A stretch of 64,000 nucleotides of DNA from Candidatus Bathyarchaeota archaeon. Its GTDB lineage: Archaea; Thermoproteota; Bathyarchaeia; Bathyarchaeales; Bathycorpusculaceae. Below are positions 1-64,000 of the stretch, in pieces. How positions within the stretch are numbered: the first letter of the stretch is position 1; each line of letters starts with the position of its first letter. A program made the translations under genes and the position numbers. The notes under the pieces were generated by a model. It had not been told where the DNA came from. It made no database searches and saw only the letters and a list, made by a program, of their open reading frames with translations. The stretch covers positions 1,120,001 to 1,184,000 of the forward strand of contig CAWGYA010000008.1 in NCBI GenBank assembly GCA_963826715.1, in the 5' to 3' direction.

Positions 1-2395
<2,395 letters not shown>

Positions 2396-2738
2396 AGTCA
2401 ATGTAGTGTCTGAGCGATATTTAGATGAGACACATATTGTTTCGAAGCGGTGTGAAGTGTCGATATGTTTGGTATATGCATGGCTAACTGTTTGTTTTGT
2501 TTTTGCGTAAAATCTTTACAATAAGTTTCCAGTTATTGTGTTATCAATTAAGTACAACGAAACGTTTCTCAACGGGGATTAGACTACCAACTGCATTCTA
2601 CTTCGGATATGAGTTACTTTATACAAATTTTACCCAATCCTATTGCGGGCAATATAATTACTCATGTTTTGCAGACAATTTTGAAGTAACTTCTTTTTTA
2701 AACTTCATCTTTTTAGATTAGAGTTTAATGAATTTTAC

Positions 2739-3689
2739 TTATTCCTTTTTAATGTGGACCTGCGGGAACTCAGTTATGTTTATGGTAGAGGACGCAATCT
2801 TTATGTTTTCAGATTTTTCGATTTCCTCAAGGACCAGTCGGCTTAAGTGATCATGCATAGCCCGTCGTGTCCTAACTTCAGTTACATACCTGATTGGAAA
2901 TGTAATCCAGTTATCAGTTAATGCGATATATATGGCAGGTTCAAGTGATCGTTGAGTGAAATAGTATTTTCCCTCAATGCGCTCCATGGTTTTCTTTGAG
3001 TTTTCAGCCACAGGCGCGGTTTCTTTTCTAACAATGCTGAGGATTTTGTCTGCTGCATTTTTCCAATCGCTGCCGTAGGTTATGGGCAAGGTGAGTTCAT
3101 CCCACATGAAATCAAAGTCTTTAGTGTAGTTTTTAACAGTTCCAGTTAGGATGCCTCCATTAGGCACTGTGGTTAATCTGCCTGTGGCTTGATCGCCGCC
3201 AACCCAACCACGTGTCTCCATCAAGGTTGTATAGAAAATACTAATATCAATTACATCACCGAACAACTGATCGATTTGTACTCGGTCACCAACACGATAG
3301 ATGCCATTTACAAATATTATAACACCACCCATGAAATTCTTAAAAATATCTTGGAGGGCAAAGGCTATTGCGGCCCCAAGCAAACCTATGGTGATTAGGA
3401 TGTTTTGGGTTTCCACAATCCAAATGCTTATTGTAATAATAATGAAAATAGCTATGCTTAGGCCTGAAATGACTTTTCGAAGTGAATATCGTGTTTTAGC
3501 GTCTCTGATTCTGTTACTGATAAGGTCTTCAAACAGAACTTCGAAAATGAAATACACAACCGTTAAAGCGACAGCGGTGTATCCTGATTTTTCCATGTAC
3601 GTACTCGGATATTTGAAGCTGACTGCCCAAACTATTACGCTTACAAAAATTAGGCAAACTAAAACAGCAAGTCTGGATCGTCTAATCAA
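2739..3689 (-). CDS. mscS: Small-conductance mechanosensitive channel (MscS family)
   Basis: TM helices followed by AIAFALQDIFKNFMGG..YRVGDRVQID..GDVIDISIFYT and TVPNG MscS signatures. Confidence 0.92.
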   Translation of the reverse strand: MIRRSRLAVLVCLIFVSVIVWAVSFKYPSTYMEKSGYTAVALTVVYFIFEVLFEDLISNRIRDAKTRYSLRKVISGLSIAIFIIITISIWIVETQNILITIGLLGAAIAFALQDIFKNFMGGVIIFVNGIYRVGDRVQIDQLFGDVIDISIFYTTLMETRGWVGGDQATGRLTTVPNGGILTGTVKNYTKDFDFMWDELTLPITYGSDWKNAADKILSIVRKETAPVAENSKKTMERIEGKYYFTQRSLEPAIYIALTDNWITFPIRYVTEVRTRRAMHDHLSRLVLEEIEKSENIKIASSTINITEFPQVHIKKE

Positions 3690-4047
3690 CTTAATTCACT
3701 ACTACATAAACGGTGATAGAAGTATTTGATTTTTTTCGGTTTTTTAACTTTAAAGCGCCCATAAATATAATCCGCAAGGAGTTCACAATTACGCCTACTT
3801 GTTATAGAGATAAACAAGAATTAAGTAGTTAAAAAAGGTCGATGTTGAGTGATTTTATAGAGGGTGACTATGTTTAATTCACCTGAATCATTGGAAAAAA
3901 TTGTAGTGCGGAGGACTAATGTCAGGTGTGCTGGGTTATTGATGGTTATTTTAGGATTATTTTACATTGATTCTTTTGGAAACAATAGTTTGTGTTTAAT
4001 CTCAATATAGTCGTCTTAGCATCAAATTCATTGTCTCTTGTAGCTTA

Positions 4048-4590
4048 CTATAGGGGAATTTCCCAGTAACTGATAATGTCACCTTTTACCCATCTGCCGC
4101 CTATGCCTCGAACAACCTCATTAATGTCATCCCACTCGGTCTTAAGGAAAACTACAGGTTTTACAATCACGCAATCGTCTGTTACTGTGAAACTCAGTAG
4201 TTTACGCTGGTCTGGGCTGAATTCGTTTTCCATTTTAGCAGCATAACGGCTTGCTGGCGGCTGCGCTGCCTTTGCGACGGCGGGGCTGCTTTCAGGCTTT
4301 AGATCTACTATTTTTGGCTCCAAGGTTTTGACTGTCACGGTAGTTAGTGGAGGCTTCTCTTTTGTTTCTAAAACGAAGGGAACTGAGTTTATTTCTGGAG
4401 TCGGTGTTGTATCGGAGGTATTCTCGAATTTGCTGCTTTGAAGCAACAGAATGACCTGTTTTGAAAGTAAATCTACTTTGGCTTCTAAAAGTTCGGTGTC
4501 GTTTGGTAGGTTTGCTGTAACTTGATCTGCTTTGCCTTGTAGGATCTCGACGAGTTGTTGTGGGGTAATTTTTAGAATTTTAGTTTTCAT
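4048..4590 (-). CDS. Hypothetical protein, two small domains joined by a Pro/Thr linker
   Basis: 180-aa ORF with ATG start and protein-like composition; no family recognised. Confidence 0.7.
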   Translation of the reverse strand: MKTKILKITPQQLVEILQGKADQVTANLPNDTELLEAKVDLLSKQVILLLQSSKFENTSDTTPTPEINSVPFVLETKEKPPLTTVTVKTLEPKIVDLKPESSPAVAKAAQPPASRYAAKMENEFSPDQRKLLSFTVTDDCVIVKPVVFLKTEWDDINEVVRGIGGRWVKGDIISYWEIPL

Positions 4591-4681
4591 GTGTCTTGCG
4601 CCAAGTTGGTTTTAGGAGTGGTTTAACTTAAAAGTATTGGACATGATTAAGGCAAAAAAGAGAATGAAAGGTGGTGGAGGC

Positions 4682-5266
4682 TTAATTTTTGTTTTTGCTG
4701 CGCCACTCCGAAAAGTTGCCGGTGTACATGCCCCATGTCCGCAGCTTCGGAGAAATTGCACGTATAAGTGCTGGGCATGTTATCAGAACTATGGGTAAGT
4801 TGATGAAGAACGTTGGAATTAGTACTGTGAAGGCTTCAGCTGTGGTAAATAGCTGTGGCAGAACTGTATACTGCAGTAGTATGTAGCTTGTGCCCGCTAG
4901 CAGGCTTACTGCAAGTGTAGCCAGCATGAGTGCTATTTTTCGTTTGTTTCCGTCTTCTGCAGCTCTTCTTGGAATAAGAACCCAGTTGATGAGGTAAATC
5001 AGTAGAGCTACGACTGACTCAAAGATTCCTAGTAACCCTAGTCCCTCAACGAAGGCTCCTCCTATGAAACCTCCGATCATTGCGCCAACTAATCCGCTCC
5101 AGCCAAACCAGACTGGAAATACTCCTAGGAGGATTATTGGCAGGTAGAGAAGGGTAAAGTTTGGTAGGGTTATGGAGTAGGAGAGGAAGAAGAATATTGT
5201 ATAGAGTGCAGCTGTTATAGCAATTATTGAGGCGCGTTTGGCGCTGCTCTGTTTTTGAGTTTTCAT
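4682..5266 (-). CDS. Integral membrane protein, ECF S-component/QueT-like
   Basis: About 6 TM segments; AIIAITAALY..; FG..GLVGAMIG pattern; likely start MKTQKQ at 5266. Confidence 0.6.
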   Translation of the reverse strand: MKTQKQSSAKRASIIAITAALYTIFFFLSYSITLPNFTLLYLPIILLGVFPVWFGWSGLVGAMIGGFIGGAFVEGLGLLGIFESVVALLIYLINWVLIPRRAAEDGNKRKIALMLATLAVSLLAGTSYILLQYTVLPQLFTTAEAFTVLIPTFFINLPIVLITCPALIRAISPKLRTWGMYTGNFSEWRSKNKN

Positions 5267-5326
5267 ATAGTTACAATCCTTGCTTTTAGGGGGTTTGATT
5301 GGTTGTTTGCATAAAAGTATTTCCAC

Positions 5327-5348
5327 TTGTATTACAATGGTAATACAA
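5327..5348. promoter_or_regulatory. Inverted repeat, putative operator
   Basis: TTGTATTAC-AATG-GTAATACAA: perfect 9-bp arms between divergent genes. Confidence 0.45.
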
Positions 5349-5499
5349 TGTTATTGAATTTCAGCACATGAAATCAAATATTATAGCTGCGAACGAATTC
5401 ACGGTTAATTGGCTTGGGTTAACTGAAAAAAGATCAAATCCAAATCCAAAGCTTTCCGATTCCCTGGTGGATCATGTAGAATTATATCTATTAGATTAG

Positions 5500-6591
5500 A
5501 TGATTTCGATTTCTAAATTAACGTTTAAAGTTTTGAAGTGGTTGAGTAAGGTTACCACTCGCTTTAAAGCCATTCTGAATGTGCCAGTAACAAAGAAGTA
5601 TAAAAGATTCAATTCACCCTCTACTGTCGACTTATCTACCTCAAATCTGGTGACAATGACAAAAAAGCAATGTGAAACCAAAATTCTGCTAATTTTCTTT
5701 GTCATTATCCTACTATCAATGAATGCATACACTGCCATTGTAGCATACCCCGAAACTCACACTCTGACGTCCGGCATCAACACTCAAGGTAGTATCTTAG
5801 CCAAAGATTTTTCAGCCTACTATGTGGCTTCATGGAGACTCTGGAACAACCCCGCTCACATCTATACTTTCGGTGCTCTGGGTGGTGCAGAACCGCTAAC
5901 TCCTCCTCATCCAGAAGCCTACAAGTACCTTCCTAACTTCCTTTTAATAACCACCCCATTTCTTGCCTTGGACTATCAGCAGGCGTTGTGGGTATTTGAC
6001 ATAGTGCAGTTCATGCTTCTTCCACTTATGGGGTATTTAATCTATAGGCTTCTCGAAGGGAAACATTGGGCGGCAACTCTTTCAGTTTTAGCCATCGCGT
6101 TGTTATTGCCGTTTCCAAATGCAGAAGGTAGCTTTTCGCTGAGTTACTATTGGCAATGGGGTGAGGGGCAAGCCAAAGTATTCTTAACTTTTCTGTTTCT
6201 TCTCAGCTTCTACTTAGGCAGCAAAAACAAGCCCCTTCTGTCTGGAATTGTGTTTGCGTTTGGTTTTTTTGACCCCCGATTTGGTATACTGGCGATTCCA
6301 CTGTTCGTTATGTATAATCGAAGAAATCTAAAAACTGCTGCTGTGTCTGTAGTAACTGCTTTGTGTCTGTCAAACTTTATGCTGCTATACCCTGGTATGG
6401 GTTTGGGATTCTTAGGAATGGTTTTTGGGTCGGGGATAACGACTCCGTTGTATTATTATTCATTGATACCGTTGTTTACACTGTTATCGCTTATGGTTGT
6501 GAATTTTAAAGAATTAGTTGCCGTATTCGATTATAAAGGAATTTTTGTCGGTTATTCAGGAACTAAAAAGAAAGAAAGAAAATTGGTTTAG
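5500..6591 (+). CDS. Glycosyltransferase family 87 (GT-C)-like membrane protein
   Basis: KDFSAYYVAS, YKYLPNF and GQAK motifs, multiple TMs; real start may be 5656. Confidence 0.75.
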   Translation: MISISKLTFKVLKWLSKVTTRFKAILNVPVTKKYKRFNSPSTVDLSTSNLVTMTKKQCETKILLIFFVIILLSMNAYTAIVAYPETHTLTSGINTQGSILAKDFSAYYVASWRLWNNPAHIYTFGALGGAEPLTPPHPEAYKYLPNFLLITTPFLALDYQQALWVFDIVQFMLLPLMGYLIYRLLEGKHWAATLSVLAIALLLPFPNAEGSFSLSYYWQWGEGQAKVFLTFLFLLSFYLGSKNKPLLSGIVFAFGFFDPRFGILAIPLFVMYNRRNLKTAAVSVVTALCLSNFMLLYPGMGLGFLGMVFGSGITTPLYYYSLIPLFTLLSLMVVNFKELVAVFDYKGIFVGYSGTKKKERKLV

Positions 6592-6599
6592 ACATCTGA

Positions 6600-9500
6600 T
6601 TACGTCGGTGTTTTTCTTCGTTTTAGTAGAAAAGTCACAATCGCCAAGGCTATGCAAACAATTACTACTGCTATTGCCGAAATTGTGAGGGTAGAGGAAT
6701 CTATTGTTGTTGACTTTTCGCCACTTGAGAAAACCACTGACAGGCTGTGGATGCTAAAATGTATCGTAAACCAAACGTAGTAGTTGTTTCCATCTTGGGT
6801 GAAACCTTGATTTTCTGCGATTTCATTGTCTATAAAGACGGTGGGTTTTGTTCCAAAGTGTATCTCGTTTTTAGTTACGGTTATGTTTCCAAAACCAAAT
6901 GTTCCGTTTTCCCCTGTTACTGTGAAAGAGAGTGTTGTTATTTTCGCAGTTTGGTCTACTTGGATTTTAGCGTTGGAGATTTGTTTTGTGGTTATGTTTC
7001 CGCTGACAGTAAAAAGTTCGGTTGAGCCATCAAAAACTGTTATTGGTCCTTTGGTTGCGGAGGGTGTTGGAGTGGATGTGGGCTTTGGTGTTGGGGTTGA
7101 TGTCTGTGAAGTCGTGGGGTTTGTTGTTGAGCTAGTTGAAGGTGAAATAGATTCTGATGGCTGGGCTAGGACAATTATTGATGTCGTTGTTGAGGCTGTG
7201 TTTCCGGCTACGTCTTTTACAGTTAATAATGTTATGTATGTTCCAATGCTGGAGTATGTGTGGTTTGTTGTCACTCCTGTGGCAGTTGTGCCGTCGTCAA
7301 AGTCCCAGTGATAACTTGCTATGCCTGAGTTGTCGGTGCTATTACTTCCGTTTAAAACGACACTGTTTCCCAGGGTGATGGTTTGGCTGGAACCCGCATC
7401 CGGGGTTGGAGTTGTCATGTCAAGCACTATAGAAGCATCGTAAATTGAAGTTAATCCCGCATTGTCTCTGAATTGGACATAGACAACTTTTATAGCATCA
7501 TTATTTGGGAGTTGCCAAGTTTTAGAAATTGAAAAATTTTGCCAATCAGACCAAGTAACATTGTCATTGGAAAAACGCATTGTTGCTGCATTGGAGTTAT
7601 TGTCAGAGAGTGACAATGTCAGGTTAACTGTAGTATTATTGATGTATTGGGCACTGTTTTCGATTGTGATTGAGCCTGATGGGGGCGTAGTGTCAAGGAT
7701 TATGTTGGAAGTTGCAGTGAAAATAAGTCCAGCATTGTCCTTGATTTGGTAGTAAACTGTTTTTGATCCATCGCCTGTACTTAATGTCCATGTTCTGCTA
7801 TCTTTCGGCGTCTCCCATTGGGTGTTATCCCAGACGCCATTATTGCTGAATCTTACTTGATTTATTCCCGACGTCGCATCTGTGGCTGTTAATGATAAAG
7901 TGACCAAAGCAGAGCTAGTATATGTTGCTTCATTATTAATTTGGACAGATCCTGATGGCGGTGAGGTATCAAGAGTTATTGTGCTTGAGTATGTAATTGA
8001 TTGTAAACCTGCAGCATCTTTTACTTGATAATAAACTGTTTTCAATCCATCTCCAATAGTTAGAGACCAAGCTTTTGTGTCGAACGGGTTTTCCCATGGT
8101 TCTGTATCCCATACGCCATCATTGCTAAAGCGGACCTTATCAATGCCTGATGTTTGGTCGGTGAAGGTTAAAAATAATGTTACAAAAACTGATGTAGTGT
8201 AAGCACTTGTTTGGCTTATTGAAATTGAACCGAAGGGTTGGATTGTGTCTATTTGGAAGGTGAAACTTCCGTATGTGCTGTTGTTTGCTGCGTTGTCTTT
8301 GGATTTTACATAGAAGATGTGGGTTCCATCGGTTTGGGGTGTTAATATGACAGATTTCGTTGTGGTCCAGGTTTCTGGTCCATTATCTACTCGCCAGTAG
8401 TATCCTGCTACGCCACTTTTAGAGTCATTTGCTGACCAATTGAATGTGGGCGTATTATTTGTTAACCACCCAGTGAATCCATCGTCCGGATTAGGAATTG
8501 TAGGCGGGGTTAGGTCAAGGATGAAGGTCCAAGTTGGTGACCAATCGCTCCAGCCATTGATATTGTATGCTCTTACGTGCCATGTATAAGTGCCCTCAGT
8601 AAGGAACGTTAGCTGAAAAGAGGTGCTTGTTGTATTGTAAATCCCTGGTGAGGGTCCAGAAATTTCGATTTGATAGCTTGTGGCATCTGTAGAGTTGCTC
8701 CATCTGAACAAGGCGTTATTGCTTGCATTTACATAGTTGTTGGTCGGGGTTATTTGCGTTGGGGCAGAAGGAGCAGGTATATAGTTGTAATACAGGGTAT
8801 AATTACCCGTGCTTATGTTCAAAAGATTTTTTACTCTTAAATAGTAATATCCGCTTTCTAGTATCTGAAAATTAATACGGAATTGAAAGTTGCCTCCTAA
8901 ATCGTCATCATAGGTTAACAATTTTTGGTCAGAATCATATAGATAACCGTACGTATCCATTGAGCTATTTGTGTAGAATGTATAAGTGCCTGGGCTTGCG
9001 TAGAAACGGATATAGTCGTTGTCACCTGCAGGTTCTATGCTTCTCAACTGATGCTGCAAAGAAGTGGTCACTGTCATTGAACTGAATTGAGAGAAACTAT
9101 CATCAGGTTCGTAATTATCACCAATATTTAGTGTTATTGTGGAGTAGTGGTTTTTTCCTTCGCCTGTACCGTTAATGATAAATGTATAGTTTCCATGAGG
9201 CGCGATTGGGCTTGATTGAACGGTGAATGTAGAAGTGAACGTGGGGTTACCAGACTGCTGATTGAAAATAAATGAGAAATCAGAGGTTACATTTGTGCAT
9301 GATAACGAGACAAGTGTGGATGTTCCGCTAGTCAATGTCGATGTAATATTGTAAGTTGCTGAACCCTCTGGTGCTATTGTTTGAGAGTTGGGTGACGCAG
9401 AGAGCTGAAAGTCGAATTCAGTGCTTGATGACAAAATTTGGAGCTGATCTGTCCGCCATCCACTTGAAGCCAGTAGAGTACCATAACCAGGTGGTCCCAT

Positions 9501-11408
9501 CCAAACATTCCATGATACATCATAAGATCCTGGAGCTATAGTTGGGCTTGTAGCAAATTGTCTGTTTAGTGTATTGTCTCCGCCAAGAACTTTAACATAG
9601 ATGTCATTTGAGGTATCATTTATTTCATTGATTGTTCCGTGGAGGCGGATGGATGTACCTAGACCTATCTGAATTAGGGAATAACTGCTTGGATTGTTGA
9701 TGCTATAGTTTGTTGTTAATGTGGAACCACGTACAACACTTGAAGAATCTAAAAGAGGGTTCGTCAGCGAGATATCGCTATTTACACCAAAAAAGCTGGC
9801 AAAGTTGTGAAAATTAATTGACCCTAGACCAGTTACGGCATCCCAACCGGTTTGGACAGAGTAGTATCCATTGTTTCCATATCTATAGACGTCATGGAAG
9901 GAGACATTGTACCTGTTTGTTCCGTAAATGCTGTAGAATGCGTTGTTATCTAAATTCCAATTTCCATCCAAAGCAACTGCTGCAATACCTGCCATCAAAG
10001 GCGCGGATAGACTTGTGCCACCCCAACCGGTCTGTCTATCGCCATCAATGTAAATCGTAACCCCTGAGGCGGGATCGGCGTCAAGACAAATGTCGGGGAT
10101 GGCCCGCATGCCTGAAGTATTGGGAATACCTGCATTTGCTTGAAATGCTGGTTCCAAAAATATGTTAGAGTAACCTCCACCGCTTCCGCTCCAACCATTT
10201 TCAAAGTATTGGTTAGTCCCTTGGACTGTGTTGCTATAAAGTGTGGTTCCTCCGACCGCGATTACGTTTGGGTCTGATGCAGGATACTGGACGCTAATGT
10301 TACTTCCACCATTATAGGCACCGCTATCGCCTGTTGAAACAAAAACTTTGATTCCTTTTGCTGCAGCAGCTGCTAGAATGTGGGAATAACTGTTTGTTTC
10401 TTCACCACCGAAGCTTAGGGAGATGATATCTGGTGGATTAGTTTGTTGGACAAGGGTATTGATAGCTTGAAAAAGGCTGCTATAGTAGTTGTCAGGTGCA
10501 AGTTGTAGTATTATTGCAGCCTCGGGAGCCATTGCATGAGCCCATTCAACATCCAATGCTGTTTCAGTAGCCCAGCCGCTGTCTGATCCCCCTGTTCCAT
10601 TAATTGTTAAAGATAAGGCTGGAAGTCCAAAAAGAGAATTAAAGGCGTTTACGTCCGACACTATTGTTGGGTCGCCGTATGCATCTACGATGCCAATTGT
10701 TTGCCCTGCTCCAGTCCATCCATTTCCTATGGCAGTAGATATACCGTAGGCGCTCCTGAATTCGCTTGGTGCCTTATTGTATGCAAGCCCGGCGGGTTCT
10801 GCGAAATCTGATACTTTTGTAAGGAAGGGTTGGGCTGGAAAACTATTAATGTCGATTCCTGCGATATTGCATGAATTTAATTTACTTGGTACTGCGATGG
10901 TTTGTGAACTTGAATAAAACGTAATGTTTTGGTAAGAGTATAAACCGATTTGGGTTTCAAATGCTGTTGCGACATCGTCAACGGTGCCAACTGCGTTTAT
11001 TAGCAATCGATTTTGGCTTGTCGCAGTGACATTTATGTTGTGGGCTGAAAGGTAAGACAAAACTTGGTCGTAGTCTGCTTGATGGGGTGAATATTCTGTT
11101 TCAAATTCTTCCTCTGTTAATACGTTTTGTACTCCATACGTTATCATGCGAGAGCTATCTATGAAGTTCTGCAGTTTGTCATCGTTGCGTGTGCTAAAAC
11201 CAATTGCGAATTTAATTGTGCCCTCCGTCATTTCTCCTAAACTGGTCGTTTTCGCTGAGTCAAATTCTGGGGTTCTGGTGATTGATGCCGCAGGTTGATT
11301 GCTTTTGCTTTCGGAGAGACCGCTACTATTCGGCATTAAAATTTGCGCAAACAAGATGCAAAGAAGTATAATAACAAGTATCTTGTTTGAAGCTATTACT
11401 TTACTCAA
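6600..11408 (-). CDS. Cell-surface S53 (sedolisin/kumamolisin) serine protease with prodomain, Ig-like/PPC/PKD repeats, Thr/Pro linker and C-terminal TM anchor
   Basis: Signal peptide; ETALDVEW (catalytic Glu/Asp), STGDSG, GGTSLSAP (Ser), WDAVTGLGS Ca-site; PKD-like YHWDFDDG. Confidence 0.93.
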   Translation of the reverse strand: MSKVIASNKILVIILLCILFAQILMPNSSGLSESKSNQPAASITRTPEFDSAKTTSLGEMTEGTIKFAIGFSTRNDDKLQNFIDSSRMITYGVQNVLTEEEFETEYSPHQADYDQVLSYLSAHNINVTATSQNRLLINAVGTVDDVATAFETQIGLYSYQNITFYSSSQTIAVPSKLNSCNIAGIDINSFPAQPFLTKVSDFAEPAGLAYNKAPSEFRSAYGISTAIGNGWTGAGQTIGIVDAYGDPTIVSDVNAFNSLFGLPALSLTINGTGGSDSGWATETALDVEWAHAMAPEAAIILQLAPDNYYSSLFQAINTLVQQTNPPDIISLSFGGEETNSYSHILAAAAAKGIKVFVSTGDSGAYNGGSNISVQYPASDPNVIAVGGTTLYSNTVQGTNQYFENGWSGSGGGYSNIFLEPAFQANAGIPNTSGMRAIPDICLDADPASGVTIYIDGDRQTGWGGTSLSAPLMAGIAAVALDGNWNLDNNAFYSIYGTNRYNVSFHDVYRYGNNGYYSVQTGWDAVTGLGSINFHNFASFFGVNSDISLTNPLLDSSSVVRGSTLTTNYSINNPSSYSLIQIGLGTSIRLHGTINEINDTSNDIYVKVLGGDNTLNRQFATSPTIAPGSYDVSWNVWMGPPGYGTLLASSGWRTDQLQILSSSTEFDFQLSASPNSQTIAPEGSATYNITSTLTSGTSTLVSLSCTNVTSDFSFIFNQQSGNPTFTSTFTVQSSPIAPHGNYTFIINGTGEGKNHYSTITLNIGDNYEPDDSFSQFSSMTVTTSLQHQLRSIEPAGDNDYIRFYASPGTYTFYTNSSMDTYGYLYDSDQKLLTYDDDLGGNFQFRINFQILESGYYYLRVKNLLNISTGNYTLYYNYIPAPSAPTQITPTNNYVNASNNALFRWSNSTDATSYQIEISGPSPGIYNTTSTSFQLTFLTEGTYTWHVRAYNINGWSDWSPTWTFILDLTPPTIPNPDDGFTGWLTNNTPTFNWSANDSKSGVAGYYWRVDNGPETWTTTKSVILTPQTDGTHIFYVKSKDNAANNSTYGSFTFQIDTIQPFGSISISQTSAYTTSVFVTLFLTFTDQTSGIDKVRFSNDGVWDTEPWENPFDTKAWSLTIGDGLKTVYYQVKDAAGLQSITYSSTITLDTSPPSGSVQINNEATYTSSALVTLSLTATDATSGINQVRFSNNGVWDNTQWETPKDSRTWTLSTGDGSKTVYYQIKDNAGLIFTATSNIILDTTPPSGSITIENSAQYINNTTVNLTLSLSDNNSNAATMRFSNDNVTWSDWQNFSISKTWQLPNNDAIKVVYVQFRDNAGLTSIYDASIVLDMTTPTPDAGSSQTITLGNSVVLNGSNSTDNSGIASYHWDFDDGTTATGVTTNHTYSSIGTYITLLTVKDVAGNTASTTTSIIVLAQPSESISPSTSSTTNPTTSQTSTPTPKPTSTPTPSATKGPITVFDGSTELFTVSGNITTKQISNAKIQVDQTAKITTLSFTVTGENGTFGFGNITVTKNEIHFGTKPTVFIDNEIAENQGFTQDGNNYYVWFTIHFSIHSLSVVFSSGEKSTTIDSSTLTISAIAVVIVCIALAIVTFLLKRRKTPT
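7425..8255 (-). repeat. Three tandem ~92-aa Ig-like modules within the S53 protease
   Basis: Repeated (I/L)DT.PP.GS..I....YT.S..V.L.L...D..SG....RFSN....W...W.L..GDG.KTVY.Q.KD.AGL; coordinates approximate. Confidence 0.85.
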
Positions 11409-11665
11409 TTTACTCTGTTCCTTTGCAAGCTAGCTTAAAGTTTACGCACTTAAGCTTTTTTGAAAATTATTGAAAAGCTAAAGAAATAGACTAAGAGGGA
11501 AATTATGAGTCTTTATACTCCTTTCCCCAAATTCTAATTAGAAGGAATAAGTGGCCCTGAGATGTCCCAGTCCTTTTTGCCGACTAATTATCAGCTTAAG
11601 AATTAAATATTAACGAATGGGGATACAGAAGCAGATACTCAAACATTCACCAGTGCCTTTTCTGG

Positions 11666-12163
11666 TTAAATGTGCTGGCTGATTAGTTTAGTGAGATCTA
11701 TGGCTGAGAGGTCGTAATTGCAGTGGGGACAGGTTTTTTGGATTTCCTGATTGGCTCCAACCTTAAGTGCGGAACCGCAGTGGCAGCAGAAATATGTTAG
11801 TGTTTGTCCTCTTTTTTGTAATTCTTCAATGAGTTCATTAATTGTCAATGGACATGAAGGTGTTTCCTTAATTTTTTTCCGCACATCTGCTTTCTCTTTT
11901 ACCTGTGCAACAACTGTTGGGTCAGTGCTGGTTGTGAAAAATTCGCATTTAGCGTTCTGTACATACGGTTCTTCTAGGTCGGTTCCAAAGAGTGTGCAGG
12001 AGCCCATATGGAAGAAGACACAGGCTAAACAACTGTTTTTTCGGTATTCGGCGTCGAGGGTTTTGTAGCATGAGGGACAAACTTCCACTGTTTTGCCATC
12101 TTTAACGCTGCTTAGGGGGATGCCTCGGTATGGTTGACTGCATACTTGACAGATAGACTTCAT
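11666..12163 (-). CDS. Cys-rich multi-zinc-finger hypothetical protein
   Basis: CQVC, CPSC, CLAC, CCHC and CPHC motifs in 165 aa. Confidence 0.75.
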   Translation of the reverse strand: MKSICQVCSQPYRGIPLSSVKDGKTVEVCPSCYKTLDAEYRKNSCLACVFFHMGSCTLFGTDLEEPYVQNAKCEFFTTSTDPTVVAQVKEKADVRKKIKETPSCPLTINELIEELQKRGQTLTYFCCHCGSALKVGANQEIQKTCPHCNYDLSAIDLTKLISQHI

Positions 12164-12357
12164 GATGTTCAGAATTGAAACGTTGCTGATTGCTTATTTG
12201 TGTTTTCCAAATAAAAACTCCATTTGCTGAATAAAGGAACGAACTAAAGTAACTTTAGTGGGTTCACTACTACTTTCATAATAGTTTCAGTGACTTGTAC
12301 TTAAGGCGCCTTAGTTTGACTAGGAAGTTAAACTTTGAATGAAGAACTTCCTTATGG

Positions 12358-13632
12358 CTATCTGTATCTCAAAAGTGCCGCGAACCCACCCAATGCAGAA
12401 AGTCGCGCTTTCTCTTCTGTGCCTGTAAAAATAACCTCAACTTTTGCATCTGTTTGTGCTGCTGCATCCTCCAAAACATCCACCATATCCTTTTCCACAA
12501 TCTCCCATTCTATTCCCTTGCATTTCATGCAGGGCGTCGCCAACAGCGTTTGAAGTGTAGTTGTATCTTTCTTTTTGAGTATTTCTGATTTGCCAAGACC
12601 GCATTTTTTGCATAGGGCTTCAACTTCATAGAGATCAGAATCGTCAGTTATGAGTGCAATTTCAACTGCTCCTCTCTTAAGATCCTCCAGAACAGAATCT
12701 AAACCGGTGGTCGCCAAACCTTGTTCTTTATTGAGTTCTGCTTCGAGTCGCATCATTGTCTTTTTCTCTTCTGGTCCACACATGCTTTTTAGTGTCTCGG
12801 AGGATTTGGCGAGCATTTCGCGTATGCCGTCTTCACATGCAGTTTGAGTGTCAACCACATTTAGTAGGGCATTTTTAAGTTCATAATGCAAAAAATTGCC
12901 TTTAATGAATTCGTTTTTCGTTAACCCTGGTCCACCTACAATTAGTACAGTAGCTTTTTGTTTTTCCAGAAACGCCTTAGCTGAGTGCTCGGCTATTCTG
13001 TTGAAGAAATAGGTGATTTCCATGTCGCGTTCGCGTTCGTAGCGACGTTGACTCTGTCCACCTTTGCTTGTTTTGCCGGGTACACCCGAGGTGAGGTTTT
13101 CTAAAAATTCAATGTGTTCTCCATTGCGTATGGCAATGGTTGCTTGTTTTGCGTCGATTGCGATTAAGCCAACTATTCGTTGGTCTCTTAGCATTTGTCT
13201 AAGCTGTTCCAACTCGAAATGGTTCGTTATCTCTCTATAGAATTTGTTCACGGGTTTAGGGGGAACGAGTTCTTCGATGTTTAAAGTCTCTTTATCCTGA
13301 TTGATTCCAGCAAATATTCCTGCGAAGAGTACAAGTCCATTCTCTGGCGCTTGTTTCTGCTGTTTTACCCTCAGGATTATGCCTCGGAGGGCTTCTTGGA
13401 TTCGTTGGTTGGTGTTTCTGGATTTTAAACTCGCAGTTTCAATGTCTTCTTTGAGGTTCGCCACAATGGTGTCAATTGATGCGTGAGCTGGTATGTAAAG
13501 AGAGACAAATTCGTTGTTTGTTGCTTGTTTTTCAGAGAGGTGTGCGATGAGTTTGCGTAGCTTATGTTGTTTTGCGGAATAGCTGGTTGTCATTTGGCAG
13601 CCGTAGAAATGAGTGACTTTTTCTGTAATCAT
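12358..13632 (-). CDS. Archaeal release factor 1 (aRF1/eRF1) paralog
   Basis: VSLYIP, PENGLVLFAG, SGVPGKTSKGGQSQRRYER, GGPGLTK, GGFAALLRY; Zn ribbon CKKC/CMKC; start may be 13593. Confidence 0.92.
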   Translation of the reverse strand: MITEKVTHFYGCQMTTSYSAKQHKLRKLIAHLSEKQATNNEFVSLYIPAHASIDTIVANLKEDIETASLKSRNTNQRIQEALRGIILRVKQQKQAPENGLVLFAGIFAGINQDKETLNIEELVPPKPVNKFYREITNHFELEQLRQMLRDQRIVGLIAIDAKQATIAIRNGEHIEFLENLTSGVPGKTSKGGQSQRRYERERDMEITYFFNRIAEHSAKAFLEKQKATVLIVGGPGLTKNEFIKGNFLHYELKNALLNVVDTQTACEDGIREMLAKSSETLKSMCGPEEKKTMMRLEAELNKEQGLATTGLDSVLEDLKRGAVEIALITDDSDLYEVEALCKKCGLGKSEILKKKDTTTLQTLLATPCMKCKGIEWEIVEKDMVDVLEDAAAQTDAKVEVIFTGTEEKARLSALGGFAALLRYR

Positions 13633-13706
13633 TGAGGGTACCTACTTAAAGTATCGGCGTTGCCTAATTTATCAGTTGCTCGGCTGCGATGTACTCTGAT
13701 TATGAT

Positions 13707-13991
13707 TTATGGAAAGGTGGCAAATTCGCTCCAATGCTGTGCTAAGTATGCAATTGCCCAGATAATTAAGCCTATGTAGACTACCCAAAGCCATTTAGTT
13801 ACGGGTCCTTTGGAGTCGCGGATTGTTCCTGCGAAATCTTCAGAGTTTTTTTCTGTTTCTTCAACAGTGTATTCGTCAGAGCTTCGGACAATTAAGAAGA
13901 TGGCAATTGATACTAATCCAACAATAAGTAATGTGACATATGCATAGATTGGATCAACAAATACTATGTGCGATAGAAAAGACTGATTCAA
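13707..13991 (-). CDS. Small membrane protein resembling the cbb3 CcoP/FixP N-terminal domain
   Basis: EDFAGTIRDSKGPVTKWLWVVYIGLIIWAIAYL resembles FixP_N (DGIEE.DNPLP.WW..LF); last gene of the cco operon. Confidence 0.6.
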   Translation of the reverse strand: MNQSFLSHIVFVDPIYAYVTLLIVGLVSIAIFLIVRSSDEYTVEETEKNSEDFAGTIRDSKGPVTKWLWVVYIGLIIWAIAYLAQHWSEFATFP

Positions 13992-13993
13992 TT

Positions 13994-14140
13994 TTATTCT
14001 TCATCCTCCTCAAGGGGCAGAGAGCATAGGAAATCATTGGATTCGAACTGTTTTGTTTTAAACGCCCAAACCACAAATCCTGCAGTTATCAAAGTTATCA
14101 ACAGCGCTCCTATCGTGTAAATGAGCATGTCTATGTTCAC
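13994..14140 (-). CDS. ccoS: cbb3 oxidase maturation protein CcoS/FixS (48 aa, absent from ORF track)
   Basis: My translation MNIDMLIYTIGALLITLITAGFVVWAFKTKQFESNDFLCSLPLEEDEE; WA.K..QF motif and acidic tail; GGAGG SD; GTG overlaps upstream TGA. Confidence 0.8.
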   Translation of the reverse strand: MNIDMLIYTIGALLITLITAGFVVWAFKTKQFESNDFLCSLPLEEDEE

Positions 14141-15741
14141 AACCTAAACCTCCTTGAACTGCAATTTCGTTGACTTTGCAGTTTTGTTTTTTCATAAATG
14201 ATTTTTTGTTGCTTAAACTTTAGTTCCCAAAGTGCAATCGCAGACAATATAATCATAGCAGTAGTAGTCGATGCGCCTAAACTGGTTAAGTATCCAGCGG
14301 ATTCGGGTCCGCCTTTTAGATTTCTTGCGTAAGCATCAGTGTATTGGGGTGCCCACTTGGCATTATAATCTTGAACGGTAGAAAAACTCTGAACATAAAA
14401 TATAGCCTCATAGATTTCGTTATCTGATAATGCAAATTTCCAAGGAGGCATGTTTGTTGTTTCTACCCCTTCTCGTGCTTTCCAAACATAACGTCCATAA
14501 TTTTCAAAATCGCTCCCTGATTCCGTAAAGTTGGCTGGCACTGGAATAATATAGCCGCCATTGACTTTCCCTGAAGCTGGTCCGTCTCCTTGACCATTTT
14601 CACCGTGGCATTGGGCGCAATATAGAGTGAAGAGATCTTGTCCTGCTTTGAATTGTTGTTGAGTGCCTGCTATTGGTGGCGAATTAAGGGTTGTTTGTGC
14701 GAAGTTGTCGCCTTCAGCATCGGAGATGTCACCTGATATTGTTCTTGCTGAGCCAAATACAAAACTCATCTCGTAAATTGCGATCATTTGGATTTGGGTG
14801 TTGCTTAGTGACAAACCCCATGGAGGCATAGCTGTTCCGGGTACTCCTTCGGTGACGCGCCAGATATGGTAATTATTGCCTGGGAATGTTGCGATTCTCT
14901 CGTTTAGGTTGGCTGGTTGTGTAACTACATGGCGTGCGTAAGGGCCCTGAGCGTTTCCTGAGCCACCGTGGCATGGCAAACAGCGTTGGGTATAGTTTGC
15001 TTTTGCGGTGTTATAAATTGCTGCCCATTGATCGCCTAATGATGCGTTGCCGTTGAATACGTCATTTTCTATATCGTATTGGGATAGAACTGTCATGTAT
15101 ATTGATCCAAATTGGTTTGTTGTATTCAGGTAATCTTGGGGTACTGCAGGATGGTACGCGGCGTTGTTGGTTATGGATGTCTCAACTTGGAGATTTTTTT
15201 GTCCTAAGTTTTGAATGTAGGCGATTAGGGCATCGATTTGGGTGTCGGTTAAGAAGCCGAAGTTTGGCATTATCGAACCTGGGCTTACGCTTCTTGGGTC
15301 TTTGTCGTGGGTTTGATGCCAAATAGTTGGTCGCATGCCTCCTATCTGAGCAAGGTCTGGACCCGTTCTCTCTGTCCCCAACGCGTTGGGACTGTCATAA
15401 ACGTAGTCACCTTCTTGTGAAACGTTGCCTATTCCCCAATCTGCAGCTCTAACTTGTTGAGAGTGGCAGTAGAAGCACCCTAAAGTCATGAATAAGTTTC
15501 TTCCTTCCGCTTCCTGAGTGGTGTATGTGTGAGCTGTATCGCTTGGGGGAATATCTAAAAGAAACATGTAGGGGGCAACCACCACCATGCTGACCATAAG
15601 CAGAAATACGGCTATTCCACCTGCTGCTATGGGGAATAGATTTTTGATTTGGATCTTTTTTCCTAATGTTTTAGTTTGTTTAGTTACTGACCTTTCGATT
15701 CGATCTAATCCATTTTCAAGTTTTTTTTCGGTATTATTCAT
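14137..15741 (-). CDS. ccoO: cbb3 oxidase subunit II (CcoO) fused to two additional cytochrome c domains (CcoP-like)
   Basis: GCFYCHSQQVR, GTERTGPDLAQIG, DPRSVSPGSIMP; further CLPCH and CAQCH each followed by MPPW; N- and C-terminal TMs. Confidence 0.9.
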   Translation of the reverse strand: MNNTEKKLENGLDRIERSVTKQTKTLGKKIQIKNLFPIAAGGIAVFLLMVSMVVVAPYMFLLDIPPSDTAHTYTTQEAEGRNLFMTLGCFYCHSQQVRAADWGIGNVSQEGDYVYDSPNALGTERTGPDLAQIGGMRPTIWHQTHDKDPRSVSPGSIMPNFGFLTDTQIDALIAYIQNLGQKNLQVETSITNNAAYHPAVPQDYLNTTNQFGSIYMTVLSQYDIENDVFNGNASLGDQWAAIYNTAKANYTQRCLPCHGGSGNAQGPYARHVVTQPANLNERIATFPGNNYHIWRVTEGVPGTAMPPWGLSLSNTQIQMIAIYEMSFVFGSARTISGDISDAEGDNFAQTTLNSPPIAGTQQQFKAGQDLFTLYCAQCHGENGQGDGPASGKVNGGYIIPVPANFTESGSDFENYGRYVWKAREGVETTNMPPWKFALSDNEIYEAIFYVQSFSTVQDYNAKWAPQYTDAYARNLKGGPESAGYLTSLGASTTTAMIILSAIALWELKFKQQKIIYEKTKLQSQRNCSSRRFRL

Positions 15742-17164
15742 CGCTTAAAACCCCCTTTTGTTTAGAAATCAAGTTCAGGGTCGGTTTTGATATAATTGTC
15801 ATTATGATGTTTATGGCAAAGAGAAAAGCGGATACGACAACGATTCCGCCGCCGATAGCTCTAATGATAAAGTAAGGTGCCAAAGTTGGTAGGACTTGGG
15901 CAATTGTTTGGTGGGTAAACCAACCAGCGTTAGCTACTAACCCTGCGAGCATCATACCTAACATGAAAATAATAAAACCTAGTAGAGAAACCCACCAGGT
16001 TACATCCATGAGTTTTTTGTTGTATAGTGGTTTTCCGCTTATTCGGGGGACTAGATAGAACATCATGCCTACGATGGTGAGTCCGAAGGATGCGTAGAGT
16101 GCTAAATGTGAATGCATAACGGTCCATTGTGAATAGTGTAGATAGAGGTTCATGTCTCGGAGCGCTTGGAATGTTCCTTGAATGGAGACGAAAATATAGC
16201 ATACGAAGCCGAAAATAATGAACCTTAAAGGTACATTGCTTAAGAAAGTATGCCAGGCGCCGCGAAGTGTCATGCCGATGTTTGTTGCAAATGTTAACAC
16301 CGAAATCATCATGAGCCCACTTGTGGTGACGGCGATGGTTTTTAGCCATTCGGGAATTGAAGATTGTAATAGATGATGGCCTCCAACGCCTGTATAGAAG
16401 AATGCTAATGCGAAGAAGCTGATTAGTGAGAGGGTTACGCTGTAGAGGGCACGTTTTGAAAGTTTAGGGATAAAATAGTACCATAACGCCAATCCAAAAG
16501 GTGTGAACCAAAGACCCAGTACGTTATGTCCGTAGAACCAGTTAACTATGGCGTCAGTTAAGCCAAAAAGGGCTCCACTTGGCGGTTGCCACATGACGTT
16601 TCCTATGAAATATACAATTGGGAACCACAAAAATATCCCGGCAAAAAACCAGAGGCTTACATAGAGTTTGCGTTCTCTCCTTTTTAGGATCGTGCCAAGT
16701 ATGGTGATGCCAATTATAACTAAGGTAATCATTATCAAAACATCAATTATCCACGGCATCTCTGCGTATTCTCTGGCTTGTGTGTTTCCAACCATTATCA
16801 AAAGAATACCTGATAACACCGCAACGTTCCATAATATAGCTGCGAGCTTGCCTATTTGGGGTTTATATAATGATACTTTGCTGAGTCTCGGGGCAACGTA
16901 ATACATGGCACCTATAAGACCAGAAGATAAGAAACCAAAGAGTAAACCGTTTACATGGGCGGGTCTGATTCTTCCAAAGGTATCGAACGCTGAATCAACC
17001 AGAAATGTGGGAACAAAAAACTTAATTGCCATTATCATGCCAAAGATAACAAAAATTGGGAACCAGACTGTTGCAGCATACAACCAATATTTTGCAACGG
17101 AATCGCTGCTTTTTAAATCAACAGAATTTTTCTCTGCTTTGGCTGCTTCCAAGGTTTCTCCCAT
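15734..17164 (-). CDS. ccoN: cbb3-type (C-family) heme-copper oxidase subunit I
   Basis: FGRIRPAH, REYAE, WFYGHN, FYTGVGGHHL (helix VII Tyr plus CuB His pair), HYSQWTVMHSH; ATG at 17164 with GGTGG SD. Confidence 0.93.
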   Translation of the reverse strand: MGETLEAAKAEKNSVDLKSSDSVAKYWLYAATVWFPIFVIFGMIMAIKFFVPTFLVDSAFDTFGRIRPAHVNGLLFGFLSSGLIGAMYYVAPRLSKVSLYKPQIGKLAAILWNVAVLSGILLIMVGNTQAREYAEMPWIIDVLIMITLVIIGITILGTILKRRERKLYVSLWFFAGIFLWFPIVYFIGNVMWQPPSGALFGLTDAIVNWFYGHNVLGLWFTPFGLALWYYFIPKLSKRALYSVTLSLISFFALAFFYTGVGGHHLLQSSIPEWLKTIAVTTSGLMMISVLTFATNIGMTLRGAWHTFLSNVPLRFIIFGFVCYIFVSIQGTFQALRDMNLYLHYSQWTVMHSHLALYASFGLTIVGMMFYLVPRISGKPLYNKKLMDVTWWVSLLGFIIFMLGMMLAGLVANAGWFTHQTIAQVLPTLAPYFIIRAIGGGIVVVSAFLFAINIIMTIISKPTLNLISKQKGVLSDE

Positions 17165-17307
17165 AAAAACCACCAAAATTGACAATTAAATGTCGGATGA
17201 TTATCTTTATATAACTTTTGATTACCCTGTGCTACCTATAAATTTTTATTTCCCAAAATATTTGAATAAGTTAAGAAATAAAATTATATTTTACTGGGTA
17301 GGCTGCT

Positions 17308-17751
17308 GTGGTAGTTACTTTTGAAGTAGTTCATGAGTTGATGGCGCAGGCAAATGTAGTTATCTTAATCGGCGCTGCCTTTTTGATAGTTGTTAGTCTT
17401 TTTCTTGAACGAAAAAAGAAGTGGGTTTGGCATGGCAACTCGATGATGGTAGTGATGATAATTACCGTTCTGCTGGTCCTTGCGCACATGGGGCCTTCTT
17501 TTGTTTCAGCTGTTCTTGAGGCCGTCAATAGTTTAGATATCGTTGCGGTTGTGGGTGTTATCCATGGTGTAATAGGGGTGTTTGCCCTCGTTTTAGGCGC
17601 AGGGTTAGTTTGGGTGTGGTCGATTAACGAATCAAGCAGTACAGGGTACTGTTTTTCAAGAAAAAACCTTATGTTAAAAATCTTGGCGCTATGGCTTGTT
17701 TCTTTGGGGCTTGGCGGTTTATACTACTTGTTGCACATTACTCTTGGATAA
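17308..17751 (+). CDS. 4-TM membrane protein, DUF420-like
   Basis: Four hydrophobic helices with His residues (WHG, AHM, IHG); divergent from ccoN. Confidence 0.55.
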   Translation: MVVTFEVVHELMAQANVVILIGAAFLIVVSLFLERKKKWVWHGNSMMVVMIITVLLVLAHMGPSFVSAVLEAVNSLDIVAVVGVIHGVIGVFALVLGAGLVWVWSINESSSTGYCFSRKNLMLKILALWLVSLGLGGLYYLLHITLG

Positions 17752-19654
17752 CGCTTTGGTCGATTGTCGTCTTTGTTAAAGCTACATCCTTTATTAGTTG
17801 AGCGAAAATAGCCAAAGCTAATAAAATTATGCCTAGCCAAAGAAGATAAATTAATGGGTTATTTTGCACTTTCAGAGACAGGGTGTCTGAAAGTGAACTG
17901 GTGCCACTAAAGGTGTCAGTAAGGCTGTTATAGAGTTCATCTGTAAATTCTAAATGGAGGTAGATATCTCCGCTGGTTGTGCTGATTATGAGAGGTTTAA
18001 GCATTAGACCATAGTTGGGGTAGAAGCTAGCGGATATATTTCCTCTGTAACTTGTTTTGTCATCATGGACGGTTACGTCTGCGGTGATAATCGAATATTC
18101 TGAGATTACTGCTTTAGCTTGGGCATTGTAAACTTTTGATGTGCTATTATCTAAATGTATACTGTTAATTTGAATGGTTAGATTCAAAGCTTTATTGGTA
18201 GAGTTAACCTTCACATCTTCTAGTGTTGCTGAGGTTTTTGCTCCGGCGCTTACGAAAATACCTAGAAGTAAAACAATCACAGCTAAACCAAACAATCCTT
18301 GCCAAAACAACTTTTTAGTCTGAGCGGTTCTTACCTGTTTGTACACTAACCCCATTAATGTCACAATTAAAAGAGGGAGAGTTAAAGTTAGAAGAGTATT
18401 TACTGGCGCTATGCCTATCAATGAAAGGATAGCTCCTGTAACCAATGCTACTAGAACTATCAGAAATTGCCGGGCGTAGTGAGTTTTTTCGTTAAGGCTA
18501 AACCCAACTAGCGCTATAACAAATAGAACTACAAAAGGATAAGTCCACAGGCTGTATGCGAAATTGGTAAAGGCTAAACCGGCAAGGCATACGGCAGCTA
18601 TAAGGATTAATGCCCAGAATCCTACAAATGAGGAACGTGCAGTCAATGATTTTTTATCAACTTCCAGTTTGATGAGGGGTTTGCGTTTATTTTTTGATAG
18701 GTAAAAGAAGTAACCCATCATAGCAACAGCGTATGAGAGCATTACCGGGCCAATGGCGGATGAAGCATATGAATGGACTGATTGGGTTAATCCGCCGCGG
18801 GTTAAGGCGCTTAGAAATACTAGACTTGCGAATGTGAGCATAATCATTGTTTCTTGGGTTAGGCTGGTTTTTCCTTTTGAAATTTCTTTTACGATAAAGT
18901 AGGCTGTTAAAATGAGCCATGGTAGAAGTGAAGCTGTTTCCACGGGATCCCATGCCCAATATCCTCCCCACCCTAAGACGGCATATGCCCAAACGCCGCC
19001 TAAAGCTATGCCTATTGTAAGCAGCAACCAAGCCAAATGTGTTGATGCTTTAAAGAGCCTCATAGCGTCTAGGTCTTTGTTAGTTTTCAAACTTGCTAGC
19101 GAGAGTGCGAAAGCCAAAACCACAAAGGCATAAGCTGAAAAAACAATCGGCGGGTGAATTGCCATCCATAGACTCTGGAGTTGTGGGTTGAGTCCTATGC
19201 CCTGAACTGGGGTTATTGCTAAGTGTTCAAAAGGGTTTCTTAAGAGGCAAACAATTAAGAAAACAATAACCGCGATTCCCAAGACCTGATAGGTTACTGT
19301 TCGGGTTTTCTCTATTTTTTTGAGTCCCGTGATTCGCAGCAAAAAATATACTGCCATTAATATTATTGTTAATAGCAGCATTGAACCTCCTGCCCCTGCC
19401 CAGCTTGCATATATCTTGGAGAGAAGCGAGGTTCCCGTTGAGCTAAATGAGTAAACTGCTGAGTAAGAGAAGTTGTTGTTTATGAATGCTAAAAGAAGCG
19501 ACACATACAAACCTAAAATGATTAGGAAAGCAGTGGCGGAAGCGAAAATACCGCCTCCGTTTTTCCATTTTTGACTTATACCGGTTAGCGGAAAAAGTAT
19601 ATCTAATAAAATAAGCAAAACGGCTACAATTAGAAGAAATATTTCCCAGTTCAT
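17738..19654 (-). CDS. ccmF: Cytochrome c biogenesis heme lyase CcmF (System I)
   Basis: WAGAGGSMLL, GLNPQLQ..MAIHPP, WAYAVLGWGGYWAWDPVETASLLPW (WWD domain), LTRGG..SVHSYA. Confidence 0.93.
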   Translation of the reverse strand: MNWEIFLLIVAVLLILLDILFPLTGISQKWKNGGGIFASATAFLIILGLYVSLLLAFINNNFSYSAVYSFSSTGTSLLSKIYASWAGAGGSMLLLTIILMAVYFLLRITGLKKIEKTRTVTYQVLGIAVIVFLIVCLLRNPFEHLAITPVQGIGLNPQLQSLWMAIHPPIVFSAYAFVVLAFALSLASLKTNKDLDAMRLFKASTHLAWLLLTIGIALGGVWAYAVLGWGGYWAWDPVETASLLPWLILTAYFIVKEISKGKTSLTQETMIMLTFASLVFLSALTRGGLTQSVHSYASSAIGPVMLSYAVAMMGYFFYLSKNKRKPLIKLEVDKKSLTARSSFVGFWALILIAAVCLAGLAFTNFAYSLWTYPFVVLFVIALVGFSLNEKTHYARQFLIVLVALVTGAILSLIGIAPVNTLLTLTLPLLIVTLMGLVYKQVRTAQTKKLFWQGLFGLAVIVLLLGIFVSAGAKTSATLEDVKVNSTNKALNLTIQINSIHLDNSTSKVYNAQAKAVISEYSIITADVTVHDDKTSYRGNISASFYPNYGLMLKPLIISTTSGDIYLHLEFTDELYNSLTDTFSGTSSLSDTLSLKVQNNPLIYLLWLGIILLALAIFAQLIKDVALTKTTIDQSVIQE

Positions 19655-19878
19655 CTTGATATCAGGATACTCTACATTTCCGAGGGTGAATATTTAAAAT
19701 TTTGGTAAGTGGTTTTCTCTGAAATATCGGATATCATTCACTGAAAACCGAAAGGAGGCTTCTTCTAAGCAGGATTAGCTTATCTATTTTTGTTTGGACA
19801 CCCACACACTCAACATCGTCCTGAAAAATCATGAAATCAAGCAATAACTAAATACCACCGACTCCTAAATCTCTGTTT

Positions 19879-20730
19879 ATGGGGTACCAGCCGCGGGCAA
19901 AGGCGCCACGAAGCACAGGTTATGGCAGCAGGAGAACGCTACGTGAGAGAAGTAGGGAAAAAAAACGCCTTCTAAAACGACCCCCTCAACAATTTCAACC
20001 CCAAAAAAACGTCCCAACTGAACAGGAAATCTCCGAAGCAACCCTTAAGCGCTTACATACATTGGGGCGCCAAAAATTCGGTTCATCCCCCTTCAACGAG
20101 CACTTTGATCGATGGCTAACTAATTTATATGCAGTTTTAGACGAATTTAAAGCGTTTCCTGGCATAGGTGTCGATGAGCAATTTCTTAATGAGTGCAATC
20201 AGGCACTTGATGTGATAAAGCTTCAATTAGACGATTGGCGCAGAAAAGAATTCTCAGTTGAGCAGGACATTAAAAATGTAGCGTATTTTCGTAGCTGTCT
20301 AAATCAAATTAACATGGAATATTCAAAAGCTCTTATGGCGATTAGAAGCAAAAGAAATCGTGCAGTTGAACTCATAACTAGTAAAATAGATGGTCTCAAA
20401 GGCGAACAGGACAAAATAATCCAGACGAAGGCGGGTCTTTTTCGTACTGTCTCAAAAAAAGCCAGAGAGCAAAAAGAAATAGTGGTGGTTGAGCAGTTGA
20501 GCGAAAAGCAGCGAGAGTTAGAGATGGTGTTCCTGGATTTTAGCACCGAAAAAAAGCAGCTTCAAGAGGAATTCGATGCTAAACGGGAGCCTATTTTGGA
20601 GCAAATGAAGAGGGTTCAGAAGAAAATCAGTGATTTGGATACCGATGCTTCACTTGAAGCTCGCTGGTTTGCTTGTGAAAGTTTGATTGATGCAGTGAAT
20701 AGTTTTATGCAAAGAAAATCTGCAATTTAG
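19879..20730 (+). CDS. Hypothetical coiled-coil protein with basic N-terminus
   Basis: 283-aa ORF with E/K/Q-rich heptads. Confidence 0.7.
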   Translation: MGYQPRAKAPRSTGYGSRRTLRERSREKKRLLKRPPQQFQPQKNVPTEQEISEATLKRLHTLGRQKFGSSPFNEHFDRWLTNLYAVLDEFKAFPGIGVDEQFLNECNQALDVIKLQLDDWRRKEFSVEQDIKNVAYFRSCLNQINMEYSKALMAIRSKRNRAVELITSKIDGLKGEQDKIIQTKAGLFRTVSKKAREQKEIVVVEQLSEKQRELEMVFLDFSTEKKQLQEEFDAKREPILEQMKRVQKKISDLDTDASLEARWFACESLIDAVNSFMQRKSAI

Positions 20731-20769
20731 TAGGAAGCTTATCCTCAAGATAAAATAGATTAATATCGT

Positions 20770-21006
20770 TTATTTTTTATCAGTCAGCATCAAGGTCAAG
20801 GTTGAGGTGACATTTGCTATTTTCCTAAGCTTAAAAGTGACTAATTCCTTGAGTTCATCAGGTGAGTCTGCTGTTGCTTTGACAATTAAGTCGTAGACTC
20901 CATAAGAAATATAGGCTTCCTCGATCCCACCTGTTTTTCTAGCTTCTTCTAAAACCTGCTCCTCGGAACCGGGAGAGATGTTAAAAAGTACATATGCGCT
21001 GGTCAT
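20770..21006 (-). CDS. Stand-alone Lrp/AsnC ligand-binding domain protein
   Basis: AYVLFN..PGSE, YGVYDLIVK, V.STLT pattern. Confidence 0.9.
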   Translation of the reverse strand: MTSAYVLFNISPGSEEQVLEEARKTGGIEEAYISYGVYDLIVKATADSPDELKELVTFKLRKIANVTSTLTLMLTDKK

Positions 21007-21177
21007 CTCAATCTCTTATACTATTTAATGCCTAATAGATAAAACGTTTACGCAAATTTCACTATTAACCGTTAAGTTGATTGCGTAGCATTTAAGGGAT
21101 TGCAGATTTTGCCAGTTTATATAACTGGAAAATATTACATGAAAGCTAGGTTCCAATTACTTTGAATAGGGATAATT

Positions 21178-22173
21178 ATGGTAAATGAACACATAGAAAG
21201 TAGGGAAGTGTCCTGGAAAGTTTATGGTATAGATGTATACGGGACTCTTACTTCGCCAAAAAATGATGCTATGCACCCCGCAGTTGTTTTTGTAGCTGGC
21301 AGTGGTCCAACTGATCGGGATTGGTGCTCGCCGTTGTTGCCTGGAGATAATGGCAGCGCTAAACTATTGGCTGAAGCACTTGCGGGGCAAGGTTTTGTTA
21401 CTCTTCGCTACGACAAGATAGCTTCTGGACCACACGTAAGAGAAAACATACCTAAACTAATTGGTAAAATAAGCATGCAAAGCCACCTCGAGGAACTAAG
21501 TGGGGCAGTTGAAACGATTTGTGCAGAGAAAAACGTTGATAAAAATCGTATTTTTGTATTAACTAACAGTGAGGGTGCAATCCATGGGGTTAACTATCAG
21601 TTGCAGACGAAGAATAATCATTTTAAAGGGCTTGTGTTAACGGGTGCGCCTGGAAGAGCTATTGGAGCTGTGAGTCGTAGCCAAGTTCTTGCTCAAGTTC
21701 AGCCGTTGTCAAACTCAGAAGTTATGATGAAAAATTATGATAATGCTATCGCTGCGTTCAATGAGGGTAAACCGATACCAACCGAGGCAGGGTTCCCTGA
21801 AGGCATTAAGATGCTATTGCTGAGTTTAGATAGTCCAGTTAACTTGCCCTTTTCTAAAGAATTATGGAGTTACAGTCTCCCTGATTACCTATCTAAAGTT
21901 GATGCACCTGTGCTTGTGGTTATTGGGAAAAAAGATATTCAAGTCAATTGGAAAGATGATGGTTGCCAATTGGAGAAGGCAACTAATCAGAAAACGACTG
22001 TGTCTTTTGTGTATCCAGAAAATGCAAATCATGTGTTGAAATATGAAGGAAAACCGTTTGAACAACTCACTGCTCAAGAAGCCATGTTAAATTACAATGC
22101 CTCCGGAACTGAGCTTGATGTCGATGCGGCAAGTACGATTTATAAATGGCTAAAAGGACAAGCAGAGAGCTAA
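21178..22173 (+). CDS. Alpha/beta hydrolase
   Basis: VAGSGPTDRD, LRYDK, NSEG nucleophile elbow, GKKDIQV (Asp), ANHVL (His). Confidence 0.88.
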   Translation: MVNEHIESREVSWKVYGIDVYGTLTSPKNDAMHPAVVFVAGSGPTDRDWCSPLLPGDNGSAKLLAEALAGQGFVTLRYDKIASGPHVRENIPKLIGKISMQSHLEELSGAVETICAEKNVDKNRIFVLTNSEGAIHGVNYQLQTKNNHFKGLVLTGAPGRAIGAVSRSQVLAQVQPLSNSEVMMKNYDNAIAAFNEGKPIPTEAGFPEGIKMLLLSLDSPVNLPFSKELWSYSLPDYLSKVDAPVLVVIGKKDIQVNWKDDGCQLEKATNQKTTVSFVYPENANHVLKYEGKPFEQLTAQEAMLNYNASGTELDVDAASTIYKWLKGQAES

Positions 22174-22316
22174 ATATTTGTCGATCTCAACAGACTTCTA
22201 AACTTGTGTCGGTTAGAACTTGAACCCTGACTAATTAGGAGTATCTCCAGAGGACTTAACTAATAATTTTGTTTTTTCTGTAAAATTTTTATTTGAAAAG
22301 TCCAACATTTACTCCT

Positions 22317-22868
22317 TTAGGTTAATCCATTAATGTTTGTTTCTTTAAGGCTGAATTCTAAAACGTAAATTTGATTTTCGAAAGAAGTAAAATAGACAAT
22401 TCTAATGGGCCACAGAAAAACTTTATCGATGTAATAGGTAGCGTTTATTGCTTCATTGACGTATTCATAAGCTATGCAGTCTCGAATTCCAATTCCTTTG
22501 ACTGTTATTTGTGTGCTGTACATTCCTTCAAGTCTTTCACCTTTGGGTTGAAAACTAACATTTGTTTTATTGACCCATAAAATAGTTTGGTCTGAAAGTG
22601 TTGGCGAGATAGAGGTTTTAATTGATGAATCAGTTTGGATTTGAACGTGAGTGGCGTTTAAGTCGGTAACTTGAATTTTTTCGTCTAGGGTATACGGAAT
22701 GGATAGCGAATCAATTTTTCCTTCATATGTCGCGTAAACAACTTTAAACATCCAAGACTTAGACATGTTTTGCTGGGGACTATCAGCAGGTTGATATCCG
22801 CTGCTAAAAAATATTATTGACAATGTTAAAAATGAAATCAACCCGATTATAATCCAATTTTTCTCCAT
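22317..22868 (-). CDS. Hypothetical secreted or membrane-anchored protein
   Basis: Likely start MEKNWIIIGL (hydrophobic N-terminus), beta-rich body. Confidence 0.6.
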   Translation of the reverse strand: MEKNWIIIGLISFLTLSIIFFSSGYQPADSPQQNMSKSWMFKVVYATYEGKIDSLSIPYTLDEKIQVTDLNATHVQIQTDSSIKTSISPTLSDQTILWVNKTNVSFQPKGERLEGMYSTQITVKGIGIRDCIAYEYVNEAINATYYIDKVFLWPIRIVYFTSFENQIYVLEFSLKETNINGLT

Positions 22869-23077
22869 ACATAGCCATGGAATGAATTGTTTAAAAAGCG
22901 TTTTGCGTTTTCGATTAGTTTTGACAAAAGGGTTAACGAAGCAAAAACATGAACAATTAGGCAATCTTTTCAAAGAAACTTTTTGTTTAGCTCTTTTTAA
23001 TAAATCTACTACTGCTTGATTCATCTTTTAATGGGTTACCTAATGATAGCGGGTTGGGCTTGAACCATTTGCTCAGT

Positions 23078-25993
23078 TTAGCGGTTTTTCGATGCCCTAC
23101 TAAAAAGCAGAATTAGTAGCACTATAACTATAGCCACTATAACGTTAATGGGAAATAAATAATCTATCAACTCTAGTTGGTTTGTATTTGCTGACGGTGT
23201 AGGTAAAGTTGGGCTTGGCAATGGTGATGCTGTTTGTGTTGGAGAAGGTGTCGCTGTTGCTGTTGGCTGTGAAGTAGTAAGTGTTATTGCGCTTGCAAGG
23301 TTTGTTACCAAGCCCGCGTTGTCTTTTATCTGGCAATAAACGGTTTTTAACCCTTCACCACTAGTGACTTGCCACTTTTGACTGGGTGTATAATTTTGCC
23401 ATGGAATCTGGTCCCACACGTTGTTATTGCTGAATCGCATTTGGGTAACCTCCGATAAGGAAGTGGCGGTCAGGCTCAGGGTTACGCTATTCGAGGTTGT
23501 TGTTGCTTGACCATTGTTTATTTGCATTGAACCTTGAGGGGGTGTCTTTTCCAGTTTAAGATCCATCAACATTAGGTGATTTAACTCCATGTTGCCTGTT
23601 CCGTAGGCGTCCCATGTAACCCAGTATTCTAAAGTGTTGTTTGTGCTTTCTGTTGTTATGATGGGTTGACCGTTAGTGGTGACGTTGCAGATTGAACCAT
23701 TATTAACTGAATAATATATTTGTGTGCCAGCTAAATCAGATGTTAAATTTATTTCTACATTCGAGGTATGCCATGAATTAACATAGTTATAGTCGTTAGT
23801 TACTGTTGGAAGGCGAGTTATATTCACGCAAAAGTTAGAGGCGCCGTCGTTTACAACGATGCTATGTTGCCCCGCGGTTGTGGTTGGAACAGTTATAGTT
23901 GCATTGAAATTGCCGTTTGCCTCAACGGTAGTCGTGCCCAAACTGACGTTGCCGTTCCAAAGCAAAGATGCTATTCCAGGGCTGAACCATTTGCCTGCGA
24001 TAACTATAGACTGTCCGTTTTCGACAAAAACATCCGTAGTTAAATTTGTGCAGTTACCATACAGTCCTGTGGCGGTTTGATTGCCTATTTGGGTTAAGCC
24101 TCTTCGCCATTCCATGTAGGGATCTGTTGAATTGTATGAGTTGCCGTTGTGGTTGTCAGTGATTTTGAAAAAGATGTTGTTAATGCTCGGTTGATTGTCT
24201 CCAACTTGATTGTTTTGTATTAGGTCTGGAGCCGTTAATGTGTAGGTGAAGTTTTCGGTGGCTATTGCTAAGTTGTTTATTACTTGTGTCCAATCTAAGT
24301 TTATTGGGTTTAAGTAGGAAATGTTTACGGAATGACCTGTAAAGCCGTTGCCAGTTAGCGTGATTATGCCAGCGGGTGGACCAGAGGTTGGCGAAACGTT
24401 AACTGTTGGTTGTGCCATTGAATATTTTACGGTTAACGTTACATGGTCGTCTTTTATGGTGTGAACTGGCGTTTGTGTTGAGATGTTGTTTCCTACGGCG
24501 AAGTAGTTTATTATTCCAGTGTCGTTAGTTCCCCATTTATCGGGTCCTGCATCGTACACTTTCATGAAGAAGAGTTGATTGTAAAGGGAATTAGTGTAAT
24601 CCTTGAACTCGGTTAAATCAAACACAATATTATTTGAGCTAAAAGGCAGGCTGCCTCCGAGGAAAATATCACCATCCTGATTAAACTCGTCAAATGTTTT
24701 CGTAACTAAAGGTGCATTTGGGCTTCCTAACCCAAAAGTAATGTTGCAGTCTTGCCTCGATGTGTGACTAATGTTGAAGGTTGCAAGTATCTGCGGTTGG
24801 TAACCAATTAAATCTTGAGATAAAACCACGGGGTCATTTTTGGCTGAAAGCTCTGCCATAACTTGGTAAGACACCCAATAGCATCCGTCAGGCACATTTT
24901 CCCATGAGTTTGGTCCTTCTCCTATTCCCCAAGAATTAACAACCTTAAATGCGCCACTGTGCAATGTGCCATTTTCAATGTAAGAGATGCTGTCGTTGTA
25001 CCCCACAATTGTTTGGGCGTGATCCAGCCCACCGAACTGCCAATTGTCAAGGGTAAACAAATCTTGGCTGTTATCATCGGGGATGGGGACAATATTATCG
25101 TAGGCGTCAATAGCGAAAGTTGCAACGTTCCCTGCAGCCAACCAGTTTTTTAGGTTTGTTATGCCGTTTGTTTCGTTGACGTAAATGTATTGGTAACTGT
25201 AGGTGCTGTTTGAACGATAATACGGTGCTTGAGCCCACGCAGCCTCTGAAGGCCACGCATTGCATTCGCTCTGATTATAGGGCATGTTTAGCCAAGAACT
25301 GACGCCAATAGAGCACATAACCATGATAGGTCCCTCCAAGGAACCGCCAATATCTGAGCCATTATTAACTAAGTTGTAAACGAAGGCTGGACTCATAATT
25401 TCGCTTTGATAGGGAGCAGAGACATGACCGTTGTCATAGTGGCCAGGAGAATATTCATAATTGTTTGACCCATCGTACACCCATGTTGCTTGGCTTAAAT
25501 TCCATTGGTGCTCCTTCGCTTCCTGATAAGATTTGGCGTAATAAACATTAGCAAAAAAAGAACATGAACCCTGTGTGCCTTGGTCGCCAATAGGTGGGAA
25601 CCATGCAGTTTGGGATAGGTCCACTGCATTTGGTATTGATTCTGTATATAAAACTTCATCAACCACGTAACCGTTTTTTGCTATATCGTTCCACTCGCTG
25701 GGGGTTGGAGGAGTTAAACCTGTTCCGTGTCCATCAACAATCTGGTTATAGTTTTTCCCTCCTTGGTAAACACCAACGCTACTTTCGTAGGCTTTAAGCT
25801 CGTTTGAAGTCATCTTATGTTCTTTCAAGCCTAAGTTGCCATAATTCACCTGTGTAGATGAGTAAATTTGGTTTGAGGCTGAATTCTTAGACGTTTGGGC
25901 AGTAGCGTAACTATTGTGTAAACATGAAATAGCAAGGGGTAAAAGTAAAACAGCGATGACGACTAAAACTTCTAACTTTAAGTTTCTGTGCAC
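23078..25993 (-). CDS. Cell-surface papain-like C1A cysteine protease with Ig-like domains and TM anchor
   Basis: PPIGDQGTQGSC (oxyanion Gln, catalytic Cys), DHAQTIVGYND (His), KVVNSWG (Asn); signal peptide; Thr/Pro linker plus TM. Confidence 0.92.
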   Translation of the reverse strand: MHRNLKLEVLVVIAVLLLPLAISCLHNSYATAQTSKNSASNQIYSSTQVNYGNLGLKEHKMTSNELKAYESSVGVYQGGKNYNQIVDGHGTGLTPPTPSEWNDIAKNGYVVDEVLYTESIPNAVDLSQTAWFPPIGDQGTQGSCSFFANVYYAKSYQEAKEHQWNLSQATWVYDGSNNYEYSPGHYDNGHVSAPYQSEIMSPAFVYNLVNNGSDIGGSLEGPIMVMCSIGVSSWLNMPYNQSECNAWPSEAAWAQAPYYRSNSTYSYQYIYVNETNGITNLKNWLAAGNVATFAIDAYDNIVPIPDDNSQDLFTLDNWQFGGLDHAQTIVGYNDSISYIENGTLHSGAFKVVNSWGIGEGPNSWENVPDGCYWVSYQVMAELSAKNDPVVLSQDLIGYQPQILATFNISHTSRQDCNITFGLGSPNAPLVTKTFDEFNQDGDIFLGGSLPFSSNNIVFDLTEFKDYTNSLYNQLFFMKVYDAGPDKWGTNDTGIINYFAVGNNISTQTPVHTIKDDHVTLTVKYSMAQPTVNVSPTSGPPAGIITLTGNGFTGHSVNISYLNPINLDWTQVINNLAIATENFTYTLTAPDLIQNNQVGDNQPSINNIFFKITDNHNGNSYNSTDPYMEWRRGLTQIGNQTATGLYGNCTNLTTDVFVENGQSIVIAGKWFSPGIASLLWNGNVSLGTTTVEANGNFNATITVPTTTAGQHSIVVNDGASNFCVNITRLPTVTNDYNYVNSWHTSNVEINLTSDLAGTQIYYSVNNGSICNVTTNGQPIITTESTNNTLEYWVTWDAYGTGNMELNHLMLMDLKLEKTPPQGSMQINNGQATTTSNSVTLSLTATSLSEVTQMRFSNNNVWDQIPWQNYTPSQKWQVTSGEGLKTVYCQIKDNAGLVTNLASAITLTTSQPTATATPSPTQTASPLPSPTLPTPSANTNQLELIDYLFPINVIVAIVIVLLILLFSRASKNR

Positions 25994-26224
25994 TGTGCTG
26001 TTTCCCTGTTTTCCTTAGTTTCGCTCGGTTATAAAAATAATGAACTGCAAATTCAGATTGGTTTGTTTTATCGATAAAACTTGGTTATGCTTTTCGGGTT
26101 GTGAATCATTAAATTATTTCAGATAACGCATTTTGTGTTCTAAAAAGTGCTATATTTCCTACTTATTCAGTAGCTAAACGCCAAAAATCATGGTTTGATT
26201 TATTAACGGGGGTGCAGAGAAGCG

Positions 26225-26271
26225 GGCGGGGTGGGGTTTGAGCCTATGAAGGCCTGCGCCAGAGGATCTTA
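26225..26271 (-). repeat. Degenerate copy of tRNA-Leu 3' half (att-like direct repeat)
   Basis: 24 bp identical (26248-26271 vs 27114-27137, GAAGGCCTGCGCCAGAGGATCTTA) plus decayed T-arm and acceptor. Confidence 0.88.
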
Positions 26272-26307
26272 TGTTTTGCTCTCAAGCAAATGATAGTACT
26301 TTTATTT

Positions 26308-26742
26308 TTATTCCCTGGCTAAATGCTCATTGTTTAGCACATTTAGCATCTCGTCGACTGTCAGAATTCTTATTCCTTTGAAATCTTTCAACGCAAGCAA
26401 ATGTTTGTCACCTGAAACGATGTAGTCAGTTTTACTGTCATATGCTGTTCTTATAATAATGTCATCATCAGGGTCTTCAGTGATAACTTTAAAATGGGAT
26501 ATCACTTGTACGATTTCAGACCTTTTTAAGGCATTCAGAAATAGGGTTACATCCTGTTCACTTACGTACCTTACTGCCTTTGGGTCCTCTGTTATTTCGA
26601 GGAACTCTTCTATTATTGCTTTGGACAAAATTAGTTGTTTGTCTTTTACTAATCTATATAGGAGAACGCGTGGCTTGCCGGTTTTTATTAGGGATGAAAT
26701 TAAGACATTTGTGTCTAGAACTACTTTCATTTCAGTTGTCAC
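26308..26742 (-). CDS. vapC: PIN-domain toxin (VapC-like, PIN_3)
   Basis: VVLDTNVLIS, DPDDD, YIVSGDKHLL. Confidence 0.92.
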   Translation of the reverse strand: MTTEMKVVLDTNVLISSLIKTGKPRVLLYRLVKDKQLILSKAIIEEFLEITEDPKAVRYVSEQDVTLFLNALKRSEIVQVISHFKVITEDPDDDIIIRTAYDSKTDYIVSGDKHLLALKDFKGIRILTVDEMLNVLNNEHLARE

Positions 26743-27032
26743 ATTGGGCTTCTTTTCTTCCGCCTGTGCTCATGGATTATTTGATTTATCCCGTTGTTTG
26801 AGATTTCACCATGTTTTGCGATTCTTTCGTCGATTCTTTTGTACATAGCTTCAAGCTCTTTTGATAAGTCTGGCTCTTCAAATTTTCTTAGTATCACCGA
26901 ATCGTTGCATTGATAAACAAGAAATTTAGTTTTCGCTTTCAAGCCCATTTTTGATCGAATTTTTGCTGGTATGACAACTTGGCCTTTCTCGCTAAGAATC
27001 GTGAGTTCTGCGTTTTCATTCTGAGCCATCAA
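26739..27032 (-). CDS. AbrB/MazE-family antitoxin
   Basis: LSEKGQVVIPAKIRSKMGL; 4-nt overlap with the PIN gene. Confidence 0.9.
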   Translation of the reverse strand: MMAQNENAELTILSEKGQVVIPAKIRSKMGLKAKTKFLVYQCNDSVILRKFEEPDLSKELEAMYKRIDERIAKHGEISNNGINQIIHEHRRKKRSPM

Positions 27033-27085
27033 TATTACCCATATGTTATCTTACTTTCTTACCTAAAAAGATTTTTATTTATAAG

Positions 27086-27213
27086 TGGTGGCGGGGGTGG
27101 GACTTGAACCCACGAAGGCCTGCGCCAGAGGATCTTAAGTCCTCCTCCATATCTTAGGGGCAAATAGGTTTTCTTGATCTGGCCCTATTTAGACCTGGCT
27201 CGGATACCCCGCC
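27086..27213 (-). tRNA. tRNA-Leu(TAA) with 40-nt intron at position 22/23 (27149-27188); CCA encoded
   Basis: Acceptor GGCGGGG/CCCCGCC-A-CCA; anticodon arm GAGGA-CTTAAGA-TCCTC; long variable arm; T-arm GTGGG-TTCAAGT-CCCAC; BHB-like junction. Confidence 0.93.
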
Positions 27214-27505
27214 ACCAGCACCGTTACAGTTCGTCATGGTTCTGTTTAAGTTTTCCGATTTTTAGTTGTATTCTTTAGGTGCCAACATATCCTATTTGTG
27301 ATCTTTGGAAGTATTTTTTCCAGTTTAGGGAACACTCCTTATCGTTCAAACATGTATCTGTTTTTAAAGGACCGTTAAAGGTCGCCTCTAAGGGGGCATT
27401 AAGGAAATCGGTTTGCCTCTACGATGGGGCCGTTTTTAATCACAGAGGTTTTGAGGTCTTAAATTTTTACAGAAAAAAGATCAATAAAATAGTGAGAACG
27501 CATAA

Positions 27506-28333
27506 CTAACGCGTTTTTAGCATGCTTCCGCTTCGATATCCCTCTAAATCAAACGTTACGTATACAAAACCCAGTTTTTTAAGCTCAATCGCAACCATAT
27601 CGAGTATATCGATGTCAAAGAATTGTTTCCGTTCTGCCTCGTTTACCTCAATTCTGGCCAAGTCTCCATGGTCTCGCACTCGTAACTGTTTTACATTTGT
27701 GATTCGTCTGATTGCAGCTTCTGCTTTCTCGATGCGTTCAAGTTTCTTGAGGGTTATGCGTTCGTTGAAGGGAATCCTTGATGCTAAACAGGGTGAGGCA
27801 GCTTTATCGTGGACGTTGAGCTTCATTTGTTTTGCGACGGCTCGGATTTCCTCTTTACTAAACTTACAGAACACCCAAGGTGTGTAGACGTTCTCTACTT
27901 CTTGTATCGCCTTAAAGCCTGGTCGATGCTCACCGAGGTCGCTGAAGTTTGTGCCGTCGAAAACCGCTCCGAACCCGTGCTCAAGGGCAAACTTTGTAAG
28001 TTTTAGGAGGAGCTCTTTTTTGCAGAAGTAGCAACGGTTTTCAGGGTTTTTAGCGAAGTCTTCGTTCTGCAACTCGTTGGTTAGTGTGACATAGAGTTTG
28101 ATACCGATGCTTAGCGCGGTGATTTTTGCGTTACGCATTTCTTCTTCAGTGTAGGTTGGTGAATGTGCAATGACGGCGACTGCTTTCTTGTTCAGAATTT
28201 GGTGGGATATGGCTGCCAATGTGGTGCTGTCTACGCCACCTGAAAACGCAATTACTACGCCGTTTTTGCCTTTATCTGCAATGTATTCTTTGAGTTCTTC
28301 TAGTTTATGGTTTAGTGGATCTTCCACTTTCAC
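27506..28333 (-). CDS. larE: Nickel-pincer cofactor sulfur transferase LarE
   Basis: PP-loop AFSGGVDS, NPENRCYFCK, PCLASRIP, LRVRDHG, DLEGYRSGSM. Confidence 0.95.
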   Translation of the reverse strand: MKVEDPLNHKLEELKEYIADKGKNGVVIAFSGGVDSTTLAAISHQILNKKAVAVIAHSPTYTEEEMRNAKITALSIGIKLYVTLTNELQNEDFAKNPENRCYFCKKELLLKLTKFALEHGFGAVFDGTNFSDLGEHRPGFKAIQEVENVYTPWVFCKFSKEEIRAVAKQMKLNVHDKAASPCLASRIPFNERITLKKLERIEKAEAAIRRITNVKQLRVRDHGDLARIEVNEAERKQFFDIDILDMVAIELKKLGFVYVTFDLEGYRSGSMLKTR

Positions 28334-29580
28334 TCCTCCGTTTCAGGGTATATTTCTTGTGTTTTAGAAGTCGCCAGTTCTAAGAGTTCTCTCAGTGGTT
28401 TATTAGTTTTCATTGCTAGTCGTTTTAGGTCTTCAAATTCTGGTTTTATGCGAATAATTTTGCCTTCTGCGCTCTTAGAGATTTTAATTTTTACGTTTTC
28501 GTGGTTGCCCAGCACATTTAAATCTACTATAACTTCTTCTCGCTTGATTATGTGCCGTTGGCAATGGTAAACCCTAACGCCTAACGTGCCTGTTTCAGCA
28601 ATCAACATACGGGTGAGGTGTGCTACGTCTTTTTGGTCTGCTATGACTTTTATGATATTTGCTGGGCGGTTCTTCTTGGTGACCGCTGGGATGATGCTGA
28701 CGTCTTTTGCGCCTTCTGCGAGGAGTTTGTCGATGGTGTATCCTAAAACTTCGCCTGTGGTATCGTCTACGTTGGTTTCCAAAACGGCAATCGTGTCGCT
28801 TACCGTGCTAACGTCGACGGGATTACCCATTGTAAGTCGTAGAACTGCAGGTAATTCTGTAAATTCCTTTTTTCCCGCGCCATATCCCACCTTCAAGGGA
28901 ATCATAGGTGGGTAGAGGCTGTTTACTTCATTTACTAAGTTAACTAGAAGCGCTGTGCCTGTGGGTGTGGCGAGTTCATGTTCGATGGGTCCACCGTGGA
29001 AGGGGAAGTTTTTGGATTTTAAAATCGCCAAAGTCGCCGGTGCTGGAGAGGAGACAATGCCGTGAGAAAACTTTATGACCCCGCCGCCTACTGCTAGCGG
29101 CATCGAGTAAATTTTGGCTTCGAAGAGATGTAGGTCATCTAAGGCGACGGTGCAACCGATGATTTCTGCGGCTGTATCAACCAATGCAACTTCGTGGAGA
29201 TGTGTGTCCTTAGAGAGTGTTTGGTGCAAATCTGTCTCTACCTCTATGATTGAGCGTATAACTTTAGAGGCAAACTCTCGCGCCTTGTTGGACATATAGA
29301 TGCCCGCTGCGGCTTTATCTATGATTTCGATGAGGTCACTACCCCGTCGTTTTTCGGCGGTTGTTGAGGTAACATCGATTTGGGTTGCGCGGAATCCCCC
29401 GCGAGATACTTCATCAATAGCTATGTCAATATGTAGATAACCAAACTCTGGACTCTCAAGGGTTTTAATCGCAGAAATAACACGTTCCACGTTAGCGCCC
29501 AAATCCAAAAGAGCGCCTAAAAACATATCCCCCGCGACTCCTGAGGCATTACAGTCAACAACAAGAATCTTTCCAGTCAT
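28330..29580 (-). CDS. larC: Nickel insertion protein LarC
   Basis: SGVAGDMFLGALLDLG, HLHEV, ELATPTG, ETNVDD, KKNRP, ETGTLGVR, KPEFED. Confidence 0.95.
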   Translation of the reverse strand: MTGKILVVDCNASGVAGDMFLGALLDLGANVERVISAIKTLESPEFGYLHIDIAIDEVSRGGFRATQIDVTSTTAEKRRGSDLIEIIDKAAAGIYMSNKAREFASKVIRSIIEVETDLHQTLSKDTHLHEVALVDTAAEIIGCTVALDDLHLFEAKIYSMPLAVGGGVIKFSHGIVSSPAPATLAILKSKNFPFHGGPIEHELATPTGTALLVNLVNEVNSLYPPMIPLKVGYGAGKKEFTELPAVLRLTMGNPVDVSTVSDTIAVLETNVDDTTGEVLGYTIDKLLAEGAKDVSIIPAVTKKNRPANIIKVIADQKDVAHLTRMLIAETGTLGVRVYHCQRHIIKREEVIVDLNVLGNHENVKIKISKSAEGKIIRIKPEFEDLKRLAMKTNKPLRELLELATSKTQEIYPETEE

Positions 29581-29658
29581 AAATCATCACAAAAAGATGT
29601 TCAATCAAGTAAACATAATAGATATATTGTTAAATGGTTTTTTTAAGTATGTCTATTT

Positions 29659-30444
29659 ATGCAGTCGCTAAGAGAAATTTTAGAGAAGGTTTCTTCTAGA
29701 GAAATTTCGCCAGAGCAAGCAGAGAAAATGCTTAAATTGCTTAGCATTGACGAGCTGGGTTGCATTGCGAAACTGGATGGCGCCCGTGAACTCCGCAAAG
29801 GAGTTCCTGAAGTGATTTTGGCAGAAGGAAAAACTCCCAATGATGTTGTTGAAATTTCCAAAAAAATGCTCTCGGGTAGCGGGCGGGTGATTATCAGTAG
29901 ATGCAGCAAAGAGCATTTAGACTCAATTAGATTATCTCTCGGAAACATAGGTGCTGACCTTGAGATTAATGAAAAAGCGCGTATGATTGTTGTGAAAAGC
30001 AAGACATTCAAAATAAAGCCGAGTGGGGGTAAAATTGCGATTTTGACTGCAGGGACTTCCGATGTGCCTGTCGCGGAAGAAGCCAAAGTCATGGCAGAAG
30101 AAATGGGTTGTAAGGTCTATAGTGCATATGATGTGGGCGTGGCAGGTATTCACCGATTACTGGAGCCTATAAAGCAGGTTATCTCCCAAGACTGCGACGT
30201 GGTTTTGGTGGTGGCTGGGCGTGAGGGCGCTTTGGCGTCTGTAGTGTGTGGTCTTGTGGATGTGCCCGTGATTGCTGTGCCGACTTCAAACAGCTACGGA
30301 TTCGGTGCAAAAGGTGTTAGCGCTTTGATGGCTATGTTGCAATCGTGTTCGTTGGGTTTGGTTGTTGTAAATATCGATGGTGGCGTGGCAGCTGGGGCAG
30401 TGGCTACTTTGATTGCTAATCGTGCCGCAAAATTCCGCAAATAA
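29659..30444 (+). CDS. larB: NPN carboxylase/hydrolase LarB
   Basis: PEVILAEGK, AGTSDVPVAEEA, DVGVAGIHRL, AGREGAL, AVPTS. Confidence 0.95.
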   Translation: MQSLREILEKVSSREISPEQAEKMLKLLSIDELGCIAKLDGARELRKGVPEVILAEGKTPNDVVEISKKMLSGSGRVIISRCSKEHLDSIRLSLGNIGADLEINEKARMIVVKSKTFKIKPSGGKIAILTAGTSDVPVAEEAKVMAEEMGCKVYSAYDVGVAGIHRLLEPIKQVISQDCDVVLVVAGREGALASVVCGLVDVPVIAVPTSNSYGFGAKGVSALMAMLQSCSLGLVVVNIDGGVAAGAVATLIANRAAKFRK

Positions 30445-30543
30445 GACTCGGACTTTTTTGTGGTCGGTTTTGGGCTTTGTGGGGGCGTTTTTGTAGTTAG
30501 TGGCGAAGCTTGCGTTGCCTTGGTTAAATCGTAGCACTAAATG

Positions 30544-30589
30544 GTAATATTTTAATACTGGGTATTACTTTTGTAGATAATCGTGTTAC
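30544..30589. promoter_or_regulatory. Possible NikR-type operator upstream of the Ni/Co transporter
   Basis: GTAATA-N13-TATTAC inverted repeat, plus a downstream GTGTTAC half-site before the GGAGG SD. Confidence 0.35.
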
Positions 30590-30610
30590 TGTGGGAGGTG
30601 GAGCGAAAAA

Positions 30611-31297
30611 ATGCACATACCTGACGGATTCATCTCACTCTATATTTCAATACCGGCTTTCATTATAACCCTCATCTTCTGGGCAATCTCATTTAAAAAA
30701 ATCAAACTCACTGAACAACAAGTTCCCATGATGGGATTACTAACAGCTCTTTTTTTCGCTGCCATGTTTGTTAACTATCCTGTAATCGGCGGAACAACTG
30801 CGCATCTCCTTGGTGGAGCAGCAATTGGGCTTATCCTTGGTCCATTTGCTGGTCTCATTTCTATAACCATAATCTTGGTTTTGCAGGCGCTATTATTCGC
30901 AGATGGTGGGCTCATCACTCTAGGAGCTAATGTACTTAACATGGGTGTGATCGGTGTGTTTGTTCCCTGCGCAATATTCTTGTTTGCAAACAAAATTTTC
31001 AAACTCAAAACCACCTCAAGCATATTTGCCACAGTATTCGTATCAGCTTTCGCTGGAGACCTACTTGCCGCGTTGTCAGCTGGCACAGAATTGGGGCTTT
31101 CAACGTCCACTTTCCATTATGGTTTAAGTTTAGTGCTGCCCGCCATGGCAATTAACCACTCTATCATCGGTATCGCGGAAGGTATAATCACGGTCATCTT
31201 AATCGGTACTCTTCTGAAACTTCGGCCAGACGTGTTAGACAAAAGCCCCATCTTAGGCAAATTGAGTATGTTTAAAAATAAAGCAATTGAGGCATGA
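30611..31297 (+). CDS. cbiM: Ni/Co ECF transporter substrate component NikM/CbiM
   Basis: N-terminal MHIPDG metal ligand; GTTAHLLG; QALLFADGG. Confidence 0.93.
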   Translation: MHIPDGFISLYISIPAFIITLIFWAISFKKIKLTEQQVPMMGLLTALFFAAMFVNYPVIGGTTAHLLGGAAIGLILGPFAGLISITIILVLQALLFADGGLITLGANVLNMGVIGVFVPCAIFLFANKIFKLKTTSSIFATVFVSAFAGDLLAALSAGTELGLSTSTFHYGLSLVLPAMAINHSIIGIAEGIITVILIGTLLKLRPDVLDKSPILGKLSMFKNKAIEA

Positions 31298-31605
31298 AAA
31301 AATTGGCAAACCAGAAAAAATTAAATCAAAAAACGGTTACCGTGGGTTTAGCTGTTGCCTTAATCTTTGTTTTGCTGGGGGTTTTTATCTTTTCTAATGC
31401 TATGGAAACGCTTGATGTGAAGGCTGAAGAACTTGGAATGCAAGAACATCCGATTTTTGAAGCTCCCTTTGCTGACTATAACATCGCTGGAAACAACAGC
31501 ATTTGGGTTACTCTATTTGTCGCTATCGTTTCAACGCTTTTACTGTTTGTTACAGGTTTGGTGGTAGCTAAAATAATACACAAGAGGAAGGTTGCAATAA
31601 AATGA
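31294..31605 (+). CDS. NikN/PDGLE-like accessory membrane subunit
   Basis: 2 TMs flanking ETLD..AE..APFADY; overlaps both neighbours by 4 nt. Confidence 0.75.
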   Translation: MKKLANQKKLNQKTVTVGLAVALIFVLLGVFIFSNAMETLDVKAEELGMQEHPIFEAPFADYNIAGNNSIWVTLFVAIVSTLLLFVTGLVVAKIIHKRKVAIK

Positions 31606-32414
31606 AGGTTCCTCAATCAATAAGAGATATTGCGGAAGGTGCAGAATCACTTGTTTACGTTGAAGATTTAAGCAGCAGACGAGGCATCATGCAAGCTATA
31701 AACCCCGTTGCTAAACTCTTCACCATCGTTGGTATGATAGTTGCTGCGCTCTTCATCACCAATTTGACTGTTCTACTTGCGGTCTGCTTGATCCCTTTGG
31801 TTTTAGCATTGACCTCTCGGATTCCGCTAAAGACCTTTTTTTCAAGAACCGCCATGATCACCATGTTTTCCGCCTTCATTTCTCTGCCCTGGCTTTTCTG
31901 GACTTCTGGCTTAGCTTTGTGGTCAACCAATATAGGGGGAATTCACCTTATCATAACCGTTGAGGGTCTAACAAGTGCTGCCGTTTTCACGACTCGTGTA
32001 TGGTTCTGTGTAGCATCCCTAATCACCTTGGTGCTTTCAATGGGTTTCGATAAGACCCTAAAACTGTTAGCTACCCTCAGAGTCCCCACTATAATCATCC
32101 AACTTTTCAGCCTTACTTACCGATATTTTTTCGTCTCGATTCATGAAGCTCAAAGTGTCCTAATCGCTAAGGAAGCTCGAACCTATGTGAACAAATACAA
32201 CTTTAACCTTCAATCCCTCAAAGACTTAGGTGCCGTTCTTTCCTCTCTTTTCATCCGCACCTATGAACGATCTGAACGTGTTTATCTTGCTATGAAAGCC
32301 AGGGGCTTTGAAATTAGTACTGATAACAAACTTGCAATGCCCGCTCTGCGTTTAGGTGATGTGGCTTTTGCGTCAGCCATAATAGTTGCTTTTACGTTAC
32401 TTGCGTTGCATTAG
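31602..32414 (+). CDS. cbiQ: ECF transporter T component CbiQ/NikQ
   Basis: LTYRYFF, AKEAR, RTYERSERVYLAMKARG. Confidence 0.92.
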   Translation: MKVPQSIRDIAEGAESLVYVEDLSSRRGIMQAINPVAKLFTIVGMIVAALFITNLTVLLAVCLIPLVLALTSRIPLKTFFSRTAMITMFSAFISLPWLFWTSGLALWSTNIGGIHLIITVEGLTSAAVFTTRVWFCVASLITLVLSMGFDKTLKLLATLRVPTIIIQLFSLTYRYFFVSIHEAQSVLIAKEARTYVNKYNFNLQSLKDLGAVLSSLFIRTYERSERVYLAMKARGFEISTDNKLAMPALRLGDVAFASAIIVAFTLLALH

Positions 32415-32428
32415 AAGGCTCCTGAAGC

Positions 32429-33286
32429 ATGTCTGAACCTATCGTTTCGGTTGTAGATGTCAAATTTAATTATCCTGCTGGCGTCAGTGCCCTTACGGGG
32501 GTGTCTCTGGCGATTCAACAAGGTGAGCGTGTTGCGCTTTTGGGTCCCAATGGCTCAGGGAAATCCACTTTGATTCTTCTTATAGCTGGTTTGCTAATGC
32601 CCACAAAAGGCGAAATCAAAGTTTTCGGAGAAAAAACAACCTCTAAAGAATTTCAGAAGTTCCGTTCCCGCATCGGATTAGTTTTCCAAGACCCCGATGA
32701 TCAACTCTTTATGCCCAGTGTAATTGAAGATATAGAGTATGGACCCAAAAACCTCAAGTTGCCTCTAAAAGATATCAACGAACGGAGCGCCCATGTGCTT
32801 GAGAAAATGGCGATTACACATCTCAAAAACCGTCCACCGCACAGGCTCAGTTTTGGTGAGAAGAAAAAGGTGTCGCTTGCAACAGCTCTAGTTTTGAAGC
32901 CTGAACTTTTGATCCTCGATGAGCCTACTGCCAACCTTGACTTGGTTTCTCGTCGCGGTTTAATCGATACCATAAATGAACTCAGTAGAGCAGGTACCAC
33001 CGTTATTATCTCCACTCATGATGCTGAAGCCATTCCCGAGCTAGCAGATCGTATCGTTATTATTAGTCATGGTGAAAAGCTTTGCGAAGGCAAAACTGGC
33101 GATGTGCTTCAGGATAAAAAGATGCTTGAAGCTTCGGGGCTGGAACCGCCTACCATCGTTGACCTTTTCGGTGATCTTAAGGTACGAGGGCTCATTAGCG
33201 AAATGCCTCTAACCGTTGCAGAAGGTAAAAATGTGCTTGCAAAACTCCTAAAGGGCGATTGCGACAAAAAATCGAAATGTTGCTAA
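32429..33286 (+). CDS. cbiO: ECF transporter ATPase CbiO/NikO
   Basis: GPNGSGKST, FQDPDDQLF, LSFGEKK, ILDEPT. Confidence 0.93.
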   Translation: MSEPIVSVVDVKFNYPAGVSALTGVSLAIQQGERVALLGPNGSGKSTLILLIAGLLMPTKGEIKVFGEKTTSKEFQKFRSRIGLVFQDPDDQLFMPSVIEDIEYGPKNLKLPLKDINERSAHVLEKMAITHLKNRPPHRLSFGEKKKVSLATALVLKPELLILDEPTANLDLVSRRGLIDTINELSRAGTTVIISTHDAEAIPELADRIVIISHGEKLCEGKTGDVLQDKKMLEASGLEPPTIVDLFGDLKVRGLISEMPLTVAEGKNVLAKLLKGDCDKKSKCC

Positions 33287-33538
33287 TGAGATTTATCGAA
33301 CAATTTGTTTCTGAATGGTTGGTTGTGTATTTGTTTTCCTTGCTAGCAACAAGATATTTTTTTCGGTATTATTTCTTAAGCTCGGGAATAGAAGGTGTGA
33401 CTCATAGTATTGAGTACTTACCAAGATAATTCGACCAGAAGACTTATTTTTATTTATTTAAGGATGTTAACAGTAAGCAGATACCTAGATATAGTGGTTT
33501 TTCAATAACGAAATCTAACAATTAGGGAAGGCGAAGAG

Positions 33539-34516
33539 TTGCTAGAACAATTTGGATTAATTGGAAATGTAGCTGTTCTTCTTGCATCGCTAATTATTTT
33601 AATGAAAGCTAGCAGCTGGGCAATTACTAATTCAGTCAAATTGGCAAGTGCAACTGGTATAGGAAAAACAAAGATTGGATTCATACTTGTTGCTTTCTCA
33701 ACTTCTCTTCCAGAACTCTTTGTTGCAGTATTTGCTGCATTCACTCCGCAGGCAACGGGGATTTCAGTAGGTAATGTTTTGGGGTCAAATATAGTAAACA
33801 TATGCTTGGTACTTGGTATCGGTTTACTTATTATGGCATTTAAGTATCCTGAAAGTGCAGGGTTTTTTGCTAGAATGGCTAAAGAAGAGGTGGGAGATCT
33901 TAATTTTGGGATTTTTGTTGCGTCAATTGTTCCTTTGATCTTGTTGTATTTTGGTTTTGCAAACAAGATAGTGGGCGTTTTACTTATCGGACTTTTCTTT
34001 TACAACATGTATGTTCTACTTAAGAAGAGAAAAACTGTGGAGGAAATTTCAGATACTGCGGAGAAGACGGGACTTGTAAGATACTTGGTCAAGTCTATCG
34101 TGGGCATAGTTGGAGTTGTTGTTTGCGCCTATTTTATTGTTGATTCCGCCTCTTTTCTAGCATTAAGCGCTGGAATACCCACTGTTATTGTTGGAGCTAC
34201 TGTGATAGCTTTTGGAACTAGTGTTCCAGAGCTTGCAACAACCATAGAATCTATTAAGAAAGGCTTCATGGACCTTGCGATTGGAAATATTATTGGAAGT
34301 TGTTTCATAAATATTACTTTAATTTTGGGATTCACTTTGCTCCTTTCACCTTTTGATGTAAATATATCAGTTTTTTCAGATTTGATTCTTTTTTCATTAA
34401 TAACTAACGTTATCTTATGGTACATCTTACAGAATACCAAAGTTAGCAAGAGAGAGGGAGCAATATTGCTTACATTTTACATAATATTTTTAGTAATTAG
34501 CTCTAGTGGAAATTAG
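33539..34516 (+). CDS. Ca2+/cation (YrbG-like Na+/Ca2+) antiporter
   Basis: Two alpha repeats: FSTSLPEL..GNVLGSN and FGTSVPEL..GNIIGS. Confidence 0.92.
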   Translation: MLEQFGLIGNVAVLLASLIILMKASSWAITNSVKLASATGIGKTKIGFILVAFSTSLPELFVAVFAAFTPQATGISVGNVLGSNIVNICLVLGIGLLIMAFKYPESAGFFARMAKEEVGDLNFGIFVASIVPLILLYFGFANKIVGVLLIGLFFYNMYVLLKKRKTVEEISDTAEKTGLVRYLVKSIVGIVGVVVCAYFIVDSASFLALSAGIPTVIVGATVIAFGTSVPELATTIESIKKGFMDLAIGNIIGSCFINITLILGFTLLLSPFDVNISVFSDLILFSLITNVILWYILQNTKVSKREGAILLTFYIIFLVISSSGN

Positions 34517-34782
34517 AATCTATAAAATGAGTTTCAAATTTTAAAGCTTTCTTAAAAGCACATTTTCACTTCTCTACAACTTATAATCAATAGTTTGCTT
34601 GTTATTTTTTTTTGTTTTGTTGTAACAGGTGTGTAGTCACATTGTTTCTTAAATTAGCTTTTAGATAGTGATATGATATGGGATGTCTATTGGCTGATTT
34701 GCGTTCTCTTCCATTAGTATTTTCTGTATTTAGAGTACACAAGGATCAATATTATGATTCACGAATTAGTGAGTGATGCGAA

Positions 34783-34929
34783 ATGACACATTGCAACAGT
34801 TGTGGAAAAGAAGTTAACAAACCATCAAGAGCACTAAAAAATCAAGCTTTGATAACCGAAATTTATGAATGCAAAGAATGTCATCACAGCTTTAAAGTTA
34901 CAATCAACCAAGCGCCATACATCTGTTAG
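34783..34929 (+). CDS. Small zinc-ribbon protein (48 aa, absent from ORF track)
   Basis: My translation MTHCNSCGKEVNKPSRALKNQALITEIYECKECHHSFKVTINQAPYIC; paralog of 42021-42203. Confidence 0.7.
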   Translation: MTHCNSCGKEVNKPSRALKNQALITEIYECKECHHSFKVTINQAPYIC

Positions 34930-35159
34930 CTTAGTCTTAATTACCCTTAAACAAATATTTCTTAGAGTTAAACTTTCTTTTCCGATAGTGTTTTCCGAAA
35001 AATTTGATTTTGAAGAAGCCAAAGTAGTTTATTGAAGAAAATTGAGATTATATTTGGCTTAATTTAAACAAAATTATTAAATAAAAAATAAGGGTAAAAC
35101 TTATAAAATAAAATCTCCCAATTAAAATAATATAGATACAAAATAAATTCAGGGGAGTT

Positions 35160-36458
35160 TTGTCTTTGAAGGGTATATATATTTGGATATTAGGTTTCCT
35201 TTCTCTATTATCAGCTGCAAACGTGGTTAATGCAACAATATTGTGGTTCTCAACCGGACCGACAAGCACATTTAATCCCTATTTACTCGGTGGTTTGGCT
35301 TTTCCAGTTTATATTTATGCATTGATTTCAATTCTTGTAACTTTGGTTTTGCTTGCCGGGACTTCTCACATGGTTGTGAGTAAACTGTCGGTGATAGATC
35401 AAGTAACGACGCTTAATGAAAAAACCAGTAGCTTGCAGATTAAACAGGAGGCTCAGCAAAGAAACTTGGTTGATCTTCAGGAAAAAATATCTAATGTTGA
35501 TGAAAATGTCGCTCGGACAGGTAGCAAACTTTCTGACGAATTTAGCAGTCAGGTTGATGCATTAAAGAAGACTTGGGAGGCGGGTAATAGGGTAATTGAT
35601 AACAAAACCAGTAGGTTGCAGGCTGGTCAAGAGTCTCAACAGGAGGTTTTGATGAATGTTCAAAGTAAGATGTCTGAGGTTGACGAAAATATAGAGCTTG
35701 CAAGTAAAAAGCTCACTGACGAGTTTAGCATCCAAGGGGAAGCGATAAAGCAGACTGTGGAAGCTAAAGATCAAAATCAGCAGAAACTCTTGGAGGGGCT
35801 GCAAGGACGAATGTTATTCGTTGATGAAAGTTTGAACGATTTCGAAAAGAAACTTGGAGAACAGACAGAACTAATGAAAACTTTAGACTCTACTTCAGCT
35901 AATGCCGTTAATTCACAACTCAATATTGTGAAAGACACACTGACAAAACTTGAATCTGAGGACAAAAAGAGACTTACTGCAATCGAGAAGCAAAGAAATG
36001 AAATTAATGAAATCAAACAAAAACTTGAACGATTAGAAGCTTCGCTACTAAGTCCAGAGTCGATTCTTAAAAGTAACAGCGATGTAGAAGACGTCAAAGG
36101 AATAGGGCCTAACAAAGCAGCTGAACTCAAGAACATTGGAATAACAAATGCGAGCGATCTTATAATGGCTGATCCTAAAGTTCTTTCAAAAGCCATGGGT
36201 TCAACTGAAAAAACTGTGGAAAAGTTGCAGGGGCGAGCGCAGCTCCAAATGATTCCTGGCATTAAAGAGAAGGATCTATTGCTATTAGAAGACCTTGATA
36301 TCACCGATAGAAAGAAACTTTCCACACAAGACCCCATGGATCTCGGTAAAAAAATTAATGCTATCTTTAAAATAAATCTCGCAAAAGGGAAAGTTGCAGA
36401 AAACGACAGACCAACAATTGAGGACTTAGATTCTTGGATTAAATTCACAAAGGTCTAA
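35160..36458 (+). CDS. Membrane-anchored coiled-coil protein with C-terminal helix-hairpin-helix (DUF4332-like) domain
   Basis: 2 N-terminal TMs; duplicated ~60-aa coil; VEDVKGIGP and LQMIPGI HhH motifs. Confidence 0.8.
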   Translation: MSLKGIYIWILGFLSLLSAANVVNATILWFSTGPTSTFNPYLLGGLAFPVYIYALISILVTLVLLAGTSHMVVSKLSVIDQVTTLNEKTSSLQIKQEAQQRNLVDLQEKISNVDENVARTGSKLSDEFSSQVDALKKTWEAGNRVIDNKTSRLQAGQESQQEVLMNVQSKMSEVDENIELASKKLTDEFSIQGEAIKQTVEAKDQNQQKLLEGLQGRMLFVDESLNDFEKKLGEQTELMKTLDSTSANAVNSQLNIVKDTLTKLESEDKKRLTAIEKQRNEINEIKQKLERLEASLLSPESILKSNSDVEDVKGIGPNKAAELKNIGITNASDLIMADPKVLSKAMGSTEKTVEKLQGRAQLQMIPGIKEKDLLLLEDLDITDRKKLSTQDPMDLGKKINAIFKINLAKGKVAENDRPTIEDLDSWIKFTKV

Positions 36459-37332
36459 GTGCCAAAATATCCAAGATATTTTTAATCTTCTTTTTTTGAC
36501 ACTTGAATGTTACCCCATCCATACGAAAGCATTTCCCGTCTCAAACTCTTAGCACTATTTTAGCCATAACAGCTTTTGGCAACTCTAATATTGCCCTTAG
36601 TCGCAGGGTCTTGACTGAGACCTTATATAGAGAAAACTTTGTTTACCTCCCTCCATTTCAGTAAATGATGGGTTACCACTATTCTATACTAAGTTTTGTC
36701 GAACTTTATTGACTAAGGCGTGGATCGAGGAAATTTGTTTACCTGTAGCTATTGAGTTATGCAATAATTGGTTTAGTATATTCTTTTTTGGAAATATCCT
36801 TTTTAAAAGGTAAAATCTACTTTGTGTTTGAGGAAAAAGGAGAGCTTCTCAATCATCTCAAAATATTGTCCGATCGTTTTGTGGTTTTCAATAAACGTTT
36901 TTGAGGCTTATTTTACTTACTTAAAAATATTAAGATGGCTGAATTGGTCCGAAATAACTTCTTTGAATTAATTGCAATTGTTGTTGATTGAATAATTTCA
37001 TCAATTATAGCAAATAGGTGAGCGATGGGTAAATTTTATCACCATATCCTTTTGTTGTTGGGTTATCTGCTTTTCATGTGGAGCAGTATTTGGTATTTTA
37101 TGGTTCAATTTAGAAGAAAAATGGAAGAAGAATGCTTCAAAATTAGTTTTGGTTCTTTTCTGTTGCATAGTCGATGTTTACTCTCTTTCTAAAGCTCTTA
37201 ATTAAAATTGGTGACATCGTAATTTTTAGTGTTAATTATATTAATTTTTAACGTAGTTATTTGCGAATGTATTGGTGTAGTTTAAGTAGTTTATTAGGGT
37301 AGACTTAAGTATAGTGTTGAGAAGTATATAGT

Positions 37333-37644
37333 GTGAATTATATGGTAGACTTGAGTAATCCTAAAAAGCGCCGATTAGCAGTTAAAGCTACTCCAGTAAA
37401 GGAAGTTCCAGAAGGTAAAAAAATAGCTAGAAGACCAGAATATGATGAAGTATTCAAAGAGATCATGGATAGCCCTGAAAAGATTTTTAAGATTGAAGTG
37501 GAAGGTCGAACGGTAAAAACAATGTATGCACCATTTGCTTCCAGAGTAAAGAGATACAACAAACAACCTGATAGAAAATATAATGCTCTGCTTAAAGTAA
37601 GAAGCAAAGAAATTTACATTGTGAAATCAGATAAGTCAAACTAG
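37333..37644 (+). CDS. Small basic hypothetical protein
   Basis: K/R-rich ORF of ~100 aa in an AT-rich region. Confidence 0.6.
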   Translation: MNYMVDLSNPKKRRLAVKATPVKEVPEGKKIARRPEYDEVFKEIMDSPEKIFKIEVEGRTVKTMYAPFASRVKRYNKQPDRKYNALLKVRSKEIYIVKSDKSN

Positions 37645-37774
37645 AGCAATCTGATATTCTCTGTCCAATCTTTTTCAATATACTTTTTCATTAAATTTCA
37701 TTTACGTTCCAAACGATTGTTTATGATGTTTGATAAATATTGTGCAATTGTATCGTTGAGATAAGCCAGATAAC

Positions 37775-38017
37775 TCAGTAAATTACCCACACCCCAGTAG
37801 AGCGTTCAATAACCTGAATTTTTCTATCAACAAAATGATTAAGCAAAAAATTTCTCTGGGTCAAAGTAAAATTATCTCTAATAATTATCTTACAATTTTT
37901 CTTATCGCTGTCGTCTAGACTTATCTCTGTAGCTCTTTCAATCAATTCGGGAGCCACCTTACATATTTCGTCCAAGAGCATTATTGCTTCTTCACGAATC
38001 AACTGAGTTAGCTCCAA
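37775..38017 (-). CDS. Small hypothetical protein
   Basis: 80 aa; REEAIMLLDEI resembles RASAVLLLREI of 41829-42047. Confidence 0.55.
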   Translation of the reverse strand: MELTQLIREEAIMLLDEICKVAPELIERATEISLDDSDKKNCKIIIRDNFTLTQRNFLLNHFVDRKIQVIERSTGVWVIY

Positions 38018-38126
38018 TTATTTTTTAGCTTAAGTGATATATAATAGTTCGTAAAAAACAAGTAAGAAAATAATTTGTAAGACAACAATACGCTACAAAT
38101 TTGTTCTTTAATGATTGAAAGCTGCC

Positions 38127-38540
38127 CTAGCTGATTGAAATATTTAGAGCCTGTTTCTCAAGTTTCTTGTTGCTAATTTTCCTCATTAGCCAGAGACTTC
38201 CCCATGTTGCTATATCTATGGCCGTTAGCAAAATTACAGCTACTACACTATCCAAGGCAATGAGTATAAGCGCAGTTGTTATTGCTATTATTAATGAAAT
38301 TAATATCAATATCAAAGCTGATTGGTTTTTTTTAATATATGAATTATATCTAGCTTTTGTTATTTCTTCAACAATTCCATACGCTCCAGCATTAGCAAGA
38401 AATAACAGCATTAATTGGTTAGCTGAGATAGGCACGGAAATAAAGCGTGATAGTACTAGAAGAATAAGTATCAGACTTAAAATTAAATAATAAATAATAT
38501 ATATAGGTAATCTTAATCTGCTTTCTTTAGGAATCGGCAT
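38127..38540 (-). CDS. Hypothetical 4-TM membrane protein
   Basis: Four hydrophobic segments, ATG start. Confidence 0.6.
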   Translation of the reverse strand: MPIPKESRLRLPIYIIYYLILSLILILLVLSRFISVPISANQLMLLFLANAGAYGIVEEITKARYNSYIKKNQSALILILISLIIAITTALILIALDSVVAVILLTAIDIATWGSLWLMRKISNKKLEKQALNISIS

Positions 38541-38616
38541 CAGTTTCTATTTAGTACGTAATTTGCTTAAGAGATTACCTATTATCTAACGCTCCAAAAT
38601 ACATTGTTAAGTTTCT

Positions 38617-40043
38617 CTATTGTGGTTTTTTTCTAAAAAAAACGAAAACACCAAGAATAGTAGCAGCAAGCAAAATACCCATAAACACTAAGATTGCAAT
38701 CTCCAACCATCCAAACCCTGAAACCTTGGTTGGCAACAAAGAACTTGAGCTTAACTGGATATCAATTAAATGAGTACTATGATCATAAGAGAAGTGAAGT
38801 TGCCAGCTATCACCTTGGGATTCTGCAAGATAATCAATTTGGGTATCGTCTAAGAAGACTTTTAGTGTGGAAATATCGTTTATCAATGATTTAGGTATAT
38901 TTACATTAACATAGCCTGTCGTTCCTGTGTTTCCAGAAACGCTAAAACTCAATTCGCTGCTGTTTGAATCAAAGAAGAACCCTGTGATAGTGGAGTTTGA
39001 GTTTATTGAAAAGATATTTTGTTCTTGGTGAGGTTCCACAACAAAGTTGACTCTTGCAATTGTGTCTGAATAATTATTGTTTCCTTCATATATTGCTCTT
39101 AGTGAAAAATAACCTGTTACAGATGGCATCCATTCGGCGTAGTAGCTTCCATTAGAGAGTGTTTGGGCGAGCGTTAAATCGACCCAGGATTTTCCGCCTG
39201 TAACGCTGTAGGATATTAATATTGGTGCTTCTGAAATGCCAGTTTCATTAAATGTTAAGGTGCCTCTGATTAGAACTTTGAAATCAGACATACTCGATGA
39301 GCTAATGCATGAGACTGTGAGAGTGGGTTCTTGTAAACTTTTATTTGATGATGAGCCCTCAAAGATTTTCACATTATCATAATCAACTAGGTTTTCTGTG
39401 TAGCGCCCGCTAACAGATAATCCATCAAAAATGTAGGCGCGTTCACTTCCCTTGATTAATTGCCCTTTAAGTACTCCATCAATATAAACTGAAATAAGTT
39501 TGTTAGGTCTATCGAGAAGGAACTTGATATGATACCATTGATTTGGAACGTATTTTTCCAGAACAGTGCCGGTTCCTTCTGCTTCCACATAATCTCGGGC
39601 AACTATGGTGCCATCATCAGTAAATGCTATGCCGTCGTTCCATTTGGCATTTCCCCAATCAACTTGTTCCCAGAGACCAACCTTAACATTATCGCCAGTT
39701 GTGTTAGTGATTGCGGTTACTAGAACGCTCACTTCAAAACCTATTATGTTCGAGTTACTTTGAAAATTCTTTACGGCATCGGCTGCCAATTACGTTCTCC
39801 TTGGAGTTGAAAACATTTATTTGACGAATTCAAAGGGTCACTGATGACTTGTTGATATTGGTTGCCCAATCCATTAAAAGCCAGGGTCCACTGAGAAGGA
39901 AAGCTGCCCACAAGATAATTCTCAAAATCGTCACTAAAAAGTAAATTATTAGGCGAGCCAGCAAAACCCAGTTCAGACATAGCTGAAAATACAAGCGCCA
40001 ACACAAAAACCAATACAGTTATTGTTTTCAATGCTTGGCTCAT
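38617..40043 (-). pseudogene. Secreted/surface protein (LamG/ConA-like plus Ig-like domains, TM anchor) split by a 1-nt frameshift near 39787
   Basis: ORF 39771-40043 carries the signal peptide and FSDDFE; ORF 38617-39789 carries the rest; one added G gives ...GERNWAADAVKNF. Confidence 0.75.
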
Positions 40044-40461
40044 TTTAACCCCTAAATTTAGGGAACAATTTCTGATCTTAAAAGGTTTTTTGTCAACCTT
40101 TCTTGACTAAAGTCAATATTACAGGTCAAAGTTTATTGATTTAATCTTTTTTCATCATTCTGTTTTTGCTAATGAAAGAGCCCTTGGATTCTGGGAGGCT
40201 ACCATATGCAGGTTCACTCTCTAACTGAGGTGTTTTTGTTTGAATCTTATCTATGATTTACTTATGTCGTAAAATTATTAATTCTACTTTGGGGCTTGTC
40301 CAAGTTAGCGTGCGTTTCTTGCTAAGAACGCAATGTGAATTTAAAATGAGTCTATCTATTGGCTTGTTTTCCAAATCTCTCTAAATAGATGGCTACCCTT
40401 TCAATTTTTAAAAGCCGGTCGATAGGTATTTGTTTAGCTAAGCCAACCTTAGCATGGCTAT

Positions 40462-40594
40462 GGGCGAGTAGCTCAGTACGGATTGGAGTGTTCTTTGCAA
40501 AGAGGGGGTTCCCGCTTTGTTTTGATATCTTCACGCAAAGAGCACCAGCCTCCTAAGTTGGGGGTCGAGGGTTCAAATCCCTCCCCGCCCGCCA
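40462..40594 (+). tRNA. tRNA-Arg(CCT) with ~55-nt intron in the D-arm region; CCA encoded
   Basis: GGGCGAG-TA-GCTC...GAGC-A-CCAGC-CTCCTAA-GTTGG-GGGTC-GAGGG-TTCAAAT-CCCTC-CCCGCCC-G-CCA; exact splice sites unresolved; one A-C acceptor mismatch. Confidence 0.87.
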
Positions 40595-40629
40595 CGGACA
40601 AACCCCGCCCGTTTTGGCTCGGGTGATGG

Positions 40630-40817
40630 TTACTTTCGTTTTTTGAAAACTTTGTTGCTTCCAAAATCACAGACGAATTCAAAGCCGGCTTCAATGAGTT
40701 GACAGGTTTCCTCTTCTGAGTGTGCAATTCTTGCGACGTAGTCGTCTTCTTGGAAATCAACGAGTTGGGTGTACATCATTGTGTTTCTGATGCTCTTATG
40801 GCCGAGAACTTGCTGTT
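40630..40817 (-). pseudogene. Tyrosine integrase C-terminal remnant
   Basis: My translation QQVLGHKSIRNTMMYTQLVDFQEDDYVARIAHSEEETCQLIEAGFEFVCDFGSNKVFKKRK*: box II LGH..T..Y present; upstream part missing. Confidence 0.82.
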
Positions 40818-41397
40818 TAGGGAGCTCGCAGGAAAAGTAACAGCCACATTCAATGAAGCGCAGAGTCTTGGCTTTCAGGACAAGTATGAATCAAGGGAAA
40901 TCATAAGGAGCAGAGGACTTTCTGCACATGATTTTGATGCATTGACTGCTTTGAGGCGAAAACTGTCAAGAAATATCAAATCTTCACTGTCAAAGGATTA
41001 TTTCCGAGAAGACATGGAATCGAAAGATAGGTGTGAACTTCTTGCAGACAGCATCATCAGGATGGTCAATTAATATATGAAATTGTGGGCATTCATCCAG
41101 AAGACAAATGGTGCCAGAGAGATCTTTAGCGGCTAATTCAAGCGAAGAGTCGGCTGAAACTGGCAGCCTTGTGTGCGCGGATACGACTGTTTTTCCGGCG
41201 TAAACATAGCACCCGGTTTTCTATGTCGACGGGTGATTGTATAGCTTTTTGGCTAAGATATTCGCCGTTTTGAGGGGCATAGGTAGAGTCAGGTCAGATT
41301 ATTTATTTTATTTTTTATATGTTGTGAAGAATAGCTTAATCGCCGAATGCCTTTTTCTCTATGGGGGGCAAATTGGTGAAGGCCTTCAAAAAGTTGT

Positions 41398-41688
41398 TTA
41401 GGGTTTGTTGGCGGGCAGGGCATGGTCAGAGATTATGAATCTGCCTATTTCAAGCTGCAGGCTCAGGTTGTTCTCGGCGGCGAAATCTGCCAAGAGCTTG
41501 TATGAGCCCTGGTCGAGCATGCTTCTTTCGACGGTCAAAACAAGGCCGACCTCAGGCAAATCCAACATTGCCATGTCTATGCCGCAAAAAGTTTGGATTT
41601 GGCGCTTGATTTTCATGGCCTCAGAAATATTCATTTTTGTCTGCTCGGCTGAACAAGATTGCCTGAACCTAATTGAATGTTGCCCCAA
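41398..41688 (-). CDS. Small hypothetical protein
   Basis: ORF with protein-like composition; likely start MNISEA. Confidence 0.55.
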   Translation of the reverse strand: MGQHSIRFRQSCSAEQTKMNISEAMKIKRQIQTFCGIDMAMLDLPEVGLVLTVERSMLDQGSYKLLADFAAENNLSLQLEIGRFIISDHALPANKP

Positions 41689-41828
41689 AAGCGACTCTAT
41701 AGCCTTTTAGCTAAGGTATTCCGCAAACCAAGGTATAGAGGTATGCCGAGAAAAATCTATTCAGGAATATTCGTTTCTAGCAAAGCTTAAATTTCGAGAG
41801 GGAAATATGCTCGATTTAGGGTGTACAA

Positions 41829-42047
41829 TTGGATCGAGCTAGCGCTGTCTTGCTTTTAAGAGAGATCATGCATGATTGCGAATCATTTGTCGGGGCGGAA
41901 GCCGTGGGCCTATCGGAAACCAAAGCAGGGTGGATTCTTAAGGCTAAATGGATTCGCCCACAATCTGAGCGGGACTGCCTAAACGGTATAATGGTCAAGT
42001 ACGGCGCGGTAGTTTCAGAATTAGACGGTTACACGATTATTAGTTAA
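41829..42047 (+). CDS. Small hypothetical protein
   Basis: 72 aa with an upstream TATA-like element; similar to 37775-38017. Confidence 0.6.
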   Translation: MDRASAVLLLREIMHDCESFVGAEAVGLSETKAGWILKAKWIRPQSERDCLNGIMVKYGAVVSELDGYTIIS

Positions 42048-42203
42048 GCATCCGAAATATATCTCGTTTGTCACTTTAAAGCAGGTTCCGCAGGTATCGC
42101 AGATATAGGCTTCGATCTGGAAAAAAGAGTTTTTCAGAGATTTGATTGGTTTGTCTTGGTTTTTTCCGCAGTGTGGGCATTTTTTCAGCAAAACTTGTTT
42201 CAT
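42021..42203 (-). CDS. Small zinc-ribbon protein
   Basis: CPHCGK..KP...LKN....EAY.CDTC...FKVT. Confidence 0.65.
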   Translation of the reverse strand: MKQVLLKKCPHCGKNQDKPIKSLKNSFFQIEAYICDTCGTCFKVTNEIYFGCLTNNRVTV

Positions 42204-42368
42204 TTTTTAAAACAAGATATGATGGGGGAAAATCAATAATAAGATATGTTGTCACTTCAAAGAACCAACAAGGGAAAAACATCCAAGTTTGCCTCTTCAG
42301 CTCTTTTGATTTTGAGAAACTTTTTAACTCTAGCCTGCGCTTTGGGCTTTAGGTCGCTCAGGAAAATC

Positions 42369-42754
42369 TCAAACTCTTCGATTATGCTGCAGGACCTCTA
42401 CCTGTATCTGAGTTTTCACCGTATAGATGCATCGGCACCCAGCGCACTCAAACCTGACTGTGCCTGACCCGACATAGGCGAATCGGCGAACGTTGAGGCA
42501 TCCGCATTCAGGGCAGGTCCCACCGGTGGCTCCTGGATGATTTCCCAGTGCTCCCTCAAATCGAATCGGCACCTGCAGCCCCGACATAGATAAGTCTGTG
42601 TTTTCCCTTTGCGTTTGCCGTTTCGGTAGTTCCTTTGGCTGCCGCACTCCGGGCAGGTTACCTTTGGTCTCACAAAATTACCATTAAGAACATCTTTTGA
42701 AATGATGTTGCCGCAGTGTGGGCAGTTGAATATTGTTTTTTCATGCTTGTTCAC
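42369..42754 (-). pseudogene. Multi-zinc-ribbon (IS1 InsA-like) protein, frameshifted near 42560
   Basis: CPHC and CPECGS..NG....Q.YLCRGC in one frame; second CPECG...FECAGC in the shifted frame. Confidence 0.6.
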
Positions 42755-42808
42755 CTTTTGTCAATGCACAAAAAAAGAGAATTTGGGTGAAATCTCTTTC
42801 AGGGCGCA

Positions 42809-42833
42809 GGTTCAAATCCCTCCCCGCCCGCCA
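42809..42833 (+). repeat. att repeat: tRNA-Arg 3' end
   Basis: GGTTCAAATCCCTCCCCGCCCGCCA identical to 40570-40594. Confidence 0.95.
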
Positions 42834-43151
42834 AGTGATTCGGTTAATAATTTAATCGAATCGAAGAGTAACTCGATGCTTCTCTCTTTGGTTTTTTTTG
42901 TTAATGCTAAAAGCTTTCAGGCACAAGACCTGTCACTTTGAGAGCTTTTGCAAGTAAATTGGGGCTGGGATCCCCTCTTAAACTGACTGAGTAATAGTAG
43001 TCCCACTCCGTTTTGGAGATGAGCCCATAGAGACCTGAACCGCATTCGGTTTAAAACCTAAAAATCTCCATAGAAGGCGCTGCCATGGCTGATTACATAT
43101 CGCCATTAGGAGAAAAATCAAACTTCTGAGCCTATATCTATCTTTGTCTCA

Positions 43152-44210
43152 TCAAGACATAGGACCGGAAGTATTCAGGTTCAGATACTTGGAAGCTAAT
43201 CGCCTCATTGTTTCAAAATGCATACTAATAGCAACCTTGCCCTTATCGGTTATTTGTATGAAGGTGCGGGGTCCTCCGGCGGTTTTGAAGCCTTTGCGTA
43301 CGGTTATGTAGTTAGCATCCGATAGAGCATTAACGCTGTAATTCAAAGAGCTTTTTGAAACCTGAACAACCATCAGGAGGTCTGTAAAAGTGATTTGTTC
43401 AACTCCTAAAAGAGCAAGCATAATTCCAACCCTCGTAAAACTAGATAAAACACCTTCTGAAGCAAATTCGGAAAGACTAACATCATCCTGTTTTCTTGAG
43501 GGTAAGGGATCTGTGCTGAAGCTGTCCTTAGCGCTCAAGACTTGCACGAGCTCCTGTGGTGCTTCAAACGACGATTTGACGCCAGCCAATAGAAACACAA
43601 GAATTAGGGAAACCAAATAGGTCGTTGCATTTATTGCCTGGAAAAAAGAAAGCAGCAGCAACGTTGCAGGAAAAACTGCGACCACCCAATCTTCTATGCG
43701 CCAAGGAAGAACACTGTCCGCAGACTGTTTTGAAAAAACAAGAAAGTAATAAGATAGTACATAACCAACAAATGCAATCAACACTATAGAGCCAAGAACT
43801 GCACTGCCCGTTACTTCAAATATTGCGGCAGCAACTAAAGGCAAAAGAACAAGAGCAGTTCTTGCACTCTCCAAAAGCCTATTTAGTCTATGTCCCTGCT
43901 TTTCATGTTTTAGCTTTTGATCAAAAAGATCCATAACAAGCCTCATTTGGTAAAAACGGCTCATTCCTGCCAAACGAGCAAAAAACAAAATCCCCAAAAC
44001 CAATAGACCCACAGAAACTAGTATAAAATACAAGGACGCGGACAAAGAGACTAAAACGCCCACAAGAATCGGCACTATCGAAAGCAGGGCATAATAAACT
44101 CCAATTCCTCGTCTGGCTCTAAACCGAAAGATTGATAATGCAATATTTTTCGGCTTCTGCTCTTCCTCTTCTAGTAATTTTGCGTTGTTATTCTCGCTCG
44201 CCTTGGTCAT
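43152..44210 (-). CDS. Multi-TM membrane protein fused to a C-terminal winged-HTH regulator
   Basis: About 6 TMs, then R.GIMLAL....ITFTDL....VSKSSL......L....YI.V.K......PRT....TDKG. Confidence 0.8.
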   Translation of the reverse strand: MTKASENNNAKLLEEEEQKPKNIALSIFRFRARRGIGVYYALLSIVPILVGVLVSLSASLYFILVSVGLLVLGILFFARLAGMSRFYQMRLVMDLFDQKLKHEKQGHRLNRLLESARTALVLLPLVAAAIFEVTGSAVLGSIVLIAFVGYVLSYYFLVFSKQSADSVLPWRIEDWVVAVFPATLLLLSFFQAINATTYLVSLILVFLLAGVKSSFEAPQELVQVLSAKDSFSTDPLPSRKQDDVSLSEFASEGVLSSFTRVGIMLALLGVEQITFTDLLMVVQVSKSSLNYSVNALSDANYITVRKGFKTAGGPRTFIQITDKGKVAISMHFETMRRLASKYLNLNTSGPMS

Positions 44211-44263
44211 ACTTGTGGCTAACCTTAGATTTCAAATTATCCAAGATACCTTTAAAGTAATGC

Positions 44264-44280
44264 TGTTCAAAAATTGAACA
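44264..44280. promoter_or_regulatory. Palindromic operator candidate
   Basis: TGTTCAA-AAA-TTGAACA between the divergent wHTH and ABC genes. Confidence 0.55.
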
Positions 44281-44341
44281 ACTGCCCCCCCTTAAATAAA
44301 ACGCGTATTTTCTAATATACAGAACTTAACTTGAATCGCGG

Positions 44342-45271
44342 TTGCTTGATATGATTGAGACTGAGAACCTTACGAGAAAGTTCGGCAACTTGACTGCAGT
44401 TGATAATCTAACTCTTCGCGTGAACAAGGGCGAGGTCTTTGGATTTCTCGGTCCCAACGGGGCAGGAAAAACCACCACGATACGAATGCTTTGCTGCCTA
44501 ATCTCCAAGACCAGCGGCAACGCCAAAGTCGGTGGTTATGAGCTAGGTAAGCCAGAAAATTCTCTAAAGATTAGAAAGATAATTGGGCTTGTCCCTGACA
44601 ATGTGGGTCTATATGAGTCTCTTACTGCCTACGAGAACCTTGACTATTACGGGACATTATACAGGCGAACTGGCTCCCAGCGGAAAGAGAGCAACGAGTA
44701 CTTTCTCAAGTTGCTTGGTCTCTGGGAGAAAAGAGATGCTTTGGCAGGGACATTCTCAAAAGGAATGAAACAGAAACTCGCCATAGCACGAGCACTCGTT
44801 CACGACCCCGAAATACTTTTCATGGACGAACCAACTGCGAACCTTGACCCTGAAGCTGCAAAGGCAGTAAGGGAATTCATTCTTGATTTAAAGAAAGAAA
44901 AGAAGACTATTTTCATCAATACGCACAACCTTGATGAGGCGCAAAGAATCTGTGATAGAATTGGCATCTTGAATGCCAAGTTGATGGCAGTAGGTACTCC
45001 TGAAGAACTTGAACGGTCAATCCGTGGACGAAAAACTGTGATTCAACTTAGAATAGTAAGTGCAGCTATCTTGAATTCGCTGAAGAGACTGCAGGTCAAA
45101 AACTTAGTCAGGGAAGGCAACAAGCTTACAATTGATGTCGTGAATCCCGAGGAGGAGAATCCTGATATGGTAAGTGCGATTGCCGCTGCCGGAGGACGCA
45201 TTGAAACAGTTACGGTGACCAGCAGTTCGCTAGAAGACGCTTACCTAAAACTAGTGAGGGAGAACGCATAA
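44342..45271 (+). CDS. ABC-2 type exporter ATP-binding protein
   Basis: GPNGAGKTT, FSKGMKQ, FMDEPT, NTH. Confidence 0.95.
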   Translation: MLDMIETENLTRKFGNLTAVDNLTLRVNKGEVFGFLGPNGAGKTTTIRMLCCLISKTSGNAKVGGYELGKPENSLKIRKIIGLVPDNVGLYESLTAYENLDYYGTLYRRTGSQRKESNEYFLKLLGLWEKRDALAGTFSKGMKQKLAIARALVHDPEILFMDEPTANLDPEAAKAVREFILDLKKEKKTIFINTHNLDEAQRICDRIGILNAKLMAVGTPEELERSIRGRKTVIQLRIVSAAILNSLKRLQVKNLVREGNKLTIDVVNPEEENPDMVSAIAAAGGRIETVTVTSSSLEDAYLKLVRENA

Positions 45272-46005
45272 TGACCACCTGGATGCCATGGATGATAGCG
45301 CGCAAAGAAATGAAAGTAATAAGCAGAAAGAAAAGCATCGTCGCCTACACCATTATACTTCCTATTCTCCTCTCATTTCTTTTCTCACTCATCGTCAAGA
45401 ACCAAATAATTACGTCCTCGGGGGTTATCTCGAATTATTCGCTGGGTCTTGAATGGCTCATGTACTTCTTTGTTGTTTTGGCAGCTATCTTGCCTAGTTC
45501 GATTGCAGCGTACAGTATTGTGGGGGAGAAAGTGGAGAAGACATTGGAACCGTTACTTGCGACTCCTACATCCGATGATGAGATACTGCTGGGAAAAAGC
45601 ATCGCTGCATTTCTACTGCCTATCATCTCAATCTGGATAGGCGCTTCAATTTTCATGGCAGCAACGGATTTCCTAACTCATAATGTGTTGTCGTTCTATT
45701 ATTTTCCCAATTGGACTTCAGGGGTCATTCTGTTCCTCCTTGCTCCTCTTGGAGCAATATTAAGTATTGAACTATCTGTTATTGTGTCGGCGCGCGTTAA
45801 CGATGTTAGAGGAGCGAACCAGATTGGGAGCCTCATGTTTATTCCGTTCATAGTTTTCTTCCTTGCAGGCGTGGAAGGAATAATACTGTTCAGTATCGAT
45901 AACCTTCTGATTTTCTCTGGCATTTTATTGATCGCTGATGTTGTCCTGTTCTTTTTGAGCAAATCAACATTCAGGCGAGAAGAGATACTGACCGAGTGGA
46001 AGTGA
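45271..46005 (+). CDS. ABC-2 type exporter permease
   Basis: IARKE, SIVGEKVEKTLEPLLATP..ILLGK; 6 TMs. Confidence 0.92.
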   Translation: MTTWMPWMIARKEMKVISRKKSIVAYTIILPILLSFLFSLIVKNQIITSSGVISNYSLGLEWLMYFFVVLAAILPSSIAAYSIVGEKVEKTLEPLLATPTSDDEILLGKSIAAFLLPIISIWIGASIFMAATDFLTHNVLSFYYFPNWTSGVILFLLAPLGAILSIELSVIVSARVNDVRGANQIGSLMFIPFIVFFLAGVEGIILFSIDNLLIFSGILLIADVVLFFLSKSTFRREEILTEWK

Positions 46006-46014
46006 ATATAGGGT

Positions 46015-46830
46015 TTGGCTGCAAGGGCTACAGGAGCGGAACATAAAAGTCGCCTTTATTTTGCAGATTACCTTAGGGCGGCACTCGTAAGCCTTGTAAT
46101 CCTGCATCACATAGCCATTACCTATGGTGCAAGCGGATCTTTCTACTATACAGAACCTGCCACTGACTCGTCTGCCTTAGGAGTGCTGTCGCTTTTTACC
46201 AATTTCAATCAAGCCTAGTTTCTGGGGCTGTTCTTCCTAATTTCAGGATACTTTTCCCCTATTTCATTCAACCACAAGGGTCCCAGACAATTTCTAAAAG
46301 ATAGGTTGATACGACTCGGCACTCCACTGCTTATATTCTTCTTTGTGCTCAACCCAGTTACCGTTTACATCGCTTTTACCCATCTGCCTGCAGCGCAGGT
46401 TGTGGCACAGGGGATTACGTTTCCTGTAGCTTGGACATGGCAGTTTTATGTTCAGGCTGTCGGTACAGGACCTCTTTGGTTTGTCGAGATGCTGTTGATT
46501 TTTGAATGTGCTTATACAATTTGGCGTGTCGCCTCCAAAAAAAGAGAAGCACAAAAAGAAAATGGTTGCCCCTTTCCGTCTTACCGCAAAATCACCGTTT
46601 TCATTTTGCTGTTGGCAGCGGCAAGTTATCTGCTAAGGAGCATTGTGCCAGCCAGTGCACAAGTGCTTGGGTTTCCCTCTTTGTTTGATTTGCCGCAATA
46701 TCTGAGTTTCTTTGTTGTCGGCGCGATAGCTGCACGAGGCGACTGGCTTCGCAAGCTGCCTAGTTCCATGGCGAAGCGAATGTTTGGTATCGCGCTTATC
46801 GCATCTGTAACTCTGCTTGTCATGCAGATA
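46015..46830 (+). pseudogene. Acyltransferase-3 (OpgC/MdoC-like), with internal TAG and truncated 3' end
   Basis: RLYFADYLRA..VILHH; NQA*FLGLFFLISGYF continues in frame to DRLIRLG and GPLWFV; similarity ends around 46830. Confidence 0.8.
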
Positions 46831-46917
46831 CTTAGTCCACCACGTATATTGGACATAGGTGCGAGGCGAAATGATATTAGGAGAAGCTCAGCAAACATTC
46901 TATTGGTGTTTTGGTCC

Positions 46918-47298
46918 ATGAAAAAGAGTTTTGAGTCGATTGATGAATACATATCTTCTTTTCCGAAGAACGTTCAAACTGTTTTAGAACAAATAAGAAA
47001 AGCAATCAAGGAGGTCGCACCCAAAGCGGAAGAGGCAATTAGTTATAACATGCCTGCGTTCAAGCTGAATGGCAATTTAGTCTGGTTTGGAGCCTTCAAA
47101 AATCACATTGGTTTCTATCCGCGGGAATCGGCTATCGAGGAGTTCAAAGAAAAACTGTCAGGTTACGCAGTGAGCAAGGTCCGGGGCACCATCAAATTTC
47201 CATTGGACAAGCCAATGCCATTAGATTTGATAAAGGAAATGGTAAAGTTCAGAGTAAAGGAAAACCTGAAAGAGACAAGCGGTTCCAAATATTCATGA
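46918..47298 (+). CDS. DUF1801 (YdhG-like) protein
   Basis: SIDEYI..FP, AEEAISYNMPAF, FKNHIGFYP, GTIKFP; own ATG at 46918 inside the track ORF 46306-47298. Confidence 0.88.
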   Translation: MKKSFESIDEYISSFPKNVQTVLEQIRKAIKEVAPKAEEAISYNMPAFKLNGNLVWFGAFKNHIGFYPRESAIEEFKEKLSGYAVSKVRGTIKFPLDKPMPLDLIKEMVKFRVKENLKETSGSKYS

Positions 47299-47330
47299 TT
47301 CCAAATTAGACTTGACCAATCTCCATATTA

Positions 47331-47729
47331 CTACCTGTACACCATCTGTGTGATCTGTATTAGATTACCACAGGTGTCATCCAGGACTGCGATGGTAGAA
47401 GGGGTACCCGGTAGCTTTGTTGGCTCTATGGTAAACTTCACGCCAAGCTTTTTCAATCGTTCATACTCTTTTTGAATATCATCCACAATAAAGTTGGTTG
47501 CCCGAATACCCTGCTTGAAAAGAGCTTCTTGGTATGCCTTTGCAGCCGGGTTTTCGTTTGGCTCAAGAACTAACTCGACACCATCCTGGTCTTCAGGCGA
47601 AGTAACAGTCAACCACCTGTATTTTCCTGCTGTTATATCTGCCTTTTTTACAAAACCAAGGGTCTCAGTATAAAACTTTAATGCTTTGCCCTGATCACTA
47701 ACGTATACGCTAGTATATTTAATCCGCAT
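47331..47729 (-). CDS. VOC/glyoxalase family protein
   Basis: SVYVSDQ.KALKFYTETLGF; DDTCGNLIQI. Confidence 0.92.
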   Translation of the reverse strand: MRIKYTSVYVSDQGKALKFYTETLGFVKKADITAGKYRWLTVTSPEDQDGVELVLEPNENPAAKAYQEALFKQGIRATNFIVDDIQKEYERLKKLGVKFTIEPTKLPGTPSTIAVLDDTCGNLIQITQMVYR

Positions 47730-48065
47730 AAAAACACCACTTATAGCTTAACGTTCTTAAAATTAATAATCTTTGCGCTAAGTTATCGGGAAGTCAAGCT
47801 TACCTCACTTAACGCGCTTCAGACGGTTTGGGCTATGTCAGCAATGGCTTCAAAAAAATTTTTGTTGGCAAATTGGAGCTCGGATCCCCCACCCGGCGCC
47901 ATTTTACCAGCTATGGCTGTTTTTGAGCTTATTTTTTCGGGGCAATCTTGCACCGACCGACTCCAACCAAAATGACATCCGTTATCTTGGTTTTAAATGA
48001 CTAAATTATACAAACCAGTGCATTAAAAGCCAGTATTGTAGGAACAGCTGTTATGCTAAAAGTTT

Positions 48066-48818
48066 TCAGAGCTGTGTTTCTTCGCTTAGCATTATAGCGA
48101 GGAGGCGTTTTTCTGCTCTTCTTAAATGCACTGCCAAGGTGGAGCTTGCTAAGCCAAGTTTTGCCGCAAGCTGTTCCACGTTTACCTTTCTGGGTGTATC
48201 AAAATATCCAAGTTTAAACGCTAAGTTGATGGCCTCTCTTTGTTTTTCCGTTAAACGGCTAATAAGTGAGCTGGGAGAGAATCTTGCATCCATAAGCGAG
48301 ATTACTTTATAGCGCAGACCAAAGGTGTTGAATGTCTCAAGTAGTTCTTTGACCTGTCTGCTATCGCCCAGCAAAGTATACCGGAATTTTCCCTCCTTGA
48401 AACTGAACGGGGGTACCGGATACATGATTTTTTTGCTATCTGTTTCTATGCTTGGACTGGGTAGTTTACCTTTAACAAAATAAGTGTATGCGCCTTCTTT
48501 TTCCTTCTCTAAAAGCTGAAGTTTGCCATTGGCAATCTCAAGTATGCTGCTGATAACGTCTTCAACGTTGTCAGAGGAATGTTTGGTTTCAACTTTGATT
48601 ATGGCTGCAAATCCGTCTTGGTCAAACCTGAGAAGATGTTGCATCTCTAACTTCTTGACTTTCTGCAACATCTTAACCGCATTCAACCCTTGCAACTCAG
48701 AAAATGACTGCTGACCTGAAGACTCTGTTGTGGTTTTTCCAAATCTCTTCAGATTTGCCTCTTTCAGATTTCTACCTAAGTCCTTAAGTGATAACTCCAT
48801 AACAAGCTTGCGCAACAT
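48066..48818 (-). CDS. HTH_10 (Bat-like) transcriptional regulator
   Basis: C-terminal LTEKQREAI.LA..LGYFDTPRK....LA..LGLA.STL..HLRRAEK. Confidence 0.9.
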   Translation of the reverse strand: MLRKLVMELSLKDLGRNLKEANLKRFGKTTTESSGQQSFSELQGLNAVKMLQKVKKLEMQHLLRFDQDGFAAIIKVETKHSSDNVEDVISSILEIANGKLQLLEKEKEGAYTYFVKGKLPSPSIETDSKKIMYPVPPFSFKEGKFRYTLLGDSRQVKELLETFNTFGLRYKVISLMDARFSPSSLISRLTEKQREAINLAFKLGYFDTPRKVNVEQLAAKLGLASSTLAVHLRRAEKRLLAIMLSEETQL

Positions 48819-48915
48819 ATACAGTTATAGTTCACGCCTAAATATATCATAAAAGGCGAGCATATTCGCTAAAACCTTAATCTGAAGCCCTGCCATAATA
48901 TGGAGCTAACTGAAG

Positions 48916-49626
48916 TTGAAAAACATGCAACAAAGATTATCACACCATGCAAATCTTGTCAGACTTGGGGCATTGGCTGGCATGCTTGGGTCGGCCTTTT
49001 TCGTAGTAGTATTTACAATTGAAGGTTGGCTGCGCGTTGGTTATAATCCTTTTGCAATGTATGTGAGTGAGCTATCTTTAGGTTCTAGTGGTGGGATCCA
49101 AATTGCAAATTTTATAATTTCTGGTGTTCTATTGCTTGTCTTCGCCTTTGGGGTTGCCGCTGAGTTTAAGGGTGGCAAATCATCTAAATCTGGTCCTATC
49201 CTTCTGGCGGTTATTGGGTTTTGCCTTCTGTTTTCAGGACCTTTTGTTATGGACTCTGCAAGTACCTCATTTGGACAGATGAGTTTGCACGGAATAGTAC
49301 ATCAGCTTTTAGGTGCATTCGTGTTCCTGTTAATGCCAATAAGCTGCTTTGTGTTCTGGCGACGCTTCCGTAGCGACCCCAAATGGCAACCGCTCAAATT
49401 TTGGACCCTCGCCGCGACTATAATCATCGTCGCTGCTGTAATCGTTCTGCGTATTGGTCCTGCAGTGCCACCGGCAGCCCCAAATGCCTTCAACGATTGG
49501 GCTGGTCTAATCCAGCGAGCAGCCCTTATCCCATATATGGTTTGGATATTCACCTTTGCCCTAGCAATCTATAAGAAAACAATCAAGATTCGTCTTCCTA
49601 AAGGTTCGCTCAATGAAAAAAGCTAA
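48916..49626 (+). CDS. DUF998 membrane protein
   Basis: GYNP....VSELSLG, F.MD, HG.VH, GL.QR. Confidence 0.85.
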   Translation: MKNMQQRLSHHANLVRLGALAGMLGSAFFVVVFTIEGWLRVGYNPFAMYVSELSLGSSGGIQIANFIISGVLLLVFAFGVAAEFKGGKSSKSGPILLAVIGFCLLFSGPFVMDSASTSFGQMSLHGIVHQLLGAFVFLLMPISCFVFWRRFRSDPKWQPLKFWTLAATIIIVAAVIVLRIGPAVPPAAPNAFNDWAGLIQRAALIPYMVWIFTFALAIYKKTIKIRLPKGSLNEKS

Positions 49627-49734
49627 AGTTACATTGAGAAAGCATTTTTACGTCCAGTTCATTTTACTAACCTTACTCGATATTTTTAGTGCAAAAATTT
49701 AGTAAACAGAGATTCGCTTAAATAATTAAGCGTG

Positions 49735-49751
49735 TCCCTCCCCGCCCGACA
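49735..49751 (+). repeat. Third, shorter att-like copy of the tRNA-Arg 3' end
   Basis: TCCCTCCCCGCCCG-ACA matches tRNA 40578-40594 at 16 of 17 positions. Confidence 0.65.
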
Positions 49752-49970
49752 CAGATGATATCCGCCCTTTTTGGGGGTTAAAACGTTCGGGTTTATACAA
49801 AACGTGAGGGTTTTGCCACTTGAATTTTTGAACACTTTATTACCGTTAAAATTGCAAACAAACTCAAAATCAGATTCTACAAGTAGGTTAGCTCTGACTT
49901 GTTGTATCCTTTTGCAATCACAGATGTTATTATTCGACCTTTTGGTATTTGTTTGTGGAGAATAAATTAA

Positions 49971-50177
49971 ATGACTGTTGTAAAAATAATTGAGTTAATA
50001 GGGACTTCACCCAATGGGTGGGAAGATGCAACTAAGAATGCTTTGGCGCAAGCGGCAAAGAGTGTTAAAAACATTAAATCAATTTATGTTAAAAGCTGTA
50101 AGGCAAATGTAGAGAATAACCAAATTGTACAATATCGGGCGGTCGTCAAAATAGCATTCGTAGTTGATGGCAGCTAA
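49971..50177 (+). CDS. Dodecin (flavin-binding)
   Basis: KIIELIGTS..GWEDA..NA...A.KS; YR...KIAF. Confidence 0.9.
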   Translation: MTVVKIIELIGTSPNGWEDATKNALAQAAKSVKNIKSIYVKSCKANVENNQIVQYRAVVKIAFVVDGS

Positions 50178-50285
50178 GGCTACTAACTATGCTAATTTTC
50201 TTGTCTTATTCTGTGACTCCTTAGTTTAGTTGAATGCCTCATTCTGTAATTATTTTGCTATTCAGGTTCTGGCTTTTCTGTGGCT

Positions 50286-50480
50286 CTACAAAATCGTTTG
50301 TACTCTGCCGACTTTGCCGTCTGTTAAGCGAACTTTGATTCCATGCGGATGTGTTGGGCTGCTTGTAAGGATTTCTTTGACTATACCCTCGGTTAGCGTG
50401 CCGCTTCGCTGATGCTGTTTTAAAACGATTTTCACTTGAGCGCCTAATTTTATTTGGGCTCTCAGCTGATTAGGTTGCAT
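50286..50480 (-). CDS. YwbE/DUF2196 family protein
   Basis: IVLKQHQRSG.LTEG.VKEILT.SPTHPHGIKVRL.DG.VGRV. Confidence 0.9.
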   Translation of the reverse strand: MQPNQLRAQIKLGAQVKIVLKQHQRSGTLTEGIVKEILTSSPTHPHGIKVRLTDGKVGRVQTIL

Positions 50481-50666
50481 TCTACATGATGGTTACTCCG
50501 CTGCTTATAGTGCATTCGCATGTTTTTGTTTCCACGCCGCAAAAAAGTTGTTTGCAATGATTATTCGTATCTTCAATGCGATAAAATCGAATTAGAAGCC
50601 TTAAAAGGATAAAATGAGAATTAGATGCGGAAGATTTAAGCCTAATCTTTCCAGTTAAGACAAAAA

Positions 50667-50918
50667 GTGTGGTTTGCTATGGTCCATAGAAGAGTTAGAG
50701 GTGGAAAATTCAAGATTAATTATGAAAAGAAGCTGCCTCCTGTTGCTTTGGGTGACGAGTTGGAAGTGAACATAACTGATTTGTGTCCCAATGGTGATGG
50801 GCAGTCTAAAATTAAGGGTTATATTATAATGGTGCCGAAAGCAAAGCCCCGTGATTGTGTGAAAATAAAGTTGGTTCAGGTAGGCGAAAAAGCGGCTGTT
50901 GGCGAAATAATTAGGTAG
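50667..50918 (+). CDS. Single TRAM-domain RNA-binding protein
   Basis: PPV..GDELEV.I......GDG..KI.GY.I.VP.AKP.D.VKI. Confidence 0.85.
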   Translation: MWFAMVHRRVRGGKFKINYEKKLPPVALGDELEVNITDLCPNGDGQSKIKGYIIMVPKAKPRDCVKIKLVQVGEKAAVGEIIR

Positions 50919-51162
50919 CTTTTTAGTCGTTTATTTGTTGGCTATGAATTTGCGGTTACTTTTGCTACAAATGTATTCTTCAATTTCTGAATCGTTTCTG
51001 TGTAGATTAGTTAGTTTGCTGTCTTTGTTTGCGCAATCTTGTCCCTAAGCATTTGTTCATCCACAAAAATTTCAAATTTAGCTTATGACTTTTTCCATTT
51101 CGAAATGTAATTACAAATTTGATATACCCACTGCTTAGTGGGGCTTACAAACCGACTTCAAG

Positions 51163-52470
51163 TCAGTCAAAGATTTCTATTTTCTCAACCTTCCGCGACT
51201 CCGCCTCAACCAGCATATGATATGCTACCATTAATGCCAGAATCATCGCCACCCCAATAATCAGTGCTTCCCGTGGCATACCGATGAGTAATGCAATCAA
51301 TCCAACAATGCCCGCTATCGACAGGAATGGGTAGAGAGGTACCTTGAAGGTAGCAGAGGTTTTTTTACGGCGGAAATGAATCAGGGAAAAACTTGCGATG
51401 AGATAACAAAACAGGATCCCGAAGTTGCTGATTGCCGCCATTACATAGATATTGCCTGAAAACAACATCCCGATGCCTATGGCGGAGGAAATCAGAACGC
51501 CGTTGGTCGCTACGTCACGTTTTTGGTTATATTTACGCACAATTTTAGGAAGCAACTTATCCTGGCCAATCTGGTAGAGCACCCGCGACGAGCTCAGAAT
51601 CATTGCCAACGCTGCCGAGGTGGTAGCAATCAAGGCACCTACTGAAACCAGTGTAAAGAGCCATCCCGGTGCCCCTGCTGATTTGAGTGCAAACGAGAGC
51701 GGATCTGAGGAAACCATGAATTGGTTAGCAGGCGTCAAAAATAGGAGTGAGATAACCACCAAGACATAGAGCACTATGCTAATGATGACAGAAGCAATGA
51801 TGGCTTTGGCTGCCGCTGAACCGCCGCCCTTCACATCCTTGGTTATGGTGGAGATAGCTTGGAAACCTGAATAAGCAAAGAAAATCACTACGCTTGCAGC
51901 GAAAATGGAGCCAACGTTGGCGTTTTGAAAGCCTGAACTAAAATTAGTTTGCATAGCCGCTCCGCTCCCGAAGAACGCAATGATCAATGCAAAGACAATA
52001 AAAATTATGAGAATGACGATTTTTACGATTACTAAGCCAAAATCAGCTTTTGCAGCTTTGCTAACGCCTAAGATGTTAACTAAGGCTAAAACTAAAATCA
52101 AAATGATAGCGAATATGGTGGGGTAGTTGCCTCCTAGACCTGTGAGGCTGGTGAGATATGAACCAAAGCCCAATGCGATGGGTGCGATGGAGGAGGCGTA
52201 TGCGAAATAGAGCATGATGCCCGTGATGAAGCCCAGTTCACTACCAAACGCTTCATATGCAAAGGAGTAAGAGCCACCTTCCGCCTGCGGCATAATCGAG
52301 CCCAACTCGCCCAGCTCTAACGCGACAATTAAGGCTATGACTCCGACAAGCACAAAAGAGATAAGCGCGGCTGAACCTGCCAAAGCGATAGCTGTTCCGC
52401 TTAAAACAAAAATGCCTGCGCCTATTATGGCGCCGAGCCCTACTGCAGTTGCTACCTTAACACTTATCAT
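51163..52470 (-). CDS. APC-family amino acid permease
   Basis: GAIIGAGIF, GGSYSF, FFAYSGF; 12 TMs. Confidence 0.92.
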   Translation of the reverse strand: MISVKVATAVGLGAIIGAGIFVLSGTAIALAGSAALISFVLVGVIALIVALELGELGSIMPQAEGGSYSFAYEAFGSELGFITGIMLYFAYASSIAPIALGFGSYLTSLTGLGGNYPTIFAIILILVLALVNILGVSKAAKADFGLVIVKIVILIIFIVFALIIAFFGSGAAMQTNFSSGFQNANVGSIFAASVVIFFAYSGFQAISTITKDVKGGGSAAAKAIIASVIISIVLYVLVVISLLFLTPANQFMVSSDPLSFALKSAGAPGWLFTLVSVGALIATTSAALAMILSSSRVLYQIGQDKLLPKIVRKYNQKRDVATNGVLISSAIGIGMLFSGNIYVMAAISNFGILFCYLIASFSLIHFRRKKTSATFKVPLYPFLSIAGIVGLIALLIGMPREALIIGVAMILALMVAYHMLVEAESRKVEKIEIFD

Positions 52471-52585
52471 CGTGCCAATCCGCTCTCTTTGATAGAATTG
52501 TAATTATTGAATTAGTATCCTTTGTATATTTTAAAGTGCATAACCCAAGTTTACGCCTATTTCTGGTAAAAACCGTACAAGATTT

Positions 52586-53719
52586 TTATCTTTTTTCTAT
52601 GGGAATGAAAGGTTTGTTGAATTCTCCGACATATTGTGAGGAAGGTCGAAGCAAAACCGCATCCTCATATTGCTCCAGGACATGTGCAACCCAACCTGAG
52701 ATTCTGCTGGATGCAAAAAATGGCGTAAAAAACTCAGATGGTACTCCTAAAGTGTTTAAGGTAACTGCGGCATAGAAATCAACATTTGGGAAAATCTTTT
52801 TCTTTTCATGCACAACGTTTTCGATTTTTATGGAGAGATTGTATACTCTAAGGTTGTTCTTATTGTGACAAAGCTGCTCAGCTATCCCTCGCAAATGTTT
52901 GGTTCTGGGATCTTCGGTTTTATAGATCCGGTGACCAAATCCCATGATTTTCTTTTGGTCATCAAGCATTCCTTGAATGTAATCCTCAACTTCCTCCTCC
53001 GTGTTTATGTCATCGAGCATAAGCATGACTTTCTCACTGGCGCCGCCATGCAAAGGACCCTTAAGAGTGCCGATCGCTGATGTTACAGCTGAGTAAACAT
53101 CAGAATTAGTGCTGGCTGTAACGCGAGCGGCAAAGGTGGAAGCGTTAAAACCATGGTCAGCGTGAAGTGTCATGAAACGGTCAATTGCATTTTTTTCTTC
53201 ATTATCAGCTTCGTAACCACAGAACATAAAAAGGAAATTTTCTGCAACACCAAGTTGGCTTTGAGCTTCAAGAGGCTCGAGATTCATGCGGGTCCTATAA
53301 AGAGCAGCAACCAACGCAGGAACCTTAGCTACTAAGTGAATTGCCCTTTTTTGGTTTGTAACTAACGAATTATCGTTACAACCTGGGTCATCTTGGCTGA
53401 GACGCGAAACTTCAGTTCGCAACACATCCATGGGGTGACAACTTTTCGCGGTGCGTTCTAAGCTTTCAAGGGTTTCTTGAGGCAGAGTCATCTCGGATAC
53501 CAGTAGTTGCCTAAATTCATCCAATTCATTTTTGTTTGGTAGCCTTTTATTAAAAAACAGGTAAGCGACTTCTTCATAGCCGACGTACTCTACTAAGTCA
53601 TCGATATCATAGCCTAAATAGTAGAGTTTGCCAGTCGGATTCACAAAGCTGATTTTTGTTTCAGCCGCATGAACGTCTCTTAACCCACGGGTAACAGTTT
53701 TTTCTTTGTTTTGACTCAT
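52586..53719 (-). CDS. gltA: Citrate (or 2-methylcitrate) synthase
   Basis: LHADHGFNAST, GPLHGGA, MGFGHRIYK, PNVDFY. Confidence 0.93.
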   Translation of the reverse strand: MSQNKEKTVTRGLRDVHAAETKISFVNPTGKLYYLGYDIDDLVEYVGYEEVAYLFFNKRLPNKNELDEFRQLLVSEMTLPQETLESLERTAKSCHPMDVLRTEVSRLSQDDPGCNDNSLVTNQKRAIHLVAKVPALVAALYRTRMNLEPLEAQSQLGVAENFLFMFCGYEADNEEKNAIDRFMTLHADHGFNASTFAARVTASTNSDVYSAVTSAIGTLKGPLHGGASEKVMLMLDDINTEEEVEDYIQGMLDDQKKIMGFGHRIYKTEDPRTKHLRGIAEQLCHNKNNLRVYNLSIKIENVVHEKKKIFPNVDFYAAVTLNTLGVPSEFFTPFFASSRISGWVAHVLEQYEDAVLLRPSSQYVGEFNKPFIPIEKR

Positions 53720-53884
53720 TCTTTATTCTCCCCGAAATAAAATGCCCTTAACGATAAGGATAAGCGAAGTGGCTTAAGAATTAAACCGTATTTTAGCCTA
53801 ACAGTAAGAATTTCAATAAACAAATTGTTTAACTTTACTTTTACAATAGAAAAATTCAAGAATTAGTTGAAAAAAGAAGAAAAT

Positions 53885-54508
53885 TTAGATTTTTAACGGC
53901 TCTTCTAAAATGTTGATTATTCCGTTTTTGCCCAGACGCAATTGTTTTTCACCTTTAAACATTGCGACATGTGCATTCTTCACTTCGATGAAATCTCCTA
54001 TTCGAACTGAGTTAACCTGTTGGTCCCAGAGGCATAGCAAAACCCTGCCTGTTTCATCCTCAACCACGGCGTTGGAAACCACGGCATTGTCGCGGAATTG
54101 AGTATGGACTTTAGCGGGTTCGGCAAGTTCTACAACATGCGCGGTCACGTTGATCTTTTTCATGCCTACCCGTAAAGCCTCTATTTTGAGGTGTGACGGT
54201 GCGGGATTTTGTCTTGCGATTTCTTTTCGCACTCTCCCGGTGTCCATTGAACTGTCAAAAGACACATCTGTACGGGCAAGGGTTTCGTCAGGAACGCGGA
54301 ACTGAGCAATTACTTTGCCTTCTTTGGTTATTAGAAAGATTGATTGGTCATTGACGTTTCCCCTGTACTCAACTGTTAACTCTTCAACTGCTACTTTTTC
54401 TCCTTCTTTTGCTTGAACTAAGCCTTCAAAAAGTTCAGTAGGATAAACATCGTTTTGCGCTGAAATAAAGGCAAGCTGGTCTTCCAATGTTGGTTTCTTT
54501 GGCTTCAT
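53885..54508 (-). CDS. OB-fold ssDNA-binding (RPA/SSB-like) protein with uncharacterised N-terminal domain
   Basis: I..L..GMK.INV.A.V; V.DETG.V.L.LWD.Q; GD.IEV.NA.V..FKGE.QL.LG. Confidence 0.82.
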   Translation of the reverse strand: MKPKKPTLEDQLAFISAQNDVYPTELFEGLVQAKEGEKVAVEELTVEYRGNVNDQSIFLITKEGKVIAQFRVPDETLARTDVSFDSSMDTGRVRKEIARQNPAPSHLKIEALRVGMKKINVTAHVVELAEPAKVHTQFRDNAVVSNAVVEDETGRVLLCLWDQQVNSVRIGDFIEVKNAHVAMFKGEKQLRLGKNGIINILEEPLKI

Positions 54509-54766
54509 TTACATTATCTCCTCCCTTTTTTGTGATAGCGAATTATCTTGAAAAAAGCAAACTAACATCTAATTTTTACTTTTTCTTGATGAAATTCTGC
54601 AATATTAAAGAGATTTTCTTCCTATTTAGGTCTAACTGTACAAAAAAACATTTTTCAACAATAAATTATGCATTTTGTCAAGTGGTTAACCTGATCTCCA
54701 AAAAGCACAAAGCCTACCTCAAACATAGCATTATTGAGTTTTAAATAGCTATCTTGGTGTACCTAT

Positions 54767-55648
54767 ATGGAGAACTCTGAAGAGTTAAAGAAGTTAACCA
54801 AAGTTCAACTGAAAAACCTCAACAAAACATTCTACCCCAAAATTCAAATTACAAAAGCACAGGTAATTGAATACTACATCAGGATAGCCCCTAAAATTCT
54901 GCCTGTAATCGCTAACCGCCCGCTAGTTCTAACTCGTTATCCAGACGGTGTAGCTGGCAAAACCATGGCCTTCTTTGAGAAAAACGCCCCCGAGGGCACC
55001 CCCAACTGGGTTAAACTGCAAACAATTTATTCCCCCACCTCCAAACGCAACGTAAATTATGTCGTCTGCAATGACCTTGATACACTGATTTGGTTAGCAA
55101 ACATGGCGGCACTGGAAATCCACATGCCTTTCTCCACCAACCAACACCTCAACAACCCCGACCTGCTCTTCTTCGATCTCGACCCCGAACCTCCAGCAAA
55201 CCTAAGTGACGCCGCCGAAGTTGCACTACTCCTGAGAGAAAAACTCTACGATTTAGGGCTCACACCATACGTGAAGACCTCGGGCAAAAAAGGGTTACAC
55301 GTTGTCATCCCTATTGAACCAGAGCATAGTTTTGAAGCGGTAAGAGCGTTTGTCCACAAAATAGGAATCGAACTCGCAAAGGAGAGCGATCTTGTGGTTT
55401 CAGAGTTTAAGGATACTAAAAAACCAGGAAAAGTTTTCGCTGATTATTTGCAGAACTCGCCAATGCGTACTATGGTTATCCCCTACAGCCTTCGTCCAAC
55501 CGCCGACGCTACAGTATCAACTCCGCTGGAGTGGCATGAGATTAAAAAGGGGCTAAACCCGAAGGATTTTACTATTCGTACTGTAGTAGAACGTCGAGAA
55601 AATCCATGGCAAGAAATCTTTAAAACGCGGGTCCATTTGAAACTTTAA
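54767..55648 (+). CDS. LigD-type primase-polymerase (NHEJ Pol), stand-alone
   Basis: RYPDG, FFEKN, DLDP (DxD), KTSGKKGLHV, ADYLQN, PYSLR, VSTPL.W. Confidence 0.93.
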   Translation: MENSEELKKLTKVQLKNLNKTFYPKIQITKAQVIEYYIRIAPKILPVIANRPLVLTRYPDGVAGKTMAFFEKNAPEGTPNWVKLQTIYSPTSKRNVNYVVCNDLDTLIWLANMAALEIHMPFSTNQHLNNPDLLFFDLDPEPPANLSDAAEVALLLREKLYDLGLTPYVKTSGKKGLHVVIPIEPEHSFEAVRAFVHKIGIELAKESDLVVSEFKDTKKPGKVFADYLQNSPMRTMVIPYSLRPTADATVSTPLEWHEIKKGLNPKDFTIRTVVERRENPWQEIFKTRVHLKL

Positions 55649-55725
55649 TAATAAATTTAGCTAAGGCTTAAGAATAATGAATTAATTTTTGATTAGCGTT
55701 AATCATATTTGTTGGAGTATTTGTT

Positions 55726-56934
55726 ATGCAGTATCGAATTGTTCCAAAAAACGGTGATAAATTATCTGTCCTTGGCTTCGGATGCATGCGTCTACCTCTA
55801 AAGGGCGAAGTTATCGATGAAGAACGTGCCATAAAACAAATTCGCTACGCCATAGATAATGGAGTAAACTATATCGACTCCGCACCGCCTTACCACGGCG
55901 GCGAAAGCGAAAAACTTCTCGGCAAAGCACTGCTCGACGGCTACCGCGAGAGAGTAAAAGTAGCAACCAAACTTACTCCATTTATGCTTCGCGCACCAGA
56001 AGATATGGAAAAAATGCTTAATCTTTCTCTTCAAAAACTCCAAACCGATCATATAGACTACTATCTGCTACATGGTCTCGAAGGAGAGTTCTGGAGTAAA
56101 CTGCAGCGTTTCGGAGCAGTTAAATTCCTACAGCAAGCTAAAGCAGACGGAAAAATCAGAAACATGGGCTTTTCCTTTCACGGGTCGCTGCCGGTTTTCA
56201 AAGAAATCATCAATGCAAACGATTGGGTCATGTGCCAAATTCAGTACAACTATCTTGATGAGAAATTTCAAGCTGGTACAGAAGGCCTCAAATACGCTGC
56301 TTCTCAAAAACTCGCAGTCATGGTTATGGAACCGCTCAGAGGCGGCAGCTTAGCCGATAAACTTCCAGCAGTTGCAAAAAAATTCTTCGATGAAGCACCA
56401 ATGAAGAGAAGTCCTGCTGAGTGGGGTTTACGCTGGGTCTGGAATCATCCCGAAGTAACTTTGGCTCTATCAGGCATGAACAGCGAAAATCAAGTAGCTG
56501 AAAACCTCAAAACCGCAGAAAAAGCTTTGCCTAACATTATGACACCACAAGAGATGGATATAATAAAAAACGTGGCTGCCGCCTACAATAGCCTACTTAA
56601 GGTCCCCTGCACCGGATGTCAATACTGCATGCCATGCATAAACGGTGTAAATATACCACGCAACTTCCAAGCATACAACGAATTCTACCTCTCTGGTGAC
56701 GAACAACAAGCCCGATCAATCTATGTATTATTCTTGATGGGTGCCTTAACTGGTTTAAAAGCAGACGCATCACTTTGTAAACAGTGCCAACAATGTATAG
56801 AACGTTGTCCACAGCACATAAACATCCCAGAAAAACTCATAGAAGTCGCAAAAGATCTCGGAGGACCAAGAGCTGAAGCAGCTCTGGCTGCAATGAAAGC
56901 TAATATGGCCCAGTTTCCAAATAGAAAACCCTGA
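55726..56934 (+). CDS. Aldo/keto reductase with C-terminal 4Fe-4S domain
   Basis: LGFGCMRLP, VATKL, DYYLLH, MEPLRGG; CTGCQYC..C and CKQCQQC..RCPQ. Confidence 0.93.
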   Translation: MQYRIVPKNGDKLSVLGFGCMRLPLKGEVIDEERAIKQIRYAIDNGVNYIDSAPPYHGGESEKLLGKALLDGYRERVKVATKLTPFMLRAPEDMEKMLNLSLQKLQTDHIDYYLLHGLEGEFWSKLQRFGAVKFLQQAKADGKIRNMGFSFHGSLPVFKEIINANDWVMCQIQYNYLDEKFQAGTEGLKYAASQKLAVMVMEPLRGGSLADKLPAVAKKFFDEAPMKRSPAEWGLRWVWNHPEVTLALSGMNSENQVAENLKTAEKALPNIMTPQEMDIIKNVAAAYNSLLKVPCTGCQYCMPCINGVNIPRNFQAYNEFYLSGDEQQARSIYVLFLMGALTGLKADASLCKQCQQCIERCPQHINIPEKLIEVAKDLGGPRAEAALAAMKANMAQFPNRKP

Positions 56935-57038
56935 GCCAAATATTGCCTTTTTCTTTGGTCTCCTTCAGCGCTGTAATTGACAGAAAAAGGTTAAACCCTT
57001 GATTTCCATTAATACCTTCAAGAAGTTTTCAAGGTTTT

Positions 57039-57896
57039 TTGGAGAGGTTAACTTTGGGTTCAGAACAAGAAGAATCACAAGAAGTAGAACAACCCCAAAC
57101 TGAAAAAAATAGCGCATCCGTTCCTAGTCGCTCAATTTGGTCAGGATCCATCACTATCGGGCTCGTGAACGTTCCAGTAAAATTGTACTCGATGATTTAT
57201 GATAAAGGCATCTCTTTTCATTTTCTTCACAAGACCGATGGTCAGCCGCTTAAATATGTGAAGATGTGCACCAAGGATGACAAAATTGTGCCTTGGAATG
57301 AGGTTGTTCGCGGTTACGAATTTGCAAAGAATGAATTTATAGTATTTGAGAAACAGGAATTGGACGCGGTGAAGCCCGAGTCGGATAAGCGTATTCGCAT
57401 CAGCAAATTCGTTGATTATTTCTCAGTTGATCCAGTTTACTTTGACCGAAGTTACGCGCTTTTGCCCGATAAAAGTAAAGACGCCTACAGCTTGCTGCTC
57501 AATGCCCTGCAACGTACCAACAAAGCGGGTGCAGCACGCATAACACTACGCACCAAAGAGTACCCCGCGTTGTTACACCCCTATAAAGGCGGGTTGGTGT
57601 TGACGACCCTAAGGTATGCCTACGATGTCGTAGACCCCCAGAACTTTGAAAACCTCCATAAACTAGCTGAACCTCAAAAAGCCGAACTCGACATGGCTAT
57701 AAAAATTGTCAAGGATCTATCAGGAGACTTTGACATAACAGAATTCGAGGACACTTATCAGAAGCGTGTTCAACAGCTCGTAAAACAGAAGATGAAAGGT
57801 CAAACAATCACAGTCGAGAAGCCACCTCAAGAAGAAGCAAGAGGTTTGATGGTAGCTTTGCGTGACACTCTCAAGCAACTGGAAGAGCAGAAATGA
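57039..57896 (+). CDS. ku: Ku DNA end-binding protein
   Basis: RSIWSGSITIGLVNVPVKLY, VRGYE, DPVYFDRSY.L.P, TLRY, F.D.Y, LM.AL..L. Confidence 0.95.
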   Translation: MERLTLGSEQEESQEVEQPQTEKNSASVPSRSIWSGSITIGLVNVPVKLYSMIYDKGISFHFLHKTDGQPLKYVKMCTKDDKIVPWNEVVRGYEFAKNEFIVFEKQELDAVKPESDKRIRISKFVDYFSVDPVYFDRSYALLPDKSKDAYSLLLNALQRTNKAGAARITLRTKEYPALLHPYKGGLVLTTLRYAYDVVDPQNFENLHKLAEPQKAELDMAIKIVKDLSGDFDITEFEDTYQKRVQQLVKQKMKGQTITVEKPPQEEARGLMVALRDTLKQLEEQK

Positions 57897-59350
57897 GTCG
57901 CCGTCTGTACCAACCAATGCTAGCACAAAACGCCAAAAACGCTTTCAACGATCAAGACTGGTTATTCGAAATAAAATGGGACGGGTTCCGCGCTATCGCT
58001 TATCTGGAAGAACCGTTCAGCCTAAGAAGTCGTAACGGTCAAGAACTCAAAGGTCATTTTCCTGAATTAACAGAGTTAACTCGACTTGGGAGCAGACTAG
58101 TTTTGGATGGTGAGATCGTTGTCATGCAGGAAGGAACTCCTGACTTTCAAGCGTTACTAAAAAGAGGTCAAGCCGTTTCTTCTGATCAAGTTAATAGCCA
58201 GTCTCAGCAGTTGCCTGCTGTCTATATAGTATTTGATATTTTAGAAAAAGATGGGGCTCCCTTAACCAAGTTGCCTCTAATCGAGCGAAAAACTATACTC
58301 AAAGATTCACTACGGGAAGGTGACAATGTGCTTCTATGCGATTACATCGAGGAAAAAGGTGAGCCATATTTCGATTTGGTTTTGAAGAAGGGACTGGAAG
58401 GAGTTGTGGCGAAGAGAAAAGATAGTTACTATGAGGAAGGTTTGCGGACCGGGAGTTGGTTAAAAATAAAAAAATTAAAAAATTGTGATTGCATAGTCTT
58501 CGGATACACCCGTGGTGAAAACGTTCGGCAACAAACTTTTGGAGCGCTACTCCTGGGACTCTACAATACTGATAAAAAACCTGTTTATGTAGGGAAAGTC
58601 GGCACTGGTTTTTCAGAGGAACTGCTTCGCACCTTAAGTGACAAATTCGCGAAGATTAAATCCGATGAAATACCCTTTAAATCTGAACGTGGCGACATCG
58701 TCACTTGGATCCAACCTAAACTTGTCTGCGAAGTCGCCTATCAAGTAGTTACTAAGGATATGCGGTTGAGAATGGCGCGATTTAAACGGTTAAGAGACGA
58801 TAAACTACCCGAACAGTGCACATTAGAACAGCTTACCCAAACCACACCTAAAGCAAACCAGCAGAATCCCCAAACTAAGAAACAACTATCAGGTGACAAA
58901 AAACTTTCGGAGTATGAATCTAAACGTAACTTTGAGGCAACTCCAGAACCCACAGGGAGCGGGAAAACAAAGGTCCCCCTCATTTATGTTATCCAAGAAC
59001 ATCACGCAAGACGACTCCACTATGATCTAAGACTAGAAAAAGGGGGTGTACTCAAAAGTTGGGCAGTCCCAAAAGGCATCCCCGAAACCACCAATGTACG
59101 TCACTTGGCCGTCGAAACGGAAGATCATCCCTATGAGTATGGTAGTTTCGAGGGTGAAATCCCAAAGGGCCAATATGGTGCGGGAACAGTAAAAATCTGG
59201 GATAAAGGGTATTATGAAGCCAAGCTTTGGGAAGACGACAAAATTGAAGTAACCTTAAATGGCGAGCGACTGCATGGACGTTACGTTTTGGTACGATTCA
59301 AAAAGGCCGAGAACCAGAAAGATTGGTTGCTACTGAAGGGAAAAGAGTAG
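57893..59350 (+). CDS. ligD: NHEJ ATP-dependent ligase fused to C-terminal 3'-phosphoesterase (LigD LIG-PE)
   Basis: PMLA, EIKWDGFR, DGEIV, EGVVAK, WLKIK; then YESKRNF..TPEP, QEHHARRLHYDLRLE, SWAVPKG, TEDHP..Y, YGAG.V.IWD.G. Confidence 0.95.
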   Translation: MSRRLYQPMLAQNAKNAFNDQDWLFEIKWDGFRAIAYLEEPFSLRSRNGQELKGHFPELTELTRLGSRLVLDGEIVVMQEGTPDFQALLKRGQAVSSDQVNSQSQQLPAVYIVFDILEKDGAPLTKLPLIERKTILKDSLREGDNVLLCDYIEEKGEPYFDLVLKKGLEGVVAKRKDSYYEEGLRTGSWLKIKKLKNCDCIVFGYTRGENVRQQTFGALLLGLYNTDKKPVYVGKVGTGFSEELLRTLSDKFAKIKSDEIPFKSERGDIVTWIQPKLVCEVAYQVVTKDMRLRMARFKRLRDDKLPEQCTLEQLTQTTPKANQQNPQTKKQLSGDKKLSEYESKRNFEATPEPTGSGKTKVPLIYVIQEHHARRLHYDLRLEKGGVLKSWAVPKGIPETTNVRHLAVETEDHPYEYGSFEGEIPKGQYGAGTVKIWDKGYYEAKLWEDDKIEVTLNGERLHGRYVLVRFKKAENQKDWLLLKGKE

Positions 59351-59351
59351 A

Positions 59352-60095
59352 ATGGACAATTTGCAATTGGGAACGATAGGTTGGAGCTATACTTTCTGGC
59401 GAGGCAACTTTTATCCAAACAAAACCGTTCCAAAAGACTTTTTAGAATACTATGGAACCCAGTTCAATACAGTGGAGGTGGACAGCACGTTCTATCGCAT
59501 CCCATCGGAGCAAACTATCAAAAACTGGGGTACGCAAACACCCAAAGGCTTCTTGTTTTCACTCAAGTTCCCCCAATTCATAACACACATTAAAGCCCTC
59601 AAGGACTGCCAAGATGAAACTGACGCATTCCTGGCTCGCGCTGACATGTTGGGTGAGAAACTAGGTGCTTTGCTGCTGCAATTCCCGCCAGCTTTCACAG
59701 CCAAACGCTTACCCGACTTAGCCAAGTACCTAAGTAATCTACCCAAGGGAAATCACTACATAGTTGAAGTGCGAAACAAGACATGGTTAACTCCTGACTT
59801 TTTTTGGCTATTGCGGGAACATAATGTCGCCTTTGCATGGACTGATAGCCAATATGTATATGAAAACTCAGAGGTGACGGCGGATTTTCTATATATCCGC
59901 TGGGAAGGCGCTCGAGCGGTTGTTAACGGAACGTTGGGTAGAGTAGAAGCTGACCGCACAGGAGATCTGAAGCTATGGGCTGATAAACTCAAGCCATATT
60001 TGGCAAGTGAATTAGTGGTGTTTGGGTACTTTGGTAAGTATTACTCAGGATTCCCACCAAATGACATAAACACGTTGACAAAGTTAATGGCGTAA
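59352..60095 (+). CDS. DUF72 (YecE-like) protein
   Basis: GT.GWSY..W.G.FYP, TVEVDSTFY, FSLK.P..ITH, LLQFPP.F, EVR..W, YIR. Confidence 0.93.
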   Translation: MDNLQLGTIGWSYTFWRGNFYPNKTVPKDFLEYYGTQFNTVEVDSTFYRIPSEQTIKNWGTQTPKGFLFSLKFPQFITHIKALKDCQDETDAFLARADMLGEKLGALLLQFPPAFTAKRLPDLAKYLSNLPKGNHYIVEVRNKTWLTPDFFWLLREHNVAFAWTDSQYVYENSEVTADFLYIRWEGARAVVNGTLGRVEADRTGDLKLWADKLKPYLASELVVFGYFGKYYSGFPPNDINTLTKLMA

Positions 60096-60146
60096 TATTC
60101 GATTTTGTTGGTAACGTCTCAAGTCATTATTAACTAAAGTTCATCC

Positions 60147-60716
60147 TTGCCTCGAAGGAAAAATACTAAAAAGATTCCTCTTTCTTTGTTACAATGGAGG
60201 TTCATTGGGCTGAACATAGATAAATTATGGCAGTTAGCAACTTCCTATTTGAATAAGAATGACTTCGGTGTCGCTCATACAAGGCGGGTTTATGAAATAG
60301 CAAAACAGAACTTTGATATTAACACTGAATTTAAAGAGATTACTTATGCCTCGATTATTCTCCATGACATTGGCGGAAGTACAATAAACGATCAATATGA
60401 GAAGGGACCACAAATCGCAGGTGCGCTTCTTAAGCAGCTAGGAGCTACAGGTAAATTTATTGGTACTGTGTGCATGATAGTGGGTACACACCACGAGCAT
60501 CCAGTATATCCCTCCTTGCCTTTTCAGGTCCTCTATGATTCCGATAAACTCGCTATGTTCTCAATAGAAGAGTACCCATACTATAACTCCCAGGAAGGTT
60601 TCGACTGGGACAAAATCGTAAACTTAATCTATTCTGAGAAGGGAAGAGATTTAGCGCGAGAATGCATACGTCAGCGAATAACAGAAAACCAGGCGCGGAT
60701 ACACGATGTTCTTTAA
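60147..60716 (+). CDS. HD-domain phosphohydrolase
   Basis: HTRRV, ILHDIG, HH, DSDKL; true start possibly CTG at 60210 after GGAGG. Confidence 0.85.
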   Translation: MPRRKNTKKIPLSLLQWRFIGLNIDKLWQLATSYLNKNDFGVAHTRRVYEIAKQNFDINTEFKEITYASIILHDIGGSTINDQYEKGPQIAGALLKQLGATGKFIGTVCMIVGTHHEHPVYPSLPFQVLYDSDKLAMFSIEEYPYYNSQEGFDWDKIVNLIYSEKGRDLARECIRQRITENQARIHDVL

Positions 60717-61320
60717 ACAGATTCAGCGGCACGGTGATAACTTCAGTTACCTCATAGCTGATCCCCAAACCAAAGAAGCTGCCGTCGTAGATTCAAGTTA
60801 CAATGCTGACGAGATTGTGAAAATAATAAAAGAACAAAATTTTTTGCTAAAATATATCATAAACACACATGGGCACTCTGACCACACAGCAGGAAACACT
60901 GAATTGCAGTCAATTTTCAGAGCACCAATTGTTGCCTATAGACAAGAAAGAAAAACCAATGGTTTGGCAGTAAACGACAATGACTATTTGACAATCGGTA
61001 CCATCCCAATTAAAGTCCTATATACTCCAGGACATACACCCGATGGCATTTGTTTACTTGTTAACGGTGAAAAGTTGTTAACTGGTGACACATTGTTTGT
61101 TGGTGAATGTGGCAGAACCGACTTGCCAGGAGGAAACGCAAAACTGCTCTATGATAGTCTATTTAACCGGCTTCTTAAGTTAGATGATGAAATTGAGGTT
61201 TATCCTGGTCATGACTATGGCATAAAACCTTTTTCCACAATTGGTAATGAACGAAAAACTAACTATGTTCTAAAACCCCGCAACCTCAAAGAGTTCTTGG
61301 CATTTATGAGTCATCCGTAG
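60706..61320 (+). CDS. Metallo-beta-lactamase fold hydrolase (glyoxalase II-like)
   Basis: THGHSDH, TPGHT, TGDTLF..CGRTD, PGHDYG. Confidence 0.92.
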   Translation: MFFKQIQRHGDNFSYLIADPQTKEAAVVDSSYNADEIVKIIKEQNFLLKYIINTHGHSDHTAGNTELQSIFRAPIVAYRQERKTNGLAVNDNDYLTIGTIPIKVLYTPGHTPDGICLLVNGEKLLTGDTLFVGECGRTDLPGGNAKLLYDSLFNRLLKLDDEIEVYPGHDYGIKPFSTIGNERKTNYVLKPRNLKEFLAFMSHP

Positions 61321-61321
61321 C

Positions 61322-62215
61322 TTACCGAGGTCTCTTGGGTCTTGTAACGAGCCCAATAACCAAAAACAACACAATTATCCCAATAACTATTGCTGCGATT
61401 TCAGGGTGCAGCAATAGTTGGTACATCAAAATGAAAACTTGAACCACAGGATTGTTCGAAAGCGATTGTGGTGCCATGTTTTCAACGGATACTGGTAATT
61501 CCTGATAGTTTATGGATGCGGGTAATATTACATAATTCACTTTTAGCCATTCGCTTATAGGGTAGAAACTTGACGGGTTTTTCAACCAGGCAAAAATTGT
61601 ACTTACTCCATATGTGTCGAGGGTTGAGACTGCCCTTGCTTGCCCATCAGCGCTGTAGAGGGCATACATCAAATCAGATGAGGAGTTGCTGTGTCTTAAT
61701 CCTAATCCATGTCCTAACTCATGGAGTGCTACATTCTGCAAGTCTACCTCTGATAAGGCATTGCCATGGTTGGAGTGAGTTGCAAGATTGATTGTGCAAT
61801 TTGATAGCACATTATTGTTGTTGGCATAAAGCTGTGTTAGCCCCACTTCATCTGAGCTGTTGCTTAACGGGGAGTTAGTATAGTTAATGTAGATATCAAA
61901 CCCCGCTTTCCACTGAGACGATACTTTAGGCTCCAATTTTAGATTCGATATGTATGAAAAATCTGAATTGTTAACTGCAAACTCATCAATTGCTTCATTC
62001 CACTGCCCTATCGCACGTAATGTGGAATTCAAAACAAGTGGTCCCCACCAGGATTCATTTTCTGCTGGAATTACCAGCAAGTTAAGAATAGGGTGGTTCC
62101 AAACAAAATTGCCTATCTGCAGTGAATAAGTAGTTTGAGCCTGAACGGTGACTGTACTTAATGGGGCAATGAAAATGCAGACACATGCCAAAAGGGCAAA
62201 TAAAAGTTTCAACAT
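61322..62215 (-). CDS. Membrane-anchored matrixin (M10) metalloprotease
   Basis: HELGHGLGLRH zinc motif, Met-turn DLMY, signal peptide and C-terminal TM. Confidence 0.9.
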   Translation of the reverse strand: MLKLLFALLACVCIFIAPLSTVTVQAQTTYSLQIGNFVWNHPILNLLVIPAENESWWGPLVLNSTLRAIGQWNEAIDEFAVNNSDFSYISNLKLEPKVSSQWKAGFDIYINYTNSPLSNSSDEVGLTQLYANNNNVLSNCTINLATHSNHGNALSEVDLQNVALHELGHGLGLRHSNSSSDLMYALYSADGQARAVSTLDTYGVSTIFAWLKNPSSFYPISEWLKVNYVILPASINYQELPVSVENMAPQSLSNNPVVQVFILMYQLLLHPEIAAIVIGIIVLFLVIGLVTRPKRPR

Positions 62216-62544
62216 AACAATATTATAAAATGCAAATTGCGCGTTTAAGTCTTTTTACTTGCAAAACAAAACTGATACTAAGCAAGTTAGTCTTATGGGA
62301 ATGCAGAAATTTTGCCCTTAAAGATCTATATTTTCACTTTTTTCTTCAAGTAGGTTGTTGATTTAAGTAAATTGAATAACATAAATAACAAAGGTTAAAA
62401 AGGCTTAAAAAAGAATAGTGGACATAATGAAGATTTCATTTGTTTCCTTGTGCAGGATTCGGCTTAAGAGGTCTAAATCTGCGATTTTTGAAGATCTATT
62501 ACAAATTAAGCATTTCTTCCTCCGTTTGGTAGGTCTAGGTTTGT

Positions 62545-63792
62545 ATGCTGATTTTTGATTTAATCTCCATAGTATTGCTATCGGTTCTTCTCTTCTGGAC
62601 CGTTTATAATGGATCAATAATATATGTGGGGATAAAAAGTAAACGAAAAAATCAAACATTGAAAAATGAAATGCAGCTACCAAAATTCTCGATAATTGTC
62701 CCCACAAAAAATGAGGAATCTGTAATTCGACGCTGCTTAGATGGCATTCTTAAAACGGATTATCCGAAAGATAAAATGCAGATTGTGGTGGTTGATGGGG
62801 ACTCAACCGACGGGACATATGAAATTTGCTTGGATTTTGAACAAAAAAACCCTTCAACAATAAAAGTAATTCGCGAGAAAACAAGTCGAGGCAAACCTTC
62901 AGCGCTTAACTTCGCGCTTCCAAATTTAACAGGTGATATAGTTGCGGTTTTTGACGCGGACAGTCTACCGCAGGAAGATGTTTTCTCAAAAGTTGCTTGT
63001 TACTTCAACGATGGAAAAATCATGGCAATTCAAGGAATGACCACCTCAATAAACGAGAAAAAAAACGTTTTGACCCGAGTTATCTCAATGGAAGAAAAAG
63101 CATGGTTTCAGATGTTGATGAGTGGTCGAGAAAGACTCCACTTGTTTGTTCCGTTAACTGGAACCTGCCAGTTTGTTCGCCATAATGTGCTTCTCGAACT
63201 TGGTGGTTGGGATGAAAACTCTTTAACTGAGGATGTTGAACTGGCTTTGCGGCTAGTTGAAAACAATCATTTAATAAAATACGCCCCGGATGTTTGTTCT
63301 GGCCAAGAAACACCGAACACTCTAAAGAGTCTCATCAGTCAGCGCGTGCGATGGTACCGCGGATACATGGAAACAGCCCTAAAATATGGGCGCCTTCTTA
63401 ACACTGTTAACAAACGGACAGTTGACGCAGAAATTTCGCTTGCTGGACCCTTTATGATGGTAGTATCGTTACTTAGTTACATAAACTGGTTTCTAGTTGC
63501 CATATTTCTTTCGCAAAGCACACCTATTTTGAACTTCACTGGTTTAGTTATCGCGTTAACAGCAGTTTCACTGGTATCCATTGGGATATCTTTAACAACC
63601 TCAGAGAAGCCAATAAGACTCCGTAACATTCTCTGGATACCCTCAATCTACGTTTATTGGCTCATCCAAATGGTCATCGCAGGATGGGCCTTTCTGAAAC
63701 TGGTTTTTCGCAGGAAACGTGTCTGGACAAAAACCATTAAGGTTGGTTCTTCACTCCCTGGTGAGCGAAAAACAGACGGGTTTTTATCTTAA
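62545..63792 (+). CDS. Processive GT2 glycosyltransferase (cellulose synthase/PgaC-like)
   Basis: DGDSTD, GKP.ALN, FDAD, TED, QRVRW; flanking TMs. Confidence 0.92.
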   Translation: MLIFDLISIVLLSVLLFWTVYNGSIIYVGIKSKRKNQTLKNEMQLPKFSIIVPTKNEESVIRRCLDGILKTDYPKDKMQIVVVDGDSTDGTYEICLDFEQKNPSTIKVIREKTSRGKPSALNFALPNLTGDIVAVFDADSLPQEDVFSKVACYFNDGKIMAIQGMTTSINEKKNVLTRVISMEEKAWFQMLMSGRERLHLFVPLTGTCQFVRHNVLLELGGWDENSLTEDVELALRLVENNHLIKYAPDVCSGQETPNTLKSLISQRVRWYRGYMETALKYGRLLNTVNKRTVDAEISLAGPFMMVVSLLSYINWFLVAIFLSQSTPILNFTGLVIALTAVSLVSIGISLTTSEKPIRLRNILWIPSIYVYWLIQMVIAGWAFLKLVFRRKRVWTKTIKVGSSLPGERKTDGFLS

Positions 63793-64000
63793 AACTCTGA
63801 TCTGAATTTGTTCGGAATGCTTTTGCCGATTAACTAATCAGCGGTTGATTGGAAACTTTATTTGGGAGCTAAATCTATCTTAGGAAATAATGCCGATTAA
63901 TCTGATGAGCGTTTTACACGGTTTAAGTACCGTTAAACCCTGGAGGTTGCCCAACTATTGTTCTTAGAAAACCTCAACGGCTTTGGTTTGACTGCAGACG

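Follow-up and report, generated by a model that had tools for sequence, protein, structure and literature searches.

An aRF1 xenolog of soil Bathyarchaeia has lost its stop-codon-reading motifs and keeps a conserved peptidyl-transferase-centre loop

A homolog of release factor aRF1, encoded in the window (the whole 64,000-nucleotide stretch of Candidatus Bathyarchaeota DNA that was analysed), is a xenolog derived from a Nitrososphaeria-type aRF1 and not an in-lineage paralog, and has since moved between families of Bathyarchaeia as a single-gene unit of approximately 1.4 kb. Constraint in this protein family is inverted: the decoding motifs are most variable, whereas the loop directed to the peptidyl-transferase centre (PTC) and the C-terminus are conserved as in real aRF1. 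The xenolog probably acts on ribosomes without reading stop codons. Our best explanation, to which we assign a probability of roughly 40%, is that it is a stop-codon-independent A-site factor which would still trigger peptidyl-tRNA hydrolysis in GGQ-bearing copies such as that of the window.

The full coding sequence (12358..13632, minus strand, as are all features below) starts with ATG and encodes 424 amino acids plus stop, with the three-domain aRF1 architecture. The reading frame is intact and belongs to the aRF1 family according to both profile and structure evidence. It scores 340.9 bits with NCBIfam model TIGR03676 (aRF1_eRF1), above the cut-off of 234.7, and exceeds the cut-offs of all three Pfam models (eRF1_1 34.1 bits, eRF1_2 109.6, eRF1_3 51.2). 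A chance or frame artefact was ruled out, given more than 40 orthologs with the same losses in related genomes and at least 120 metagenomic clusters of the family at 90% identity. Among solved proteins the best match is Halobacterium aRF1 4af1 (E 8e-48). The protein is predicted to adopt the full aRF1 fold: the top PDB matches of its AlphaFold model (mean pLDDT 81.9) are aRF1 and eRF1, and the modelled N domain superposes on that of human eRF1 (2llx) with a TM of 0.80 (target) and an rmsd of 2.2 Å over 128 columns. Residues 1-13, MITEKVTHFYGCQ (13594..13632), form a family-specific extension that canonical aRF1 does not have; its pattern ..EKV.HF.GC.Q is kept in 22 aligned orthologs, and residues 1-15 have pLDDT values below 50 in the model. 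Domain C carries the aRF1-type four-Cys insertion (CKKC ... CMKC, 12514..12612), whose residues C341, C344, C368 and C371 do not vary across 73 aligned sequences. The C-terminus GGFAALLRYR (12361..12390), identified by alignment and entropy, is conserved to the same degree as in real aRF1 (column entropy equal or lower). Its counterpart in eRF1 is the GILRY region, described as having a role in GTPase partner binding (PMC2613156).

The motif sites were matched to those of canonical aRF1 by HMMER and MAFFT alignments. The site of the GT(S/x) loop reads ATNNEF (residues 37-42, 13507..13524), opposite canonical G(S/R)(H/G)TE; the NIKS site reads TASLKS (residues 66-71, 13420..13437), one residue shorter than the canonical TASNIKS opposite; and the YxCxxxF site reads FYREITNHF (residues 131-139, 13216..13242), lacking the Cys of canonical YRCDxxF. 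These are the strings that had been listed as degenerate in the preliminary description of this DNA, and the loss turns out to be family-wide. The TNNE found at the GT loop is variable among orthologs. SL-KS results from a one-residue deletion, NIKS is missing in 22/22 aligned orthologs, and both the length and the sequence of this loop differ throughout the orthologs, with indels of up to 8 residues. Where the window copy has R-E-I-T-N-H-F, most orthologs have Y-E-V-D-D-H-F, or more generally Y.YEVD(D/N)HF, with Val for Cys and neither Cys nor Thr. Column entropies in the xenolog clade, as compared with the two canonical clades, are 1.75 bits versus 0.40 and 0.06 for the GT loop, 2.11 versus 0.08 and 0.19 for the NIKS site and 1.28 versus 0.25 and 0.18 for the YxCxxxF site. 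The decoding motifs are thus the most variable part of the family, which argues for codon-independent action and against altered but specific reading.

A domain-wise analysis of dN/dS, proposed in the same preliminary description, shows purifying selection in all three domains. The xenolog has a dN/dS of 0.157 overall, with 0.205 for N, 0.122 for M and 0.143 for C (34 pairs, dS < 1.5), whereas canonical aRF1 of the host's genus has 0.048 overall and 0.039, 0.042 and 0.061 for the respective domains. These values, approximately 0.16 versus 0.05, show that the gene is under selection rather than in decay. Amino-acid divergence is 6.2 times that of canonical aRF1 in N, 2.5 times in M and 1.9 times in C (17 genomes). 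Since the N domain is under purifying selection and has gained a conserved extension, it may recognise something specific.

The PTC-directed loop GKTSKGGQSQRRYERERD (13024..13077, by alignment) contains the GGQ (residues 191-193, 13054-13062) within KGGQSQRRYER, so the catalytic motif is intact, as had been claimed. Over the family, the loop GK..KGG.SQRRYERERD is invariant except for the Gln position, and loop entropy is 0.22 bits in the xenolog clade versus 0.29 and 0.32 in the canonical clades. The domain M GGQ is present in the window copy, yet it is not a family-wide character. Among 40 genomic orthologs, 26 keep the Gln and 14 have replaced it (Ser in 12, Glu in one, Ala in one); among the best 120 metagenomic clusters, 84 keep it and at least 33 have replaced it (Ser 24, Glu 4, Trp 4, Met 1). 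As Gln is retained in most members and a 39-row tree requires only about three changes of state, it is favoured, though not essential. Relaxed decay of the orthologs including the GGQ, which the preliminary description had named as a refutation of its reading, is seen in part: the Gln is replaced, but the two Gly, like all other loop residues, do not vary. The peptidyl-tRNA hydrolase it had proposed likewise fares differently at two levels. For the GGQ-bearing copy of the window this role is plausible, judged from its sequence. Replacement in so many orthologs means that hydrolysis cannot be the selected function of the whole family, unless the Gln is dispensable for it. In bacterial release factors, Shaw and Green reportedly found in 2007 that hydrolysis in vitro depends little on the side chain of the GGQ Gln but does depend on the glycines, hence GGS and GGA variants could still hydrolyse. 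A hydrolase role common to all members does not fit easily with Trp, Met and Glu at this position.

Replacement of Gln in a loop that is otherwise invariant suggests that loop placement rather than Gln chemistry is selected family-wide, which would suit a non-hydrolytic factor that sits in the A site and at the entrance of the PTC and releases no peptide, acting either in Pelota-like splitting with ABCE1 or in Balon-like hibernation, with ribosomes parked and protected under stress. NIKS-type decoding elements are described as lost in Pelota and Balon as well (PMC2613156, PMC10901736), Burroughs and Aravind proposed that Gln-less aeRF1 families insert in the A site and cause inhibition or disassembly (PMC6514570), and Balon chains are among the structural matches of the xenolog model (8v9j, E 2.5e-18), at an identity of approximately 14-16%. 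We nevertheless hold such a factor to be a doubtful, if serious, possibility. In Pelota and Balon the GGQ loop is gone altogether, whereas the xenolog conserves GG and SQRRYERERD as aRF1 does, and Gln persists in about 65-70% of the family members, including the window copy. HMM scores are also far below threshold, with 58.4 bits versus 177.65 for Pelota/Dom34 (TIGR00111) and 29.3 versus 320 for Balon/Rv2629 (NF052289), from which the GGQ sets the xenolog apart as well.

The gene was initially labelled a paralog. The phylogeny places the xenolog clade inside the Nitrososphaeria aRF1s, in the whole-gene tree (SH-aLRT 100 and 99) as well as in separate trees of domains N, M and C, and not as sister to Bathyarchaeia aRF1, as in-lineage paralogy would have it. 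Union with Bathyarchaeia aRF1 was rejected by an AU test (p = 0.0078, for a group named after the tree had been seen). The label is therefore replaced by horizontal acquisition from another archaeal class. Subsequent transfer is seen between genomes G019 (family f1) and G385 (family f7), the xenologs of which have 90.6% protein identity versus 63.9% for their canonical aRF1s. Nucleotide identity of 91.6-93.9% is limited to a segment of 1348-1536 bp that surrounds the gene; beyond it the flanks are unrelated, and the segment ends carry no terminal repeats. By group, the xenolog occurs in 30/56, 12/92 and 3/25 genomes, a patchy pattern. It is dispensable, as it was not found in 26 of 56 sampled genomes of the host's genus. 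Two genomes, G005 and G314, have two copies each, and broken copies are found in G342, G325 and, as second copy, G009. A tRNA gene lies directly upstream of the xenolog in 2/9 loci scanned.

The surroundings of the gene were scrutinized for partners. No neighbour is common to 21 loci at ±1.5 kb, small subclades aside; clustering of flank ORFs around the ortholog loci gave common neighbours at the subclade level only; and a tblastn search of 21 ortholog loci with the ORFs from 30 kb of the window, meant to reveal a conserved operon partner, retrieved the xenolog itself and one ORF of G172. No conserved neighbour thus links the xenolog to a rescue pathway. In the window one neighbour is a 165-aa double-zinc-ribbon protein. 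The Cys-rich neighbour in three other genomes (G001, G010 and G023) was considered as its equivalent and rejected, as the two have no detectable kinship (BLASTP E 1.8). Scanning IMG/VR with the single sequence identified no viral relatives, and scanning with the alignment identified one aRF1-like ORF that is 33% identical and has an unreliable tree position (end branch 1.82); a viral origin was rejected on these scans. No integrase, transposase or defence genes were seen among the neighbours scanned in G000, and PADLOC has no defence family that matches the xenolog or its two neighbours.

Foreign origin, the recent transfer between families, the restriction of high identity to one segment with unrelated flanks, the patchy distribution with occasional double copies and the upstream tRNA genes are all compatible with a conflict-related or selfish mobile factor. 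This would counter or mimic attacks on translation such as viral takeover or ribosome-jamming toxins, or would be a dominant competitor of host aRF1, with an arms race behind the fast change of its N domain. Paralogs of release factors have been argued to be recruited in such conflicts (PMC6514570). We consider this explanation unlikely in view of the negative PADLOC result, the lone and distant viral match, the neighbour scan of G000, the missing terminal repeats and a mean dN/dS of the N domain that, as a domain average, is 0.2 and not above 1.

The host genome encodes, as the preliminary description had proposed to check, a separate canonical aRF1 (509.9 bits) with intact TASNIKS, YRCDNRF and GGQ, hence the odd copy is not the sole release factor; Pelota is encoded too (253.2 bits). 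In G189 and G296 the xenolog is the only type found, and a role as sole aRF1 was rejected for these MAGs, which are 94% and 96% complete: since two other members of the genus show no aRF1 at all, we read both cases as assembly gaps and not as replacement. Among the long ORFs of the host TAA is used 454 times, TAG 200 times and TGA 196 times, and ARAGORN detected no suppressor tRNA among 37 tRNAs. Recoding was thereby rejected, as no special release factor is needed. Upstream of the gene, the A/T-rich TATA/BRE-like element AACTGATAAATTAGG (13663..13677), a putative promoter, ends 30 nt before the ATG, and the Shine-Dalgarno-like TAGGT (13640..13644) lies 7 nt before it. Strings resembling (A/C)(T/C)(A/G)ATAAAT(T/C)A are found at the same distance at most ortholog loci (29/34, with a loose pattern and no shuffle control), a purine-rich GGTG/AGGT-type string is found at the Shine-Dalgarno-like position in 31/34 (likewise a loose pattern, no control), and 28/34 have TTG, ATG or GTG as aligned first codon. 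Of 5 runs from 2 studies surveyed for expression, none was listed as holding RNA. Start codon, Shine-Dalgarno-like string and A/T-rich element together suggest that the xenolog is an independently expressed gene.

A release factor of altered specificity, the second option initially put forward, would use other residues to read a codon, either a sense codon or some of the stops. The N domain has kept its fold and is under purifying selection, some orthologs keep GRG(T/M)EF as well as the Tyr and Phe of YxCxxxF, and ciliate eRF1s with variant NIKS are described as having changed specificity (PMC2613156). However, a specific reader should conserve its reading elements, and here these would be the least conserved columns, with the NIKS-loop indels mentioned above. 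Together with the normal use of three stop codons and the lack of a detected suppressor tRNA, this makes altered specificity very improbable. A decaying redundant copy without function of its own is most improbable: it would account for faster evolution than canonical aRF1 in every domain, a Gln that is not fixed, broken copies and the many relatives without the gene, but not for a dN/dS of 0.16 at divergences where dS is about 1, ORFs that are intact in more than 40 genomes and at least 120 clusters, the invariant 17-residue loop and four Cys, and the conserved new N-terminal extension and start context.

The stop-codon-independent A-site factor that we favour has the following history. A Nitrososphaeria-type aRF1 entered soil Bathyarchaeia by horizontal transfer, after which constraint was lost on the decoding pocket formed by GT, NIKS and YxCxxxF and a short conserved N-terminal extension was gained. 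The xenolog retained the domain M loop that enters the PTC, and the domain C surfaces used by canonical aRF1 for aEF1-alpha and ABCE1. It would be delivered to ribosomes in the aRF1 manner. It would accept an A site without a stop codon, as in a stalled, non-stop or otherwise aberrant complex, where GGQ-keeping copies may trigger peptidyl-tRNA hydrolysis, pass the ribosome to ABCE1 for splitting, or both.

In archaea we know of nothing that corresponds to ArfB, to tmRNA or to a cytosolic codon-independent peptidyl-tRNA hydrolase for 70S-type complexes. Pelota splits ribosomes and does not release the peptide. The xenolog is hence a candidate for the missing archaeal rescue or shut-off factor. 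A natural aRF1 that lacks the stop-codon pocket and has the PTC loop is also a separation-of-function variant with which the coupling of decoding and hydrolysis in aRF1/eRF1 can be approached, and in the natural series of Gln to Ser, Glu, Ala, Trp or Met, evolution has in effect mutagenized the GGQ motif. That the xenolog came from another class and is still transferred as a single gene shows that the genes of core translation factors can be accessory and mobile. More speculatively, and with little expectation that it is right, the family could be a mobile, self-contained, aRF1-derived module among soil archaea that serves as codon-blind terminator or ribosome shut-off switch in translation conflicts (virus defence, counter-defence, toxin relief), its Gln/Ser/Glu/Trp polymorphism tuning or disarming lethality; archaea would then have their first mobile conflict system built on a release factor. 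As far as our literature search found, the family is undescribed and nothing has been published on aRF1 release factor in Bathyarchaeota. Bathyarchaeia combined with release factor yielded only Asgard recoding work, and for a NIKS-lacking aRF1 homolog nothing relevant was among the matches listed.

Among known systems, Nitrososphaeria (Thaumarchaeota) aRF1 resembles the xenolog in three-domain architecture, length, KGGQS with Lys before GG, the DDHF-type end of the YxCxxxF strand, the four-Cys insertion and the LLRY C-terminus. The xenolog differs in its lost and hypervariable GT, NIKS and YxC motifs, the unfixed Gln, a two- to sixfold faster evolution, the 13-residue extension and its being additional to host aRF1. 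Compared on copy number and origin, aRF1-2 of Methanosarcina is likewise an extra aRF1-family gene beside a working aRF1; of the two M. barkeri homologs, only one is said to have release activity, a finding of Alkalaeva and collaborators from 2009. Two aRF1 copies are reported for 4.3% of the archaeal genomes sampled (n = 81), and the number of copies goes up as genomes become larger (PMC12626013). The second copies are taken there as lineage-specific duplications, whereas the xenolog stems from a cross-class transfer and is still moving. Pelota is described as an aeRF1-superfamily A-site factor that lacks stop-codon motifs and works with ABCE1 on stalled ribosomes (PMC2613156, PMC6514570). 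Its N domain is Sm-like and it lacks a GGQ loop, where the xenolog has an eRF1-type N fold and keeps the GG(Q) loop. Balon, according to its description, is aRF1-like with three domains, has lost NIKS and binds the A site whatever the codon (PMC10901736); it lacks GGQ, and its HP motif, lasso loop, bL27 trap and domain C beta-hairpin were not noticed in the xenolog. Vms1/ANKZF1, VLRF1 and ArfB are functional analogues, Vms1 and ArfB having been brought up in the preliminary description, in that a Gln-bearing, release-factor-like loop acts codon-independently on stalled complexes. ArfB has the unrelated bacterial release factor fold. The acVLRF1 Pfam model PF18859 matches domain M of the xenolog with 39.2 bits, over residues 169-234 only. 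VLRF1 families are described as having GxxQ/GGxSQ loops, as lacking a Pelota-type C domain or codon-binding domain and as acting on 60S-type complexes (PMC6514570); the xenolog has a domain C and scores 34.2 bits versus 125 with NCBIfam acVLRF1 (NF041024), which places it outside that family.

The aRF1-family gene at window positions 12358-13632 (- strand) is an unbroken ORF of 424 codons, whose product reaches 340.9 bits with the NCBIfam equivalog model for aRF1 (cut-off 234.7) and belongs to that family. All three Pfam eRF1 domains are present, domain 1 weakly (34.1 bits versus 85.0 in the genome's own canonical aRF1), and the HMMER alignment with Halobacterium aRF1 (4af1, E 8e-48) covers the protein over its full length. 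An AlphaFold model built from 73 sequences (mean pLDDT 81.9) had aRF1 and eRF1 chains as its best PDB matches, and the predicted N domain alone superposes on that of human eRF1 at 2.2 A. The preliminary description had reported that GGQ is kept and that the stop-codon motif strings are altered; all strings it quoted are indeed present and align opposite the GT, NIKS, YxCxxxF and GGQ sites of canonical aRF1. Measured against the four motifs expected of a working aRF1, the protein fails on three.

None of the 22 aligned orthologs retains the NIKS loop, whose length differs among them; their YxCxxxF site mostly reads Y.YEVD(D/N)HF and their GT site is variable. Conserved, by contrast, are the loop GK..KGG.SQRRYERERD, four Cys in domain C and a C-terminal GG.AA.LRY. 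The column entropy pattern of the clade is inverted with respect to canonical aRF1: 1.75, 2.11 and 1.28 bits at the GT, NIKS and YxCxxxF sites, 1.30 in the rest of domain N and 0.22 in the GGQ loop, versus 0.40, 0.08, 0.25, 0.68 and 0.29 in canonical Bathyarchaeia sequences and 0.06, 0.19, 0.18, 0.87 and 0.32 in those of Nitrososphaeria.

A maximum likelihood tree of 97 rows (LG+G4, quick search) places the clade (support 100) inside the Nitrososphaeria aRF1s (100), adjoining five soil/groundwater Nitrososphaerales sequences (99) and separate from the canonical Bathyarchaeia clade (99); its stem branch measures 0.56. Union with the Bathyarchaeia aRF1s was rejected by an AU test (delta lnL 73.6, p 0.0078) for a grouping chosen post hoc, with the tree already known. 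Per-domain trees agree with the Nitrososphaeria affinity (supports N 98, M 95, C 49/80), and the two groups have in common a Lys preceding GG and DDHF at the end of the YxCxxxF strand. The gene is thus a xenolog, with rapid divergence following its transfer, and not the paralog originally proposed.

Since the fold, the PTC loop, the aRF1-type domain C and the C-terminus are all conserved, the protein would dock on the ribosome like aRF1 and insert its domain M loop into the PTC. The part lost is exactly the stop-codon pocket. The C-terminus is linked by PMC2613156 to the GTPase partner. The most economical reading is that of a codon-independent A-site factor. We tentatively assign a probability of about 0.4 to a codon-independent release or rescue factor, hydrolytic in the copies with GGQ, the window copy included. 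Peptidyl-tRNA hydrolysis is favoured by the invariant glycines of GG and the predominance of Gln, to which can be added that catalysis by bacterial RFs, as Shaw and Green reportedly found in 2007, can do without the Gln side chain. However, the catalytic Gln is not fixed in the family. Where the loop could be read, in 40 copies from genomes, the position holds Q (26), S (12), E (1) or A (1); in the best 120 metagenomic clusters it holds Q (84), S (24), E (4), W (4) or M (1), with three unresolved. At least three state changes are needed on a 39-row tree; Ser is encoded mostly by TCN, which lies two steps away from CAR, and the Gln codon of the window copy is CAG. The Ser, Glu, Ala, Trp and Met variants count against hydrolysis as a common function and thereby for a non-hydrolytic splitting or hibernation-type factor, which is possible but unlikely given the same invariant glycines and predominant Gln.

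Other departures at GGQ were seen among the aRF1 representatives. Full-length P0140 and P0154 keep NIKS and YxCxxxF but replace GGQ by GGW and GGF, the converse of the pattern described here. Many representatives (P0121, P0123-P0125, P0129, P0131 and others) span 650-1450 aa, and their matches to our query are interrupted at residue 193/194, the GGQ site, which looks like intein insertion within the motif.

A first sample contained 24 other genomes of the genus, 17 of them with an ortholog (48-64% identity), and 16 genomes from other families, where none was seen. A wider sample comprised 401 class members with completeness of 80% or more. Among the matches listed for these, the present type fell in 30/56 genomes of the genus, 12/92 of other genera of the family, 3/25 of one other family (one broken), 0/57 of the order's remaining families and 0/171 of other orders; these counts tally the listed matches, 270 weaker ones lying outside. 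The best 120 metagenomic clusters were all of this type. The gene has been transferred recently between families. Its tree departs from taxonomy, and genomes G019 (family f1) and G385 (f7) have xenologs 90.6% identical at the protein level and canonical aRF1s 63.9% identical (91.7% and 76.1% for G019 and G414). In G019, G366, G385 and G414 nucleotide identity of 91.6-93.9% extends over just 1348-1536 bp that include the gene, the flanks being unrelated; no terminal repeats were found at the ends of this segment. Within the genus the xenolog's dS tracks canonical dS partially (Spearman 0.53, 50 pairs), hence inheritance there is mixed, vertical and horizontal. A TTG, ATG or GTG start codon lies at the same column in 28/34 loci; loose patterns, applied without control, gave an SD-like string in 31/34 and an A/T-rich element ~30 nt upstream in 29/34. 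That the protein is a conflict-related mobile factor seems rather improbable.

Close upstream tRNA genes were seen in 2/9 loci scanned, tRNA-Ser(GCT) (L020 1326-1412, genome G022) and tRNA-Leu(CAG) (L157 174-261, G389), both ending less than ~100 nt from the gene; they may mark integration at tRNA genes. A 156 kb contig filed as viral (IMGVR_UViG_3300031999_007842) has a 324-aa aRF1-like ORF (L188 7971-8942, +) with NIKS, YRCGNEF, a shortened domain C and the loop GKSHKGGQSQRRYERERD, the same string as in the xenolog family; it sits on a very long branch (1.82), and its place in the tree is unreliable.

Gene order around the xenolog is locally conserved between the source genome (G000) and its nearest relative, G172. 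Directly upstream lies a cbb3-type haem-copper oxidase cluster (13707-19654, -), missing at the otherwise syntenic G172 locus, with a small FixP_N-like protein (13707-13991, -), a FixO fusion with two cytochrome-c domains (14137-15741, -), COX1/CcoN (15734-17185, -) and a CcmF-like cytochrome-c assembly protein (17738-19654, -). Downstream, a 165-aa Cys-rich protein (11666-12163, -; weak double-zinc-ribbon match, 20.6 bits, below cut-off) has a counterpart with 74% identity near the G172 xenolog, the two genes there being 2.5 kb apart; no such neighbour was found for the other 20 orthologs. From its translation, 6600-11408 (-) encodes a 1602-aa protein, predicted to be secreted and membrane-anchored, with a peptidase-like N-terminal part and many repeated Ig-like modules.

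The source assembly measures 2.64 Mb, and the DNA runs containing the stretch are labelled soil metagenome; by the names on close matches, the organism belongs to Bathyarchaeia. The separate canonical aRF1 that the preliminary description asked to have confirmed is present (509.9 bits; TASNIKS, YRCDNRF and GGQ all intact), as is Pelota (253.2 bits). Long ORFs end in TAA (454), TAG (200) and TGA (196), and ARAGORN found no suppressor tRNA in the genome. The xenolog is therefore neither the sole release factor nor required by a variant genetic code. A release factor of altered specificity is very unlikely. The canonical gene lies outside the window (G000:C8:534134-535363; L001 1492-2760, -). Its GT(S) loop is GSHTE in 22/22 sequences of the genus and GRGTE in 10/10 from other families of the order; GSHTE notwithstanding, all three stop codons are used. 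A fourth aeRF1-superfamily ORF of 240 aa, also outside the window (G000:C1:13133-13801; L008 1492-2214, -), shows eRF1_3 as its sole domain (27.4 bits) and lacks a GGQ-type loop.

Nei-Gojobori dN/dS, for pairs with whole-gene dS < 1.5, was 0.157 (34 pairs) versus 0.048 (32 pairs) in canonical aRF1 of the same genus; by domain it was 0.205 versus 0.039 (N), 0.122 versus 0.042 (M) and 0.143 versus 0.061 (C). Amino-acid differences relative to the canonical gene were 6.2x in N, 2.5x in M and 1.9x in C. The gene is thus under purifying selection in every domain, most relaxed in N. Broken copies occur in G342, G009 (a second copy) and G325; a decaying copy is nevertheless a scarcely credible reading of the gene.

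A literature search confined to papers without their supplements found no published description of this protein. PMC12626013 puts the share of sampled archaeal genomes with a second aRF1 copy at 4.3% and reads such copies as duplications, whereas the present gene is of cross-class origin. Pelota, Balon and the Vms1/VLRF1 clade are aeRF1-family proteins without decoding motifs (PMC2613156, PMC10901736 and PMC6514570); the protein fails the membership tests of all three. Second aRF1 copies and family members stripped of decoding motifs were thus known already from these sources; new here are the gene's origin in another class, its mobility as a single gene, the inversion of constraint and the variation found in nature at the catalytic Gln.

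Follow-up and report, generated by a model that had tools for sequence, protein, structure and literature searches.

A six-gene cbb3-type (C-family) oxidase module in soil Bathyarchaeia

The cbb3 oxidase of P. stutzeri (3MK7/5DJQ) and the proteobacterial FixNOQP/CcoNOQP systems are the described enzymes to which the locus presented here can be compared. It has the same subunit I fold with all haem/CuB histidines and the helix VII tyrosine, the same mono-haem CcoO-type subunit, and a gene order, N-O-small protein-P (N-terminus), that mirrors ccoNOQP as found in the Rhizobium locus that was compared. It differs in that the di-haem module is located on CcoO and not on CcoP, the membrane part of CcoP has its counterpart in a protein of its own (94 aa), and the host is archaeal; ccoGHI genes were not seen next to the locus. 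In tblastn, loci on plasmids, mostly annotated as ccoN, share ~28-36% identity with it. With cNOR (NorB, 3O0R) it has in common the superfamily branch and a cytochrome c partner subunit; NORs are without the helix VII tyrosine, whereas CcoN here has it.

The nearest relatives are the fused CcoN-CcoO-cytochrome c oxidases of Methanoperedens, a Methanolobus MAG, Dehalococcoidia, Syntrophales, Clostridia and Coriobacteriia MAGs, which have a CcoN identity of 48-57% and form one well-supported clade with it. As in our locus, nearly all of them are followed by a small FixP_N-like gene, and some also by a CcoS-like gene. In the fused forms subunits I and II and the cytochrome c make up one protein of 879-1011 aa, whereas in Bathyarchaeia they are divided between two overlapping genes, and linked full-length CcmF-like and DUF420-like genes are found in Bathyarchaeia only. 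No description of the fused-oxidase clade was found in the accessible sections of Methanoperedenaceae papers. Leu et al. (2020) was considered as an account of the Methanoperedenaceae terminal oxidases and was set aside, as no such account is given in the oxidase and oxygen passages of that paper or of a 2026 review.

Within the class, the soil genus Houtuousia was described, in the accessible part of the study, as having Sulfolobus-like cytochrome c oxidases and lacking the Wood-Ljungdahl pathway and PFOR, and it was read as (micro)aerobic (Hou 2023, PMC10321748). Both cases show terminal oxidases in soil Bathyarchaeia, yet the oxidase studied here is C-family and its host keeps CODH/ACS. The HCOs of one family of the class (f35), which we infer to be Houtuousia, are 23-31% identical to the CcoN of our locus. 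Since (micro)aerobic Bathyarchaeia had already been proposed (Hou 2023), an oxidase in this group is less surprising than was implied by an earlier interpretation of this DNA made without database searches (the sequence-only reading). In the accessible article text that was searched, no report of a cbb3-type oxidase in Bathyarchaeia or Bathyarchaeota was found.

The window, that is the whole stretch of 64,000 nucleotides that was analyzed, contains at 13707-19654 a module of six genes, five on the minus and one on the plus strand (Table 1). Every gene that the sequence-only reading had named in its cco operon and adjoining ccmF was found at the coordinates it gave. The tight packing it described was measured as overlaps of 8 nt between ccoN and ccoO and 4 nt between ccoO and the 48-aa ORF, and as a 2-nt gap between the latter and the FixP_N-like ORF. 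The DUF420-like gene is divergent from ccoN and shares 14 nt with the 3' end of ccmF. None of the six genes is disrupted, and purifying selection acts on each of them, with pN/pS values of 0.21 (ccoN) to 0.38 (the 48-aa ORF) across deeply diverged copies whose synonymous sites are saturated.

Table 1. Genes of the oxidase module, with positions in the window
Feature	Position	Strand	Description
FixP_N-like ORF	13707-13991	-	94 aa, two helices; FixP_N 22.8 bits
CcoS/FixS- or CcoQ/FixQ-like ORF	13994-14140	-	48 aa, single helix
CcoO + two cytochrome c domains	14137-15741	-	534 aa; FixO 118.4 bits
CcoN, subunit I	15734-17185	-	483 aa; COX1 265.4 bits (Pfam)
DUF420-like membrane protein	17308-17751	+	147 aa, four helices, conserved histidines
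CcmF/NrfE-like haem lyase	17738-19654	-	638 aa; PF01578 103.7 bits

The database copy of CcoN (P0001) has 476 aa, compared with 483 aa of the ORF, and the true start may be located a few codons downstream. In NCBIfam, CcoN scores 280.1 bits with TIGR00780, 44.4 with CtaD and 20.2 with SoxB. Against solved chains it reaches 201-224 bits with CcoN (224.2 with 3mk7_A), ~40-46 with ba3 and 39.1 with NorB (3o0r_B). The equivalog cut-offs of NCBIfam are not reached by CcoN (280.1 vs 583.15) or by CcoO (103.6 vs 200.65), and on these scores both are assigned to a divergent subfamily. Residues H77, H220, H270, H271, H358 and H360 align with the haem/CuB histidines of P. stutzeri 3mk7_A, two of which we take to bind low-spin haem b, one haem b3 and three CuB. 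Y264 of helix VII precedes the HH pair by six residues and is aligned with the tyrosine of 'vYiwagpHH' in 3mk7_A. The six histidines and Y264, which the sequence-only reading had already pointed out, are invariant in 12 relatives. Positions Y223, S240 and Y317 of P. stutzeri, which presumably line the proton channel, align with Y236, S253 and Y330. According to the accessible text of Murali 2024 (PMC11214002), the tyrosine is the feature that parts O2 reductases from NORs in the superfamily. Based on the scores and the tyrosine, CcoN is classified as C-family (cbb3-type) and not as a NOR; NorB is in neither of the CcoN trees, and this separation is one of scores and residues.

The next gene encodes the mono-haem CcoO fused to a di-haem cytochrome c module, the two class-I domains in agreement with the earlier designation ccoO(P), and to a C-terminal hydrophobic stretch; it has three CXXCH motifs. 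The fusion matches Cytochrome_CBB3 with 82.9 bits over two stretches, NF011054 with 138.6 bits and solved CcoO chains with 76-88 bits. Its di-haem part scores 59.7 bits with the CcoP family TIGR00782 (cut-off 180), by which it may be called analogous to CcoP; orthology is not claimed. In the host genome (G000) it is the sole ORF with three CXXCH. Two other ORFs with two CXXCH were considered as cytochromes and rejected, being UvrA and a family-less 106-aa protein. PF13442 domains occur in the genus in this gene only (8/61 genomes) and no class-I cytochrome c domain was found in G000 outside it, and the fusion is the only evident c-type cytochrome of the genome.

For the two small membrane proteins the family assignment is less sharp. 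The window copy of the 48-aa protein is sub-threshold for both FixQ (20.4, cut-off 29) and FixS (16.6, cut-off 23.1), and in its family, which keeps the motif GF.VW...T.QF...PLE.D, 10 of the 11 members have a match to FixS (best E 9e-10) and nine to FixQ (best E 4.7e-7). The gene named ccoS by the sequence-only reading is ambiguous between CcoS and CcoQ. The FixP_N-like protein, recognized as such from the start, is just below the cut-off of 24.9 bits, and 10 of its 19 homologues match at E<=0.01. A FixP_N-like gene follows the oxidase genes in most Bathyarchaeia and fused-clade loci, in many Chloroflexia and in some Desulfobacterales. A model of its complex with CcoN gave an ipSAE of 0.79, with 0.01 for the best of 3 controls; the mark was reached by 58/80 solved complexes and 2/110 mismatched pairs, and the pass may mirror likeness to (memory of) solved cbb3 structures. 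The runs share at least 76% of contacts and the partner pLDDT is at least 71. The FixP_N-like protein is probably the membrane part of CcoP as a separate subunit.

The CcmF-like protein is aligned with TIGR03145 over residues 6-617, below the NCBIfam cut-offs, and its best solved match is T. thermophilus CcmF of System I (6zmq, 129.5 bits), to which it is similar in length and topology. The WWD motif, WGGYWAWDPVE, is near-identical to that of 6zmq, and among 121 relatives no variation was seen at H567 or at the two periplasmic histidines that flank the WWD domain (H167, H294); H392 is 71% conserved. It differs from the Thermus protein in the column of the 'AFLHTAF' histidine, which we take to be a b-haem ligand: this column is L, I, V or F in 121/121 relatives. 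The homologue search with the CcmF-like protein was filled by close relatives (>=50% identity) and gave no outgroup or donor lineage. The Thermus protein also differs in its partners, as CcmE is found in 0/61 genus genomes, and CcmC and ResB were not found in G000, where there is a single PF01578 protein. Of the 61 genus genomes, just the 8 that are cco-positive have the full-length form, in every case beside cco. Of the proposal that the module brings its own cytochrome c maturation, the CcmF-like protein is the only part found.

The sixth conserved gene, on the plus strand, is not mentioned in the sequence-only reading. The window copy of its 147-aa product has no Pfam match at E<=0.01 and none in NCBIfam; 8 of 12 orthologues match DUF420 (PF04238) at E<=1 (best 6.5e-4), and the Atlas feature score is 0.95 to clusters with DUF420 in 12-32% of their members. 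Orthologues of 220-245 bits are found in the 8 cco-positive genomes only, and together with weaker paralogues the family extends to 52/61. The pN/pS of this gene is 0.36.

The same six genes are found in 8/61 genomes of the genus and 11/401 of the class, a patchy distribution that includes further genera and families of Bathyarchaeia; close homologues form >100 clusters in metagenomes. One MAG contig (L016) bears a second copy in which both ccoN and ccoO are frameshifted. The CcoN tree unites the Bathyarchaeia in one clade (100/100 support), which has bacterial fused forms as its sister, nests with Methanoperedenaceae and lies inside the larger clade of fused CcoN-O-c oxidases from Methanoperedens, Dehalococcoidia, Syntrophales and Clostridia; the proteobacterial CcoN are far off on a long branch. 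The first tree omitted L001 and L002 (window copies), L009, L015 and L053 (partial) and L016 (frameshifted), and L009, guessed to be a near-duplicate, was restored in the second. This phylogeny supports the view of the sequence-only reading that the module was acquired, and the nesting of the CcoN clade agrees with a lateral transfer long ago. The module would have been gained by a common ancestor of several families of Bathyarchaeia, from a pool common to Methanoperedens and anaerobe-type bacteria, and most lineages would have lost it afterwards.

The host background can be described from the genus and from G000. CdhC (CODH/ACS) is encoded in 51/61 genus genomes, including all 8 that are cco-positive, and SOD in 50/61, including G000. 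Next to an H+-pyrophosphatase gene there are genes for a Nuo-like complex of 11 subunits that lacks NuoEFG. In G000, which is 96% complete, so that single absences could be assembly gaps, cytochrome bd and MqnA were not found, MenD had no match above cut-off, cytochrome b gave just one stop-interrupted match of 16.6 bits, and the only Rieske matches are three proteins of 109-112 aa. No plastocyanin-type cupredoxin was found in the 8 cco-positive genomes. The tetrapyrrole genes HemA, HemL, HemB, HemC, HemD, SUMT and a SirC-like gene are present; ferrochelatase, HemE and AhbA/B were not found in G000, nor AhbA/B in 6/8 cco-positive genomes, and the known route from sirohaem to haem was not found in the host. 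The search for haem, quinone and complex III genes that had been called for thus gave haem genes as far as SUMT and the SirC-like gene, and no quinone markers, cytochrome b or haem-b route.

Based on these data we consider it fairly likely that the locus is a working cbb3-type O2 reductase, a self-contained and laterally acquired module that serves mainly in the removal of trace O2 with some energy conservation. CcoN would reduce O2 at the haem b3-CuB-Tyr centre, and the CcoO/di-haem fusion, anchored on the outside of the membrane, would be the entry point for electrons with its three c-haems. Docking of the FixP_N-like protein on CcoN may resemble that of the membrane helices of CcoP, the small CcoS/CcoQ-like protein may aid assembly, and the CcmF-like protein would attach haem to the fusion. 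The most likely role would be O2 scavenging or opportunistic microaerobic respiration. Because the host keeps the O2-sensitive Wood-Ljungdahl enzyme, protection by removing trace O2 in soil, with some energy gained from O2, would be the most likely benefit. The sequence-only reading had offered microaerobic respiration or O2/NO detoxification; the C-family oxidase stands, and respiration is not established, since neither a respiratory chain upstream of the oxidase nor a way to make haem b was found.

One possible option, which we hold to be rather unlikely, is that a true microaerobic chain ends in this enzyme, which would receive electrons from the Nuo-like complex by way of a membrane carrier and an oxidoreductase unrecognisable by current families. 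The Nuo-like complex itself, the conserved positions that we take to line the proton channel and the abundance of histidine-bearing DUF420-like proteins in the genus would fit such a chain, but quinone-pathway markers, cytochrome b/bc1, soluble cytochrome c and cupredoxin were not found, the module is confined to a minority of the genus and the Wood-Ljungdahl enzyme is kept. Another option, speculative and also rather improbable, is an oxidase plugged in without a conventional respiratory chain. Here the CcmF-like lyase, independent of CcmE and devoid of the transmembrane histidine that is usual in CcmF, would supply the only c-type cytochrome of the cell with scavenged haem, and this tri-haem protein, exposed at the surface, would draw electrons from non-canonical donors such as Fe(II), reduced humics, hydroquinones or an unrecognised membrane partner. 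If so, a quinone-poor Wood-Ljungdahl archaeon without evident haem-b synthesis could consume O2, and the same might hold in Methanoperedens and Dehalococcoidia for their fused enzymes.

It is unlikely, in our estimate, that nitric oxide rather than O2 is what the enzyme chiefly reduces or detoxifies, in soil microsites that are anoxic or denitrifying. C-family oxidases can reduce NO in vitro and NORs arose repeatedly from O2 reductases, as stated in the accessible text of Murali 2024 (PMC11214002), and the host and most sister-clade carriers are anaerobe-type organisms. Yet the CuB site of CcoN still has its three histidines and the cross-link tyrosine is kept, an additional Glu ligand was not seen, no NCBIfam NOR family matches at E<=0.01, and by score the protein is far from the NO reductases that the sequence-only reading had named in its own counter-case (224 bits with CcoN, 39 with NorB). 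Very unlikely is a module that is silent or only conditionally functional here, its assembly needing outside haem for want of a haem-b pathway. The haem genes not found in G000, the presence of AhbA/B in 2/8 cco-positive as compared with 21/53 module-free genus genomes, and the frameshifted second copy on L016 are in its favour; the intact genes, selected across deeply diverged copies, and the many metagenomic clusters of close homologues argue against it. Moreover, haem uptake is a known lifestyle among other heterotrophs.

As for the DNA itself, archaeal 23S (LSU rRNA) is located at 1-2400 of the window and archaeal eRF1 domains flank the locus. The intron-containing tRNAs of the sequence-only reading reduce to one, a tRNA-Val with a 33-nt intron at 40462-40594, the single tRNA found in the window by ARAGORN with introns allowed (zero in default mode); its archaeal 23S stands. 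The contig is 1.29 Mb long, the genome has 3% contamination, GC is even (0.40-0.43) across the locus and the module is also present in a one-contig genome of the same genus (G014). Short-read contigs from soil runs span the eRF1/FixP_N and ccoN/DUF420-like junctions and show no joints; one run (X1) may be the source sample, and the stretch is contained in four soil-metagenome DNA runs only, all from one study, with no RNA run listed. The closest loci (CcoN identity 73-85%) are from Bathyarchaeota/Bathyarchaeia MAGs (L008, L010-L016, L054), the L014 copy being identical to that of the same-genus G022 and the L012 copy to that of G383. With same-genus genomes, archaeal LSU rRNA and eRF1 on the contig, the host is assigned to Bathyarchaeia. 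Bacterial contamination or an assembly chimera, suggested by the mostly bacterial occurrence of C-family oxidases and by bacteria among the nearest non-Bathyarchaeia relatives, we regard as already refuted by the large contig with its archaeal 23S and eRF1, the even GC, the copies in the genus, the bridged junctions and the monophyletic CcoN clade.

A soil member of a group that is usually seen as strictly anaerobic carries a complete and conserved oxidase gene set common to bacteria and methane-oxidising archaea, and seems to be without the machinery that normally feeds such an enzyme. The finding draws attention to a C-family clade that has been little discussed and that several 'anaerobic' groups have in common, namely Methanoperedens, Dehalococcoidia and Syntrophales. 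The module is the only evident source in the genus of a c-type cytochrome and of a full-length CcmF-like lyase, and for this reason lends itself as a clean natural test of how little cytochrome c maturation requires. A conserved and selected oxidase, of high-affinity type as judged from its sequence, beside the Wood-Ljungdahl pathway would offer a testable handle on how such archaea may cope with trace O2, or profit from it.

The contig that carries the oxidase genes measures 1.29 Mb, in a genome of 2.64 Mb and eight contigs (G000; 96% complete, 3% contamination). The first base of the window falls within an archaeal 23S rRNA gene, in agreement with the sequence-only reading. Six ORFs between 13707 and 19654 make up the module, and their layout is listed below. 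The genes for CcoN and CcoO-c (CcoO fused to two cytochrome c domains) overlap by 8 nt, those for CcoO-c and the 48-aa protein by 4 nt, and a gap of 2 nt separates the 48-aa and 94-aa ORFs; the last four genes are thus overlapping or near-touching, as expected for a single operon. The GC content is 0.40-0.43 across the locus and its flanks.

Genes of the oxidase module and the gene that follows it (window positions)
Feature	Position	Strand	Remarks
CcmF/NrfE-like protein	17738-19654	-	638 aa
Four-helix membrane protein	17308-17751	+	147 aa; divergent from ccoN, 14-nt overlap with ccmF tail
CcoN	15734-17185	-	483 aa
CcoO with two class-I cytochrome c domains (fusion)	14137-15741	-	534 aa, three CXXCH motifs
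Single-helix protein	13994-14140	-	48 aa
Two-helix FixP_N-like protein	13707-13991	-	94 aa
Archaeal eRF1	12358-13632		next after module

CcoN scores 265 bits against COX1 and 280 bits against the ccoN model TIGR00780 (under its equivalog cut-off of 583), compared with 44 and 20 bits against the A- and B-family models. Residues H77, H220, H270, H271, H358 and H360 align with the P. stutzeri CcoN histidines, and Y264, six residues ahead of the HH pair, aligns with the P. stutzeri tyrosine; all of them are invariant in 12 relatives, down to 44% identity. By alignment, Y223, S240 and Y317 of P. stutzeri CcoN, which we take to line the C-family proton channel, are conserved as Y236, S253 and Y330, and H243 is replaced by Ser. 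In CcoO-c, a FixO domain (118 bits) carries a CXXCH and a Met-containing segment that align with solved CcoO chains; two cytochrome c domains lie beyond it, and the closest NCBIfam model is 'bifunctional subunit II/cytochrome c'. Among solved structures, five CcoN chains score 201-224 bits, ba3 oxidases ~40-46 and NorB 39. The haem and CuB ligands and the tyrosine of the proposed cbb3-type locus are therefore borne out, and by scores and residues CcoN stands apart from the NO reductases. O2 reduction needs the tyrosine, and NOR-type families are recognised by the lack of it, according to the consulted part of a study that also describes a sparse distribution of C-family enzymes in Archaea (Murali et al. 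2024, PMC11214002). The best-supported reading is that the module is self-contained and predicted to encode a functional C-family O2 reductase. A rival reading, in which NO detoxification is the main role, has to be set beside the low NorB score and the retained tyrosine.

The order N, O (with cytochrome c), small protein and P (N-terminus) mirrors ccoNOQP, and in effect the cytochrome part of CcoP would have been relocated onto CcoO. The 94-aa protein scores 22.8 bits against FixP_N (cut-off 24.9), and 10 of its 19 homologues match at E<=0.01. For a model of its complex with CcoN the score was 0.79 (0.01 for the best of three controls), a mark attained by 58 of the 80 solved complexes and by 2 of the 110 mismatched pairs; contact agreement between runs was at least 76% and partner pLDDT at least 71. 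This supports, and does not show, binding of the 94-aa protein to CcoN, and since cbb3 structures are already solved, the good score may stem from likeness to them and not be independent evidence. The 48-aa protein is ambiguous between a CcoQ/FixQ-like and a CcoS/FixS-like subunit as judged by profile matches: FixQ scores slightly above FixS for the window copy, and in the family of 11 members FixS matches 10 (best E 9e-10) and FixQ 9.

The window copy of the 147-aa four-helix protein has no direct Pfam match. Weak DUF420 matches are found in 8 of 12 orthologues (best E 6.5e-4), a protein atlas likewise places it towards DUF420 (0.95), and four histidines are invariant across the 12 orthologues, with a fifth nearly so. 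The genome holds three more DUF420-like paralogues (C2:163215-163607, C2:328177-328557 and C2:22671-23075), one of them within an open frame of 414 aa. Paralogues of this kind are present in 52/61 genus genomes and form a large uncharacterised membrane-protein family of these archaea.

The module was found in eight of 61 sampled genomes of the genus (G000, G001, G014, G015, G022, G054, G055 and G071), and the same eight were returned by four queries: locus DNA, full-length PF01578 protein, high-scoring DUF420-like orthologues and PF13442 cytochrome c domains. The eRF1 gene adjoins it only in G000 and G055 and is near it in G071; the context differs in the other genomes. Soil-metagenome contigs from four runs of one study, among which the source sample may be, cover the region at >=95% likeness and run unbroken by joints across two junctions, eRF1/FixP_N and ccoN/DUF420-like. 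An assembly artefact or contamination is ruled out by these contigs, by the eight genomes and by G014, which is a single 2.7-Mb contig; no sign of the chimera considered in the sequence-only reading was seen at these two junctions. With synonymous sites saturated, the six genes all give pN/pS values of 0.21-0.38, so the small ORFs, too, are genes that have been maintained.

Across the class Bathyarchaeia (401 genomes) strong matches occur in 11, which belong to three families and five genera. Another 31 genomes give weak matches only (23-31% identity), mostly in family f35, which are presumably other HCO families; the f35 genes, present in many genomes of that family and 23-31% identical to this CcoN, are probably the A/B-type oxidases reported for the genus Houtuousia. 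Some genus genomes also carry a second, distant HCO-like gene at 27% identity (L007, G015:C21:69791-73423, 519 aa in G015; and G043:C10). In one Bathyarchaeia genome two whole-module copies lie ~0.8 Mb apart (loci L016 and L054 on the same 2.47-Mb MAG contig; also G405:C14), and in one of the pair a frameshift or decay has broken both ccoN and ccoO-c into two ORFs each.

The closest loci, at 73-85% CcoN identity, are all titled Bathyarchaeota or Bathyarchaeia. At 48-57% follow Methanoperedens, a Methanolobus MAG, Dehalococcoidia, Syntrophales, Clostridia, Thermoleophilia and Coriobacteriia, and at 36-47% Chloroflexia, Coriobacteriia/Eubacteriales and Desulfobacterales. In an 84-row CcoN tree Bathyarchaeia form one clade (100) within a 36-row clade (100) that also holds Methanoperedenaceae (9 rows) and a mixed bacterial group (15 rows); the Rhizobium and Methylophaga ccoN are set off by a branch 2.84 long. 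A more careful tree of 30 rows recovers the Bathyarchaeia clade (21 rows, 100/100), with the family f24 copy basal, a main genus clade (12 rows, 100/100) and an unresolved comb of copies from genera g21 and g38, family f7 and G022. This nesting agrees with the proposal of an acquired module and fits a single old acquisition, with Bathyarchaeia as the putative recipient, followed by many losses; transfers within the class are also possible. Wherever the gene is complete, the members of the 36-row clade outside Bathyarchaeia have a single fused protein of 879-1011 aa, followed in nearly all of these loci by a FixP_N-like gene, whereas full-length CcmF-like and DUF420-like genes are attached only in Bathyarchaeia loci.

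The CcmF-like protein scores 129.5 bits against Thermus CcmF, with a near-identical WWD motif, and the flanking histidines H167 and H294, together with H567 and C356, are invariant in 121 relatives. The histidine of 'AFLHTAF' in Thermus CcmF, which we assume to be a b-haem ligand, falls in a column that is always hydrophobic in these relatives. If that role is right, the ligand would have been lost in the clade, which we regard as a lead from the alignment rather than a finding, and which would fit a lyase working without CcmE. CcmE was found neither in G000 nor in any of the 61 genus genomes, and neither ResB nor a second PF01578 protein was found in G000. Of the cytochrome c maturation first proposed for the module, the CcmF-like gene stands and the rest of a system was not found. 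Short PF01578 (CcsA/CcmC-like) proteins occur in ~10 genus genomes.

Another question is what could feed the oxidase. In G000 we found no cytochrome b of a bc complex (sole match 16.6 bits, with stops), cytochrome bd or MqnA, and no MenD above cut-off (11 genomes searched). Plastocyanin-type cupredoxins occur in 11/61 genus genomes and in none of the eight with the module. Within the genus, class-I cytochrome c domains are confined to CcoO-c, with two in each of 8/61 genomes. CXXCH occurs in 42 of 9845 G000 ORFs (of at least 50 aa), and three motifs only in CcoO-c. Two ORFs with two CXXCH were rejected as cytochromes, one being UvrA and the other a small protein of unknown family. Tetrapyrrole genes to sirohaem/precorrin and cobalamin genes are present in G000, where sirohaem decarboxylase AhbA/B was not found; ferrochelatase and HemE were not found either. 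AhbA/B pairs are present in 23/61 genus genomes but in only two of the eight with the module; since neither they nor the short PF01578 proteins track it, haem synthesis and the oxidase appear uncoupled in the genus. With a genome 96% complete, an assembly gap could account for any one of these absences; the pattern recurs across genomes. As far as present evidence goes, neither an electron donor nor a haem-b source nor a complete system for haem-c attachment can be recognised for the oxidase. Rival and less likely readings of the module are a true respiratory chain fed by unrecognised donors, and conditional function dependent on haem from outside. A Nuo-like complex of 11 subunits, lacking NuoEFG, adjoins an H+-pyrophosphatase, Fe/Mn SOD is encoded in 50/61 genus genomes, including G000, and CdhC of the Wood-Ljungdahl CODH/ACS in 51/61, including all eight with the module.

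Elsewhere in the window, a tRNA-Val(CAC) with a 33-nt intron (40462-40594) borders a low-GC stretch (34000-40000; GC 0.34-0.36 against ~0.41 elsewhere) of ORFs mostly without Pfam match, which may be an element integrated at the tRNA gene. Genes for a LarE-like PP-loop ATPase, LarC (Ni insertion, 371.8 bits) and a LarB-like AIR carboxylase adjoin a CbiM/CbiN-like/CbiQ/CbiO transporter (27506-33286), and together they resemble a cluster for nickel-pincer cofactor synthesis and metal uptake. A pair of very large proteins, secreted or anchored (6600-11408 and 23078-25993), share, by eye, repeated C-terminal modules with an 'RFSN..VWD...W' motif; a PKD domain and a pro-kumamolisin activation domain were found in the protein of 1602 aa, and no Pfam match in that of 971 aa. 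A PIN-domain protein (26308-26742; PIN_3, 53.6 bits) and the small ORF directly upstream on the same strand (26739-27032) may form a toxin-antitoxin pair.

No link of cbb3 or ccoN to Bathyarchaeia came up in the passages covered by our literature search. In the consulted part of Hou et al. (2023, PMC10321748) the soil genus Houtuousia has cytochrome c oxidases 'resembling those in aerobic Sulfolobus' and has neither PFOR nor the Wood-Ljungdahl pathway. In the genus studied here the enzyme belongs to the C-family and CODH/ACS is retained, which makes it a separate case. A 'microoxic' reading of subgroup 6 rests on pyruvate oxidase and SOD in the available text of Pan et al. (2020, PMC7110647), from which the word 'cytochrome' is absent. 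The unusual context of the predicted O2 reductase, as sole cytochrome with a lone CcmF-like lyase and no donor chain, makes it worth follow-up; the module would remove trace O2 in an otherwise anaerobe-type soil archaeon, with energy gain from O2 reduction as a possible extra.
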